From Nitrospira japonica (GTDB lineage Bacteria > Nitrospirota > Thermodesulfovibrionia > Thermodesulfovibrionales > SM23-35): a DNA stretch of 51,312 bases. The notes under the pieces were generated by a model. It saw nothing but the letters and a program-made list of their open reading frames with translations. It was not told where the DNA came from and did no database searches. The stretch spans positions 1 to 51,312 of the forward strand of contig DYFC01000019.1 of the NCBI GenBank assembly GCA_020725385.1. The letters run 5' to 3'. Numbering within the stretch: position 1 is the stretch's first letter; each line of letters starts with the position of its first letter. Made by a program: the position numbers and the translations under genes. Positions 1-51,312 of the stretch are shown here, one piece after another.

Positions 1-112
1 CTCGATAATTTTTATATCAAAAGATATTTATTGGCAATGAATAAAAAAGTTCATGGTAAATCATCTTTAAACGTACACTAAGGTATCGAAAAATAAATTT
101 TCTCGCAACATC

Positions 113-143
113 TGCATTATTTCAAATGCATTTTTTGGGTTCA
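113..143. repeat. Degenerate copy of the TTAACCCGAAAAATGCATTTTTCGGGTTAA palindrome family, downstream of mglA
   Basis: TGCATTATTTCAAATGCATTTTTTGGGTTCA; 124-141 matches the right part of the 41226 palindrome at 17/18; the left part is shared with 4605-4634. Confidence 0.6.
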
Positions 144-228
144 TCATGATCGCGTATGAATATTTTCATGGATCATAAATATTGCAGATATTATTTCCGG
201 AAAATACAGGAAAAGAAATTACTTATCG

Positions 229-816
229 CTAATAATGTTTTTTCAGTTCAAATAGAACTTGTTTTGCAACAGCTTTTAATGTCTCAAAAACACCTTTTCC
301 TGTTACTGCCACAGCTTCAAATGAAGGAACATTTCTATAATTGAGGAGTTTCTCAAGATCAGCTACAGGAACAATATTAGGCAAGTCTCTTTTATTATAT
401 TGGATTGCAAAAGGAAGTTTATCGAGATCATATCCTTGTTCGGCAAGATTTATTTTTAAATCATCAAGACTTTCAATATTTGATTCTGTTCTTTCTATCT
501 GGCTGTCTGCAACAAATACAACGCCGTCAACTCCCTTAAGAATTAGTTTGCGGCTTGCAGCATAAAAAACCTGACCCGGAACAGTATATAGATGAAACCT
601 TATCTTAAACCCTTTTATATCACCAAGAGCAAGAGGAAGAAAATCAAAAAATAAAGTTCTTTCAGTCTCGGTTGCAAGTGAAATAAGTTTGCCCTTTTGT
701 TCTGGATTTGTCTTTCTATAGATAAACTGGAGGTTGGTGGTCTTACCACACAATCCAGGGCCATAATAAACGATTTTACAGTTTATCTCGCGGGAGGAGT
801 AATTAATGAAAGACAC
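229..816 (-). CDS. mglA: MglA small Ras-like GTPase
   Basis: MSFINYSSREINCKIVYYGPGLCGKTTN P-loop, TETERTLFFDF switch I, MglA-specific TVPGQ, NKRD. Confidence 0.97.
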   Translation of the reverse strand: MSFINYSSREINCKIVYYGPGLCGKTTNLQFIYRKTNPEQKGKLISLATETERTLFFDFLPLALGDIKGFKIRFHLYTVPGQVFYAASRKLILKGVDGVVFVADSQIERTESNIESLDDLKINLAEQGYDLDKLPFAIQYNKRDLPNIVPVADLEKLLNYRNVPSFEAVAVTGKGVFETLKAVAKQVLFELKKHY

Positions 817-827
817 AGGGGATACAC

Positions 828-1322
828 CTACCTGAAAAGATTATCAATATCTTCATCACTAATTTCAGCAAAAAGGGCTTCTTCAAGCTTGCCTTCTCCT
901 TTTTCCTTTTCAACTTTTTTCGTAATCTCATCAAAAATTCCAGCAAGTGCCTCAGATGCTTTTTTCACCCTCAGTCTTACAAGTCCAAGAGATGTTCTGT
1001 TATCAAATATAACTACAAGAATAATTCTTTGTCCGATAAGTGAGATATGAATGTTGTCTTTTTCTCCTTCATGAAAAAGAATTGTAAATTCTTTTTCTCC
1101 AAGAAGTCTTGCTATACCGCCGGTAGCAGCTATATTGCCTGCTGTTAGAGATGCAAGGGAAGTGGTATCTATATCATGAGTTTCACCTGCGGAAGCGATT
1201 AGCTGACCATTTTTATCCACGAGGAAGACAACTTTAGCGTTTGCCTGATGATAAAGTTTCTTGAGTTCAGCGTCAATACGCTGGAACTCTTCTTCATACA
1301 TTATGAGGTCAGAACCCATCAT
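828..1322 (-). CDS. mglB: MglB roadblock/LC7-domain GTPase-activating protein
   Basis: VFLVDKNGQLIA, SLASLTAGNIAATGGIA, SLGLVRLRVKKA, AEISDEDIDNLF tail; directly upstream of mglA. Confidence 0.96.
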   Translation of the reverse strand: MMGSDLIMYEEEFQRIDAELKKLYHQANAKVVFLVDKNGQLIASAGETHDIDTTSLASLTAGNIAATGGIARLLGEKEFTILFHEGEKDNIHISLIGQRIILVVIFDNRTSLGLVRLRVKKASEALAGIFDEITKKVEKEKGEGKLEEALFAEISDEDIDNLFR

Positions 1323-1334
1323 ATCTTAACAATT

Positions 1335-1363
1335 ATCATAACCAACTATCTTGTAATTATCAA
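1335..1363 (-). promoter_or_regulatory. Putative sigma70 promoter for mglBA, overlapping the porB stop
   Basis: Minus strand TTGATA-17 nt-TATGAT, ending 12 nt before the mglB ATG. Confidence 0.55.
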
Positions 1364-2298
1364 GATGAAAAACAGGCTTCTTCTTTTTGCAGCCTTTCCC
1401 ATTCCCTGTCAATATCTTCCTGAATCTTTCTAAGAAGTTCTTCAGAATCGGGTTTGAAAAGATGCTTAAATCTTCCCTGTGGTTTAAGAAAATCAACAAT
1501 AGGTTTTTTCTCTTTTGGTTTGAAAGTTATTTTCGTTACCCCATTTTCAATTTCATATAATGGCCAGTAACATGTTTCTACAGCAAGCCTGCTTAGCATT
1601 ATAGCATCATCTGTTCTTGATCTCCATCCCCTATTGCATGGTGAGATAATATTCATAAATTTCGGGCCTGGAATTTCAAGAGCTTTTCTTACTTTTCTAA
1701 CAAGATCAGCCCAGTGGCTCGGAGATGCTTGAGCAGCATAAGGAATATTATGTGCTGCCATTATTTTTGTAAGGTTTTTTCTTTGCTCGGTTTTGCCTGG
1801 CACAACACTTCCAGCAGGTCTTGTTGTTGTATCAGCGCCAAATGGAGTTGCGCTTGAACGTTGAATACCTGTATTCATATATGCTCCGTTGTCATAGCAT
1901 ATATACAGCATATCATGACCGCGTTCCATAGCTCCTGAGAGACTCTGCAATCCTATATCATATGTTCCGCCATCACCACCAAAAGCAATAAATTTTATCT
2001 CTTTATCTATTTTACCCTGCTTTTTTAATGACCTGTACATAGTTTCCACTCCAGATATAGTTGCGGCAGCATTCTCAAAAGCATTGTGTATCCAAGGAAT
2101 CTTCCACGCAGTATAATCAGATATACAGCTTGATACTTCAAGACATCCGGTTGCATTTGATGCTATAACAGGATAATCTGATGCCAGTAAAACCATTTTC
2201 ACTACAATCGGCGCTCCACATCCTGCACATAATCTGTGTCCGGATGCTAATAATATCTCTTTCTTTGATAGTTCTTTTAATGTAACAGGCTTTGCCAT
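1360..2298 (-). CDS. porB: Pyruvate:ferredoxin oxidoreductase beta subunit (TPP-binding)
   Basis: GHRLCAGCG, ATGCLEV, GGDGGTYDIG TPP motif, YMNTGIQRS. Confidence 0.93.
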   Translation of the reverse strand: MAKPVTLKELSKKEILLASGHRLCAGCGAPIVVKMVLLASDYPVIASNATGCLEVSSCISDYTAWKIPWIHNAFENAAATISGVETMYRSLKKQGKIDKEIKFIAFGGDGGTYDIGLQSLSGAMERGHDMLYICYDNGAYMNTGIQRSSATPFGADTTTRPAGSVVPGKTEQRKNLTKIMAAHNIPYAAQASPSHWADLVRKVRKALEIPGPKFMNIISPCNRGWRSRTDDAIMLSRLAVETCYWPLYEIENGVTKITFKPKEKKPIVDFLKPQGRFKHLFKPDSEELLRKIQEDIDREWERLQKEEACFSS

Positions 2299-2299
2299 T

Positions 2300-3481
2300 T
2301 TATTCCCTCACTCCTATATATTCCTTATAGCTTTTTACTTTTCCTGTCTCTGCAATATCTACAAGTTCATTAAGAACAATCTCAGCATGTTCAGGCAGAT
2401 AATCCCTTCCACCAAGTCCGTATATTTTATTTACCAATACAGGTTTATCTTTAAACGGATAAAGACTTGCAGCAATATCTGAATATACTGGCCCAAAAGA
2501 AGAACCAAAACAATCAGCTCTGTCAAGAACACATAAAGCTTTTAAATGTTTTAGAGCTTCTCCTGTTTCTTCATATGGGAATGGTCTGTATAAACGTGGT
2601 TTGAGTAATCCGGCCTTTATACCTTTATTTCTGAACTCATCAATCACATCTTTTGTTGTTCCGGCAGCAGAATTTAGAATAACAATTCCTATTTCAGCAT
2701 CCTCAAGTCTGTAAGTCTCAAATAAGCCATATTTTCTCCCTGACAATTTCTCAAAATCAGAAGCAACATCAAGAACTACTTTAGAAACTTTTGTATTAAC
2801 CTCTGCCTGTGCTCTTCTGAATTCCATATAATAATCGGGTAGAATAAGAGGGCCGTAACTTACAGGATGCTGAATATCAAGTAAAGGATAAAGTTGTTTG
2901 AAATCTCCTACAAAATTCTGAACCTGTTCGTCATCAAGATATTCTATCCTTTCAATTGAATGGCTTATTATAAATCCATCAAGACATATCATCACAGGGA
3001 GTCTTATATCTATATGCTCTGCAATAGGAAACGCCTGAATGGTATTATCATATGCTTCCTGAGCATTTTCAGACCATAGTTGTATCCATCCTGTATCTCG
3101 TGCATACATTGCATCTGAATGATCTCCGTGTATGTTTAAAGGTGCTGATAGAGCTCTGTTGACAACAGGCATAACAATGGGCAATCTTGTGCCCGAGGCA
3201 ATGTATAAAATCTCATTCATTAAAGCCAGCCCTTGTGAAGATGTAGCTGTGATAACCCTGCCTCCTGCTGCAGAAGCACCTACACATGCACTCATAGAAC
3301 TATGTTCGCTTTCAACAAGAATCAATTCTGTTTTGACTTTTCCATCAGAAACAAAACTTGAAAATCTCTGCATCATATCGGTTTGTGGAGTTATTGGATA
3401 TGCAGCGCATACATCAGGATTAACCTGTCTGAGGGCATTGGCTACAGCTTCATTCCCTGTTACAGCGACTATCTTTGCCAT
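2300..3481 (-). CDS. porA: Pyruvate:ferredoxin oxidoreductase alpha subunit
   Basis: AAYPITPQT, ESEHS, TATSSQGL, NRALSAPLNIHGDHSD. Confidence 0.93.
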   Translation of the reverse strand: MAKIVAVTGNEAVANALRQVNPDVCAAYPITPQTDMMQRFSSFVSDGKVKTELILVESEHSSMSACVGASAAGGRVITATSSQGLALMNEILYIASGTRLPIVMPVVNRALSAPLNIHGDHSDAMYARDTGWIQLWSENAQEAYDNTIQAFPIAEHIDIRLPVMICLDGFIISHSIERIEYLDDEQVQNFVGDFKQLYPLLDIQHPVSYGPLILPDYYMEFRRAQAEVNTKVSKVVLDVASDFEKLSGRKYGLFETYRLEDAEIGIVILNSAAGTTKDVIDEFRNKGIKAGLLKPRLYRPFPYEETGEALKHLKALCVLDRADCFGSSFGPVYSDIAASLYPFKDKPVLVNKIYGLGGRDYLPEHAEIVLNELVDIAETGKVKSYKEYIGVRE

Positions 3482-3774
3482 TATTTGCCCTCCTCTACCA
3501 TAATAATTGCTTTGTTGCCTTTCTTACCCGGACATTCAAGCGCGCATATTCCGCAACCTTTGCAATATTCGTAATCAAATTCTCCGCGTTTGCCATCTTT
3601 TACTTTCACCGCATTATCAGGGCAATATATCCAGCAAAAAAGGCACTGGATACAATTTTCTTCTTTCCATACAGGTTTGGATGACCTCCATGAGCCTGTC
3701 TTAAATTTTTCAGAACTCCCCGGCTCTGTTATTACCGAGCCAGGATTAACTTCTTTCCAGTTCTTAAGTTTCAT
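3481..3774 (-). CDS. porD: Pyruvate:ferredoxin oxidoreductase delta subunit (2x[4Fe-4S])
   Basis: KTGSWR, CIQCLFCWIYCP, CKGCGICALECP. Confidence 0.93.
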   Translation of the reverse strand: MKLKNWKEVNPGSVITEPGSSEKFKTGSWRSSKPVWKEENCIQCLFCWIYCPDNAVKVKDGKRGEFDYEYCKGCGICALECPGKKGNKAIIMVEEGK

Positions 3775-4346
3775 CCTTCTTTTACCTCCTCATATCCGCG
3801 CCTTGTTGCCTCGAGGTTCCCATCTATAATTTTTTGCGAGAATTTTTTACCAAAACTTTTCCTTACATCTTCAAGGAGGTGCTCAAGTGTTACAAGACCT
3901 GTAACTTTACATACTGCCCCAAGCATCGGCGCATTCGGAAGAGCTCTTCCTATATGTTCAAGAGCGATCTTTGTAGCATCTATTGTAAATACTTTTTGTG
4001 TAGGCAAAGCATTAAGTTTTTTCCTGATTTCCTGTGGATCTCTTGAAGTGTTTACTATAAATATAGCATCCTCTTTAGCTCCTTCAGTAACATTTACAGC
4101 ATCAAGCAACGTAGCATCAACTATGCTTACTACCTGTGGATGTAAAACAGGACAATGCATTCTTAATTCATGTGAACTTATACGGTTATATGCTCTTAAA
4201 GGTGCTCCTGCTCTTTCAGGTCCGTATTCGGGAAATGCCTGAACGTGTCTTCCACCGCTTAGACATGCATCAGCAAGAACTTTTGCTGCCGTAACTGTTC
4301 CCTGCCCCCCCCTGCCATGCCATCTGATTTCCAATGTATCAGCCAT
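3771..4346 (-). CDS. porC: Pyruvate:ferredoxin oxidoreductase gamma subunit
   Basis: EIRWHGRGGQGTVTAA, FPEYGPERAGAP; start placed at the second ATG (4346) by GGAGG spacing. Confidence 0.93.
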   Translation of the reverse strand: MADTLEIRWHGRGGQGTVTAAKVLADACLSGGRHVQAFPEYGPERAGAPLRAYNRISSHELRMHCPVLHPQVVSIVDATLLDAVNVTEGAKEDAIFIVNTSRDPQEIRKKLNALPTQKVFTIDATKIALEHIGRALPNAPMLGAVCKVTGLVTLEHLLEDVRKSFGKKFSQKIIDGNLEATRRGYEEVKEG

Positions 4347-4436
4347 AGTCATCCTCCGGGTATTTTTAAAGAAAGTTTTTTATTTTAGCATAAAATACAT
4401 TAAAAATTTCAAAAAAGAAATTACTAACTTGAGAAA

Positions 4437-4590
4437 AAAGCTATCAAGCTGGCAAGCCTTCAAGCGAATAAAGGCGTAAGCATTTGAAAAATGATCATGA
4501 TGAATAGCAAAGAGCGCAGAACAAAGAGCAAAAATCTTAAAACATGAGGTGTGAGCGCATTTTTCAACTACTTACGATTTACGATTCACG
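4437..4590. repeat. Composite intergenic repeat: octamer run, 19-bp imperfect inverted repeat enclosing heptamers, second heptamer run
   Basis: CTATCAAG CTGGCAAG CCTTCAAG; arms 4475-4493 and 4558-4576 are 17/19 complementary; AGCAAAG AGCGCAG AACAAAG AGCAAAA; TTACGAT TTACGAT TCACGG. Confidence 0.65.
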
Positions 4591-4604
4591 GAAAAATCTT
4601 AATA

Positions 4605-4634
4605 TGCATTATTTCAATTGCATTTTCAGGTTAA
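4605..4634. repeat. Degenerate copy of the TTAA-palindrome family, downstream of the NuoG-like gene
   Basis: TGCATTATTTCAATTGCATTTTCAGGTTAA, closely similar to 113-143. Confidence 0.55.
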
Positions 4635-4657
4635 GTAATATAAAAACAAATCTATTG

Positions 4658-6682
4658 TTAAACAGCTACCGCAGTGACAGCTTCCTTAAGCCAGGCAAGT
4701 CTTCTCCCTTTTAAGACAGATGCATTTATTGATTCAATAAATTCTTTAGGAGTTATTTCGAATCCATCTCTTCTCACAAAAGGTGCAAAAGAAAGTTTTG
4801 GTTTAACTTTAACCAATTTATTGACCTCATTTTCAGAAGGTTTTTTCAAAGGTGATTTCATAATTTTTGATATAGCTATAAAAATATCCCTGTGATTTTT
4901 TGAAGTTCCTATTGGTTCAATTGCTTGATTCAGTTTCTTGAGTCTTCCAAGATAATCAATTATAGTTCCTTCGGTTTCATACTGGGTTGTTGAAGGCAGC
5001 ACAATATCTGCCTGTTCTGCAAGTTCTGTGAAATGTGAGGTCTGAACTATTAAAAATTCTGTACGGGGAGGTCTTGTATTTAAAGGAACTTCTCCGACTA
5101 CATATAGGACTTTCATCCCTTTATTAACCATATCTGAATAAGATTTACCTTCTGTTGTTAAACCGGATAAAGCTACCCCCCTTGCATTACTTTCGAATCC
5201 TACTGCAATTACTTTACCTTTGATTATTGCCAGATTTGCGGAGGAATCAAACAATGAAGGAGAAGTGAATATAACAGGGTTTTGAGCTTCTTCGATAATT
5301 TTAGCTGCTTTTTCAATATCTTCTGTTACAACCGCATCTTTAACAGCATTTTCAAGTTGAACATCTGCTTTAAGACCCCTGTCAATTAAAGATTTAATAA
5401 GACCTTTTAAGGTTGAAACTTCATCACCTTTAAGGGTTATAGTGGCTGCCTCTTCTATTTTAATGTCCGCTGAAGTTATAACCAGAAGTTTTCCTCCTCT
5501 ATTAACTCTTTTTCTTATAGATGCGTCAAGAGCAGGTAATACTCTATTCCATTGTGAAGGGTTGAGCCCGATAAGAATGATTAGATCGGAATTGGTTATT
5601 AAAGCAGATTGGGAATCTTTCATAGCGTGAATATCTGAATATAGACTTAAGGTTGTATCAAAATTTTTTGTCTTAACGACATTTTTTGCAAATCTCTTTA
5701 ATGCCAGAGCATCCTCATTTGTAATACCCGCAGTGCTTATAAAACCAGTTTCATTGCCTGCTTCTTTTAGTTTTGTAGCTACTATACTTAATGCTTCTTT
5801 CCATGTAGTTTCTTTTAAAGCATTATTTTCTCTTTTTAAAGGAGTTGTAAGCCTTGTTCTGTCTTCAACATAATCGTATCCAAAACGTCCATAAGCACAA
5901 ATATATTTCTTGGTTGAACCGGGTTTTTCACCTGTATTAATTTTTTGAATGCCACCGTCTTTTACACTTATTAAAATATCGCAACCATTCCCGCAAAAAA
6001 GACATACAGAAGGAATTTTTGTATATTCCCATTCCCTTCCTTTGCGCCATCTGTCTGCTTCAGGAAGCGCATTAACAGGACATGCATCAATGCAACTACC
6101 GCAAAAAGTACAACCTGATTCTCTTAAAGATTTGTTGTACGCTGTACCAATTTCTGCATTTATACCTCTTCCTATGAAATCCAGGACATTGGTTCCCTGT
6201 TCTTTACACATACGAACACATCTTCCGCATAGTATGCAATATTCAGGGTCTCTTCTAATAAACGGATTTATCTGGTCAATAGGATACCCCATTTTTTTCT
6301 TTATAAACGAAGTAGTCTTTAATTCATATTCATATGCATATTCCTGAAGTTTGCAAATGCCTGCCTTTGTGCAAGTCATGCAATCAAGAGGATGTATGGA
6401 AAGTATCAAATCAAGAATGAATCTTCTGATATTCCTCACTTTTTCTGTCTGGGTATGCACTACCATACCTTCTCTTACTTTTGTATTACAGGCAATAACA
6501 GGAGACTTTAAACCTTCTACTTCTACCAGACAAAGTCTGCAAGCACCAAAACCTTTCATGCCTTTGAGGTAACAAAGATTAGGAATAAACACATCAACCA
6601 GATGTCCGGCATCTAATATATTCATCCCCTCTGGAGCAATTACCTCTTTTCCGTCTATCTGAAGTTTTACCTTCTTTTCCAT
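4658..6682 (-). CDS. NuoG/FdhA/SfrA-like Fe-S protein with a molybdopterin-oxidoreductase fold but no metal-ligand Cys/Sec
   Basis: [2Fe-2S] PNLC..GACRLCLV..AC; HPLDCMTC..C; CILCGRCVRMC and CTFCGSCIDACP; CLFCGNGC..CAYGRFG; the FdhA ligand loop reads NFDTTLSLY; SD GAGGAGG before ATG 6682. Confidence 0.8.
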   Translation of the reverse strand: MEKKVKLQIDGKEVIAPEGMNILDAGHLVDVFIPNLCYLKGMKGFGACRLCLVEVEGLKSPVIACNTKVREGMVVHTQTEKVRNIRRFILDLILSIHPLDCMTCTKAGICKLQEYAYEYELKTTSFIKKKMGYPIDQINPFIRRDPEYCILCGRCVRMCKEQGTNVLDFIGRGINAEIGTAYNKSLRESGCTFCGSCIDACPVNALPEADRWRKGREWEYTKIPSVCLFCGNGCDILISVKDGGIQKINTGEKPGSTKKYICAYGRFGYDYVEDRTRLTTPLKRENNALKETTWKEALSIVATKLKEAGNETGFISTAGITNEDALALKRFAKNVVKTKNFDTTLSLYSDIHAMKDSQSALITNSDLIILIGLNPSQWNRVLPALDASIRKRVNRGGKLLVITSADIKIEEAATITLKGDEVSTLKGLIKSLIDRGLKADVQLENAVKDAVVTEDIEKAAKIIEEAQNPVIFTSPSLFDSSANLAIIKGKVIAVGFESNARGVALSGLTTEGKSYSDMVNKGMKVLYVVGEVPLNTRPPRTEFLIVQTSHFTELAEQADIVLPSTTQYETEGTIIDYLGRLKKLNQAIEPIGTSKNHRDIFIAISKIMKSPLKKPSENEVNKLVKVKPKLSFAPFVRRDGFEITPKEFIESINASVLKGRRLAWLKEAVTAVAV

Positions 6683-6709
6683 CAAATCCTCCTCGATTTA
6701 GGAATATGC

Positions 6710-9409
6710 TTAAGTTTTAGCTAATATTTCTTCTTTAACTTTTGAAATAATCTCAATAGCTCCTGTCGGACAATATTTGACACATTCACCACAGCGGGCA
6801 CATGCTTTTTGTTTAATCTCGAAATATGTATATTCAGAAGGCCGCGATTCCGATGCTTTAGCCATGATCGCTTCAAATTTACATTTTTTCAAACATTCAC
6901 CACATCTGATGCAAAGGTCAGGATTTATTAAATAAGAAATTGAACTGATGCATTCTCTATTTGAACAAATACCCGATAAATGAAGCCTGAATTCCTCTTC
7001 TGATGAAGATAGTATTTCAGAAAGAAATCTTCCTGTATCTCTTCCTTTTTTACAAAAAGAGGCTTCAATCATGTTTGAGGCAATTGTTTTTAATGCATCA
7101 ATATCGTTTTCTCCTGCACCTTCAAGTTTTTGTGTAATTCTTAATAATCTTAATTTAGCTTCTTCTGTGCCAAATGAACATGGATAGCATCTACCGCACA
7201 TTGGTCCTTCAATAAACTCCTCGATAAAAGTAAGGGATTTTTGAACAGGGCATATCTTCTTTTCGACATCGTGGAATATTTCATCAAGAGGAATATCAAC
7301 AGGGACCTGTTCTTTTTCCTTTAACCCTTCATAGGCAATCTCAGCAGAAGCAACTTTTAAAAACTTGCCTATTTTTTCATACTTAATAGCTCCCATCGGA
7401 CAGACATTGAAACAATCACCACATTTTTTGCATATATTACTGTCAATGATAAAACCTGTTGAAGTTTCTTTTATAGCATCAACCCTGCATACATTTATAC
7501 AGCTTCTGCAGAAATAACAGAGTTCTTTGTCTATATAGAGAACAGGTTGTTCTTTGATTTCAATTGCTCCCAGAGGACACACACTAAAACATGCCTTGCA
7601 TCTCTGACACAGAACCTGATCAATATAAAAGAAACCTTCATTGGATTCCTTTATGGCTTCAAATGGACAGGCATCCATACAGCGTTTACATTGATAACAT
7701 ATATCAGTATTAAGATGAAGCTGTCCCAATCCCTGACATACAAAAGCTCTGCAATATTTATTTTTAATATGCTCTTCATATTCATCTCTGAAGTATTTTA
7801 TTGTGGTAAGAACAGGATTTGGAGCGCTTTTCCCGAGTCCGCAAAGAGAAGCACTCTTTATATAATTTCCAAGTTCTTCAAGTCTTTCTATATCTCCTTC
7901 TTCTCCATTCCCCGATGTAATCTTCTCGAGTATTTGTAGCATTTGGAAAGTTCCCACCCTGCAGGGGTAGCATTTACCACATGATTCGGATTGGCAGAAA
8001 GATAAGAAAAATTTTGCTACATCAACTATACAATTATCTTCATCAAGAACAACCATGCCCCCTGAACCCATTATCGAGCCAATTTTTGTCAGAGAATCAA
8101 AATCTATTGGTAGATCAAGATATTTTTCAGGAATACAACCTCCGGAAGGACCTCCTGTCTGTACTGCTTTAAACTTTTTATCTCCAATTATCCCGCCGCC
8201 AATGTCATAAATAATTTCTCTAAGGGTTATACCCATCGGCACTTCAACAAGTCCTGTATTCTTCACTTTTCCTGTAAGTGCAAAAACCTTTGTGCCGGGT
8301 GAATTTTGAGTTCCTGTCTTTAAAAACCATGTGGCCCCTTTTTCAATAATTGCAGGTACACATGCATAAGTTTCGATATTGTTCAAATTTGCCGGATAAC
8401 CCCATGGACCGCCGCCTTTTTCGGATAATCTGGGTGGTCTTGGTCTCGGAAATCCTCTTTCACCTTCTATTGAACTGACGAGAGCCGTAGCTTCACCACA
8501 AACAAAGGCTCCTGCACCTTCTCTAATCTGAATTGAGAAATTAAATCCTGTTCCAAGAACATTTTCGCCAAGAAGTCCGATTTCTTCTGCCTGCTTTATA
8601 GCAGTTGAAAGGTGTTTTACAGCAAGGGGATATTCATGCCTGACATAAATAATTCCATAATGAGCTCCAATTGCATATGCACAAAGCATCATTCCTTCGA
8701 GCAAGCTATGGGGGTCGCCTTCCATAATTGATCTATCCATAAAAGCGCCGGGGTCGCCTTCATCTCCATTTGCTATAACAATCTTTTCTGTACCCGAAGA
8801 ATTTTTTGTATGTTCCCATTTTATTCCAGCCGGAAAACCTGCGCCACCTCTGCCTCTTAAATTCGCTCTTTTTACTTCATCAAGAACCTGCTGGGGTGTC
8901 ATAACAGTAAGGGCTTTTTCAATAGCTCTGTACCCACCAACAGCGATATAGTGAATAATATTTTCAGGGTCTATTCTTCCATTATTCCTGAGTGCTATTC
9001 TAAGTTGTTTTCTATAAAAAGGAACATCTTTTATAAAATAAGCGGGCTTTTCACCAAGAGAACGCCTGAACAATAGATCCCATACAGGTCTTTCACCTTT
9101 CAAAGTGAAGGAAATTATGTCTTCAGATCTTTCAGGCTTAACTTTATGATAAAAATAGCCCTGAGGCTGAATAGTCATGACAGGACCTAATTGACACAAG
9201 CCCTGACAGCCGGTAGTTATTATTTCTGCATCAACTCCGGATTCTTTAATATCTTTTTTCAACTTATCAACAAGTTTAAGTGAATTATTCGCTCTACAAG
9301 CTGTTCCGCAACAAACTCTAATTCTTTTTTTGTTTGGAGCAAGGACACCATCTTTGAGTAATTTTTCGCGTAGAGACTTCAGGTCATCTAAACTTTTTAG
9401 TTTTTGCAT
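6710..9409 (-). CDS. Extended NuoF/HydB-like flavoprotein with extra ferredoxin domains and a duplicated C-terminal module
   Basis: Thioredoxin-like [2Fe-2S] CCGTAC..GCQGLC; GRGGAGFP, DEGDPGAFMDR, GAFVCGEATAL; ESCGKCYPC..CGLG; six CxxCxxCxxxC motifs; second MCGRCYPC..CKKG module. Confidence 0.85.
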   Translation of the reverse strand: MQKLKSLDDLKSLREKLLKDGVLAPNKKRIRVCCGTACRANNSLKLVDKLKKDIKESGVDAEIITTGCQGLCQLGPVMTIQPQGYFYHKVKPERSEDIISFTLKGERPVWDLLFRRSLGEKPAYFIKDVPFYRKQLRIALRNNGRIDPENIIHYIAVGGYRAIEKALTVMTPQQVLDEVKRANLRGRGGAGFPAGIKWEHTKNSSGTEKIVIANGDEGDPGAFMDRSIMEGDPHSLLEGMMLCAYAIGAHYGIIYVRHEYPLAVKHLSTAIKQAEEIGLLGENVLGTGFNFSIQIREGAGAFVCGEATALVSSIEGERGFPRPRPPRLSEKGGGPWGYPANLNNIETYACVPAIIEKGATWFLKTGTQNSPGTKVFALTGKVKNTGLVEVPMGITLREIIYDIGGGIIGDKKFKAVQTGGPSGGCIPEKYLDLPIDFDSLTKIGSIMGSGGMVVLDEDNCIVDVAKFFLSFCQSESCGKCYPCRVGTFQMLQILEKITSGNGEEGDIERLEELGNYIKSASLCGLGKSAPNPVLTTIKYFRDEYEEHIKNKYCRAFVCQGLGQLHLNTDICYQCKRCMDACPFEAIKESNEGFFYIDQVLCQRCKACFSVCPLGAIEIKEQPVLYIDKELCYFCRSCINVCRVDAIKETSTGFIIDSNICKKCGDCFNVCPMGAIKYEKIGKFLKVASAEIAYEGLKEKEQVPVDIPLDEIFHDVEKKICPVQKSLTFIEEFIEGPMCGRCYPCSFGTEEAKLRLLRITQKLEGAGENDIDALKTIASNMIEASFCKKGRDTGRFLSEILSSSEEEFRLHLSGICSNRECISSISYLINPDLCIRCGECLKKCKFEAIMAKASESRPSEYTYFEIKQKACARCGECVKYCPTGAIEIISKVKEEILAKT

Positions 9410-9445
9410 GGTTATTTGACCTTTCTAAAAAATGAGAATTAAAGC

Positions 9446-9934
9446 TTATTTTTTTCTAATAAATTTTATAAGTCCTTCAATTTTTCCTGTGCTTGTTATG
9501 TCTCCTACAACCTCGTCATTTACAGTAGTTACAGGAGCAAGCCCGCAACATCCGACACAACCAACAGTCTCAAGGGTTATGGAAAGGTCACTTGAGGTTT
9601 CACCATTTTTTAGCTGGAATTCATTTTCTAAAGTATTAAGAACTTTTTTTGAACCTCTGACGTAACAGGCGGTTCCAAGGCAGACTTTAACAAGTTTTTT
9701 CCCGCGTGGTGTAAAACGAAACATTTTATAAAAACTTGCTACACTGAATATCTCTGACATGGAAAGACTTAATTTTGAAGAGAGCTTTTTTACGATTTCT
9801 TCAGGTATATAACCATATTCTTCCTGAATTTGCTGAAGTAGATGAATTAATATCCCACGTTTTTTTTGTTTGCCACTTAATAGACTTCCAATACTTCCAA
9901 TTTGGAAGTTTTCGTTTACAGCTTCAATCTCCAT
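9446..9934 (-). CDS. NuoE/HydC-like [2Fe-2S] subunit
   Basis: LIHLLQQIQEEYGYIP, VASFYKMF, VCLGTACYVRG, CVGCCGLAPV. Confidence 0.9.
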   Translation of the reverse strand: MEIEAVNENFQIGSIGSLLSGKQKKRGILIHLLQQIQEEYGYIPEEIVKKLSSKLSLSMSEIFSVASFYKMFRFTPRGKKLVKVCLGTACYVRGSKKVLNTLENEFQLKNGETSSDLSITLETVGCVGCCGLAPVTTVNDEVVGDITSTGKIEGLIKFIRKK

Positions 9935-10046
9935 ATCGACTCCCTTTCAGCCCCCCGACTGAAGCAGTTTATATATTTTTCTTTTTAAGTAATTTTATAA
10001 CTCTATAATCAAAAAAGCAATAATTTTTTAATAATATCTTAAAAAT

Positions 10047-10075
10047 TTGACTTAATTCCTTTACTGCTATATATT
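10047..10075 (+). promoter_or_regulatory. Putative sigma70 promoter giving a leaderless or near-leaderless yicC transcript
   Basis: TTGACT-17-TATATT, ATG after 7 nt, no SD. Confidence 0.6.
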
Positions 10076-10082
10076 TTATTAC

Positions 10083-10931
10083 ATGATACAGAGCATGACA
10101 GGATTTGGCAGTAGTTCAACAGATGTTTTCACGGTTGAAATACGCTCATTAAATCACAGGTATATGGACATTTTTATAAAACTGCCTTCTTACTTAAATC
10201 ATGCAGAGATGCAAATAAGAAATATTATCAAGGAAAGATTCAGTAGGGGCAGGTTTGATGTTACAATATCTATTAATCCTGAAAAGACATCCCGGTTTAC
10301 AATAAGTAAGAATGTTGCAGAAAATATATATAAAGCTCTTCAATCTTTGCAGAGAGAACTCATGATTCCAGGTGAAATTGGCATAGAGACACTTGCGGCT
10401 TATAAAGAAATATTGCTTGAGAAAGAACCTGAATATAATATTGATGATTTACTTTCTACGGTTTATGAGGCGATTAAAAATCTCGAAGCAATGCGTATAG
10501 AAGAAGGAAAGAATTTACAAAAAGAGCTTTTAAGTAGAATAGAGGTTTTAAGAGATTTAAATGATAAAATTAGGATTAAAGCTCCTGATGAAGTTCCAAA
10601 GCTTAAAGAAAAATTTACAGAGCGATTGAAACTTTTTTTAGAAACTGAAAATATTGAAAGCAATAGAATTTTGCAGGAAGCTGCAATACTGGCTGATAAG
10701 CTTGATATTTCAGAAGAAATATCAAGAATACAAAGTCATATAAAACAGTTTAAAGAAGTCATAGATAGCGGGACAGTTGTCGGGAAAAAACTTGATTTTA
10801 TTCTTCAGGAACTTGGAAGAGAAGTAAATACTCTTTCGTGCAAGTCTGCTGATTATGAAATTTCAAGCATGGTAATTGAAATGAAAACAGAAATTGAAAA
10901 AATAAGAGAACAGGTGCAAAATATACAATAA
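10083..10931 (+). CDS. yicC: YicC/YloC family endoribonuclease
   Basis: MIQSMTGFG, EIRSLNHRY, DISEEISR, GKKLDFILQELGREVNTL, EKIREQVQNIQ. Confidence 0.95.
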   Translation: MIQSMTGFGSSSTDVFTVEIRSLNHRYMDIFIKLPSYLNHAEMQIRNIIKERFSRGRFDVTISINPEKTSRFTISKNVAENIYKALQSLQRELMIPGEIGIETLAAYKEILLEKEPEYNIDDLLSTVYEAIKNLEAMRIEEGKNLQKELLSRIEVLRDLNDKIRIKAPDEVPKLKEKFTERLKLFLETENIESNRILQEAAILADKLDISEEISRIQSHIKQFKEVIDSGTVVGKKLDFILQELGREVNTLSCKSADYEISSMVIEMKTEIEKIREQVQNIQ

Positions 10932-10943
10932 TAGGGAGAAGTT

Positions 10944-11225
10944 ATGAAAAAAGGTGAAATTACAAATGTACTGGTTAATATAGGTTTTGGAAATGTTGTA
11001 GCTGCATCAAGAGTTGTTGCTATTGTAACTCCAGGATCTGCTCCGATGAAAAGACTAAGAGAGGAAGCAAAAAAAACAGGCAGACTTGTTGATGCTACAG
11101 AGGGAAGACGTACCCGCTCGATTATTGTCACTGATAGCAACCATATAATATTATCTGCAATACAGGCGGAAACTATTACCCAGCGTTTTATGGAAGGAAC
11201 TGAAATAGGTGCAGAAGAAGAATAG
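10944..11225 (+). CDS. remA: DUF370/RemA family regulatory protein
   Basis: [42 protein letters not shown]; conserved position between yicC and gmk. Confidence 0.88.
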
Positions 11226-11835
11226 GGGCAGACTTTTTATTGTTTCTGCTCCTTCAGGTGCTGGCAAAACAACACTTTGTCAGAAAATAATCAAGAAACA
11301 TCCTCAGATTAAGTTTTCAGTATCTTATACTACCCGAATGCCCCGTAAAGGTGAAATAAATAATGTAGATTATACATTTATTGATAGGGAAGAATTTAAA
11401 AGAATGGTATCAGAAGGCAAATTTCTTGAGTGGGCAGAAGTCCACGGAGAATTCTACGGGACATCGCGTGAGAGAATAAAAAGCCTTATTGAAGAGGGTT
11501 TTGATGTTGTTCTCGATATTGATACACAGGGGGCTCTTCAATTAAAGGAAAAGGGAGAAAAAGGTGTTTTTATCTTCATATTACCTCCTTCAATGGAGGC
11601 CCTCAAGCAAAGACTTGTTCGTAGAATGACGGATTCTAAGGATCAGATTTTAAGGAGACTTAAAAGAGCTATAGAAGAAATAAGAACTTATAATTTATAT
11701 GATTATGTTATAATTAACGATATACTTGAAAATTCTATAAAAGAATTTGAAGCTGTTATTATCTCCAATAGGATAAAAACAGAAAATATTAATCCCTTAT
11801 GGATACAAGAGACGTTTTTAAATCAGGAGGTTTGA
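11209..11835 (+). CDS. gmk: Guanylate kinase
   Basis: [45 protein letters not shown]; GTG start. Confidence 0.97.
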
Positions 11836-11842
11836 AAGAAGT

Positions 11843-12247
11843 ATGGACATTATTTCATTGCCAATCGAATACGATCACTCAAAGATAGACAGCAGGTTCA
11901 GGCTAATTGCAATTGCTTCACAGAGAGCAAAGGAATTGGCTTTGGGTGCAACACCAAGAGTTAAAACAAAGTCCAAAAAGGTAACTACAATCGCTATAGA
12001 AGAAACTATAAACAATACTGTAGAGTTTCTTGTAGGTGAAGAAGCTGTAAAAGCAAGAGAAGAAGCCAGTAAGTTTGATTACAGGAAACTCCTTGAAGAG
12101 AAAAAGAGAGAGGTTACATCAGAAGATCTTACTGAATTTGAAAAAGATCTGAAGGTTTATCTTAATGAAAGAGAAGCTCTTGAAAGGGACAAAAAGGCAC
12201 TTGAGGGGCTTTTCGGAGACAAACAAGAGGAAGGTGCTGAAGAATAA
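11843..12247 (+). CDS. rpoZ: RNA polymerase omega subunit with long charged C-terminal extension
   Basis: IDSRFRLIAIASQRAKEL, KVTTIAIEE; gmk-rpoZ-coaBC order. Confidence 0.9.
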   Translation: MDIISLPIEYDHSKIDSRFRLIAIASQRAKELALGATPRVKTKSKKVTTIAIEETINNTVEFLVGEEAVKAREEASKFDYRKLLEEKKREVTSEDLTEFEKDLKVYLNEREALERDKKALEGLFGDKQEEGAEE

Positions 12248-13406
12248 AAATATACTTTTTGGCATTTCAGGCAGCGTTGCAGCCTATAAAACAATCGACC
12301 TGATTAGAAGGCTCAGAGACGAAGGCGCATCGGTCAATGTAATCATGACCGGTGCAGCCCAGAAATTTATAACTCCATTAACTTTTCAAGCAATTTCTAA
12401 CAATAAAGTTTATACAGACCTCTACAGTGAACCAATGTCACACATTTTACTTCCGGTGAGTGCAGATTTATTTGTGATTGCGCCTGCAACTGCAAACATA
12501 ATTGGTAAAATTGCTTCCGGTATCGCAGACGACTTACTCACAACATGTTTTATTGCAAGTACCTGCAAAAAAATTATTGCACCTGCTATGAACTTTAGAA
12601 TGTATGAAAATCCTGTTGTTCAATCTAATTTAAAATCTCTAATTGCGCAAGGAATAATTCAAATCGGACCTGAAAAAGGCTCTCTTGCATGTGGTGAAGA
12701 AGGGCTGGGCAGAATGTCAGAAGTTGGTGATATACTTGAAACTATAAAATCTACTCTTACAGAAAAAGACCTGACAAATGAAAAAATTATTATTACAGCT
12801 GGACCTACAAGGGAATATATTGACCCTGTACGATTCATCTCAAACAGGTCTTCGGGTAAAATGGGGTATGCTCTTGCAAAGGTTGCATTAAGACGCGGGG
12901 CTGAAGTTACGCTGATAAGCGGATATTCAAAGCTTTCGCCTCCATATGGTTCAAATTTTATTTCTATCGAAAGCGCGGAAGAGATGAACAATGCCGTTAA
13001 ATCCAGGGTTGCCTCATCAACTGTTCTCATTATGGCTGCTGCTGTATCTGATTTCAAACCATCTGATTTTTCGCATGATAAAATTGATAAATCTGAAATT
13101 GATATTTTAAGGCTCACAAGAACAATTGATATTATTTCTGAAGCCAGAAAAATTAATCCTGAAATATTTATAATCGGGTTTTCTGCCGAGACAGGCTTTA
13201 AACCTGAAAGGGCATTGAAAAAAATGAATGAGAAAAATATGAATATGATAGTATTTAATGATGTAACAGAAGCAGGTGCAGGGTTTGATACGGAAACGAA
13301 TAAAGTTATTTTAATTGACAGAAATAATCGGATAGAGTTGCCTTTAATGGATAAAGAATCTGTTGCAAATGAGATATTTAACAGAATGAAAAAAATCAAG
13401 GCTTGA
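12234..13406 (+). CDS. coaBC: Bifunctional phosphopantothenoylcysteine decarboxylase/synthase
   Basis: GISGSVAAYK, APATAN, PAMN, LACGEEGLGRM, TAGPTREYIDPVRFISNRSSGKMG; start moved to GTG 12234 behind a GAGG SD. Confidence 0.95.
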   Translation: MLKNKNILFGISGSVAAYKTIDLIRRLRDEGASVNVIMTGAAQKFITPLTFQAISNNKVYTDLYSEPMSHILLPVSADLFVIAPATANIIGKIASGIADDLLTTCFIASTCKKIIAPAMNFRMYENPVVQSNLKSLIAQGIIQIGPEKGSLACGEEGLGRMSEVGDILETIKSTLTEKDLTNEKIIITAGPTREYIDPVRFISNRSSGKMGYALAKVALRRGAEVTLISGYSKLSPPYGSNFISIESAEEMNNAVKSRVASSTVLIMAAAVSDFKPSDFSHDKIDKSEIDILRLTRTIDIISEARKINPEIFIIGFSAETGFKPERALKKMNEKNMNMIVFNDVTEAGAGFDTETNKVILIDRNNRIELPLMDKESVANEIFNRMKKIKA

Positions 13407-13442
13407 CTTTTTTTTAAAATTGATTGAAAATTTTGTCATAAC

Positions 13443-14660
13443 ATGTCACTTGAAGATATAGAAAGACTAAAAGAAAAACTCGCTAAGGATCCTAACTCAA
13501 AATTGTTTGTTCCTCTGGCAGAGGAATATAAAAAAGCAGGGATGCTTGATGAGGCAATTGAGGTTCTCGTTAAAGGGCTCGAAAATCAGCCGGGGTATCT
13601 TAGTGCACGGGTTTCTCTTGGTAAGATATTTATTGAGAGAGGAATGCTTCATGAAGCTCAGGCTGAATTTGAGAAAGTAATCACAGCCATTCCTGACAAT
13701 CTTTATGCTCATAAAAAACTCGCAGAAATTTATAGGGAATTAGGAGAAAAGGAAAAAGCTATAAAAGAATTCCAGATGGTCTTAAAGCTTAATCCTTTGG
13801 ACGAATGGGCAGCAACATCCCTTTCAGAAATAAACAGGCAATCTGCTGAAATAATTGAAGAACCTTCAATTGAGGAAGAGCCTGTTATACAACCTGCATC
13901 TATTGAAGCACCTCCAATTGAAGGAGAACCAACTTTTGAATTGCCTGCAATCGAATCTCAGGAACAAGAAAAAGAGCCCGAAATTATTTATGCAGAAGCT
14001 GAACTTGAATCAATTCCTGATGTATCAGATTTATCATATCCAATTAAAGAAGAAAAAGACACAAATATGGAGCCTTCTGAAAATATACAGGAGGATATTT
14101 TAAAACAATGGGAACAATCCGAACACAAGGAAGAAGTATTGGAACCATCAATGCCTGAACCAACAATAAGTGAAGAAGACAAAGACATTTGGGAATCGCA
14201 TAAAGAATCTATGAAATCTATAAATGAGGCTGAATCTAAAGCTGATTTAAATGATATATGGAAACCTTTATATGAAAGTGAAAAGGAATTAAAAGAAGAA
14301 CAACCATTAGAATCAAAAATTCAAGAACCCGCTTTTCCTTCTGAATCTCCTTTATACGAAAAACCCCGGGAAGAAAGAGAAGAGCTTAAGACAGAAGAGC
14401 AAGAAGAAAGAATTTCTTATATTACAAAAGAACCTGAAGTAGAAGATGCTGATCCTTTTATTGTTGAAGGTAGATATTTTTCAGCAATGAATATTTACAG
14501 AAAAATACTCGAGAAAGACCCTGAAAATAAAAAAGCTATGCAACGCATTGAGGAACTCAGACTTTTAATTAAACTTGCCGGAAAAGATAAAGAAGAACTT
14601 ATTTCAAAACTTGACGGATTTCTTGATGCAATAAAAAAGAGGCGGGATGAGCTTCGCTGA
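13443..14660 (+). CDS. TPR protein with a long acidic, Pro-rich linker
   Basis: N-terminal TPRs (DPNSKLFVPLAEEYKKAG.., PDNLYAHKKLAEIY), E/P-rich low-complexity middle, C-terminal TPR-like helices; overlaps the next gene. Confidence 0.8.
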   Translation: MSLEDIERLKEKLAKDPNSKLFVPLAEEYKKAGMLDEAIEVLVKGLENQPGYLSARVSLGKIFIERGMLHEAQAEFEKVITAIPDNLYAHKKLAEIYRELGEKEKAIKEFQMVLKLNPLDEWAATSLSEINRQSAEIIEEPSIEEEPVIQPASIEAPPIEGEPTFELPAIESQEQEKEPEIIYAEAELESIPDVSDLSYPIKEEKDTNMEPSENIQEDILKQWEQSEHKEEVLEPSMPEPTISEEDKDIWESHKESMKSINEAESKADLNDIWKPLYESEKELKEEQPLESKIQEPAFPSESPLYEKPREEREELKTEEQEERISYITKEPEVEDADPFIVEGRYFSAMNIYRKILEKDPENKKAMQRIEELRLLIKLAGKDKEELISKLDGFLDAIKKRRDELR

Positions 14661-15003
14661 GGTTCTAAAAGAAACAGTTGATAAAGTTGACGGTGCTGTA
14701 TCAGCCATGATAATTGGAGCTGATGGTATAACAGTACAGGAATATGTCAATGAGAAACTGATTGATCTGACAGAACTTAGTGCTGAAGCTTCTGCAATGA
14801 TAAAAGATATAAATCTTGCTGCTTTAAATCTTGGAATCGGCGAAGCAAGAGAATTCTCCATTATTTCGGATAAATGCGGCATAATTATGAGAAAGATTAC
14901 TTCTGATTATTATCTTGCTCTGATTATCCATCCTGACGGAAATTATGGCAAGGGCAGATTTATTCTTAAAACCGCAGTACCTAAATTAGCAAGTGAATTT
15001 TAA
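14647..15003 (+). CDS. Second roadblock/LC7 protein (MglC-like)
   Basis: MSFAEVLKETVDKVDGAVSAMIIGADGI..DGNYGKGRFILK; roadblock pattern distinct from MglB. Confidence 0.75.
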   Translation: MSFAEVLKETVDKVDGAVSAMIIGADGITVQEYVNEKLIDLTELSAEASAMIKDINLAALNLGIGEAREFSIISDKCGIIMRKITSDYYLALIIHPDGNYGKGRFILKTAVPKLASEF

Positions 15004-15009
15004 CCCACG

Positions 15010-15441
15010 ATGAAAGTACTCGTAATACATGGCCCTAATCTTAATCTACTCGGCACAAGAGAAACAGGCATTTACGGTACTAAAACTCTTGAAGAAATCA
15101 ATAATGATATTTCTATTCTTGCATCTGAACTCGGAATAAGTGTCAGGGCAATTCAGTTAAATAGTGAAGGTGATATTCTCGATGTTATTCAGAAAAGCGA
15201 TTATGATGCTCTAATTATTAATCCGGCTGCATATACTCACACAAGCATTGCAATCAGAGATGCTATAGCAGCGGTAAATAAACCAGCGGTAGAAGTTCAC
15301 CTTTCCAATATTCATAAACGTGAAGAATACAGAAAAAAATCTTATATTGCTGAGGTTGCCGTTGGACAAATATGCGGCTTTGGCCCGGAAAGTTATCTCC
15401 TCGCCCTGCGTGCAATTAAAAATCTTTTTTTAAATAAATGA
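15010..15441 (+). CDS. aroQ: Type II 3-dehydroquinate dehydratase
   Basis: [41 protein letters not shown]. Confidence 0.97.
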
Positions 15442-15489
15442 ATTTAAAACTTATTGAATCGAGTTGAATAAATTTTTGAACAATACATC

Positions 15490-15530
15490 CATTTTCCGGA
15501 TTAACCCGAAAAATGCATTTTCCGGATTAA
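15490..15530. repeat. 1.5 tandem copies of the 30-bp TTAA-bounded palindrome; the terminal TTAA contains the truA stop
   Basis: CATTTTCCGGA then TTAACCCGAAAAATGCATTTTCCGGATTAA (15501-15530, 28/30 identical to 41226-41255). Confidence 0.85.
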
Positions 15531-16294
15531 TAAAAAATTTTTTCTAAGAATAATCCTTGTGGGGGGGCTGTAGGTCCTGCGAGATTTCTATTACGAGACT
15601 CAAGAATATTTTTTAAGTCAGATTCAGAAATCCTTCCTCTTCCAACTTCAATCAATGTGCCTACAATAATTCTAACCATGTGTCTTAAAAAACCATTGGC
15701 TTCTATTCGTATTTTTATAAAGTTTCCCCTTAATTTTACAGTCATAAAGTCTATTTCATGAAGAGTTTCAACATTTAATGAATAAATTGTCCTTGTCGTA
15801 TTTTTTATCTTACTTCCTGTTCCCATAAATGCTGTAAAATCGTGCTCACCTATTAGATATTTTGAAGACGCAATCATAGAATTTATGTCCAAGTATTTTT
15901 TTACAGTAAATGTGTAACGTTGAAGAAAAACCGAAGATTTTCTTTCATTCGCTATGATATAAAAATATATTTTGCGTATCGCATCATCACGTGGATTAAA
16001 AGAAGCATCTATTTCATTGGCATTTAATATTCTAATATCAACCGGAAGAGTAGCATTCAATGCTTTTTTAATAGTTTCAATATCATGCGCTTTTGGAGTA
16101 TTAAATGCTGCTACCTGTGCAAGAGCATGCACTCCTGCATCTGTTCTGCTTGCACCATAAACTTTAGTTGGGACCCCATTTAATTTTTTTATCCTTTCTT
16201 CAATTATCCCCTGTATAGTAATCGCATCATCCTGAACCTGCCAGCCATGATAATTAGTACCATCATATTCTAAAACCAGCTTTATTCTTCTCAT
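15527..16294 (-). CDS. truA: tRNA pseudouridine(38-40) synthase
   Basis: EYDGTNYHGWQ, ASRTDAGVHA, GEHDF, NGFLRHMVR, TAPPQGLFL. Confidence 0.97.
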   Translation of the reverse strand: MRRIKLVLEYDGTNYHGWQVQDDAITIQGIIEERIKKLNGVPTKVYGASRTDAGVHALAQVAAFNTPKAHDIETIKKALNATLPVDIRILNANEIDASFNPRDDAIRKIYFYIIANERKSSVFLQRYTFTVKKYLDINSMIASSKYLIGEHDFTAFMGTGSKIKNTTRTIYSLNVETLHEIDFMTVKLRGNFIKIRIEANGFLRHMVRIIVGTLIEVGRGRISESDLKNILESRNRNLAGPTAPPQGLFLEKIFY

Positions 16295-16381
16295 TATCAG
16301 AATATTTAAACATAGATTAAAAAAATAGTCTAATTAATTGAAAAATATAATAATTTCTATTATTTTATTAATATTATTAAT

Positions 16382-16410
16382 TTGACAATAAAATAAAATA
16401 GGTATTTAAT
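16382..16410 (+). promoter_or_regulatory. Putative sigma70 promoter of the surface-protein locus
   Basis: TTGACA-17-TTTAAT, about 240 nt upstream of ATG 16652, which has SD AGGAGG. Confidence 0.55.
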
Positions 16411-16651
16411 AATTTAGTAGTTACAAGCTCCATTTAATTGTTTCTAATGAGAAAGAAAGGGAGTAAAATGGGGGGAGCAAGTGTAGTAAACTTAGTAAAT
16501 GATTTTTATGAGAATCAATACATGATTTCATCTTTACTCTTATCTTTATTTTTAGCTTTAACAAACTTATCTCTCAAATTCTTTAAAAGTCAATCTATTC
16601 TTCATATTTTAAACAATATTATATTTTGAAAGGAGGTAGCAAATTATCTTT

Positions 16652-18160
16652 ATGAATAAAAAATTTTTAAGAGCAATTATTTTTATAGTCATTATTATTT
16701 TTACCGTCTGTATTGGAAAAACCTATGCAGATGTAAATTCCCTTGAAAAAGGGATAGAGAATTATAGAAGTGAAAATTATGAAGAAGCTCTTTCTTTATT
16801 CATTGAAGCAAGAAAAGAACAACCGGCCTCTTCTATAGCTGCATTTTATCTTGGTGTTACTTACAAGCAATTAAAAGAATATCAATTAGCAGAAAAAAAT
16901 TTAAGAGATTCTTTGCAATTGTCTCCACCTGTAAAAGACGCATATCTTGAACTGGCAGAAGTGCTTTATACGCAGGATCAGCTCAATGAAGCTGAAGGCT
17001 GGGCTTTGAAAGCAGAAACAGAAGGAATAAATCCAGCAAATGCAGTTTTTCTAAGAGGAATGATACTTTCAAAAAGAGGAATAACAGAAGATGCAATTGC
17101 TGCATTTAATAAAGCAAAAAAAATGAATCCGGCACTTGCCCAACCAGCAGATTTCCAGATAGCCCTAATTCAATTAAAGACTCGAAACTTTACTGATGCA
17201 CGGAAAACTTTTAAGGCTATTGAAGAAATTGACCCGACATCCGAGCTTGCTTCATTTGCAAAAGAATATGAGAAATCTTTATCAAGAACCCTCGATATCT
17301 ATAAAACATGGCGTTTTACTATTGGAACCGCATATCAATATGATGACAATGTAATTTTAAAACCAACAACAAGCATACCGGGGGTTGAGATAACAGGAGA
17401 AAGAGATAGCAGCATACTTGCTACACTTGGAATTATTTTTAGCCCTATTTTGAGAGAGCCGTTTTTTATTAACTGCCAATATAATCTTTACACAAACACA
17501 TATTTTGACACAAACACACACAATCTTATGACACATACTATATCTGTTAATCCTGGAATTAATATTAAGAATGGCAGTATTTTTCTTCCTGTCTCATATT
17601 CTCATATATGGGTGCATGAAAGAGAGTATATGAGTTTAATTTCTGTAAAGCCAGGCGTTCAATTTGCATTTCTACCACAACACATAGCAAGATTCTCAAT
17701 CGGATATGATAAAAGAGAACTTCTTAAAGCACCTATTGATAGTGATGAAGACAGGGATGCAAATATCTTCAACGCATCCACAGGATATATACATCCATTC
17801 TCGGGAGGAAAAGGCTTATTCAATTTAATTTATGAGTTTTCATATGATAATAGTGATGGCAAGAACTGGGATAATATTGGGAACAGAATTACAGCAGGCT
17901 TGCTTCTACCTTCATTGATTTTAAAAACAGATTTTATTCTTTCGGGTGAAGTTTTTCTCCAGAATTATAAAAACAACCATACAGTTTTCGATAAGAAGAG
18001 AAAAGATAAGAATTATACACTATCCATAAATCTTGTAAGGGAACTTGTAAGGGGACTGTTCTTGAATCTTCAGTACTCATATACAAGGGCAGATTCAAAT
18101 ATAGCAATTTATGACTACGACCGAAATATTTATACAGCCGGCGTAGAGTATAGATTTTAA
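16652..18160 (+). CDS. Outer-membrane TPR plus beta-barrel protein, Slam/DUF560 (type XI secretion)-like
   Basis: Signal peptide, several TPRs, barrel starting WRFTIGTAYQYDDNV, alternating beta-strands, end DSNIAIYDYDRNIYTAGVEYRF with terminal Phe. Confidence 0.7.
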   Translation: MNKKFLRAIIFIVIIIFTVCIGKTYADVNSLEKGIENYRSENYEEALSLFIEARKEQPASSIAAFYLGVTYKQLKEYQLAEKNLRDSLQLSPPVKDAYLELAEVLYTQDQLNEAEGWALKAETEGINPANAVFLRGMILSKRGITEDAIAAFNKAKKMNPALAQPADFQIALIQLKTRNFTDARKTFKAIEEIDPTSELASFAKEYEKSLSRTLDIYKTWRFTIGTAYQYDDNVILKPTTSIPGVEITGERDSSILATLGIIFSPILREPFFINCQYNLYTNTYFDTNTHNLMTHTISVNPGINIKNGSIFLPVSYSHIWVHEREYMSLISVKPGVQFAFLPQHIARFSIGYDKRELLKAPIDSDEDRDANIFNASTGYIHPFSGGKGLFNLIYEFSYDNSDGKNWDNIGNRITAGLLLPSLILKTDFILSGEVFLQNYKNNHTVFDKKRKDKNYTLSINLVRELVRGLFLNLQYSYTRADSNIAIYDYDRNIYTAGVEYRF

Positions 18161-18171
18161 GGAGAGAAAAA

Positions 18172-20376
18172 ATGAGAGATAAAATCAGAAAAAATATTAT
18201 TTTCTCAAAAGGAATGGCTTTATATTTGTTCTGCTTTTTTATATTGGGTTATACACTATTCAACACTACATTGTCGAATGCAGCAGAACCAGCAGGAAAG
18301 TTCACATACGTTGAAGGTAAAGTGGATGTACTCAGAGGTGGTTCACCACCAGCTATTGCTGCAAAAGTTCCTGATAATGTTTTCCCAGGGGATATTATAA
18401 GAACAAAAAGCAACTCCAAAGCAGAACTTATTATGAAAGACAACACTGTTCTTCGTATCGGTCAAAGGAGCAGGATCGATATTAGTGAATATCTTTCTGA
18501 TGAGAAAAATTACAAGAGTTCTATAAAACTTCAAAGAGGACAGGTCAAGGCAGTTGTTGATAAGAATGTCTCCAGGAGAATTTCTCTATCTCCTGATGCA
18601 AATAGATTTGAAATACAGACACCAAATGCAGTGGCAGGTGTTAGGGGAACAGAGTTTTTTGTAGCATATGAGCAGAATACAACAACGGTACTTTTAAAAG
18701 AAGGGGAGGTTTGTGTTTATAACATAAAATCACCTGATCATATAGTGTGTCTTCCACCTTCATATATAGTGACAATTACAGGTGCTTTGATTCCCCAACA
18801 ACCGCGAAAAGCAACAGAAACAGAAATGCGCATTTTTGAGACAGCAACAGAGCCCGGCGCTCCATTTTCAAGAGTTTTCCCTGAAAATATTATTGCTGAT
18901 AGACCCGAAATTATCGGTGGAGAAACAGACAAAGGTATAACTCGCCATCCTGAAATACTTTCTCTTGCAGAAACACCTACAAATCTAACCGATATGCCTT
19001 TAACTTTGCCTATAACAGATATAATTACTCCGGAACCAGGACCGCAACCTGTTTATGACAGGTTCAGGAGTGTTTTCAGTACAAATGTTTGGTCAGCGTA
19101 TCCGTCTAATTCTGACGGAAGCATTGGTGCTGCAATGTTTGGAAATACATCACCATGGACTTCTTCCTCTTCAGCCAAAATAACCGGTTCATATCTCACA
19201 AACAGCAATTCACCCCATATCTGGTTTGATAATAATGTTTATAGTTTCAATGGAAAAAATTCTACAAATACAACTCTTGATGGAGGTGCATACAGAGGAT
19301 TTCTCTCAGGAAAGGAAATTAATGGGTCTTCGGATGCAAGATTTAATGGTCTTTATATTGATCCGTCAGGAAATATAGGAATATTAAGAGGAAGCTTTAC
19401 AGGTACAACAGGAAATAACTCTATTGATTTAAACGGAGAACTTTCTGCAGTTCAACTTGGAACTTCTTCAATGAACGCCTCTGATTTTTATAATAATGTT
19501 TCATCCTTCAGCGCTCCATTCTCTGTAAACAGTGAAGCAGGAATAACAGGTTCCGGTATTTTTAACTCAATGAATATATCCGGGCAAAATGACTGGGGGA
19601 TAGCACAGATTGAACTGGGAGGTTCATATTCAGATACTCCTCAAAATTCATGGCTATTTGCCGCATCAGGTTCTGGCGGTGGTTTTACTTTTGAATCAGA
19701 TATAACAGGTTCACAATGGTCTTCTAACAGAGTATCCGGTTCTGCCAGAGGTTACTGGATAGATTCAAGAACATCTTCTCCTGCAACTGGAATTTATATC
19801 GGAGAAACAACAGGGACTTTCAATCCATCCGAGCATACATGGCAGACAATAACAACAGGAACATGGCTTGAGACAAGCAAGTTTTTACAAATGGCTTCAG
19901 ATGCAGCGGGAAGAAGCAAGCTCCAGCAGTTAAATATACCTGCTTTTGAAGTTGGAAGAACAGACCTTTCAGGTTCTTTAATTGCAGGTTCTGAGTCATC
20001 AATTGATTATGTAAGCGTTACAATGAACAATGTTGCATTTTTTGCTCCATCGACAGGTGGCAAACCTTCAATATGGGCAACAGATGATATTACAGGCCAG
20101 TATAATTTCAGCAATGGCTTCTTAAGCGCCGGTAATATTACAAATGCAGACAATACTTTTACTTTGAGCAATGGAGATAGCATTAGCGCGGATTTCCGTT
20201 TTACTCAATGGAATACCTCAAATAACACATGGTCTGCAAATATTTCTAATGGAACAGGCACCTTAAGCGGAGGTTCATACAATGGACCGGTTTCATTCAG
20301 AGGTGGAGCTGCTGGAACATTAACAGGCACAAACTCCGGCAATCTTTCAGGAACAGGAGCAGGAATTGTAAGGTAG
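18172..20376 (+). CDS. Secreted FecR-domain protein with a Gly/Ser/Thr/Asn-rich beta C-terminus (candidate exported cargo)
   Basis: Signal peptide; FecR motifs GDIIRT..A.L...D.T, TPNAVAGVRGTEF, EGEV; Pro/Thr linker; last strands GGAAGTLTG..GNLSGTGAG. Confidence 0.7.
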   Translation: MRDKIRKNIIFSKGMALYLFCFFILGYTLFNTTLSNAAEPAGKFTYVEGKVDVLRGGSPPAIAAKVPDNVFPGDIIRTKSNSKAELIMKDNTVLRIGQRSRIDISEYLSDEKNYKSSIKLQRGQVKAVVDKNVSRRISLSPDANRFEIQTPNAVAGVRGTEFFVAYEQNTTTVLLKEGEVCVYNIKSPDHIVCLPPSYIVTITGALIPQQPRKATETEMRIFETATEPGAPFSRVFPENIIADRPEIIGGETDKGITRHPEILSLAETPTNLTDMPLTLPITDIITPEPGPQPVYDRFRSVFSTNVWSAYPSNSDGSIGAAMFGNTSPWTSSSSAKITGSYLTNSNSPHIWFDNNVYSFNGKNSTNTTLDGGAYRGFLSGKEINGSSDARFNGLYIDPSGNIGILRGSFTGTTGNNSIDLNGELSAVQLGTSSMNASDFYNNVSSFSAPFSVNSEAGITGSGIFNSMNISGQNDWGIAQIELGGSYSDTPQNSWLFAASGSGGGFTFESDITGSQWSSNRVSGSARGYWIDSRTSSPATGIYIGETTGTFNPSEHTWQTITTGTWLETSKFLQMASDAAGRSKLQQLNIPAFEVGRTDLSGSLIAGSESSIDYVSVTMNNVAFFAPSTGGKPSIWATDDITGQYNFSNGFLSAGNITNADNTFTLSNGDSISADFRFTQWNTSNNTWSANISNGTGTLSGGSYNGPVSFRGGAAGTLTGTNSGNLSGTGAGIVR

Positions 20377-20418
20377 AAATATAATCTTAAGAGAATAAAA
20401 TTAGAGGAGTGATAAAAC

Positions 20419-23400
20419 ATGAAGAAGAATTTTAAGCATAGGTTTTTAATCTGTCTTTCCTTCATAATAAGCTTTTTATTTTTAACATGTACAGATAATT
20501 TGTTCGCGGATAATCCTGTTAACCAGAAAATCAAGCCACTGACAAATAAAATACAGTTGCCTTTTATTGCCAATGAAGGACAGATTGATAAAAGTGTCAA
20601 ATACTATGCACGCACTTTTAGCGGGAATGTTTTTATCACTAAGGACGGAGAGATTATCTACTCAATACCGCAAATAGAAAAAGAGATTGAAGCTAATGCA
20701 AAAACTTCCGGCCTGATAATAAAAGAAATATTCGCAGGTGAAACTTTAACCCCCTCTTTTAAAGGTGAAGGAAGAAGCACAAAAATTAGTATATTTAAAG
20801 GAAATGAACCTTCTAAATGGAAAAAGAATATACCATCATATCAGCAACTCAGTTTAGGAGAGATTTATAAAGGGATTGAACTTAAGTTAAAAGCTTATGA
20901 TGAAACAATCGAAAAAATATTTTTTGTAAAACCCGGTGCTAATCCGGATGCTATTAAACTTAAGATTGAAGGAGTACAAAAACTTAATGTTAATGAAAAA
21001 GGTGAACTTGAAGTCTATGTTGAAAACAATAAGATAATATTTAGTAAACCCGTTGCTTATCAGAAAAAAATAAATGGTGAGAAGGAAAATATTCAGGTTT
21101 CCTATCTTGCATATGAAAATCAATATAGTTTTAAGGTTGGAGATTATGACAAAAGCCGTGAACTTATAATTGACCCCTATGTTGGAGTAAAAATAAAAGG
21201 TTCTGCTGAAGACAGAGCTTATGCAATTATGACATATTTTGATGGTGATGTGAATCGTGTTTTTGTCGCAGGATATTCTTATTCGTTTGACTTCCCGGTA
21301 AATGGATTTTATGGAATACCGGGTATAAATGATGCCGATGCTTTTGTAGCAAAACTTTCTTATGATCTCAGTTGGGCTCAAAACATTGTTTTTATAGGAG
21401 GCACTGCAGATGATTTTGCATACTCAATTGCAATGGACAGCGCTCAAAATGTTTATATAGCAGGAACTACAAATTCTTCCAATCTTCCTCTACCTAATGC
21501 CAATGCTTATGATCAGGAAAGTAATGGAACAGATGCTTTTATTGCAAAACTTTCTTATGATCTTGATGACCTAATATCTCTTACATATCTCGGTGGAGTT
21601 TCACTTGATGCTGTTAATACAGATTCACTTCTAATAAATGGATATGATATTGTGGTAGCAGGTTATACAAATTCTACAGATTTTCCAACTCCTGACATTT
21701 ATGCATATGATAGAACACATAATGGAGGTGAAGACGTCTTTATTGCAATATTAAATACAGGTCTTGAAGGAGACCCGCCTACAAGCGGCCTTGAAAATTT
21801 AATAAGCTCAACTTTCTTAGGTGGTTCGGGTAACGAAAGACCATATGGTTTATCTGTAAGACAGGGATATAATGAATATTATGTTGCGGGTTATACAACT
21901 TCAAGTAATTTCCCAACAACCGGTAGCGCATATGATACATCTTATAATGGTGGGAGCAGTGATGCTTTTATATCAAGGATAATGAATCTGGGATATAGCC
22001 CTCTTCAATCTCTTGTTTCTTCCACTTTTCTTGGAGGAAATGGTACGGATGAAATTCACGGACTTATGGTAAGTGGCTCACCTGACTATTATGTATATGT
22101 AACTGGCAATACAGATTCTTCTAATTTCCCAGGTACATGCGATCACGGCAGTTGTGGCGGGATGGATGCTTTTATAGCTCGTTTTGAAAGTTTTCTTTCA
22201 AATAGTCCTACACCTGTATTTACAAAACTTGGCGGCACAAGTTCTGATTACCCGAAATCATTGATTTTAAACGGAGGTATGGTTTATGTTTCAGGAGTAA
22301 CCTATTCGAATGATTTTCCAACAACCATAAATGCTTTTGATCAAACATTCGGCGGGACTCATGGAACAAATTCAGATGGCTTTATATTAAGATATGACAG
22401 TAGTTTAGTGAATTTTGATGCATCAACATATCTTGGCGGGTCGTTAGATGATTTTGCGCCTGCAATTGCTGCAGATACTTCAAATAATATTTATGTTGCT
22501 GGAAGTACAAATTCTTCAGATTTCCCTACTACATTAAATTCAATCGGAAGGGCAAGCGGAAATTTTGAAGCTTTTGTTGCAAAATTTGATAGTATGCTCG
22601 TCGGCACTTCATGCATATATACACTCAATTCTGAAGAAACAACTATTACTTCAGGAGGAGGAAATTTCAGTATTAACATTACAACCACATCGGGTTGTTC
22701 ATGGGAAGCTTATACCGAGGATTCCTGGATAAATATAACATCAGGAAGCGGAACCGGAAGTGGAACAATAAATTATACAGTTGCTCCCAATTCAGGGAGA
22801 GTAAGAAAAGGTGTCATTTATATTGAAGGTAAGTATTTTGATATTTATCAAACAGGAGTCAATTCCGCAAGAATTACAAATCCTTCTAATAGTCATCAAT
22901 ATCAGAGATTTGATTTATTAAGAAGTTTTGACGGTGCAAAGTCTTATTGTGAAAGTCTTGGTGGTTATCTTGCTACAATTACTTCAACTGCTGAGCAAAG
23001 CTTTGTTTATAATAATTTGGTTTCAGGGATAAACATGGAGTTTCAAGAATGCTGGATAGGTGGTTTTCAAACTGCCTGTACACCGGAGCCTTCATGTGGC
23101 TGGCAATGGGTAACAGGTGAGACTTGGGGATTTACAAACTGGGGAGAATCTGAACCAAATAATGTTGGTGGGATCGAAGACAGCGTTTTGATGATAGGAG
23201 GCGGAGCATGGAATGACCTATACAAGCTGCATTTGAGAAGTTTTGTATGTGAATGGGATAGAACTTATGTGCTTACAGTAAGCAAAACAGGTACCGGTAC
23301 AGGCACTGTAACCAGTAATGAGACAACAAATCCGAAAATAAATTGTGGAAGTGTATGTGGCGCTATATATAATGCAGGTGAGAATGTAACTTTAATCGCA

Positions 23401-24744
23401 ACTCCTGGAACAAATTCTGAATTTAGCGGTTGGGATGGAGCAGGATGTAGCGGCACATCTTCCTGCACAATATTAATGAATGAAAGCAAAGCAGTAACAG
23501 CAATATTTACAAAAAACAAGTTTACTGTTACTCCTATTTTCGATGAACACGGGACAATGAATCCTTCAACACCACAACTTGTGAATTCAGGTGCAACAGT
23601 TCAATTTACCATAACACCAAATTCCGGCTATAGAATACAATCTGTAAGTGGCTCATGTGGTGGCACTCTTAATGGTAACACTTATACAACAAATCCTGTA
23701 ACAACAGATTGCGATGTAAGAGTTGTTTTTGCAAGTAATGTAATAAATATCTCAGCAAGTGCAGGCCCGGGAGGTAGCATAAGCCCGACTTCTGCTACAG
23801 TTAATTATGGTGAAACAGTTGAATTTATTGTTACACCTGATGACACATACCATATTTCATCTGTCACAGGATGCGGGGTAACAAAGAAGACAGGACAGGC
23901 AGCAGGCGCTAAAAAGAAAAAGAAACCAAAGATTACGGCAGCTTCCGAGACATATATAACAGCTCCAATAACAGAAACATGCACTGTCACAGCGACTTTT
24001 GCGATTAATACATTCACAGTTACTCCTCTGGCAGGAGAACACGGAAGCATGACTCCATCAACACCCCAGACAGTTAATTATAATGATATAATCACTTTCA
24101 ATGTAAAAGCAGATGAGGGCTATCACATATCATCAGTATCAGGATGCGATGGTACAGCTTATACAGAAGCTAAAAAGAAAAAGAAGAAAAAACTTCAAGC
24201 AGTAAGCGAATATGTTTATACTACAGGAAAAATAACAGGTGATTGTACAGTTGAAGCAACATTTGCAATTAATAAATATACAGTAACCCCGAAAGCAGGC
24301 GAACATGGGAGCATAAGCCCGTCAACACCCCAAAGTGTAAATTACAATGAGAAGGTTTCTTTTACTTTGACACCTGATGCTCACTATCACATTTCATCTG
24401 TCACAGGCTGCGGAGGAACCCTTTCAGATAATACATATACCACAGGAAACATTACAGGCGACTGTACAGTTGAAGCTAAATTTGGTGGAGATACATTTGG
24501 TGCTACAATTCAACAGACCGGTGGAAGTGGAACAATATCAGGCAATGGATTTTCTTGTGAAGGAAACACATGTTCGGGATCATTTGAATATGGTTCAAAA
24601 CTTGTAATTAAAATAAAACCTGATCCAGGATATAGGATAAAGGATATTAAGATAAATGGTGTTTCAATTGGTGCAATTTCTGTAATTACAATAAAACAGG
24701 TTTTGAGTGCTTATAACATCGAAATTATATATGAGCCAGTTTAA
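20419..24744 (+). CDS. Large secreted adhesin-like protein: SBBP beta-propeller repeats, BACON, C-type lectin, Ig-like repeats
   Basis: LPFIANEGQ N-domain; repeated VYIAGxTxSxxFP..DAFIAKL/TYLGG; CSWEAYTEDSWINITSGSG BACON; AKSYCESLGGYLATI..WIGG..NWGESEPN..WND..FVCE; four YxIxSVxGC..CTV/CDV repeats. Confidence 0.8.
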   Translation: MKKNFKHRFLICLSFIISFLFLTCTDNLFADNPVNQKIKPLTNKIQLPFIANEGQIDKSVKYYARTFSGNVFITKDGEIIYSIPQIEKEIEANAKTSGLIIKEIFAGETLTPSFKGEGRSTKISIFKGNEPSKWKKNIPSYQQLSLGEIYKGIELKLKAYDETIEKIFFVKPGANPDAIKLKIEGVQKLNVNEKGELEVYVENNKIIFSKPVAYQKKINGEKENIQVSYLAYENQYSFKVGDYDKSRELIIDPYVGVKIKGSAEDRAYAIMTYFDGDVNRVFVAGYSYSFDFPVNGFYGIPGINDADAFVAKLSYDLSWAQNIVFIGGTADDFAYSIAMDSAQNVYIAGTTNSSNLPLPNANAYDQESNGTDAFIAKLSYDLDDLISLTYLGGVSLDAVNTDSLLINGYDIVVAGYTNSTDFPTPDIYAYDRTHNGGEDVFIAILNTGLEGDPPTSGLENLISSTFLGGSGNERPYGLSVRQGYNEYYVAGYTTSSNFPTTGSAYDTSYNGGSSDAFISRIMNLGYSPLQSLVSSTFLGGNGTDEIHGLMVSGSPDYYVYVTGNTDSSNFPGTCDHGSCGGMDAFIARFESFLSNSPTPVFTKLGGTSSDYPKSLILNGGMVYVSGVTYSNDFPTTINAFDQTFGGTHGTNSDGFILRYDSSLVNFDASTYLGGSLDDFAPAIAADTSNNIYVAGSTNSSDFPTTLNSIGRASGNFEAFVAKFDSMLVGTSCIYTLNSEETTITSGGGNFSINITTTSGCSWEAYTEDSWINITSGSGTGSGTINYTVAPNSGRVRKGVIYIEGKYFDIYQTGVNSARITNPSNSHQYQRFDLLRSFDGAKSYCESLGGYLATITSTAEQSFVYNNLVSGINMEFQECWIGGFQTACTPEPSCGWQWVTGETWGFTNWGESEPNNVGGIEDSVLMIGGGAWNDLYKLHLRSFVCEWDRTYVLTVSKTGTGTGTVTSNETTNPKINCGSVCGAIYNAGENVTLIATPGTNSEFSGWDGAGCSGTSSCTILMNESKAVTAIFTKNKFTVTPIFDEHGTMNPSTPQLVNSGATVQFTITPNSGYRIQSVSGSCGGTLNGNTYTTNPVTTDCDVRVVFASNVINISASAGPGGSISPTSATVNYGETVEFIVTPDDTYHISSVTGCGVTKKTGQAAGAKKKKKPKITAASETYITAPITETCTVTATFAINTFTVTPLAGEHGSMTPSTPQTVNYNDIITFNVKADEGYHISSVSGCDGTAYTEAKKKKKKKLQAVSEYVYTTGKITGDCTVEATFAINKYTVTPKAGEHGSISPSTPQSVNYNEKVSFTLTPDAHYHISSVTGCGGTLSDNTYTTGNITGDCTVEAKFGGDTFGATIQQTGGSGTISGNGFSCEGNTCSGSFEYGSKLVIKIKPDPGYRIKDIKINGVSIGAISVITIKQVLSAYNIEIIYEPV

Positions 24745-24782
24745 TAGCAAGAAATACTATAAGAATGTGAAACAGGAGTATA

Positions 24783-25340
24783 GTGGCGGGAAATCTGAAT
24801 CCAATTTCTATAATTAAGAAATATTATCATCCTGATACGAGAGCATATTATTTTCTTGTCCATCATAGCTGGATGGTTTCTCAAAAGGCCTTAACAATTG
24901 CCAAAAGAATGAGTCACCTGACCCCTGACCTTAAATTTATCGAAGAGGCTTCTATGTTACATGATATTGGGATACTTGTTACCAATGAACCGTCAATAGG
25001 TTGCTTTGGAAATAAGCCTTATGTGTGTCACGGTTATTCGGGGAGAGAAATACTCGAGAATGAAGGATTACATCAACATGGTCTTGTGTGTGAAAGACAC
25101 ATAGGTGTTGGTATTTCACTTAAGGATATAAAAGAAAAAAGGCTGCCATTGCCTGAAAGAGATATGATACCTGTTACAATAGAAGAACAGATTATATGTT
25201 TTGCAGATAAATTCTTCTCAAAAAATCATGAATTCCTTCTCAAAGAAAAACCGGTTGAATTAGTGCTTAAAGGGATTTCAAAATATGGAGATGAGAAGCT
25301 GGAGATTTTCAAAAGCTGGTTAAAACTCTTTAAAGAATGA
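24783..25340 (+). CDS. HD(IG)-domain phosphohydrolase
   Basis: HS..VSQKA, MLHDIG, CHG, CERHIGVG, ICFADKFFSK; GTG start with SD AGGAG. Confidence 0.85.
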   Translation: MAGNLNPISIIKKYYHPDTRAYYFLVHHSWMVSQKALTIAKRMSHLTPDLKFIEEASMLHDIGILVTNEPSIGCFGNKPYVCHGYSGREILENEGLHQHGLVCERHIGVGISLKDIKEKRLPLPERDMIPVTIEEQIICFADKFFSKNHEFLLKEKPVELVLKGISKYGDEKLEIFKSWLKLFKE

Positions 25341-25375
25341 GCCCGGGCAGTTTTCTTAATTGGTAAATATAGCTT

Positions 25376-26386
25376 TCAATTTGAGCTCATTTTTATCTCG
25401 TAGCATTTATGCGCAAGTTCTATAAGATCATCTAATCCCCATGTTTGCCTGTCTGTCAGGTATTTTGTAAGACTTGAAGGTATTGCATCAATGCCGAGAA
25501 ATGCTCCACTGATAGCTCCTGCCATGGCAGCAGTTGTGTCAGTATCCCCTCCACCGGAAATTGCAGTACATATTGTTTCCATGTAATCATATGGATTCTT
25601 TAAAAAAGAATATAGACTCCAAAGAACACTGCTTACAACGTATCCTGAAATTCCTTTCCATTCATCATCATCGATAAACTCTTTGTCATATCCTGCTTTG
25701 GATATTTCTTCAAAAGCATCATTATATGATAGGTTCAACCATAAAGAAAGTTTTTTAAGTTCAGATGAGAATATATTAGAAATTCTTCCTGTCCATTCTT
25801 CAAGTTTCAAGAGAAAGTAGTTTTGGTCAAAAGTTTTTTGGGTTAATACAAGAGCAACAGCTCCGCTAATTGCAACAGCTCCTGCTGAACTTCTTGGATC
25901 TTGATGTGTTATTCTTCCTTGATCATGAGCTGCTTTGACAAGCATTTCTGGATTATCATAAAAAAATAATCCTATTGGCGCTGCTCTCATTGCACTTCCA
26001 TTACCAGCAGCAGGTGGAGGTGCACCTGATTCTTCCCATGAAATTCCTCTACAGAGTCTTTTTGCAGCTTCCTTTGTAGAGTATCCAAAAGCAACTATTC
26101 TTTTCTCTACAAATGTCATTGCAATCCTTCTTGCATAGTCAGCAGGGTCAAATTTTCTGCAGATAACGTAACTTTGCATTAGTTCACGTGCAAGTTGTGA
26201 ATCATCTGAATATTGTCCGAAAGAAAACGGTAATCTGCCAAGCTCTGTAGCAAGACCTGTTTTCAGATAATCTTCTACATAACGGATTGATGCCTGAGGA
26301 GAATAGCCCTCTGTAACAAATCCTGCAGCATCACCAAGACACTGTCCAATGATGCAACCGCTAAATTTATCTTTTAGCTCTACCAT
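25376..26386 (-). CDS. ADP-ribosylglycohydrolase (DraG/ARH family)
   Basis: GQCLGDAAG, GQYSDDS, GNGSAMRAAP, THQ, GGDTDTTAAMAGAISGA. Confidence 0.92.
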   Translation of the reverse strand: MVELKDKFSGCIIGQCLGDAAGFVTEGYSPQASIRYVEDYLKTGLATELGRLPFSFGQYSDDSQLARELMQSYVICRKFDPADYARRIAMTFVEKRIVAFGYSTKEAAKRLCRGISWEESGAPPPAAGNGSAMRAAPIGLFFYDNPEMLVKAAHDQGRITHQDPRSSAGAVAISGAVALVLTQKTFDQNYFLLKLEEWTGRISNIFSSELKKLSLWLNLSYNDAFEEISKAGYDKEFIDDDEWKGISGYVVSSVLWSLYSFLKNPYDYMETICTAISGGGDTDTTAAMAGAISGAFLGIDAIPSSLTKYLTDRQTWGLDDLIELAHKCYEIKMSSN

Positions 26387-27334
26387 CTATCTCTTGTAAA
26401 CTTCATCGAGTATTAACTTTGCACCTCTGGATAAGATATCTTCAGCAAGTTCAATACCGATTTTCTCTGCATCGGAAATATGACCTTTTTTATTCCCTTT
26501 AATTATCCTGTCACCTTCTATACTGCCGACAAGTCCGTCAAGTGAAATCTTATCCTGTTCTACAAATACTGCATGGGCTGCAATCGGAACCTGACATCCT
26601 CCTTCGAGTTTTTTTAAGAATGCTCTTTCTGCTTTTACACAAATTGCAGTTTCAAAATGATTCAAAGGCAATATTATTCTATTAACAAATTCGTCATCTT
26701 CTCTACATTCAATACCAATAGCGCCCTGTCCTATTGCTGGGAGGCTTACTTCAAATGACAGGAATTCTGTAATTCTGTTACCAAGCCCCAATCTTTTAGC
26801 ACCTGCAGCAGCAAGTATGATTGCATCATACTTGCCTTCGTCAAGTTTACGAATTCTTGTATCAACATTGCCTCTTAATTGTTCGATTATTAAATCAGGT
26901 CTTATATTTAAAATCTGGCAGGAGCGTCTTAGGCTGCTTGTCCCGATTTTTGCCTTATGAGGGATTGATTTGAAATTTTGAATCTTGAATTTTGAGCCCT
27001 GAACTCTTGATATAAGTACGTCTCTCGGGTCTTCCCGCTTACAGATTACAGCAAGATGAAGACCCTCGGGAAATTCTGTAGGAACATCCTTCATGCTATG
27101 CACCGCTATATCAGCTTCTTTTCTTAATAATGCTTCTTCTATTTCTTTGACAAAAAGTCCTTTACCACCAACTTTTGCGAGCGGTACATTAAGAATTTTA
27201 TCTCCAGTGGTTTTTATTTTATTTAATTCTATATTGATTTCAGGATAAAGTTTCTGAAGTTCGGCTTTAACAAACTCTGCCTGCCAGAGGGCAAGTTTAC
27301 TGCTTCTTGTGCCAATAATTATCCTATTTCTCAT
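26387..27334 (-). CDS. hemC: Hydroxymethylbilane synthase
   Basis: IGTRSSKLALWQA, GGKGLFVKEIE, HSMKDVP, IGTSSLRR, LRGNVDTR, LEGGCQVP. Confidence 0.97.
   Translation of the reverse strand: MRNRIIIGTRSSKLALWQAEFVKAELQKLYPEINIELNKIKTTGDKILNVPLAKVGGKGLFVKEIEEALLRKEADIAVHSMKDVPTEFPEGLHLAVICKREDPRDVLISRVQGSKFKIQNFKSIPHKAKIGTSSLRRSCQILNIRPDLIIEQLRGNVDTRIRKLDEGKYDAIILAAAGAKRLGLGNRITEFLSFEVSLPAIGQGAIGIECREDDEFVNRIILPLNHFETAICVKAERAFLKKLEGGCQVPIAAHAVFVEQDKISLDGLVGSIEGDRIIKGNKKGHISDAEKIGIELAEDILSRGAKLILDEVYKR
26968..27010. repeat. Degenerate heptamer tandem repeat inside hemC
   Basis: TTTTGAA TCTTGAA TTTTGAG CCCTGAA CTCTTGA, encoding the segment SRVQGSKFKIQNFK. Confidence 0.6.
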
Positions 27335-27350
27335 AAATCAAAAAAGTCTT

Positions 27351-28619
27351 TTATCCTTTCTTTCCGTCCATTCCATATAATTTTCTTATAGCAGCAACCA
27401 AAACATCTCTATCTTCAGAATCTTCTTTTAAAGCTGCTGTTGGCGGATGAATTAACTTATTTACTATAGCAGTAGCCATATACTCAATAGCTTCCTTCTC
27501 TTTTTGTCCTAAGCCAGGTATTTTATGCATTAATTTTTCAAGTTCTTCCTTTTTTATCTCTTCAGCTTTTTCTCTGATGGCAATAATAGTTGGCACTGAA
27601 TCGAGAGACTGAAGCCATTTTGAAAAAGTCTCAATCTCTTCTTCAATAATCTGTTCAGCTTTTTCAGCTTCTTTTTTCCTCTCAAAGAGATTTGTATCAA
27701 CAATTCCCTGAAGGTCGTCAACATTATAGAGATAGACATTATCAAGCTCGTTTATTTCAGGGTCTATATTTCTCGGGACAGAAATATCAATTATAAAAAC
27801 CTGTCTTTGCTTTCTTTCTTTCATTACTTTTTGCATCTGATTTTTTGAAAGGATATAATGTGATGCACCAGTTGAACAGATTATTATGTCAGCCCTGTGC
27901 ATTTCATCTATAAAATTATCAAATTTTACAGGCCTTCCATTGAATTCTTTTGCAAGGTCACAAGCACGTTCAAAAGTTCTATTTGCAACAAGAACTTCTC
28001 GGACGCCGTTATTTATGAGATGCCTTGCAGCAAGTTCTGCCATTTCACCTGCTCCGAGTAACATGAAAACTTTTTTTGAAAGATCAGTAAAAATTTTTTT
28101 CGCTAATTCAACTGCTGCAAAACTTATTGAGACAGCATTTTCTGCTATCTTTGTTTCTGTCCTCACCCTTTTCGCAACTGAAATGGACTTTTTCATTAAT
28201 TTGTTCAAAAGTATGCCTGTAGTTTTTTTAGCGAGAGCGAGTTCAAAGGCATCTTTCAATTGTCCAAGTATCTGGGGTTCGCCAATTACCATCGAATCAA
28301 GACTTGAAGCAACTCTAAAGACATGTTTTACAGCATCCATACCGGCATGTATATATAAAGACCTGTCAAGGGCTGTTCTATCGATTTTATGATAGTCTGA
28401 AAGAAAAACCCTTATTGCCTCTTCTGCTTTTTCAGCATCATCTACATTTGCATAGAGCTCAACCCTATTACAGGTTGACAAAATAATGCTTTCCTTAATA
28501 TGCGGAAGTTTGTGAAAAAGCAATAAACCTTCTTCAAGTTTCGGTCCGTTAAAGGCGAGCTTCTCTCTCACATCCACATCTGCAACCTTATGATTTAAGC
28601 CTACTACAAGAACTTTCAT
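27351..28619 (-). CDS. hemA: Glutamyl-tRNA reductase
   Basis: GLNHK, LSTCNRVE, SSLDSMVIGEPQILGQ, GAGEMA, DISVPRNID. Confidence 0.97.
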   Translation of the reverse strand: MKVLVVGLNHKVADVDVREKLAFNGPKLEEGLLLFHKLPHIKESIILSTCNRVELYANVDDAEKAEEAIRVFLSDYHKIDRTALDRSLYIHAGMDAVKHVFRVASSLDSMVIGEPQILGQLKDAFELALAKKTTGILLNKLMKKSISVAKRVRTETKIAENAVSISFAAVELAKKIFTDLSKKVFMLLGAGEMAELAARHLINNGVREVLVANRTFERACDLAKEFNGRPVKFDNFIDEMHRADIIICSTGASHYILSKNQMQKVMKERKQRQVFIIDISVPRNIDPEINELDNVYLYNVDDLQGIVDTNLFERKKEAEKAEQIIEEEIETFSKWLQSLDSVPTIIAIREKAEEIKKEELEKLMHKIPGLGQKEKEAIEYMATAIVNKLIHPPTAALKEDSEDRDVLVAAIRKLYGMDGKKG

Positions 28620-29431
28620 AGAAAAACGTGGAGACCTTTCTTTAGGAGTTTAATACCAAAGAAAGCTATCAGTATTGTTAAGAATCCAACAATTGATAAA
28701 ATTGCAGCTCTTTTACCACGCCAGCCAGCTATAAGACGGGCGTGAAGGATAATCGCATAGATAAACCATGTTACTAAAGACCATGTCTCTCTTGGATCCC
28801 AATTCCAGTAACTTCCCCACGCAGTCTGCGCCCATAATGCCCCTGTTATTATTGCAAATGTAAGTAACGGAAAACCAAAAGTTATGAGTCTATAATTTAT
28901 TTCATCAAGACTTTGTAAGCTCGGAAGTCTTTCAAATAATCCTGATATTTTTTTGGCCTTTACATAATGTTCCTGCACAAGATACATAATACCTATTCCA
29001 AAAGCAAGAGCAAAAGCTGCATTTCCAAGAAAAGCAAAAACAGTATGAATACCAAGCCAATAACTCTGCAAAACCGGGCTTAAAGGTTTGATTTCTCTTG
29101 GCAGCATTGATGAGGATAACATTAGTAATAAAACAAAAGGCATTATAAAAGAAGGAAGAAGATTTATTTTGTATCTAAAGTTAAGTATAAAAAAAATAAG
29201 TACTATACACCACGAGAAAAAAGATGTTGCTTCATGGGGATTAGTTATTGGTATATGGCCTGCTGCAACATAACGGTAAATAATATTAACTGTATGGATG
29301 AAAAACCCTACAGCAGCAGAAAAAAGCATTATTCTGTGAGTAATTTTTGACTCTTTGAAGATTTCCGTAATACTTACTATTGCTGAAGCAAAATAGCAAG
29401 TGAGAGCAAGTTCAAACAGAATTACATCCAT
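28616..29431 (-). CDS. ccsA: Cytochrome c biogenesis CcsA/HemX-like membrane protein
   Basis: WLGIHT, GALWAQTAWGSYWNWDPRETWS (WWD domain), C-terminal GLH; ATG 29431 overlaps the upstream stop (TAATG). Confidence 0.88.
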   Translation of the reverse strand: MDVILFELALTCYFASAIVSITEIFKESKITHRIMLFSAAVGFFIHTVNIIYRYVAAGHIPITNPHEATSFFSWCIVLIFFILNFRYKINLLPSFIMPFVLLLMLSSSMLPREIKPLSPVLQSYWLGIHTVFAFLGNAAFALAFGIGIMYLVQEHYVKAKKISGLFERLPSLQSLDEINYRLITFGFPLLTFAIITGALWAQTAWGSYWNWDPRETWSLVTWFIYAIILHARLIAGWRGKRAAILSIVGFLTILIAFFGIKLLKKGLHVFL

Positions 29432-29601
29432 TAGAAACAACCAAGCTCACAATTTATTATTTTGACTTTCAGTTCATCAGCAGCTTTGCCGACTTCGCGA
29501 TAGGAAACCGAAAGGTCTTCAGCTATTTTTCTCGCTACCTTGCAGGGTATTTTATTATTAATAGCTGTCTTTTTTATTTCTTCAAAAATTTTCTCTTTCA
29601 T
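29431..29601 (-). CDS. Small (56 aa) Cys-containing protein ending CELGCF
   Basis: MKEKIFEEIKK..IPCKVARKIA..VGKAADELKVKIINCELGCF; translationally coupled to ccsA. Confidence 0.75.
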   Translation of the reverse strand: MKEKIFEEIKKTAINNKIPCKVARKIAEDLSVSYREVGKAADELKVKIINCELGCF

Positions 29602-29848
29602 GACGGTATATAAAAATATTACACCATAAAGCATTTAAAACTCAAATATGTATACTCATTCACAACATATGAGACGATAGAAGGATTTAAAAATCATCAA
29701 TAATGCCAAGTTTAATTGCAAAGAGTTATATTCCTTAATGAATGATGTGGTCTGCACAATTATAGATGTATTTATCTCAGGTTCTTCGTTAGTAAAGGGG
29801 AGTTAGTTAACGAAGGAAATTAAAGATTTTATGATTATATTGTTTAAT

Positions 29849-30187
29849 TTAAAGCAGATTAAGCTTTTTGAGAATTTCTAAACTTTCAATAATAAAGTTT
29901 TCTATATCCATTGGTTCTGCTTCAATATGTAGCAAAGGATTTTCGAATGGATGTTTATGATAGAAACCTCCTTCTTTATCTATCCCGTATATTCTTTCGC
30001 CAGCAACTACAAGAGCCATGTTGAGTTTTTCTTTTGTTTCATTGGCATAAATTTGTATAAAAACTTCACGAGAAAAACCAATCCTTGCAATCAGGGTAAC
30101 ATTTGTATGGTCCAATTCTAATAGTTTTAAGCTATATCTATCGAGAATATCTTTTATGGTTTGAGTAACTTTTCTAATTGTTATCAT
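29849..30187 (-). CDS. Putative toxin, DUF6516/TumE-like
   Basis: RIYGIDKEGGFYHKHPFENPLLH His-rich motif; ATGA overlap with the upstream small gene. Confidence 0.5.
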   Translation of the reverse strand: MITIRKVTQTIKDILDRYSLKLLELDHTNVTLIARIGFSREVFIQIYANETKEKLNMALVVAGERIYGIDKEGGFYHKHPFENPLLHIEAEPMDIENFIIESLEILKKLNLL

Positions 30188-30453
30188 TCGTTTATTTCTC
30201 GAATCTTTTTTATTTTATCCTCAAGATATCTTATGCTTTCTATGGCATGTTCCCAGTTCATAGAGTCCAACTCTATATCCCATGCAAAGTCCTTTTTTGC
30301 TACGAGATTCTTTTTGTCAAATTCCTGAAAACTCATACCATATTTCTTTCTAAATTTCTCGTCAGTCAGCTTAAATAAAGCAAGGCGTTTTTCATATTCA
30401 CTTAAAACAGCTTCTTTTATTTCTTTCTCGGGAAGCAAATCAATAAGTTTCAT
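30184..30453 (-). CDS. Putative antitoxin (KYGMSFxEF type)
   Basis: 89-aa helical protein with FRKKYGMSFQEF..D...WE; strong SD AGGAGGT; first gene of a bicistron. Confidence 0.55.
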   Translation of the reverse strand: MKLIDLLPEKEIKEAVLSEYEKRLALFKLTDEKFRKKYGMSFQEFDKKNLVAKKDFAWDIELDSMNWEHAIESIRYLEDKIKKIREINE

Positions 30454-30962
30454 TTAAATTACCTCCTTTTGTTTAACATAGTATAACAATATTTTTATCC
30501 ACTTTCTGTTACAATTGCAATCTCTACATTATATGTATTTTCAAAATGTAATCCTTATAATTATTGGAAAAATCATGCATACTAACTATACACCAGATTT
30601 ATTGCATTTTGAGTATGCGCTACATGCAATAACAGATGAGACAATATAACAGTTGCAACAATATGCTATTTAAGCAAGATCTGTTGGACTATATATAATC
30701 CCTATTACCGAACCAGTGCTAGTAATACTTCTGACCGTTTTTTCTGATTAAAAGTGCTTGTTCACAGCATTTGAGACAAAAAGAGAAGGTCTCAATTATA
30801 TTAAAAAGTTACCCTCTATTTTATCTTTTTTTGTTTATGTGTAAACATGTTTAATTCAATAAAATAAATTTTTAAATAATTTTGTCTTAAATCTTAATTA
30901 TAGAAATTTAAAGGCTCAAACTTTTATCGAATATTGTAAAAATACCGGTTATATGTATCCTT

Positions 30963-31736
30963 CTATTTGAATTTTAAAAAATATTCATCCATCTCAGGTC
31001 TTAATTCCAAGCCTACTCTCTCAAAGCAATCTAATAATTCTGAGTATGCTCCTTTCCCTCCAAGAAAGTCCCAAAATTCTTCCGCAACTTTTAGTTCATT
31101 ATTCAAATCAAGCATACCTTTTAATGTCCATCTTTCATAGGGTTTTGGTTCATAAGGATTATATGGAATTGCAATATAAGAATGTACATCTGAAGTAGGA
31201 TGACCTGATAAATAAATTGCTATCCATTCTAATAATGTTCTCTTAAAATCCTTGAAATTACTGATATTAGGCTTAGCTGTTTTTAAATCGAATAAATGGA
31301 CAGTTCCGTCTTTGCCTTTAACAAACAAATCAACCTTTACAGTTTTTAATTTATTCATTGTGCCCTTATTGCAGACTTTTCTTATCCTTGCAATTTCTTC
31401 CACTTTATTAGGTACGTTTCCAATAGTCAGTTCATTCATGATGTGTTGAATTTCTGTCTGTGCCTGTTCGCTTATTGTATTACCCACTACGAATTGTTTC
31501 TGTGCAACAGGGAAGTTTAAGCTTGCCAAAGTTTCTGCCACAGGCTCAAAAATAGAAGTGCCGAAAGTGGTATTCAAAGAATGGATGAAAGAAAATAATG
31601 CCATTCTATCCTGCCCGAGTAAGCGATAATGGAACGGCATATTATTGGTCTCGGGTTTATAAGATAGAAATTTATTTTTTAGGCTCTCCTTGATGGTATT
31701 TTCAACTCTCTTTATTTGTTCTTTTGAAAGGGCCAT
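30963..31736 (-). CDS. Type II restriction endonuclease, TdeIII/MjaII-like
   Basis: MPFHYRLLG, SLNTTFGTSIFE, VDLFV..DLKTAKPN (PD-(D/E)xK-like), IPYNPY; 1 nt after the methylase stop. Confidence 0.75.
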   Translation of the reverse strand: MALSKEQIKRVENTIKESLKNKFLSYKPETNNMPFHYRLLGQDRMALFSFIHSLNTTFGTSIFEPVAETLASLNFPVAQKQFVVGNTISEQAQTEIQHIMNELTIGNVPNKVEEIARIRKVCNKGTMNKLKTVKVDLFVKGKDGTVHLFDLKTAKPNISNFKDFKRTLLEWIAIYLSGHPTSDVHSYIAIPYNPYEPKPYERWTLKGMLDLNNELKVAEEFWDFLGGKGAYSELLDCFERVGLELRPEMDEYFLKFK

Positions 31737-31737
31737 T

Positions 31738-33351
31738 TTATATTTCCTTTAAGTGAAAAATTGTTTCTGCATAGGCGGTATCTCTGTCTTTTTCTACTCT
31801 GTTAAGAACAGGCCGTTTAAATCTATTAACTATTTTCATCTCTGCCGATTCTGCTATCTTGGGATAGAGATTGAATTTATCGTTAGCAACTAAGAAAATA
31901 TCATAGTCAGACTGAAGATATCTTTTACAATTTTTTAAGACTTCTGCTATGCCCTGTGTGTAGAACTCCCTTGCTTCTTTCCCCTGCCCCTTGAATAAAT
32001 GTCCTATTTCCAGTTCATCTTTTCGCTTAAGACCAAACATTTCATATGCATAGGCATGTTGTTCATGATAAGCAATTAGCCCAACATAAGGAGGACTCGA
32101 AAAGATTCCTCTTATTTTTTGTTTTGATAAAATTTCTGCAAGTTCGAGATTTAATTTCTTAGTTTCTTCAAAAATATCAATTGTTCTGCTATCCCCCACT
32201 AAGCAAAGTTGATAGGTCTCTGTCCTAAACTTGTTAAACTCATCGAGGCGATTTAATGTATCTACAGTATAAGTCTGCCACCAATTGGCAATAGTAAAAA
32301 TTGGCTTACAGATTTTTCCATGTTTTTTACAGTAATATGTAGTTGTAATGGGCTCTCTTAGAGTAGCTAAATCAGCATGTGTAGTCGCTCTGCAAGAACG
32401 AACTGTTCTACTTAAGATAACTGCTAAAACTCTCTTAATATCTTCATTCGCTATAGTAGTTTTCAATTCGTTAGATAAAAAATCAATTTCTTCTCTCACA
32501 GGCAATAAAAACCACCTATCCAAAAAAGTATCATTTCTATTCTGTTTTATTTTAATTTGATATTTTTCTACTAGAGCATAGTAAATATCCAGAAATTCCT
32601 TTTCTCTTATACTGGCATACTTACTCTCGTTGATTTCACCTCTTGCAACTTTTCTCTTATATTCTGGTGATGGGAAATATTTAGCATTGAATTTTGCAAG
32701 TTCTGATAATAGATGCTCTTCAAAAATAATATTGTTTCTGGTTTTCTGGAAGTCCTTTAGTCGTGATGTTAGTTTATGTATTGCATTTGCGATTAAAGGT
32801 AGATTATGTTTCTTTATTTTGATATTGGTAATCAATGCATTGAAGGAAGATATATCTATTCCAATAGCATGCATTCCAAGTTCATTTGCCTGTACTAGTG
32901 TTGTCCCGCTACCGCAAAAAGGATCTAATACTATATCGCCTTCATGAAAATAAATCTCTCTTTTAAATTCATCAGTATGAGAGTCAAGAAAATATTCTAC
33001 TAACTGAGGGATAAACTTTCCTTTATACGGATGTAACCTATGTACATGCTTTGTCCTTTCTGATTCTGTATATTCTATAAAAGACAAGTGCCAATTGAGG
33101 TCATCTCCCAATATCTTTTTAAGCCGCTTCTCTTTATTATTAAGCGAGTCATAATAGTCTTTTAGCTCTTCTACATTTAACAGAGGGTTGCCGTTGTTAC
33201 CATATTTGTTTATTCTTCCATATTGAATAAGATAGAGAATGTTTGAAATGGTAACTTTACGATTCAGATATTGAGAAGCCCATTCGCTGGCTTCTTTTAA
33301 ATTAAGCATTTTTATATCTTTTTTTTCGAAGAATGTTAACTGGTTCATCAT
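31738..33351 (-). CDS. DNA amino-methyltransferase (probably N4-cytosine) with an N-terminal HTH-like segment
   Basis: HPYKGKF, DPFCGSGTT (motif I) before SSPPY (motif IV); N-terminal LNLKEASEWAS..ISNILYLIQYG. Confidence 0.85.
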   Translation of the reverse strand: MMNQLTFFEKKDIKMLNLKEASEWASQYLNRKVTISNILYLIQYGRINKYGNNGNPLLNVEELKDYYDSLNNKEKRLKKILGDDLNWHLSFIEYTESERTKHVHRLHPYKGKFIPQLVEYFLDSHTDEFKREIYFHEGDIVLDPFCGSGTTLVQANELGMHAIGIDISSFNALITNIKIKKHNLPLIANAIHKLTSRLKDFQKTRNNIIFEEHLLSELAKFNAKYFPSPEYKRKVARGEINESKYASIREKEFLDIYYALVEKYQIKIKQNRNDTFLDRWFLLPVREEIDFLSNELKTTIANEDIKRVLAVILSRTVRSCRATTHADLATLREPITTTYYCKKHGKICKPIFTIANWWQTYTVDTLNRLDEFNKFRTETYQLCLVGDSRTIDIFEETKKLNLELAEILSKQKIRGIFSSPPYVGLIAYHEQHAYAYEMFGLKRKDELEIGHLFKGQGKEAREFYTQGIAEVLKNCKRYLQSDYDIFLVANDKFNLYPKIAESAEMKIVNRFKRPVLNRVEKDRDTAYAETIFHLKEI

Positions 33352-33357
33352 AAAATT

Positions 33358-33363
33358 ATTATA
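33358..33363 (-). promoter_or_regulatory. Perfect -10 box 6 nt before the methylase ATG (leaderless geometry)
   Basis: TATAAT-aatttt-ATG, no SD, no clear -35. Confidence 0.5.
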
Positions 33364-33607
33364 TTGATTTTTTACGGATATTATATCTTAATTTTTTATA
33401 AAGATGCATGTTTTTGCTACTTCTCGATCCTACAGAAAGTTCGAAACGTTTTGCTTTAAAATATTTTTTAATTTCTTGCATTAAAAGATATAGAATTTGA
33501 AAAATCTTTTCATTTATTGCCACGAGACGTTATGTGATAATATATATCAGTTGATTCGCATTAGGCCATTGAACTTGTTCATATCAATTTATTAAGTATA
33601 TAAATTA

Positions 33608-36600
33608 TTACTTCTTAAGCCAGTGCATTATTCTGGAATAAACAGAAAACAGCGGTTTGTTTTCTACTTCTGCCACAGCTCCTGTTGTAAGCTGAATCTT
33701 CTTTCTAATCTGCTCTTTACGCTCCTGTGTTCCTGCTGTCAGAATAGCCTCTCCATATGCAGGCGCACCGCTTCCTATCTTAATATTACTTTTAATAATA
33801 ATTTCAGAACTGCCTGTTTCAGCTATTGAATCGGGTGAAAGTATCGCAATATTTGAAGGAGCAATTCCTGTATTATACTCAATCGCATAAAGATAAGAAC
33901 TCCCGCCGTATGAACAAGGGTCTGATTCTGGCTCGTAACTTATAAAATCTGCAAGGCCACCATAGAGTATTGGCCGTGAGATGATTCGCTGGCCTGAGGG
34001 AAGATATATTTTCCATCCATTTTTCGGTTCATAATGTTTTCCTGAAACAAGTTTTACTGTTGAAGGCATTTCTTTTAAAATGAATTTCTTTGCTGAAGAA
34101 TCATAAATACAGACCAGCTTTTTATTTAAAACTTCAACCCGTGTTTTATCATTAGTTGTATCAATGAAATCATCTTCATTAAATGTCTTTCCAGTATTCT
34201 TGAAGCCAATAAATATCTGGCGAGATTTATCTATTTCATCAATATCACTATAATATTTGCCCGAACCAGCATAGACCCATAAATCTCCTTTTGCATCTTT
34301 AACACCAACAGGTGAGGCAGTAAAAGGATAATCTCCTTCAAAAAGAACCGACCCCGCTCCATTAATAGAAATATCGCTCCATGATATATACTTTTTAGAA
34401 CCTGTTACTTCCATTATTTTTTCGATATTAAGGCTAAAAATATTTCCTTTCCAGTTGGTTGATGTTTTATATGCTGTCCCAAAATATATTTTTTCCGAAG
34501 TATAATTCATATCAGAATCTATTGATGAGATGTCGCTTACAATATGATTTACTCCTCCATAATTCAAAGAAATTTTTTTTATGAGTTCGCCTGAATAAAG
34601 ATCAAGCAAATATAAGTAACCTTTTTTATTTCTTCCAATATCTATATTTGCTTTTGGCAATATGTTCGACCCGGAGCCGATAACAACAAACCATTTCCCG
34701 TTTCTGTTCATTTCACCAATTCTTACAACCGCGGGCATACTTGTTGTATAGCCAAGGTCTATATCACTAAATTCCCATAAAGGTACAGGTTTTTCAAAAT
34801 TTGTTATATCTATCGCAAAATAAGAAGAAAGACCTGTATTTAAATTTTTGTCGGTTTGTATATTAGGAAATGTACCATCACATTCTGTTGTACCTCCAAA
34901 TCTCATACCACCTATAAGTATTGAACGCCAGCTTTCCTTCGTTTTCTCAGCATATTCACCTCCATAAATACTTGCATCAATAATCTTCACAGAAAGATCA
35001 ACATAAGGGATATGACAATAATATGGATTTGCAAGATATTTCAGGAAGGGGAATGCGTTATAAGGAACAAATGCCCATATCTCTTCACCAATATCTCCGT
35101 GATCATCTTCACCCGAACTGAAAGCTCTTTTAAATACTGCTTTGATATTATCTAAGAGTCCTGAATTCTGAAGGTATCCTGCTCTAAAAGCATGGAGCAT
35201 TCCATCATTTGAGCCTGCAAAGATAACGGAGAAACTTTTACTATAATTATCATCCGAGATAAATTCATAATATGAAAAATCTCCATAATCTGTATGAAAT
35301 GTATTCACCGGTCCAGCATGAAATATTTTTGGTGAAGAATTCACTATATCACCAAGTTTCCAGACACCTTTGTTTCCATTAATATTGACTCTTCTATCTC
35401 TAAATAAAGGATTTCTTTTCTTTCCACAGCTTCCACCTTCAGAATTAAAAGTTTCAAGACATTCACCTCTAACATATTTGATGATTGAATCAGCAGTGTA
35501 AAACCGTTCGGAATTTAGAGATTCTTTCATTTTGCTGCTCATTCCAATATTGAAAAACACTATGCCTGAACCTGAGATAATTTTATTCTCGCCGCTTATT
35601 ATATTTGAGGATGTATAAATGACTCTTTCAGAAGGACTTTTTTTGAAAAGTCTTTCACCTGCTTCCCAAATAGCTTTAACTTCTTCTAAACTTTTTGGAG
35701 ACCCGCTCTCTGAAGGACAACCCATTCCCCCGGTACCTGTAGAAAATAATGAAACAGATGAGTTTAAATCTTCAGAATTATAGCGAACTATTTTATCCTG
35801 GTCCAGAATCAATTTAAAATCATTTGAAGTATCCTCTCTAATATTTTTATCAGGGTCAAGCCAGAGACTTTGCAAATATCCAAGCCATCTTATTTCATTA
35901 GCGCCATCATACTTAATAGGTGAATAAAAAGCCTGATAAATTCCACCTGCTCTATCTCCTCCATTAGCCAAAATAGTAACCGCTGTTCCAGAAGCAAAAC
36001 CTGCAGCAATGTCCTGAATGATATTTTCAATCGAAGCTAAAAAATCTTCTGCATCGGTAGCCTCAAAATATGTATCTGGTATGTTATCTTCATTCATATC
36101 CCATTCTGATTCATCAGGTGCATTGTTTTGGTTTATATCTATGAACCCCCCATTCTTAGCAATTTCTTTCAAAAAATCTTTACCGTTTTCTGTTCCGGAA
36201 ATATGAATACTGTAAAAAGTAATATTTTGTATGCCTTTAATGTCATTTCTTATATCAACCACATGGCTTTCTCTTATTAAATTACTTAGATTATATATGT
36301 AATCTGTTGCTTCGCCACTTCCTATTACAACTACAACATTCTTTCTGCAATGCACGGATGAAGAAGGGTCTTTTTTACAGGAACAATTACTGCATTTATT
36401 TTTAAAATAATCAATTGATTTTTGAATTGCATTATAAAGCGGTGCTTCTATTACATTCCTGTCAGGAAAAGGAATACTCTTATTAATAAACTCTGCAATG
36501 TTTCCTGAATGCTCTGTACAACAGGCGAGCATTTCTGTTTGATTTGAAGAATAGCTTATTATTCCAATTCTCGGGCTTCCATTATCCCAGATTCCATCGT

Positions 36601-37219
36601 GGTCAGAATCTCCGAGATTCTGAATGATGCCGGTATATTTGCTTTTTACATCTTCTTGCAAAGATAATTCAACAGGTACACCCTGAGGAGATGTTTCGGG
36701 CAATTTACAACTTCCATCACTTGAAATAATTAAATTACCTTCATCGGTTATTTTAAAAATGCAGCCGGAAAAAACTGTTGTTTTTTTCTCCCATGCTTGA
36801 TTTAGGCCTTTCAACCTTTTCCTCGAAGCAGTCTCCGGTGTTCCCAATCCCCCTATTAAAACTTTCATCATAATATCGTATCTGCTCATTGTTGCCCAGT
36901 TAAGAAGACTGCCCGGATATGGTCCTTTATCAGGATATTCACATTCTTTAGCCTCATAAAATCCTGAAGAAGATGCACAGTATTTTTTATCAACTTCAAA
37001 GTAACCAGAATAATTGTAAGCTTTTTCTGGTATATACTCTCCAGTATAAAAAGGTTGAAGCATTGAGGAGGAATTATCAACAATAAACATTATATTTGGT
37101 GGGACAGAACGGGTTACATAAGGAGGTGAAGTACAATAATCCTTCATTGATTGAGTGTATAAAACAGAGGGAATGAAACCAATTAATACAATAACAAATA
37201 TAATTTTAATCTTACACAT
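33608..37219 (-). CDS. pilY1: Type IV pilus tip adhesin PilY1
   Basis: Signal peptide from ATG 37219; vWA-like NIMFIVDNSSSM (DxSxS); LGDIVNSSP, GSNDGMLHAF, GEEIWAFVP, PLWEF, GSGKY propeller motifs; DxNxD-type Ca loops. Confidence 0.88.
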   Translation of the reverse strand: MCKIKIIFVIVLIGFIPSVLYTQSMKDYCTSPPYVTRSVPPNIMFIVDNSSSMLQPFYTGEYIPEKAYNYSGYFEVDKKYCASSSGFYEAKECEYPDKGPYPGSLLNWATMSRYDIMMKVLIGGLGTPETASRKRLKGLNQAWEKKTTVFSGCIFKITDEGNLIISSDGSCKLPETSPQGVPVELSLQEDVKSKYTGIIQNLGDSDHDGIWDNGSPRIGIISYSSNQTEMLACCTEHSGNIAEFINKSIPFPDRNVIEAPLYNAIQKSIDYFKNKCSNCSCKKDPSSSVHCRKNVVVVIGSGEATDYIYNLSNLIRESHVVDIRNDIKGIQNITFYSIHISGTENGKDFLKEIAKNGGFIDINQNNAPDESEWDMNEDNIPDTYFEATDAEDFLASIENIIQDIAAGFASGTAVTILANGGDRAGGIYQAFYSPIKYDGANEIRWLGYLQSLWLDPDKNIREDTSNDFKLILDQDKIVRYNSEDLNSSVSLFSTGTGGMGCPSESGSPKSLEEVKAIWEAGERLFKKSPSERVIYTSSNIISGENKIISGSGIVFFNIGMSSKMKESLNSERFYTADSIIKYVRGECLETFNSEGGSCGKKRNPLFRDRRVNINGNKGVWKLGDIVNSSPKIFHAGPVNTFHTDYGDFSYYEFISDDNYSKSFSVIFAGSNDGMLHAFRAGYLQNSGLLDNIKAVFKRAFSSGEDDHGDIGEEIWAFVPYNAFPFLKYLANPYYCHIPYVDLSVKIIDASIYGGEYAEKTKESWRSILIGGMRFGGTTECDGTFPNIQTDKNLNTGLSSYFAIDITNFEKPVPLWEFSDIDLGYTTSMPAVVRIGEMNRNGKWFVVIGSGSNILPKANIDIGRNKKGYLYLLDLYSGELIKKISLNYGGVNHIVSDISSIDSDMNYTSEKIYFGTAYKTSTNWKGNIFSLNIEKIMEVTGSKKYISWSDISINGAGSVLFEGDYPFTASPVGVKDAKGDLWVYAGSGKYYSDIDEIDKSRQIFIGFKNTGKTFNEDDFIDTTNDKTRVEVLNKKLVCIYDSSAKKFILKEMPSTVKLVSGKHYEPKNGWKIYLPSGQRIISRPILYGGLADFISYEPESDPCSYGGSSYLYAIEYNTGIAPSNIAILSPDSIAETGSSEIIIKSNIKIGSGAPAYGEAILTAGTQERKEQIRKKIQLTTGAVAEVENKPLFSVYSRIMHWLKK

Positions 37220-37250
37220 TTTTTTTACCCTAAAAACTATCATCTTAATC

Positions 37251-37326
37251 GTCATTCTCTGGCTCTCCGGTTCCGCCAAACAGATGGCGGACAAGCAAGC
37301 CATAGGGTAAACTTGACCAGAGAATC
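37251..37326. repeat. Nested REP-like hairpins between pilX and pilY1
   Basis: Outer arms ATTCTCTGG (37254-62) and CCAGAGAAT (37317-25); inner TCCGCCA-aacaga-TGGCGGA (37272-91); locally GC-rich. Confidence 0.65.
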
Positions 37327-37342
37327 TTGATATATTTTTGCC

Positions 37343-37840
37343 TTAGTGAACATACCTATATAAAACTGTTGTTTCTGCTTTAGCTGTATCAGGTCCTGTA
37401 ACAATAGTATTTATTTTGTAGAAAACTGATGAACCTTTGTTCTTAGTAAAATCTAAATCAGAACCCGGAGATTGAATTGAATAAAGTCGTTTAACTGTTA
37501 TATCAGCATGATAAGATTTGAATATTTCAGTACCAGGCAGCCTTAGAGAAACAGTACATTCTTTGTCCCCTACTATAATTGATTTAACAAGACATGATGA
37601 ACTGTCGGAAATGGGCATGCCTTCAATTTTATCGCCAATCATTAAAAGGTTTATAACATCTTTCATTACCTGAACTGCACCATCTGCTGCTTCTTCTGCA
37701 GTAGAATATCTTTTGCCCGCACCTGCAATTCCTGTTGATATTATAAGGAAATAAATAGTACCTGATATAAGTAACATTACTACAAGACTTATAACAAGTG
37801 CTGTAACAAGAGCTATACCGTTTTTATTGTAAAAATTCAT
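37343..37840 (-). CDS. pilX: Minor pilin PilX-like
   Basis: NG|IALVTALVISLVVMLL prepilin helix lacking Glu+5, as is typical for PilX; gene position. Confidence 0.75.
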   Translation of the reverse strand: MNFYNKNGIALVTALVISLVVMLLISGTIYFLIISTGIAGAGKRYSTAEEAADGAVQVMKDVINLLMIGDKIEGMPISDSSSCLVKSIIVGDKECTVSLRLPGTEIFKSYHADITVKRLYSIQSPGSDLDFTKNKGSSVFYKINTIVTGPDTAKAETTVLYRYVH

Positions 37841-37841
37841 A

Positions 37842-38861
37842 CTATAGATTTCTTGGTGATATACTGAAAGAAATTAATCTCCAATGGTAATTTTTTTGGT
37901 CACTTCTAAGGATTACTTTTCTATCTTTACTACCAACATATATGGTCTCTGGAGAATCAGGGTTATCGGGATTTTTGTAAGTATAATCAGGATCATAATT
38001 GCCTTTTTGTACTAATAAATAGACTTTCACTTGTTTGATTCTTTGTTTAAGAGTTTTTGTACCATACTCGCTTGATTTGATTTCACCATCTTTCGGGTCC
38101 CAATGGTCAATTATTCCATCATCATCTTCATCGAGTCCTAATACTACCTGAAAATCCCTGACACAACTGAGCAAAGGTCTTCTAACAGAAAATGAAGGAG
38201 GGTCACTATCTTTGCTTTCTGCTCTTAAAAGACTGTAAGTTTTAGGAGCACATCTTGAAGGAGAAGTTCCACCAAGAAGATATTGAACTGTATAATAAGG
38301 TAATTTTGCATCTTCAGAATGGATACCATAAACTAAAGTGCCATCTTCATATGAAGAAGGACTTTCTTTTGGATATTTGAAAACAGCCTTTCCATCTTTA
38401 TCAATGAGTTTTCGGCTAACAGGTTCAATAAATATTACAATATCATTTTTATTTATGTTTTCCCTTGCATCATTCCATTTATATAACTTCAGAAAATTTG
38501 CATTTTCTACGTAAGACCAGGCCTGAGATGCTCTTGAAAATATTCCAATTGCAGTTCCTCTTAACGTTAGAATATCAAAATCATTTTTTGAACTCTCATT
38601 GATGAGTTCAACGGGTCTAGGATTGTAACTCAAATTTCCATAATCATCGGCAAGTCCATAACCGGCCATCATTATGTCCCTTGAGATAATATCTCTGGCA
38701 ACTGTTAATTCAGAATCGGATTCAGCAAAACAATACTGTCTCGTTGAATGCCTGACAAGTGTGGAATAAATTATTAAAACAGAACCCATCACGACTGAAA
38801 ACATTGTGAGAGTGATAAGAAGTTCTGTAAGAGAAAAGCCATTTCTATGATTTATTTTCAA
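37842..38861 (-). CDS. pilW: Minor pilin PilW-like
   Basis: NG|FSLTELLI, RDIMMAGYG, FQVVLGLDEDDDG, ends SPRNL. Confidence 0.82.
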   Translation of the reverse strand: MKINHRNGFSLTELLITLTMFSVVMGSVLIIYSTLVRHSTRQYCFAESDSELTVARDIISRDIMMAGYGLADDYGNLSYNPRPVELINESSKNDFDILTLRGTAIGIFSRASQAWSYVENANFLKLYKWNDARENINKNDIVIFIEPVSRKLIDKDGKAVFKYPKESPSSYEDGTLVYGIHSEDAKLPYYTVQYLLGGTSPSRCAPKTYSLLRAESKDSDPPSFSVRRPLLSCVRDFQVVLGLDEDDDGIIDHWDPKDGEIKSSEYGTKTLKQRIKQVKVYLLVQKGNYDPDYTYKNPDNPDSPETIYVGSKDRKVILRSDQKNYHWRLISFSISPRNL

Positions 38862-39340
38862 ACCCTGCTCCTGTAAATTACAGATTGTGTTGAATGAGAA
38901 ATTCCATTGTGAATATAAGAAGTTGTAATAATTATCTGCATTGCTGAATTGTTGAAAACTTGTATATCCCAGACAATATTAAATTTTTTCTTAATTGTAT
39001 TAATCGTCTGTTCCGGGTAAGGATATTGCATATAAGAATTTTCATTTGTGCCGAGACATTTATTGCTATTATCATAAATATAAGAACTATTATAATTAGG
39101 TGCTTCAGGATCCAAAGTTATTCCACATGTCGAAATTTCATTATAAGGTACGGTCATTAATATTTCCGCTGTTTGTGTATTTAATCTTGACGCAGTGTTT
39201 TGCATCTCATTTTCGAGATTTATATTAATTGCGCTTACCATAACTGCTGATAATGCAAGAAAAGAAATTGAAATAATTACAAAGGCGATCATCATTTCAA
39301 CGAGTGAAAAACCTTTACTGTTCAAGACAATCTTTTCCAT
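38858..39340 (-). CDS. pilV: Minor pilin PilV-like
   Basis: KG|FSLVEMMIAFVIISISFLAL; gene position. Confidence 0.78.
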   Translation of the reverse strand: MEKIVLNSKGFSLVEMMIAFVIISISFLALSAVMVSAININLENEMQNTASRLNTQTAEILMTVPYNEISTCGITLDPEAPNYNSSYIYDNSNKCLGTNENSYMQYPYPEQTINTIKKKFNIVWDIQVFNNSAMQIIITTSYIHNGISHSTQSVIYRSRV

Positions 39341-39926
39341 TCCATAGCCCCTCTCTAATTCTATTGAATGCGATGCTTATACATTTTTTCTGGGCATTAT
39401 TATCAATTATGCTTTCAACAACTAATGTCATCATTTGAAAAGCTCCGGAAGGTTGTCTTGGAAGTCCGTGATTGTCGTATATGAGAACATTGTCTCGGGG
39501 ATTATTAAGATCATCTTTTTCTTTGATTTGAATCCTTAAAGTTTGGGGGATTTCTTTTTTCTTCGATTCACTTTCTCCATTTAAAGGTGCTTCTTCATTG
39601 GTTCCGCTATAAAAGAAATCCTGATTTTTATCATTAACTCTGAATAAATAGTAAGTATTAGAATCCTGAAATCTTATTCCGTATCCTCTCAAATTGGGCA
39701 TGTTTTTGTCATGACCGCTTGTCATTGATAAATACCTTATTTTTATTAAATCCCCGTATAATTCTTTTGAAAAACTTTTTATTTTGTCTTCACTAATAAA
39801 GCTATTGCTTATAGTTGCAATAAACAAAACAACACTCACAACAGCAAGGGAAATCATTAATTCAAGGAGAGATTTTCCATTATTTTCTAACCATGTGAAT
39901 AATATCGCATTCTTAATTCTTAACAT
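39315..39926 (-). CDS. Minor pilin FimT/FimU-like
   Basis: NG|KSLLELMISLAVV; first gene of the cluster; C-terminal Cys pair KKCI..KDC. Confidence 0.7.
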   Translation of the reverse strand: MLRIKNAILFTWLENNGKSLLELMISLAVVSVVLFIATISNSFISEDKIKSFSKELYGDLIKIRYLSMTSGHDKNMPNLRGYGIRFQDSNTYYLFRVNDKNQDFFYSGTNEEAPLNGESESKKKEIPQTLRIQIKEKDDLNNPRDNVLIYDNHGLPRQPSGAFQMMTLVVESIIDNNAQKKCISIAFNRIREGLWNGKDCLEQ

Positions 39927-39957
39927 ATTTCACATCCTAAAGAATTAGAATTAATAT

Positions 39958-39986
39958 AATATAAGCATTTGCTAATTATTAGTCAA
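39958..39986 (-). promoter_or_regulatory. Putative sigma70 promoter of the minor pilin operon
   Basis: Minus strand TTGACT-17-TATATT. Confidence 0.55.
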
Positions 39987-40087
39987 GTGGATTGGAGTGG
40001 TAAAAATAAGTTATATACAAACTTAGACAAGAATGGTTTTTAATGAATCAATATGAATTATTCGGAATTTGAGAATATTGAAATATT

Positions 40088-40185
40088 TGGCGGGAGAGTG
40101 TGGGAATCGAACCCACCCTGCCCGTTTGTAACAGGCAACACCGGATTTGAAGTCCGGGAGGGACACCAGAGCCCTATACACTCCC
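40088..40185 (-). tRNA. selC: tRNA-Sec (anticodon UCA), 98 nt, CCA encoded
   Basis: Acceptor GGGAGTGT/ACTCTCCC (8 positions, one mismatch); anticodon arm CCGGA-CTTCAAA-TCCGG; long variable arm TTGCCTGTT-ACA-AACGGGCAG; T arm GTGGG-TTCGATT-CCCAC; GCCA end. Confidence 0.96.
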
Positions 40186-40236
40186 TTTGTGCTACAATTA
40201 TTTATAATATCATATTTATGGTGAGGAATTGCTACT

Positions 40237-40578
40237 ATGACTATAGAGCATTATTCTTTCGGTAAAATATTAATTCAAGGTAAACAATATAATTCTGATG
40301 TTATCATTTATCCTGATAGAGTTGACGCTTCATGGTGGAGAAAAAAGGGGCATGAACTTCATATCGATGATTTAAAAGATGTTTTTGATGCAAAACCAGA
40401 GATTCTTGTTATCGGGACAGGCTATCTCGGCCTTATGAAAGTTCCACAAAAAACAATAGGATATGTTGAAACAAAAGGAATTAAGATTTATATAGAACGT
40501 ACAAGCAGAGCTGTTGATCTCTACAATAGATTACATAAAGACTCAAACGTTATTGCTGCCCTTCATCTTACCTGTTAA
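40237..40578 (+). CDS. Mth938-like (DUF498) protein
   Basis: IEHYSFGKI, WWRKKGHEL, PEILVIGTG, AALHLTC end. Confidence 0.88.
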   Translation: MTIEHYSFGKILIQGKQYNSDVIIYPDRVDASWWRKKGHELHIDDLKDVFDAKPEILVIGTGYLGLMKVPQKTIGYVETKGIKIYIERTSRAVDLYNRLHKDSNVIAALHLTC

Positions 40579-40589
40579 ACCCGAAAAAC

Positions 40590-40618
40590 TTGACTTATCT
40601 CTGTCTATATTGTATCTT
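40590..40618 (+). promoter_or_regulatory. Putative sigma70 promoter for a leaderless pyrE transcript
   Basis: TTGACT-17-TATCTT, 6 nt, then ATG 40625. Confidence 0.6.
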
Positions 40619-40624
40619 CAAACA

Positions 40625-41206
40625 ATGAAAAATAGACTAATCGACCTTATCATTAAAAAAGCTTTCAAATACAGCGATGAGCCAATCTTTAAATTAGTTT
40701 CAGGTAAAATGAGCAATTACTATTTTAATTGTAAAGCTGTAACACTTCATCCAGAAGGAATGTATCTGATAGGAAATATAATTTTTGATATTATTTCAGG
40801 ACTTAATATTCAAGGCATTGGTGGTTTAACTCTTGGAGCAGATCCAATCGCAAATGCTGTTGCATACACCTCTTTTTTAAAGAACAAACCCATAGAAGCT
40901 TTTGTTGTAAGGAAAACACCTAAAACACATGGAACAATGTTATGGATTGAAGGAAATATATCTTCAGGAGATAATGTTGTAATTGTAGATGATGTTATAA
41001 CCACAGGACAATCAACTATTAAAGCAATAGAAAAAGCAAATGAGGCTGGATTTGATATAAAAAAAGTAATTGCATTAATTGACCGCCAGGAAGGTGGAAG
41101 GGAAGCTATTGAATCTATTGGCTATGAACTTCATCCAATTATTACAAAAGATGAAATCATGGCTGTTTATACAAAAAAGCTAAGAGCGAATAGTATAGGA
41201 TATTAA
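40625..41206 (+). CDS. pyrE: Orotate phosphoribosyltransferase
   Basis: FKLVSGKMSNYYF, GGLTLGADP, VRKTPKTHGT, VVIVDDVITTGQS; start moved to ATG 40625. Confidence 0.95.
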   Translation: MKNRLIDLIIKKAFKYSDEPIFKLVSGKMSNYYFNCKAVTLHPEGMYLIGNIIFDIISGLNIQGIGGLTLGADPIANAVAYTSFLKNKPIEAFVVRKTPKTHGTMLWIEGNISSGDNVVIVDDVITTGQSTIKAIEKANEAGFDIKKVIALIDRQEGGREAIESIGYELHPIITKDEIMAVYTKKLRANSIGY

Positions 41207-41225
41207 GCGTAAAGCAATAAAAACC

Positions 41226-41255
41226 TTAACCCGAAAAATGCATTTTTCGGGTTAA
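41226..41255. repeat. Perfect 30-bp palindrome between convergent pyrE and zapA; terminal TTAA contains the zapA stop
   Basis: TTAACCCGAAAAATGCATTTTTCGGGTTAA equals its own reverse complement. Confidence 0.92.
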
Positions 41256-41518
41256 TCAAACAATGAGGCTAATGTAGTAGCTTTTTCTTCGATATTTCTT
41301 GCAAGTTCTTCCTGCTGATTCCTCATTTTAAAAAGTTCATCAGCAATATCAAGAGCTGCAAGAATTGAAGCTTTAACAGGAGTTAGATTCGGAGCAGCAT
41401 TATAAACTTCCTTAAGCTTCATATCAACATATGAAGCAAGGTCTTTTATATATTGCTCCGGTGCATCGCCTTTTATTGTGTATTTCTGACCTAATATATA
41501 AACTTCTGTGCTACCCAT
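41252..41518 (-). CDS. zapA: Cell division protein ZapA
   Basis: VYILGQKYTIK, LASYVDMKL, ILAALDIADEL, coiled-coil tail. Confidence 0.9.
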   Translation of the reverse strand: MGSTEVYILGQKYTIKGDAPEQYIKDLASYVDMKLKEVYNAAPNLTPVKASILAALDIADELFKMRNQQEELARNIEEKATTLASLFD

Positions 41519-41519
41519 T

Positions 41520-41819
41520 TTAATCTGCTTCTATTGATTCTATTTCACCAAGAAGTGTCTCAAGCTGACTTTTAACAAGATTTTTTTCAGCTTTAAGCTT
41601 TTCAATTTCCTGATTCTTTTCATCAAGGAGTTGTTCAAGTTCCTTAATTCTTCTATCTGTAATAATTTTTTCTTCTTTAAGTGTTTTAACTCTTTCAATT
41701 GCTACCGAAATTTTATCCTCAAGGTTTTTGAATTTATCCAAAGGCAAAACCTCCTTTTTTACACTTTTAGATTTTTCTGTTTCTTTATTATCATCAAAGA
41801 GGGTTCTCATAAAAACCAT
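41520..41819 (-). CDS. zapB: Coiled-coil cell division protein, ZapB-like
   Basis: LEDKISVAIERVKTLKEEK heptad pattern; directly upstream of zapA. Confidence 0.65.
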   Translation of the reverse strand: MVFMRTLFDDNKETEKSKSVKKEVLPLDKFKNLEDKISVAIERVKTLKEEKIITDRRIKELEQLLDEKNQEIEKLKAEKNLVKSQLETLLGEIESIEAD

Positions 41820-41853
41820 CGTTCATAAAATAACAGATTTTATTTGATAATGT

Positions 41854-43785
41854 CTATAACTTTTCTATCGGGATGCCGGACATTAAATTGTCGGATGAAA
41901 AAATGCGTTTGTACTCAAAATATGACGAAAGAACTTTTTTTACATAATTCCTTGTTTCCTGATAAGGAATATCTTCAATAAATTCATCGGCTGATTTATA
42001 TCTTCCTTCTTTAAGCCATTTTCTAACTATGTCTTCTCCTGCATTATATGAAGCTATTGCAGGCGCAAATGAGTCAAAGTCTTTTATAAGGTTGCTAAGA
42101 TAATATATTCCGATATTAAGATTATTTCGAACATTCAGAATATCATGAGAGTTCCTTATGCCGATTTTTAATTTTTTATCAAAACGAAAAGCAGTATTTG
42201 GCATAAGTTGCATTAAGCCGAGCGCGCCCGCAGGCGATCTTGCGTCAGAATCATATCGACTCTCTTCCCTTATAACAGCGAGTATTAATAAAGGATCGAG
42301 CTTGTAATTATCAGAAAATTTTTCTACAATTTCCCAGTGAGCAAGGGGATATAGGAATTCTATCATTCTCTGAATTTCTGGCATTTTTGAAGCAAGTCTT
42401 ACAGAGTGATTGTAATATCCAAGTTCATTAAGCTTTGTGCAAATATAATAAATATCATCTGTTGAATTTGTTTTTCTTGAAATATAAAGCATTTCCGATG
42501 CTGCTTCTTTCTGAAATCCGAGTTCAAGAAGGTATTCGATTCTTTCAAGTTTTTTTGATAAATAGCTCTTAGGACTTAAAACAGGCTTTTTAATTTTAAT
42601 TGTTTCAGAAGAAGTTATAAGATTGATGGAAGAATTAAGTCTTCTGCCTGCAATAAGACTATAAAAATCTTTTTTATTTTCAACAAGCCTTTTATATTTA
42701 TCCGATGCATTTTCACCCGACATATCAATGCTACGCGCATACCAGTAAAGATATTTTGAGTCATTATACTTATCATAAAGATCTTTAAATATTTCTGATG
42801 ATTTTTTATATTCTCCTGACATAAAGTAAGTCCAGCCAATTCCCCAGATTGCTTCTTCACGTTCAGATGGATATTTATCTTTAATTTTTCTGAATAATTC
42901 TATTGCTCCATCAAAATCGGCCTCTCTTCTTTTATCAGAAGCAATAGCAATCAGCACATTAGCCATTCTTCTATCATCGGAATTTAGCATTTCATTAACA
43001 TAAGATAAAACTGTTTCTTTTTCCCTTGCACGGTATCTTGACCGTAATTCCCAGTATTTATCCCGTGATTGACTATAAACTTCTGCGGCTTCTGAATATC
43101 TTTTTTGTTTAAAAAGACAATGACCTAATTCTGTCAATAGCTGTCTTCTTAATATGCCTTCAGATTTTGTTAAAGCCATTCTAAGCGTTTTTTCAGCACT
43201 TTTATAATCATAATTGTTCATTAAATTCTTAGAGCGCTTTAAAAGGTCTTCAGGGGTTAAATCATATGGTTGAAGTTCACTGTATGCTATATCAGAATAA
43301 GAGTTCCCGGAAATATAAAGTTCTTTAAAAATTTTTTTTGCTATCTCGGGTTCATTGTTTTTCTTTAACCATCTGGCATAAAGATATTTGATGTCAGAAT
43401 CATTTTGATAATCTTTTAAATATGATTCAAAAAGTTTTTGAACATTGCTTTCCAACATTTCATCTGCTTCTTTTATTTCTCTAATGCGCGCTTTTCTCTC
43501 AAGAGGAGAATCCGGATATTTTTTAAGCATTAATCTTATTGTTGTAAGAGATTTTTCATGTTCACCGGATTCATGCAGGGCATCAGAAAGCCATAGGAGA
43601 GCGTAATCTCCAAGCAAGGTAAATTCATCTGCTGCTTTTGTTAAAAGTTCAATTGCTTCGGAATACTTCTTTTGCTCAAGGAAGGCTTTTCCTTTTTTAA
43701 GATACTCTTTACCTGCACTTTCATCGGCGTAGGAAGTCTGGAAAAATATAAGAATAAAAAGAAAGAAAATAATACAACGTTTCAT
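41854..43785 (-). CDS. slt: Soluble lytic murein transglycosylase with TPR superhelix
   Basis: Signal peptide, TPRs, AVIREES, SPAGALGLMQLMP, ASYNAG, IPYQETRNYVKKV. Confidence 0.9.
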   Translation of the reverse strand: MKRCIIFFLFILIFFQTSYADESAGKEYLKKGKAFLEQKKYSEAIELLTKAADEFTLLGDYALLWLSDALHESGEHEKSLTTIRLMLKKYPDSPLERKARIREIKEADEMLESNVQKLFESYLKDYQNDSDIKYLYARWLKKNNEPEIAKKIFKELYISGNSYSDIAYSELQPYDLTPEDLLKRSKNLMNNYDYKSAEKTLRMALTKSEGILRRQLLTELGHCLFKQKRYSEAAEVYSQSRDKYWELRSRYRAREKETVLSYVNEMLNSDDRRMANVLIAIASDKRREADFDGAIELFRKIKDKYPSEREEAIWGIGWTYFMSGEYKKSSEIFKDLYDKYNDSKYLYWYARSIDMSGENASDKYKRLVENKKDFYSLIAGRRLNSSINLITSSETIKIKKPVLSPKSYLSKKLERIEYLLELGFQKEAASEMLYISRKTNSTDDIYYICTKLNELGYYNHSVRLASKMPEIQRMIEFLYPLAHWEIVEKFSDNYKLDPLLILAVIREESRYDSDARSPAGALGLMQLMPNTAFRFDKKLKIGIRNSHDILNVRNNLNIGIYYLSNLIKDFDSFAPAIASYNAGEDIVRKWLKEGRYKSADEFIEDIPYQETRNYVKKVLSSYFEYKRIFSSDNLMSGIPIEKL

Positions 43786-43791
43786 ATTTTT

Positions 43792-43820
43792 ATGATAGCT
43801 AAATAATTATTTTTGAGCAA
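43792..43820 (-). promoter_or_regulatory. Putative sigma70 promoter for a leaderless slt transcript
   Basis: TTGCTC-17-TATCAT, 6 nt, then ATG. Confidence 0.55.
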
Positions 43821-43865
43821 GAATAAACATATATTTAAATGTTAGGGTAAATAATTTTTGGCAAT

Positions 43866-43897
43866 AAAAAAGGCGGGTCATTACTTGACCCGCCTTT
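43866..43897 (-). terminator. Rho-independent terminator after the porin gene
   Basis: Minus strand AAAGGCGGGTCA-AGTAA-TGACCCGCCTTTTTT. Confidence 0.9.
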
Positions 43898-43913
43898 AAA
43901 TTACATTTAATAA

Positions 43914-45386
43914 TTAGAATGTGAGTGAAAGACCGTGTACTGCCTGTGTTACAGTCTTATCTTCTGTACCGAATGCATCTTCATAGAAGTTACCCGGTTT
44001 GAAGATACCAGCTTCGATGAAATATGTTAGATTTTTCCCAAGCTTGTAAGAAATTTTTGTGTCAAGTTCCCATCCGAGGCTCTTGGAAACACTTACTTTT
44101 TCGCCGGCTGCTTCGCTGAGTATATCTTCGATTGCGCCAGTTTCAGTTGCTCTGAGTAAGAACCCATCAAGAGATATTGAAAGCTCTTTCATCGGATTTA
44201 CATCAAAACCAAGATTGTAATAGGTTGTGTTAGCAATACCTGTATTTGTTGTGTTGCCACCTGGTTTTGTTGTAAGAGCTGCAAAAGCTGCTGCTGTTCT
44301 TACTGTACGCTCATAGATCTGTGTGTAGTGTACGAGTCTTGCAGTTGCACCATAATCAGGTCCCTGAAGGGTCTGGAATTCTTTGCAATCTTTATCGGTT
44401 GCGTCATCATCACCGCTACCCATTGCAAAAGCTGCTCTTAAATTAACTGGGTCGAGTTGATAACCGAGTTTTGCCATTACTGCCCAGCCTTTTGCTTTAA
44501 GGTCACTTGTAGGGAATACTATATCGCCCGGATCTTTAAGGGCTTCGAGTTTACCAAACTGGAAATCTGCTTCTGCTGCATATGTGATTCCTGCAACTTT
44601 ACCATTAGCATGAAGTCCAACATTGTGGAAATTAAGTTTGTCTATATTCGGAGATGCTGAAGGAACAAGTATAGGATTGCCATCATCATCTGTATCACCA
44701 GAGTCTGTTAATGAAGATGGGCAGTTACCATCACTGTGTGCCCATACCCAGTTTGCACCGATTGTGTTGTCTTTATCAAGAGCGTAAGTTGCAAGTAATA
44801 CATAACCATCAAGGTCATCAGTATGTGAAAATACATTCCCTTCGTTCAATTTAACTGTTCCTGCTGCGATATGTAATTCTTTTGTCGGGTCAATCCAGAC
44901 AAGAATAGCATCGTCGCCGAATCTTTCATTATTGAGGAACTGTTTTTCACCAATAGAAATTGGCATGTGACCTATTTTAATACCTGCCGGCATACCAAGA
45001 CCAGCGCCTGTGTACTGAATCCATGCCTGTCTGATTAATATGTCAGCATTGGCTTTTGAGTCATAACCGTAGCCTTTATCACCCCAATAGAAAAGACCGC
45101 TATTTTTACTTCCAGCGCTTGCTGTTTCAAGTTCTACCAAACCACGAATGTTATCAGCTACTTTTGCGTCAACAGTAAGATTTACATTTGTGGAATATGC
45201 AGCTGCTGATTCACCATCAACCGGAAGAACATTGGAGCCAGATGCACCGGATACATTATTCCAGTACCACCCTCTAATAAGGATTTTACCGCCTATTGTA
45301 ATATCGGTTTTATCTTCAGCAAAGGCGGTTACTGCGAAACTTAATATAAGAAGTACGCCTAATAAAACAGCAAAATATTTTCTCAC
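43914..45386 (-). CDS. Major outer-membrane beta-barrel porin (alginate-export/OmpJ-like)
   Basis: GTG start with SD AGGAGG, signal peptide ..VTAFA, IRQAWIQY, LGWELD, amphipathic strands, terminal Phe; own promoter and terminator. Confidence 0.8.
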   Translation of the reverse strand: MRKYFAVLLGVLLILSFAVTAFAEDKTDITIGGKILIRGWYWNNVSGASGSNVLPVDGESAAAYSTNVNLTVDAKVADNIRGLVELETASAGSKNSGLFYWGDKGYGYDSKANADILIRQAWIQYTGAGLGMPAGIKIGHMPISIGEKQFLNNERFGDDAILVWIDPTKELHIAAGTVKLNEGNVFSHTDDLDGYVLLATYALDKDNTIGANWVWAHSDGNCPSSLTDSGDTDDDGNPILVPSASPNIDKLNFHNVGLHANGKVAGITYAAEADFQFGKLEALKDPGDIVFPTSDLKAKGWAVMAKLGYQLDPVNLRAAFAMGSGDDDATDKDCKEFQTLQGPDYGATARLVHYTQIYERTVRTAAAFAALTTKPGGNTTNTGIANTTYYNLGFDVNPMKELSISLDGFLLRATETGAIEDILSEAAGEKVSVSKSLGWELDTKISYKLGKNLTYFIEAGIFKPGNFYEDAFGTEDKTVTQAVHGLSLTF

Positions 45387-45604
45387 TTGCTAACCCTCCT
45401 TTTGAGAAATCTGAATTGAAAAATTTTCAATTCTTTCCGCCAAAGACGGAATTACTCGATTCTATACCTTGAATATTTCTCTGTCTTTGTTATCACCTCC
45501 TCTTAAATAAATAAAAATCTGGCCTTCAATGAAGACCCCTTAACACCTAAAGCTCTTTTTGAGCATACTTATAGCTCTATCTATAGTGAAATAAACATGC
45601 AAAA

Positions 45605-45634
45605 TTTATAGCATTACTTTGGCTGATTTGTCAA
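45605..45634 (-). promoter_or_regulatory. Putative strong sigma70 promoter of the porin gene
   Basis: TTGACA-18-TATAAA with extended -10 TG. Confidence 0.65.
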
Positions 45635-45922
45635 GAAATTTATATCATCCCAGAGTTTTTTTGTCAAGCTATAGTCATGCTTAGCAAAAAAAAGGCCATT
45701 CTTCTATGAGAAAATAAGGTTTTTAATTTTTCGCAATAACTAATTGAAAAATAGAAATTATTTTCGGTGAAATTTTAATTTTACGAAAAAAAGTCTTCAA
45801 TTATCTGGTTCTATTTATTTTATTTATATGTATATTTTTTACAACACCGGTGTATAAGTTAAAGTAAGAGTGCATTTAGAATAACACAGGCTATCAAGTT
45901 CAATAATATGATACAATGTCAA

Positions 45923-47106
45923 ATGCCCGACTTAATAAAAGTTTCAGCTGTTTTTCTCATAATATTAATTTTGCTTAGGAGAAAAATCCATGTTGGAATT
46001 GTTATGCTTATTGCTGCAGTTGCTCTAATTTTTCTTTATAGAATGTCCTGGCCTTCAATAAAATTAACCACATGGAATTTTATTTCTGAACCGGTGTTGA
46101 TAAAGTTAACATTTGCTCTATCTTTTATTAGAATGTTTGAATTAATTTTGAGGGAACAAAATATTCTTTCTGATATGATGGATACAATAAAAAATATTTT
46201 CAGGAATAAAAAAATTGTTACTGTATCAATGCCTTTACTTATAGGGCTTGTACCATCGGTAGGTGGTGCGTATTTTTCAGCTCCAATGGTTGATGAGGCA
46301 ACACGCAATACAAATATCAGCGCTGAAGAAAAAGGTTTTATAAATTACTGGTTCAGACATCCATGGGAATATATTCTTCCATTATATCCTGGAATATTGC
46401 TTGCTTCAGCTATTACTAAAATAGAATTGCATAATCTAATAATCGCAAACCTTATTTATGCTGTTCTGATTGTTATAACAGGTTTTCTTTTCGCCATGCA
46501 TGACTTAAAAGGTTCTACTGTTTCAGAGAAAAAATTATCATTAAAAGGTCTATGGAGCTTTTTTCCCCTCGCTGCTGTTTTATTGCTTGTAGTAATTTTT
46601 CATGTTGAATTGCATTATACCCTACTTGCTGCTGTGATATTTTTATTGCTTTTTTATAGATACAGTCTGCGGAATATTTTCAAAGTAATAAAACATGGTT
46701 TTTCATTGGACATGATCTTGCTTATACTTGGAGTTATGTTTTTTAAGGAGGTGATTGAAAATTCAGGAGCGGTTAAAAATTTAAGCAATTTTTTCCTTCA
46801 AGAAGGAATCCCTGTTTTACCGCTTCTCTTCATCCTTCCATTCATAACCGGAATTCTCACAGGTTTAACTTTAGGATTTGTTGGGAGTACTTTCCCGTTT
46901 GTTTTGAGTATTGCTGGCCCATCGGTTAGCGCTATATCATTTGCATTTTGTGCAGGATTTCTCGGGGTATTGTTATCTCCTGTACATATATGTCTTGTTC
47001 TTACAAGAGAGTATTTCAAAGCTGATATAGGCGGTATATACAAAATGATGGCACCCGGCTGTTTTATAATTTTTGCTGCTTCAATTCTTCAATATTTCAT
47101 CACGCA

Positions 47107-47110
<4 letters not shown>
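45923..47110 (+). CDS. DUF401 family membrane protein
   Basis: PLLIGLVPSVGGAYFSAPMV, INYWFRHPWEYILPLYPG, LLSPVHICLVLT; many hydrophobic helices; start at ATG 45923 preferred (45908 possible). Confidence 0.8.
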
Positions 47111-48552
<1,442 letters not shown>

Positions 48553-48563
48553 ATTAACTCCTT

Positions 48564-48980
48564 TTATATATCAAAAATAACATCTATTTCCCAAACCCCG
48601 TTTTTCTCCTCAATTCGAAGCTTATGATATGTAGCGGCTTTTATCAAAAGCTTTCCCTTATGGCGCACGGGATCAAATTCTTCTCCAAAAACTGAAGCCT
48701 TTAATTTATTTTCTGAGAATTCATTTATAGCTATTTTTTTACCAATAAATCCATATGTATCGAAATGAAAAATTAACTCATTCAACCACGAAACTAATAG
48801 CCCCTCAATAGATTGGTTTTCAACAATAATATCAATTGATTTTATCTCTCTAATTTTATCAAGATCAGTAATCAGGCTATACATTCCGGTGGCTGCATTT
48901 ATAAAAGCCTCTTCAATTGTTCTTCCAAAAGCAGTAATTCCAGCATCGCCCGATATATCAAGGATTTTAAAGGATTGCAT
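48564..48980 (-). CDS. Archease
   Basis: FKILDISGDAG, LVSWLNELIF, IKAATYH, ends IFDI; directly upstream of rtcB; ATG 48980 preferred over TTG 48986. Confidence 0.92.
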   Translation of the reverse strand: MQSFKILDISGDAGITAFGRTIEEAFINAATGMYSLITDLDKIREIKSIDIIVENQSIEGLLVSWLNELIFHFDTYGFIGKKIAINEFSENKLKASVFGEEFDPVRHKGKLLIKAATYHKLRIEEKNGVWEIDVIFDI

Positions 48981-48986
48981 ATTCAA

Positions 48987-49015
48987 AGAATATCATCTGT
49001 TTATATCAGAGTCAA
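48987..49015 (-). promoter_or_regulatory. Putative sigma70 promoter for a leaderless archease-rtcB transcript
   Basis: TTGACT-17-TATTCT with extended TG, 6 nt, then ATG. Confidence 0.6.
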
Positions 49016-49053
49016 CAGATTATTCCAACCCTTAAATGTATTATAGAAAGCTA

Positions 49054-49087
49054 TCAAGCCCGCAAGCTGTATAACTTGCAGGCTTGA
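49054..49087 (-). terminator. Hairpin downstream of the FadL-like gene (terminator or REP-like)
   Basis: Minus strand TCAAGCCTGCAAG-TTATACAG-CTTGCGGGCTTGA, 13-bp stem with one G.U pair; only a weak U-tract. Confidence 0.5.
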
Positions 49088-49171
49088 CCGGAAAATCGGA
49101 GAACAAAAAATTATAATTCTTCGCTTAAAATTGAAGGCAGTATTATGCCATCATTTTTACATCAAAATTCA

Positions 49172-50446
49172 TTAAAACTTCCATGCATAACCAATAGAAA
49201 ATTCCCATTGATTCATTTTTAGCTCGATTGTCTGCTGCCCCGGGGCCTCAAGCTTATTTGGTCCTTTCACACTATTTGAAAATGCATGCATAAGAGCAAA
49301 TTTTATTTCCTGATTATTGCCAATTGCTTTTGTAACACCAACTGAAGCATGCTCTTTTATAATACCCGGGGCAAGGATATTGAAAAGAACTTCACTGTCG
49401 GATATTGGTTGTTCCCCTATTGAATATCCTGCGCGCCATGTCCAGTCTTTACTGCTTTTCCATTGAACTCCGAGTTTGAGAACAGTAATATCATCCCAGC
49501 CAAATCCTGCTCCGTTATCTTTCCCGAGAAGACTTTTTTGTATATTTGGTAGTAGAGGATTATTCACTGATTTCACATCGCTATAATATATCTTCTGGAC
49601 ATCGATAAGAAAAACAAGATCTTTCATTGGTTTTATAGCAACTCCTGCTGTCCATGTTGAAGGAATATCAAAATCTCCTTTTTCTGCGAAAAGCCCTTTG
49701 TATTCATCAAATTCACTCATATAGATTTTTGTCTGATATACCAGACCAACATTTAAATAAGGTAAAACTTCACCCATATAACCTATTTTAGCCCCATATC
49801 CAAAAGAACTATCATGTCCGTTATTGGTCAGATTATCAGGACTACTTGAAAAAGCTGAAAATGCTTGTAAGCCCTTTGCTTCAAATCTTTGATATGCAAA
49901 AATTGGAGAAATTGCAAGAGCATGTTTTGAAGCAATCTTTCTTGCATAAGTTGGAGCTACAAAGAGTTGCATTAAATCAACCCCTGTGGGTGATGAACCA
50001 TAAAAAGTCTTTTTATCATAGTCTGTGTTCATTCCACCGTTGCCGTAAATCGATATTCCAAAGGAATTTTTATCATCATATTGCCAGTTAGCTCCTGCCG
50101 AAGGGACAATAAACCATCTTGAATCACTTTTTACTGTGCCCGGAGTAGGACCAAAAGTGCCCGGAAATCCCGATGGATTCCCTGAAATTTTATATTGTCT
50201 GTTTGGATTGAAAATACTTACTCCCAGATCTATGCGATTGCCTACAAAAGCCATTGTAGCAGGGTTCAGTGATGCATCAAGAGCACCCTGTGGCAATGCC
50301 ACGCCTGCACCTGCCATTCCTTTATTTTCTGTGCTGTAACCATTAGAAAAATATCCGTTGGTTGCATTGGCTGTTCCTGTAAAAATTAATAGAACTAAAA
50401 TTGATAAAATGTTCAATGAAATATGTCTGTTCCTTATATGTTTCAT
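49172..50446 (-). CDS. OMPP1/FadL/TodX family outer-membrane transporter
   Basis: Signal peptide ..ANA|TNGYF, GMAGAGVA, NPA motif, GNGGMNTDY, terminal YAWKF; start at ATG 50446 behind GGAGGG. Confidence 0.85.
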   Translation of the reverse strand: MKHIRNRHISLNILSILVLLIFTGTANATNGYFSNGYSTENKGMAGAGVALPQGALDASLNPATMAFVGNRIDLGVSIFNPNRQYKISGNPSGFPGTFGPTPGTVKSDSRWFIVPSAGANWQYDDKNSFGISIYGNGGMNTDYDKKTFYGSSPTGVDLMQLFVAPTYARKIASKHALAISPIFAYQRFEAKGLQAFSAFSSSPDNLTNNGHDSSFGYGAKIGYMGEVLPYLNVGLVYQTKIYMSEFDEYKGLFAEKGDFDIPSTWTAGVAIKPMKDLVFLIDVQKIYYSDVKSVNNPLLPNIQKSLLGKDNGAGFGWDDITVLKLGVQWKSSKDWTWRAGYSIGEQPISDSEVLFNILAPGIIKEHASVGVTKAIGNNQEIKFALMHAFSNSVKGPNKLEAPGQQTIELKMNQWEFSIGYAWKF

Positions 50447-50541
50447 TAGTCCCTCCATTCTTTAAGTTAATTGTTTTATTAACTAAAATTATAAAAGACA
50501 TGGATACATACTTTATATATCCATGTCTTCACATAAATCTC

Positions 50542-50979
50542 CTAAGTAAACAGACATATTTTGCAATCTTTTGCATACTTTAAAAATTGCTCTGCTGGCT
50601 CGATAACAACACCTTCTATGAAATCATCCTGCTTAAGACCCATCATATCAACTGTCATCTTACAAGCAACGAATTCAACTCCTTCAAGCTGGGCCATTTC
50701 GATGAGATCGGGCAAAGCCGGTATTTGTGCTTTTTCAATTTTACCTTTCATCATCCATGTAGCAATTGCAGACATGCCGGGAATTGCAGCCATCAATCCG
50801 GGTGGATAAAATTTTGCCTTTTCAGTCCATCCTTTTCTTATTACATTTATTCCCATAAATGTATAAAAGACTTTGCACTGCATTCCGAGACGTCTTGCAT
50901 TTATACCCAAAATTAAGCCAGGATATGCTCCATCAAGAGTGTCCCTTGATGTTATGAAAGCAGCAGTTTCCTTTTCCAT
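50542..50979 (-). CDS. DsrE/DsrF-like sulfur relay protein, DsrE2-type
   Basis: TLDGAYPGLIL, FYTFMG, hydrophobic PGLMAAIPGMSAIATWMMK, VACKMTVDMMG; SD AGGAG before ATG 50979. Confidence 0.85.
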   Translation of the reverse strand: MEKETAAFITSRDTLDGAYPGLILGINARRLGMQCKVFYTFMGINVIRKGWTEKAKFYPPGLMAAIPGMSAIATWMMKGKIEKAQIPALPDLIEMAQLEGVEFVACKMTVDMMGLKQDDFIEGVVIEPAEQFLKYAKDCKICLFT

Positions 50980-51076
50980 AGTGACTCTCCTTTCTTTTTT
51001 AAACAAAATTGTTTATTTATTTTAATTATACCAATTCTGAAAACAAAATCAAATATCTTTAAAATCATACAATTTT

Positions 51077-51105
51077 TTGACTTTACATATTTATCCTGAT
51101 ACTAT
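51077..51105 (+). promoter_or_regulatory. Putative sigma70 promoter
   Basis: TTGACT-17-TACTAT with extended TG. Confidence 0.55.
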
Positions 51106-51142
51106 TATTTTTATGATATTTTAATTTAAAAAGGAGAATGAT

Positions 51143-51312
51143 ATGTTAAATAAAGCAATCAATATAGTTTTGTTGTTTTCTTTAATAATCATTCCTGCAA
51201 TAGCGATGGGCTCATACAATTCATTTCAATATCCGTCATTACCTTCATTCAATGAAAATAATTCAAATGGAGTATTTGATGTTTATGTAGAAAAAGTAGG
51301 CGAATGGAAAAA
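51143..51312 (+). CDS. 5' part of a secreted protein running off the window
   Basis: SD AGGAG; open frame MLNKAINIVLLFSLIIIPAIAMGSYNSFQYP.. to the window end; signal-peptide-like start. Confidence 0.65.
   Translation, partial: MLNKAINIVLLFSLIIIPAIAMGSYNSFQYPSLPSFNENNSNGVFDVYVEKVGEWK

Follow-up and report, generated by a model that had tools for sequence, protein, structure and literature searches.

A Bfu-type flavin/iron-sulfur core without a substrate site of its own, encoded upstream of pyruvate:ferredoxin oxidoreductase genes in a Nitrospirota genome

A row of NuoE-, NuoF- and NuoG-like genes next to the genes of a pyruvate:ferredoxin oxidoreductase (POR) raises the question of which redox partner a flavoprotein complex without a catalytic centre would serve. 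We analysed such a locus in a window of 51,312 nucleotides (contig DYFC01000019.1). The source organism is an uncultured relative of sulfate reducers. On the minus strand, positions 9934-4658 comprise three uninterrupted open reading frames: bfuC (9446..9934) for a NuoE/HydC-like thioredoxin-fold [2Fe-2S] subunit of 162 residues (PF01257, E 9e-45), bfuB (6710..9409) for a NuoF/HydB-like FMN/NADH subunit of 899 residues with a polyferredoxin extension (Pfam domains), and bfuA (4658..6685) for a NuoG/Fdh-like Fe-S subunit of 675 residues without a catalytic centre (Pfam). No membrane subunit gene adjoins bfuCBA according to Pfam and NCBIfam searches of the locus, so that the gene row described in a first-pass annotation was borne out. 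Downstream of bfuA, on the same strand and 305 bp away (spacer 4353..4657), lie the genes of a four-subunit POR (porC-porD-porA-porB, 1360..4352; Pfam and NCBIfam). PorC (3771-4352) and PorD (3481-3774) score above the NCBIfam cut-offs of PorC_KorC (212 bits) and PorD_KorD (106 bits); PorA (2300-3481; PorA_Arch, E 2.5e-145) and PorB (1360-2298; PorB, E 5e-115) stay below the equivalog cut-offs. Upstream, a divergent spacer (9935..10082) separates bfuC from yicC (10083-10931, plus strand).

HydABC/Bfu-type electron bifurcation is an established property of hydrogenases, Nfn/Stn transhydrogenases, formate dehydrogenase and a tungsten aldehyde oxidoreductase. To our knowledge, a coupling of Bfu to pyruvate synthase or CODH has only been predicted. 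In the definition of the Bfu family, BfuB combines a NuoF-type FMN domain, an SLBB domain, the NuoF [4Fe-4S] domain and a 4Fe-4S ferredoxin-type domain (PMC9304861). This domain set was found in BfuB of the window, which consists of an N-terminal 2Fe-2S_thioredx domain, Complex1_51K (PF01512), SLBB (PF10531), NADH_4Fe-4S (PF10589) and six Fer4 motifs from the Fer4 families (Pfam/NCBIfam). The N-terminal thioredoxin-like [2Fe-2S] domain (B5 site, residues 26-100, 9110..9334, minus strand) with Cys33/34, 38, 68 and 72 is defined by a partial PF01257 match and by alignment with 7t2r_B. Residues 179-560 (7730..8875, minus strand) contain the FMN/NADH-binding domain with AFMDR at residues 222-226, SLBB, the four-helix [4Fe-4S] domain (N3/B1; ligands C477/C480/C483/C523) and the B2 His/Cys site. 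The canonical C-terminal 2x[4Fe-4S] domain (B3/B4, residues 561-620, 7550..7729, minus strand) has CxxCxxCxxxC motifs at 571 and 601 and aligns to the end of 7t2r_B.

The B2 ligands C460/T498/H547/C553/C558 align with C438/C476/H525/C531/C536 of 7t2r_B, which are the residues named for NiFe-Bfu (PMC9304861, section 6); about two thirds of BfuB sequences have threonine in place of C476 (PMC9304861). The His and Cys ligands of B2 and other bifurcation-marking sites are absent from non-bifurcating homologues (PMC9304861). The alignment with 7t2r_B confirmed the HydB hallmarks that had been assigned earlier to this subunit, i.e. the N-terminal [2Fe-2S], the B2 His/Cys site and the C-terminal dicluster. 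The site given there as H..C....C does exist, but its true spacing is H547-x5-C553-x4-C558. BfuC is a 2Fe-2S_thioredx protein (NuoE/HoxE-like, Pfam) with Cys85, Cys90, Cys126 and Cys130 as putative ligands of the [2Fe-2S] cluster C1; Cys129 is also present, and all scores against the NCBIfam HoxE and NuoE models are below the cut-offs. Every cofactor ligand site defined for BfuB and BfuC, comprising B2 as well as the B5, B3/B4 and C1 clusters, was found in the proteins of the locus, and the B2, B3/B4 and B5 sites of BfuB are conserved across the clade. The best solved relative of BfuB is 7t2r_B (E 7e-223, residues 28-616). The eight best full-length solved relatives range from E 7e-223 to 2e-183, compared with only 3.5e-106 for Thermus Nqo1. 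We take these eight to be chains of bifurcating-type enzymes, an assignment that is documented for 9bov/9bp5 and assumed for the others.

BfuA is composed of Fer2_4, NADH-G_4Fe-4S_3, Fer4, Molybdop_Fe4S4 and Molybdopterin domains (Pfam/NCBIfam) and thereby contains the 2Fe-2S and 4Fe-4S ferredoxin-type domains expected of a BfuA subunit. Its five cluster sites are accompanied by a molybdopterin-type domain without pterin (4865-5854). Across 13 orthologues there is no change in the ligands Cys38/49/52/66, His98/Cys102/105/111, those of two CxxCxxCxxxC motifs, Cys228/231/235/263, or in Tyr349. The motif NFDTTLSLY (residues 341-349, 5639..5665, minus strand) flanks the position of the Cys/Sec-His metal-ligand loop of formate dehydrogenases. 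At this position BfuA has a gap of 8 residues relative to the Sec-FdhA of the same genome and of 6 residues relative to 6tg9_A, the formate dehydrogenase alpha chain used for alignment. Since both alignments contain this deletion, the loop is missing and not substituted; the first-pass annotation had located the motif exactly and had taken it for the loop itself, with no Cys or UGA. Its statement that the third protein has neither an H-cluster nor another catalytic centre agrees with the Pfam search, in which Molydop_binding (PF01568) and Fe_hyd_lg_C (H-cluster, PF02906) were absent from BfuA, and with the loop alignments. Two candidate identities were rejected: a Mo/W formate dehydrogenase alpha subunit (FdhA/FdsA), with the loop deleted, no PF01568 and a TIGR01591 score of 146.6 versus 666.25, and an [FeFe] hydrogenase HydA, with no PF02906. 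By its domain and ligand content, bfuC-bfuB-bfuA appears to encode the flavin/iron-sulfur core (BfuC-BfuB-BfuA) of the Bfu (HydABC-type) family, without a substrate site of its own.

BfuB is about 280 residues longer than any solved HydB-type chain, and such chains align only to its residues 1-620. The extension, which had not been described before for this locus, contains five additional [4Fe-4S] motifs. Residues 621-705 (7295..7549, minus strand) form an extra 2x[4Fe-4S] ferredoxin domain with CxxCxxCxxxC motifs at 631 and 660. The same position is occupied by a CBS pair in the CODH-linked paralogue, and a domain of this type is also present in tandem bfuB copies of 694-698 residues in relatives. 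Residues 720-899 (6713..7252, minus strand) are an internal duplicate of the C-terminal half of BfuB, recognised by BLASTP (32 % identity between residues 440-620 and 720-899, E 2e-21) and as a second PF10589 stretch. The duplicate contains an N3-like four-helix [4Fe-4S] domain, a B2-like His/Cys/Cys site and a 2x[4Fe-4S] domain, and its ligand columns are invariant in all 31 sequences compared.

A relation to complex I has to be considered for this module. Complex I 75-kDa chains and the NuoG model TIGR01973 (positions 2-602 of 606) match BfuA along its whole length, and the nuo operon of the genome (contig C31) consists of nuoABCDHIJKLMN without E, F and G, a point that the first-pass annotation had recommended for checking. 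BfuCBA could accordingly be a detached NADH-input (N) module that docks on NuoBCDI, a split form of the Nuo-Bfu type predicted for Nitrospirae (PMC9304861). We consider this highly improbable. Scores are below the cut-offs for both NuoF (TIGR01959, 481 vs 558.65) and NuoG (TIGR01973, 354 vs 470.05), and NuoD of this genome has an inserted dicluster domain that is a candidate ferredoxin entry port of its own. Two genomes of other families (G030, G032) combine this module type with nuo operons bearing nuoF and nuoG, three genomes (G034, G035, G038) have NuoH and no full-length match to this BfuA, and the gene context of the module is always CODH/ACS or POR, never nuo. The module shares ancestry and fold with NuoEFG (Thermus Nqo1/2/3, 2FUG), including a cofactor-less molybdopterin-type domain in both BfuA and NuoG, but BfuB has the B2-B5 sites that NuoF lacks and the genes lie outside the nuo operon.

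The third redox partner had been thought to be encoded elsewhere in the genome. In the genome, which is 96.6 % complete, we found neither an orphan catalytic partner for bfuCBA nor an [FeFe] H-domain. Of the three NiFe hydrogenase loci, one is a soluble four-gene set, one a periplasmic-type pair, and one lies beside a second NuoH-like gene; those looked at carry their own electron-transfer subunits, and the locus on C60, beside a NuoH-like gene, gave weak matches only. Each of the two formate-dehydrogenase-type genes has NuoE/NuoF-like genes of its own. The neighbouring POR is the more economical choice of partner. BfuCBA might instead be a free-standing, soluble NADH/ferredoxin enzyme with its third partner elsewhere, which meets POR via the free ferredoxin pool only, so that the adjacency of the genes would reflect shared regulation of ferredoxin metabolism. 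We give this alternative a real but minor chance: besides the lack of an orphan partner among loci that have their own electron-transfer genes, a core with NAD(H) and ferredoxin sites only would have no third couple for bifurcation.

The distribution of the module also argues against a free-standing enzyme. At 15 loci (11 distinct BfuA sequences) bfuA is followed by porC, all of them with the order bfuB-bfuA-porCDAB. Their BfuA proteins form one clade (SH-like 99) nested among CODH-linked copies, and a CODH/ACS operon houses the sister paralogue in 67 of 112 BfuA rows; in G028 (L041) the sister module lies between cdhD and acsB. The por-linked module is thus a lineage-specific paralogue of the CODH/ACS-operon module found across the Thermodesulfovibrionales, and the module family accompanies low-potential CO2-reducing enzymes. 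In genomes without the por-linked module, yicC directly faces porC at 5 of 16 por loci (L143, L144, L145, L152 and L157), including that of G001, one of the same-genus genomes that lack the por-linked copy. In one clade the copy therefore entered the yicC-porC interval, right in front of porC and pointing the same way. A second junction, in G032 of another family (L042), has the order CODH/ACS-bfuC-bfuB-N3Fd-bfuA-porCDAB and is independent of that in the por-linked clade. The insertion directly upstream of porC, the second junction, the sister module in the CODH/ACS operon and the lack of another partner in the genome all point to POR as the third partner. Synteny within one clade by itself carries little weight, as unrelated neighbours stay in place too: mglB at most of the loci examined, and yicC in a part of the order.

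Based on these results we propose, with moderate confidence, that the module is a 'Por-Bfu' with the adjacent POR as third partner, in which pyruvate/acetyl-CoA + CO2 would be coupled to NAD(H) and ferredoxin. NAD(H) would bind at the FMN of BfuB, low-potential ferredoxin would be served via the B2-B3-B4 branch of BfuB, and mid-potential electrons would pass between FMN and POR. For the latter route the Fe-S chain of BfuA, the extra BfuB clusters or both could be used; the extra dicluster domain and the duplicated B1/B2/B3/B4 half might act as a built-in, ferredoxin-like plug onto PorD. The net reaction would be 2 pyruvate + 2 CoA + NAD+ + 2 Fd(ox) <-> 2 acetyl-CoA + 2 CO2 + NADH + 2 Fd(red). 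Since the organism encodes the Wood-Ljungdahl pathway, the physiologically useful direction is probably pyruvate synthesis, in which NADH, in place of costly reduced ferredoxin, would supply half of the electrons. The sister module could have the same role for CODH/ACS.

Some features of the locus speak against this proposal and for the free-standing enzyme. An extended -10-like element, TGCTAAAAT, is located at 4390-4382, about 36 nt ahead of the ATG at 4346, the second ATG, which lies behind GGAGGA and is probably the start of porC. Its TAAAAT is conserved in Bfu-linked and yicC-porC genomes alike (alignment of 11 porC upstream regions). Together with the length of the spacer, this indicates that por can probably be transcribed on its own. 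POR orthologues are single-copy and 69-93 % identical with equal subunit lengths whether the module is present or not, so POR gives no sign of having adapted to a new partner. At only 13 of its 675 positions does BfuA have group-specific conserved residues that distinguish por-linked from CODH-linked copies; most of the changes are conservative, and two of the positions lie in the pterin-less domain. Three por-linked loci (L067, L068, L070) lack a bfuC of their own; por-linked and CODH-linked modules may thus have subunits in common that are not reserved for POR. In favour of Por-Bfu, there are signs of operon tightening: the bfuA-porC gap of L067 is just 75 bp, with no -10-like motif seen there, bfuC sits between bfuA and porC in L066, and a promoter/terminator scan of the spacer in the window detected no terminator-like hairpin on this strand. 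The spacer has no Rfam match and a fold z-score of -0.57. A further point against the proposal comes from Schut et al., who see no evident need for bifurcation in a reaction at about -500 mV (PMC9304861).

The same gene context would be expected of a non-bifurcating, NAD-linked POR, in which all electrons flow from POR to NAD+ or from NADH to POR and ferredoxin is not a co-substrate. A model for such an enzyme is phenylglyoxylate:acceptor oxidoreductase, which is reportedly made NAD-dependent by its PadH subunit. Subunits of the NADH-dependent phenylglyoxylate dehydrogenase are among the weaker NCBIfam matches of PorC, PorD, PorA and PorB, which indicates that NAD-linked enzymes exist in the oxidoreductase family of POR. 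This reading is unlikely in our view, because the B2 His/Cys, B3/B4 and B5 sites, absent from non-bifurcating homologues (PMC9304861), are all retained clade-wide, and because Rnf and NfnAB, both encoded in the genome, are already available for ordinary NAD/ferredoxin exchange.

The Por-Bfu type was predicted by Schut et al. 2022 (Front Microbiol 13:946711, PMC9304861), with Dehalococcoides mccartyi 195 as an example. The 12 published sequences belong to BfuB clades 35, 44 and 45 from Chloroflexi and Proteobacteria and are of 'Type 2', with a small BfuA that has clusters A1, A2 and A4 only (PMC9304861). As in these systems, the genes of four POR subunits adjoin bfuABC, no cofactor site is lacking from the BfuBC core, and the proposed reaction is the same and equally uncharacterised. 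Unlike them, BfuA of the window is NuoG/Fdh-like, with five cluster sites and the pterin-less domain instead of lacking A3 and A5, BfuB has five extra [4Fe-4S] sites, among them those of a duplicated C-terminal half, and the module descends from a CODH/ACS-linked one. The phylum also differs, Nitrospirota not being listed for Por in the summary table of PMC9304861. The locus appears, from these differences, to be a variant of the predicted type.

The structure of NiFe-HydABCSL (7T2R/7T30), reportedly determined by Feng et al. 2022, includes the best solved BfuB relative; the B2 ligands are kept and BfuA is non-catalytic in both systems. However, its third partner is an operon-encoded NiFe hydrogenase pair, its HydA aligns only to residues 4-344 of BfuA, and it has no BfuB extension. 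In NiFe-Bfu the BfuA homologue without catalytic site relays electrons from separate catalytic subunits (PMC9304861). The best solved match of BfuA is 9bov_A (E 5.6e-93 with a profile), the Fdh/NuoG-like domain of NfnA from NfnABC (Nfn-Bfu) of Caldicellulosiruptor saccharolyticus (9BOV/9BP5). According to PMC11829005, this domain has an incomplete pterin site, as in BfuA, and is pterin-free. The NfnL-like FAD/NADPH domain inserted in NfnA, its third substrate site, is absent here. The A2-A4-A5 clusters of NfnA are a side branch that is judged a dead end, whereas this Fdh-like branch would be the only way out of BfuA here. Wor-Bfu (WorABCSL) of Acetomicrobium mobile shows that an Fe-S wire can be attached to a Bfu core: its bifurcating BfuABC is joined to a [4Fe-4S] string that leads to a low-potential catalytic enzyme (PMC12318220). 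There, separate WorS/CooF-type subunits form the wire, and a small Type 2 BfuA holds them with its C-terminal helix; in the present module family, BfuB carries the additional clusters as a fusion, or a half-BfuB paralogue contains them. The CODH/ACS-linked sister module has a parallel in Codh-Bfu, which Schut et al. 2022 predicted for Firmicutes only (PMC9304861).

If the coupling to POR is real, NADH could cover half of the costliest reductions in the Wood-Ljungdahl pathway, which would bear on how sulfate reducers and acetogen-like autotrophs survive at very little energy. The order offers a natural experiment for this, with one module family next to CODH/ACS in almost every genome, a recent copy ahead of por, and close relatives available with and without the por-linked copy. 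A more speculative and rather doubtful extension of the Por-Bfu proposal concerns the duplicated BfuB half (B1'-B2'-B3'-B4'), which might be a dedicated, protein-bound 'ferredoxin' branch that plugs the bifurcating core directly into CODH/ACS and pyruvate synthase, the CO2-fixing enzymes with the lowest potentials in the Wood-Ljungdahl pathway. Both enzymes would then run on NADH and ferredoxin (confurcation) independently of the free ferredoxin pool, with the CODH branch gated by energy charge through the BfuB isoform that has CBS domains. If true, autotrophs at the thermodynamic limit would have a previously unrecognised means of spending less reduced ferredoxin. The duplicated half and the CBS-bearing isoform also offer new access to the wiring of Bfu cores to their partners and to the regulation of these cores; in CODH-linked operons the duplicate half is a separate open reading frame of about 202 residues.

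The three genes of the module and those of the four-subunit pyruvate:ferredoxin oxidoreductase (POR) form a row of seven consecutive genes on the minus strand: bfuC, bfuB, bfuA, porC, porD, porA and porB. Uninterrupted open reading frames (ORFs) encode BfuC (9446–9934, 162 aa), BfuB (6710–9409, 899 aa) and BfuA (4658–6685, 675 aa), and the por genes follow at 4352–1360. Identical architecture at 11 distinct loci rules out an assembly artefact. The start codon of porC is probably the second ATG (4346–4344), located 6 nt past a GGAGGA sequence; the first ATG (4352) overlaps this ribosome-binding site, and the alignments of relatives begin at the second methionine. The remainder of the window contains unrelated housekeeping genes. 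It includes a type II restriction-modification pair (30963–33351) consisting of a TdeIII-family endonuclease and an N6/N4 DNA methylase.

According to Pfam and NCBIfam, BfuC is a NuoE/HoxE-like thioredoxin-fold [2Fe-2S] protein. BfuB comprises an N-terminal [2Fe-2S] thioredoxin-like domain, FMN, SLBB and NuoF [4Fe-4S] domains and six 4Fe-4S motifs. Its best solved relative is 7t2r_B (E = 7e-223), which we take to be the NiFe-HydB chain; further close ones are 8a6t, 7q4v and 7p5h, presumably HydB chains, and 8oh5_B, 9mqx_B and 9n5u_B, presumably from enzymes of the bifurcating type. 9bov_B is also among the best solved relatives; 9BOV/9BP5 is a bifurcating-type enzyme, an assignment checked against its paper. 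Complex I Nqo1 reaches merely E = 3.5e-106 against BfuB. The AFMDR motif lies where the first-pass annotation had placed it. The His/Cys site described there is present as well, with a spacing that had been given incorrectly and actually reads H547-x5-C553-x4-C558. An alignment to 7t2r_B showed that all five ligands of the unusual cluster B2 are kept in BfuB (C460, T498, H547, C553 and C558). As stated in the accessible text of PMC9304861, these ligands are C438, C476, H525, C531 and C536 in NiFe-Bfu numbering, and about two thirds of BfuB sequences have a threonine at the second position. The cluster sites B1, B3/B4 and B5 are present in BfuB and C1 in BfuC. With all BfuB and BfuC sites in place, the three proteins are, judged by sequence and by the definition in that text (PMC9304861), BfuC, BfuB and BfuA of the Bfu family.

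The NuoG-like BfuA is built up from a [2Fe-2S] domain, a His-ligated [4Fe-4S] site, a dicluster domain, a molybdopterin-type [4Fe-4S] domain and a molybdopterin-oxidoreductase domain, and has five conserved cluster sites. Neither a dinucleotide-binding nor an H-cluster domain was found in BfuA by Pfam and NCBIfam. The stretch NFDTTLSLY, located at 5639–5665, had been read as an FdhA-type ligand loop that has lost its Cys or Sec. The Cys/Sec-His loop is indeed absent, and at its place there is a deletion of 6–8 residues, as positioned by alignment to the selenocysteine FdhA encoded elsewhere in this genome and to the formate dehydrogenase chain 6tg9_A. A Sec- or Cys-ligated Mo/W site in BfuA is ruled out by the deleted loop and the lack of an in-frame stop. 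Among solved structures, BfuA is closest to the Fdh/NuoG-like part of NfnA from Caldicellulosiruptor (9bov_A; E = 5.6e-93 in a profile search). In the NfnA structure, as described in the accessible text of PMC11829005, no pterin occupies the incomplete pterin site, and the clusters are arranged as a side branch. NfnA differs by an NfnL-like insertion giving an NADPH site, which BfuA does not have.

BfuB is approximately 280 residues longer than the solved HydB-type chains. C-terminal to the canonical dicluster domain lies a second one (residues 621–705), followed by a copy of the C-terminal half of BfuB (residues 720–899, referred to as half-BfuB), which is 32% identical to residues 440–620 (E = 2e-21). 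The fused copy retains an N3-type CxxCxxC...C site, a His/Cys/Cys B2-like site and two further [4Fe-4S] motifs, and the cluster ligand sites of half-BfuB are invariant in 31 sequences. This fused form is rare, with 29 clusters in a collection of 5.8 billion proteins, 27 of them at 893–908 aa. Free half-BfuB proteins gave 650 matches under generic names only; only 25 representatives at 50% identity reach E <= 1e-30.

Among the best 80 loci, 76 carry names beginning with Nitrospir or Thermodesulfovibrion; the lineage is Nitrospirota, order Thermodesulfovibrionales. Neighbouring genes were mapped by tblastn over 120 fetched loci. BfuA matches were kept if they covered at least 93%, exceeded 45% identity and contained no stop; 112 rows remained, and the others were dropped. 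In 67 rows bfuA is located behind the CODH/ACS genes, in 15 rows (11 distinct sequences) in front of porC and in a single row (genome G032) in both contexts; for the other 29 the context is hidden by contig ends. The CODH-linked gene order is cdhD-acsB-CODH-bfuC-bfuB-(half-BfuB)-bfuA. In one genome (G028), cdhD lies on one side of the bfu genes and acsB on the other.

Trees of BfuA (94 distinct sequences) and BfuB were calculated with FastTree and midpoint-rooted, with SH-like values as the only support. The por-linked BfuA proteins form a single clade (SH-like 99), which branches from among the CODH-linked copies of the same family. The 11 ORFs of por-linked bfuB genes are all 896–905 aa long and share the same eight cluster motifs. 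Their cores group with bfuB copies of 694–698 aa that have the extra dicluster domain, not with CBS-type copies (joint clade of 20 rows, SH-like 88; inner 17 rows, 99). The CODH/ACS operons of some relatives contain two or three tandem bfuB genes next to a single bfuC and bfuA (loci L022, L027, L034, L035, L049, L050, L072, L073, L087 and L112). These tandem genes are of the CBS type (~775 aa) and of the 694–698-aa type with the extra dicluster domain. In the genomes sampled, extra-dicluster bfuB is found either in tandem in CODH/ACS operons or fused at the por locus.

PorA occurs as a single copy, with 69–93% identity, in 39 of the 41 relatives. The window and its clade share one gene order: yicC, facing the opposite way, then bfuC-bfuB-bfuA-porCDAB-mglB. 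In five of the 16 por loci examined from genomes without a por-linked module, yicC directly and divergently faces porC; one of the five genomes (G001, 100% complete) is of the same genus. It follows that the module entered precisely the yicC-porC interval, pointing the same way as por. The locus seems to have been filled in step by step: bfuC is absent from the first-branching por-linked loci (L067, L068 and L070), sits between bfuA and porC in L066, and lies upstream of bfuB in seven por-linked loci. An independent junction of a Bfu module to por is found in G032, a genome from another family (locus L042, contig C1 185500–204500), where cdhD-acsB-CODH-bfuC-bfuB-halfBfuB-bfuA-porCDAB-mglB all run in one direction. 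An MglB-like roadblock/LC7 gene and a small Ras/Arf-like GTPase gene lie 3' of porB in the window (229–1322) and in most relatives examined, so that synteny here is kept without an obvious functional link. Conserved gene order inside a single clade thus proves little, because mglB and other unrelated neighbours are kept as well.

The spacer between bfuA and porC is 305 bp long. A terminator scan found no terminator-like hairpin on its coding strand, Rfam gave no match in window 1–12000 at E <= 0.1, and the 305 nt fold no better than shuffles (z = −0.57). A sigma-70 scan returned 18 sites against 18.9 expected, none within the spacer. By alignment alone we detected an extended −10-like element, TGCTAAAAT, approximately 36 nt upstream of the porC start. 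Six of the seven por-linked spacers have kept it; in the remaining one, L067, bfuA and porC are just 75 bp apart and the motif was not seen. A −35-like TTGAAA is located 19 nt from the element, a distance beyond the range of the sigma-70 scan. The TAAAAT core is also retained in the four aligned yicC-porC spacers. Because the element is kept with and without the module, por most likely retains its own promoter. No RNA run with window 1360–9934 was found; all 16 runs holding the locus are recorded as DNA.

That POR is the third partner of the module (Por-Bfu), including transient docking with the fused half-BfuB as a tethered ferredoxin, we consider an even bet. In favour of POR, the module has no catalytic site of its own, and its family lies inside CODH/ACS operons and joined por twice, one lineage having lost most of the gap before porC. 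What speaks against a tight complex is that POR itself is unchanged, that close relatives live without the module and that por likely has its own promoter. Moreover, conserved sites that distinguish por- from CODH-linked BfuA number only 13; none cluster on the pterin-less domain, and they reveal no partner surface. A complex prediction of PorA, PorB and PorD with BfuB residues 720–899, from which PorC and BfuA were left out, scored zero with controls not folded and speaks neither for nor against binding.

One rival reading, considered unlikely, takes complex I as the home of the module, with BfuCBA serving nuo. The nuo operon of this genome (contig C31 43362–53826; locus L058 5363–15826) is nuoABCDHIJKLMN and thus has no E, F or G, a gap the first-pass annotation had considered. 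However, in other families of the order nuoF and nuoG lie in the nuo operon, between nuoD and nuoH, and the CODH-linked Bfu is found all the same; NuoH also occurs in three genomes that have no full-length BfuA relative, and the module proteins fall below the NuoF and NuoG family cut-offs. Apart from these three genomes, co-occurrence over the 41 relatives (full-length BfuA in 38, ACS in 40, PorA in 39, NuoH in 41) is too uniform to discriminate. The first-pass annotation had instead suggested a third partner encoded elsewhere, which did not turn up. A hidden hydrogenase partner was rejected: a search of the 96.6%-complete genome found no [FeFe] H-domain, and the NiFe loci consist of a four-gene soluble set, a periplasmic-type pair and some weak matches next to another NuoH-like gene. 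The genome also encodes Rnf and a pair resembling NfnAB for ordinary NAD/ferredoxin exchange.

In the searched literature, Por-Bfu and Codh-Bfu occur only in PMC9304861 and PMC12318220; the titles and abstracts listed for Thermodesulfovibrionia, Wood-Ljungdahl and nuoEFG do not mention the module. The accessible texts of both papers describe Por-Bfu as uncharacterised, Type 2 with a small BfuA, in Chloroflexi and Proteobacteria, and Codh-Bfu as confined to Firmicutes. The present module falls under the Bfu family definition but does not show the Type 2 feature. The Bfu-por module in the window is real; its Por-Bfu kind is known in print as a prediction and would appear here in a new form. Relative to these texts, the duplicated half-BfuB and the CBS-bearing isoform are new, although supplementary clades of unknown function might list Nitrospirota. 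The same texts do not list this phylum for a CODH/ACS-linked Bfu, as found here in Thermodesulfovibrionales.

The genome contains four NuoE/NuoF-like gene sets, including that of the window. A close paralogue of the module is located directly behind cdhD, acsB and a CODH gene and is split across contigs C3 (17114–24809; L009 9114–16809) and C11 (1–3722; L010 2–3722), with the assembly break inside bfuB. It comprises bfuC, bfuB with a CBS-domain pair, a separate 202-aa half-BfuB ORF and a pterin-less bfuA of 675 aa. Contig C23 (L011 10233–14925) encodes a NuoE-like protein together with a short NuoF-like protein (538 aa), in which the N-terminal [2Fe-2S] domain is present and the C-terminal ferredoxin domain absent, and an FdhA-like protein (866 aa) with a dinucleotide-binding domain. 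In the nuo operon on C31, NuoD (492 aa) has an inserted dicluster ferredoxin-like stretch (residues about 311–395), and the 5' end of the nuoB ORF seems to be missing. On contig C27 (L012 5847–10806) bfuC, a 592-aa bfuB and an FdhA gene adjoin formate-tetrahydrofolate ligase. The single in-frame TGA of this FdhA gene aligns to the Sec/Cys ligand position, and the set is a candidate Sec-dependent bifurcating formate dehydrogenase.
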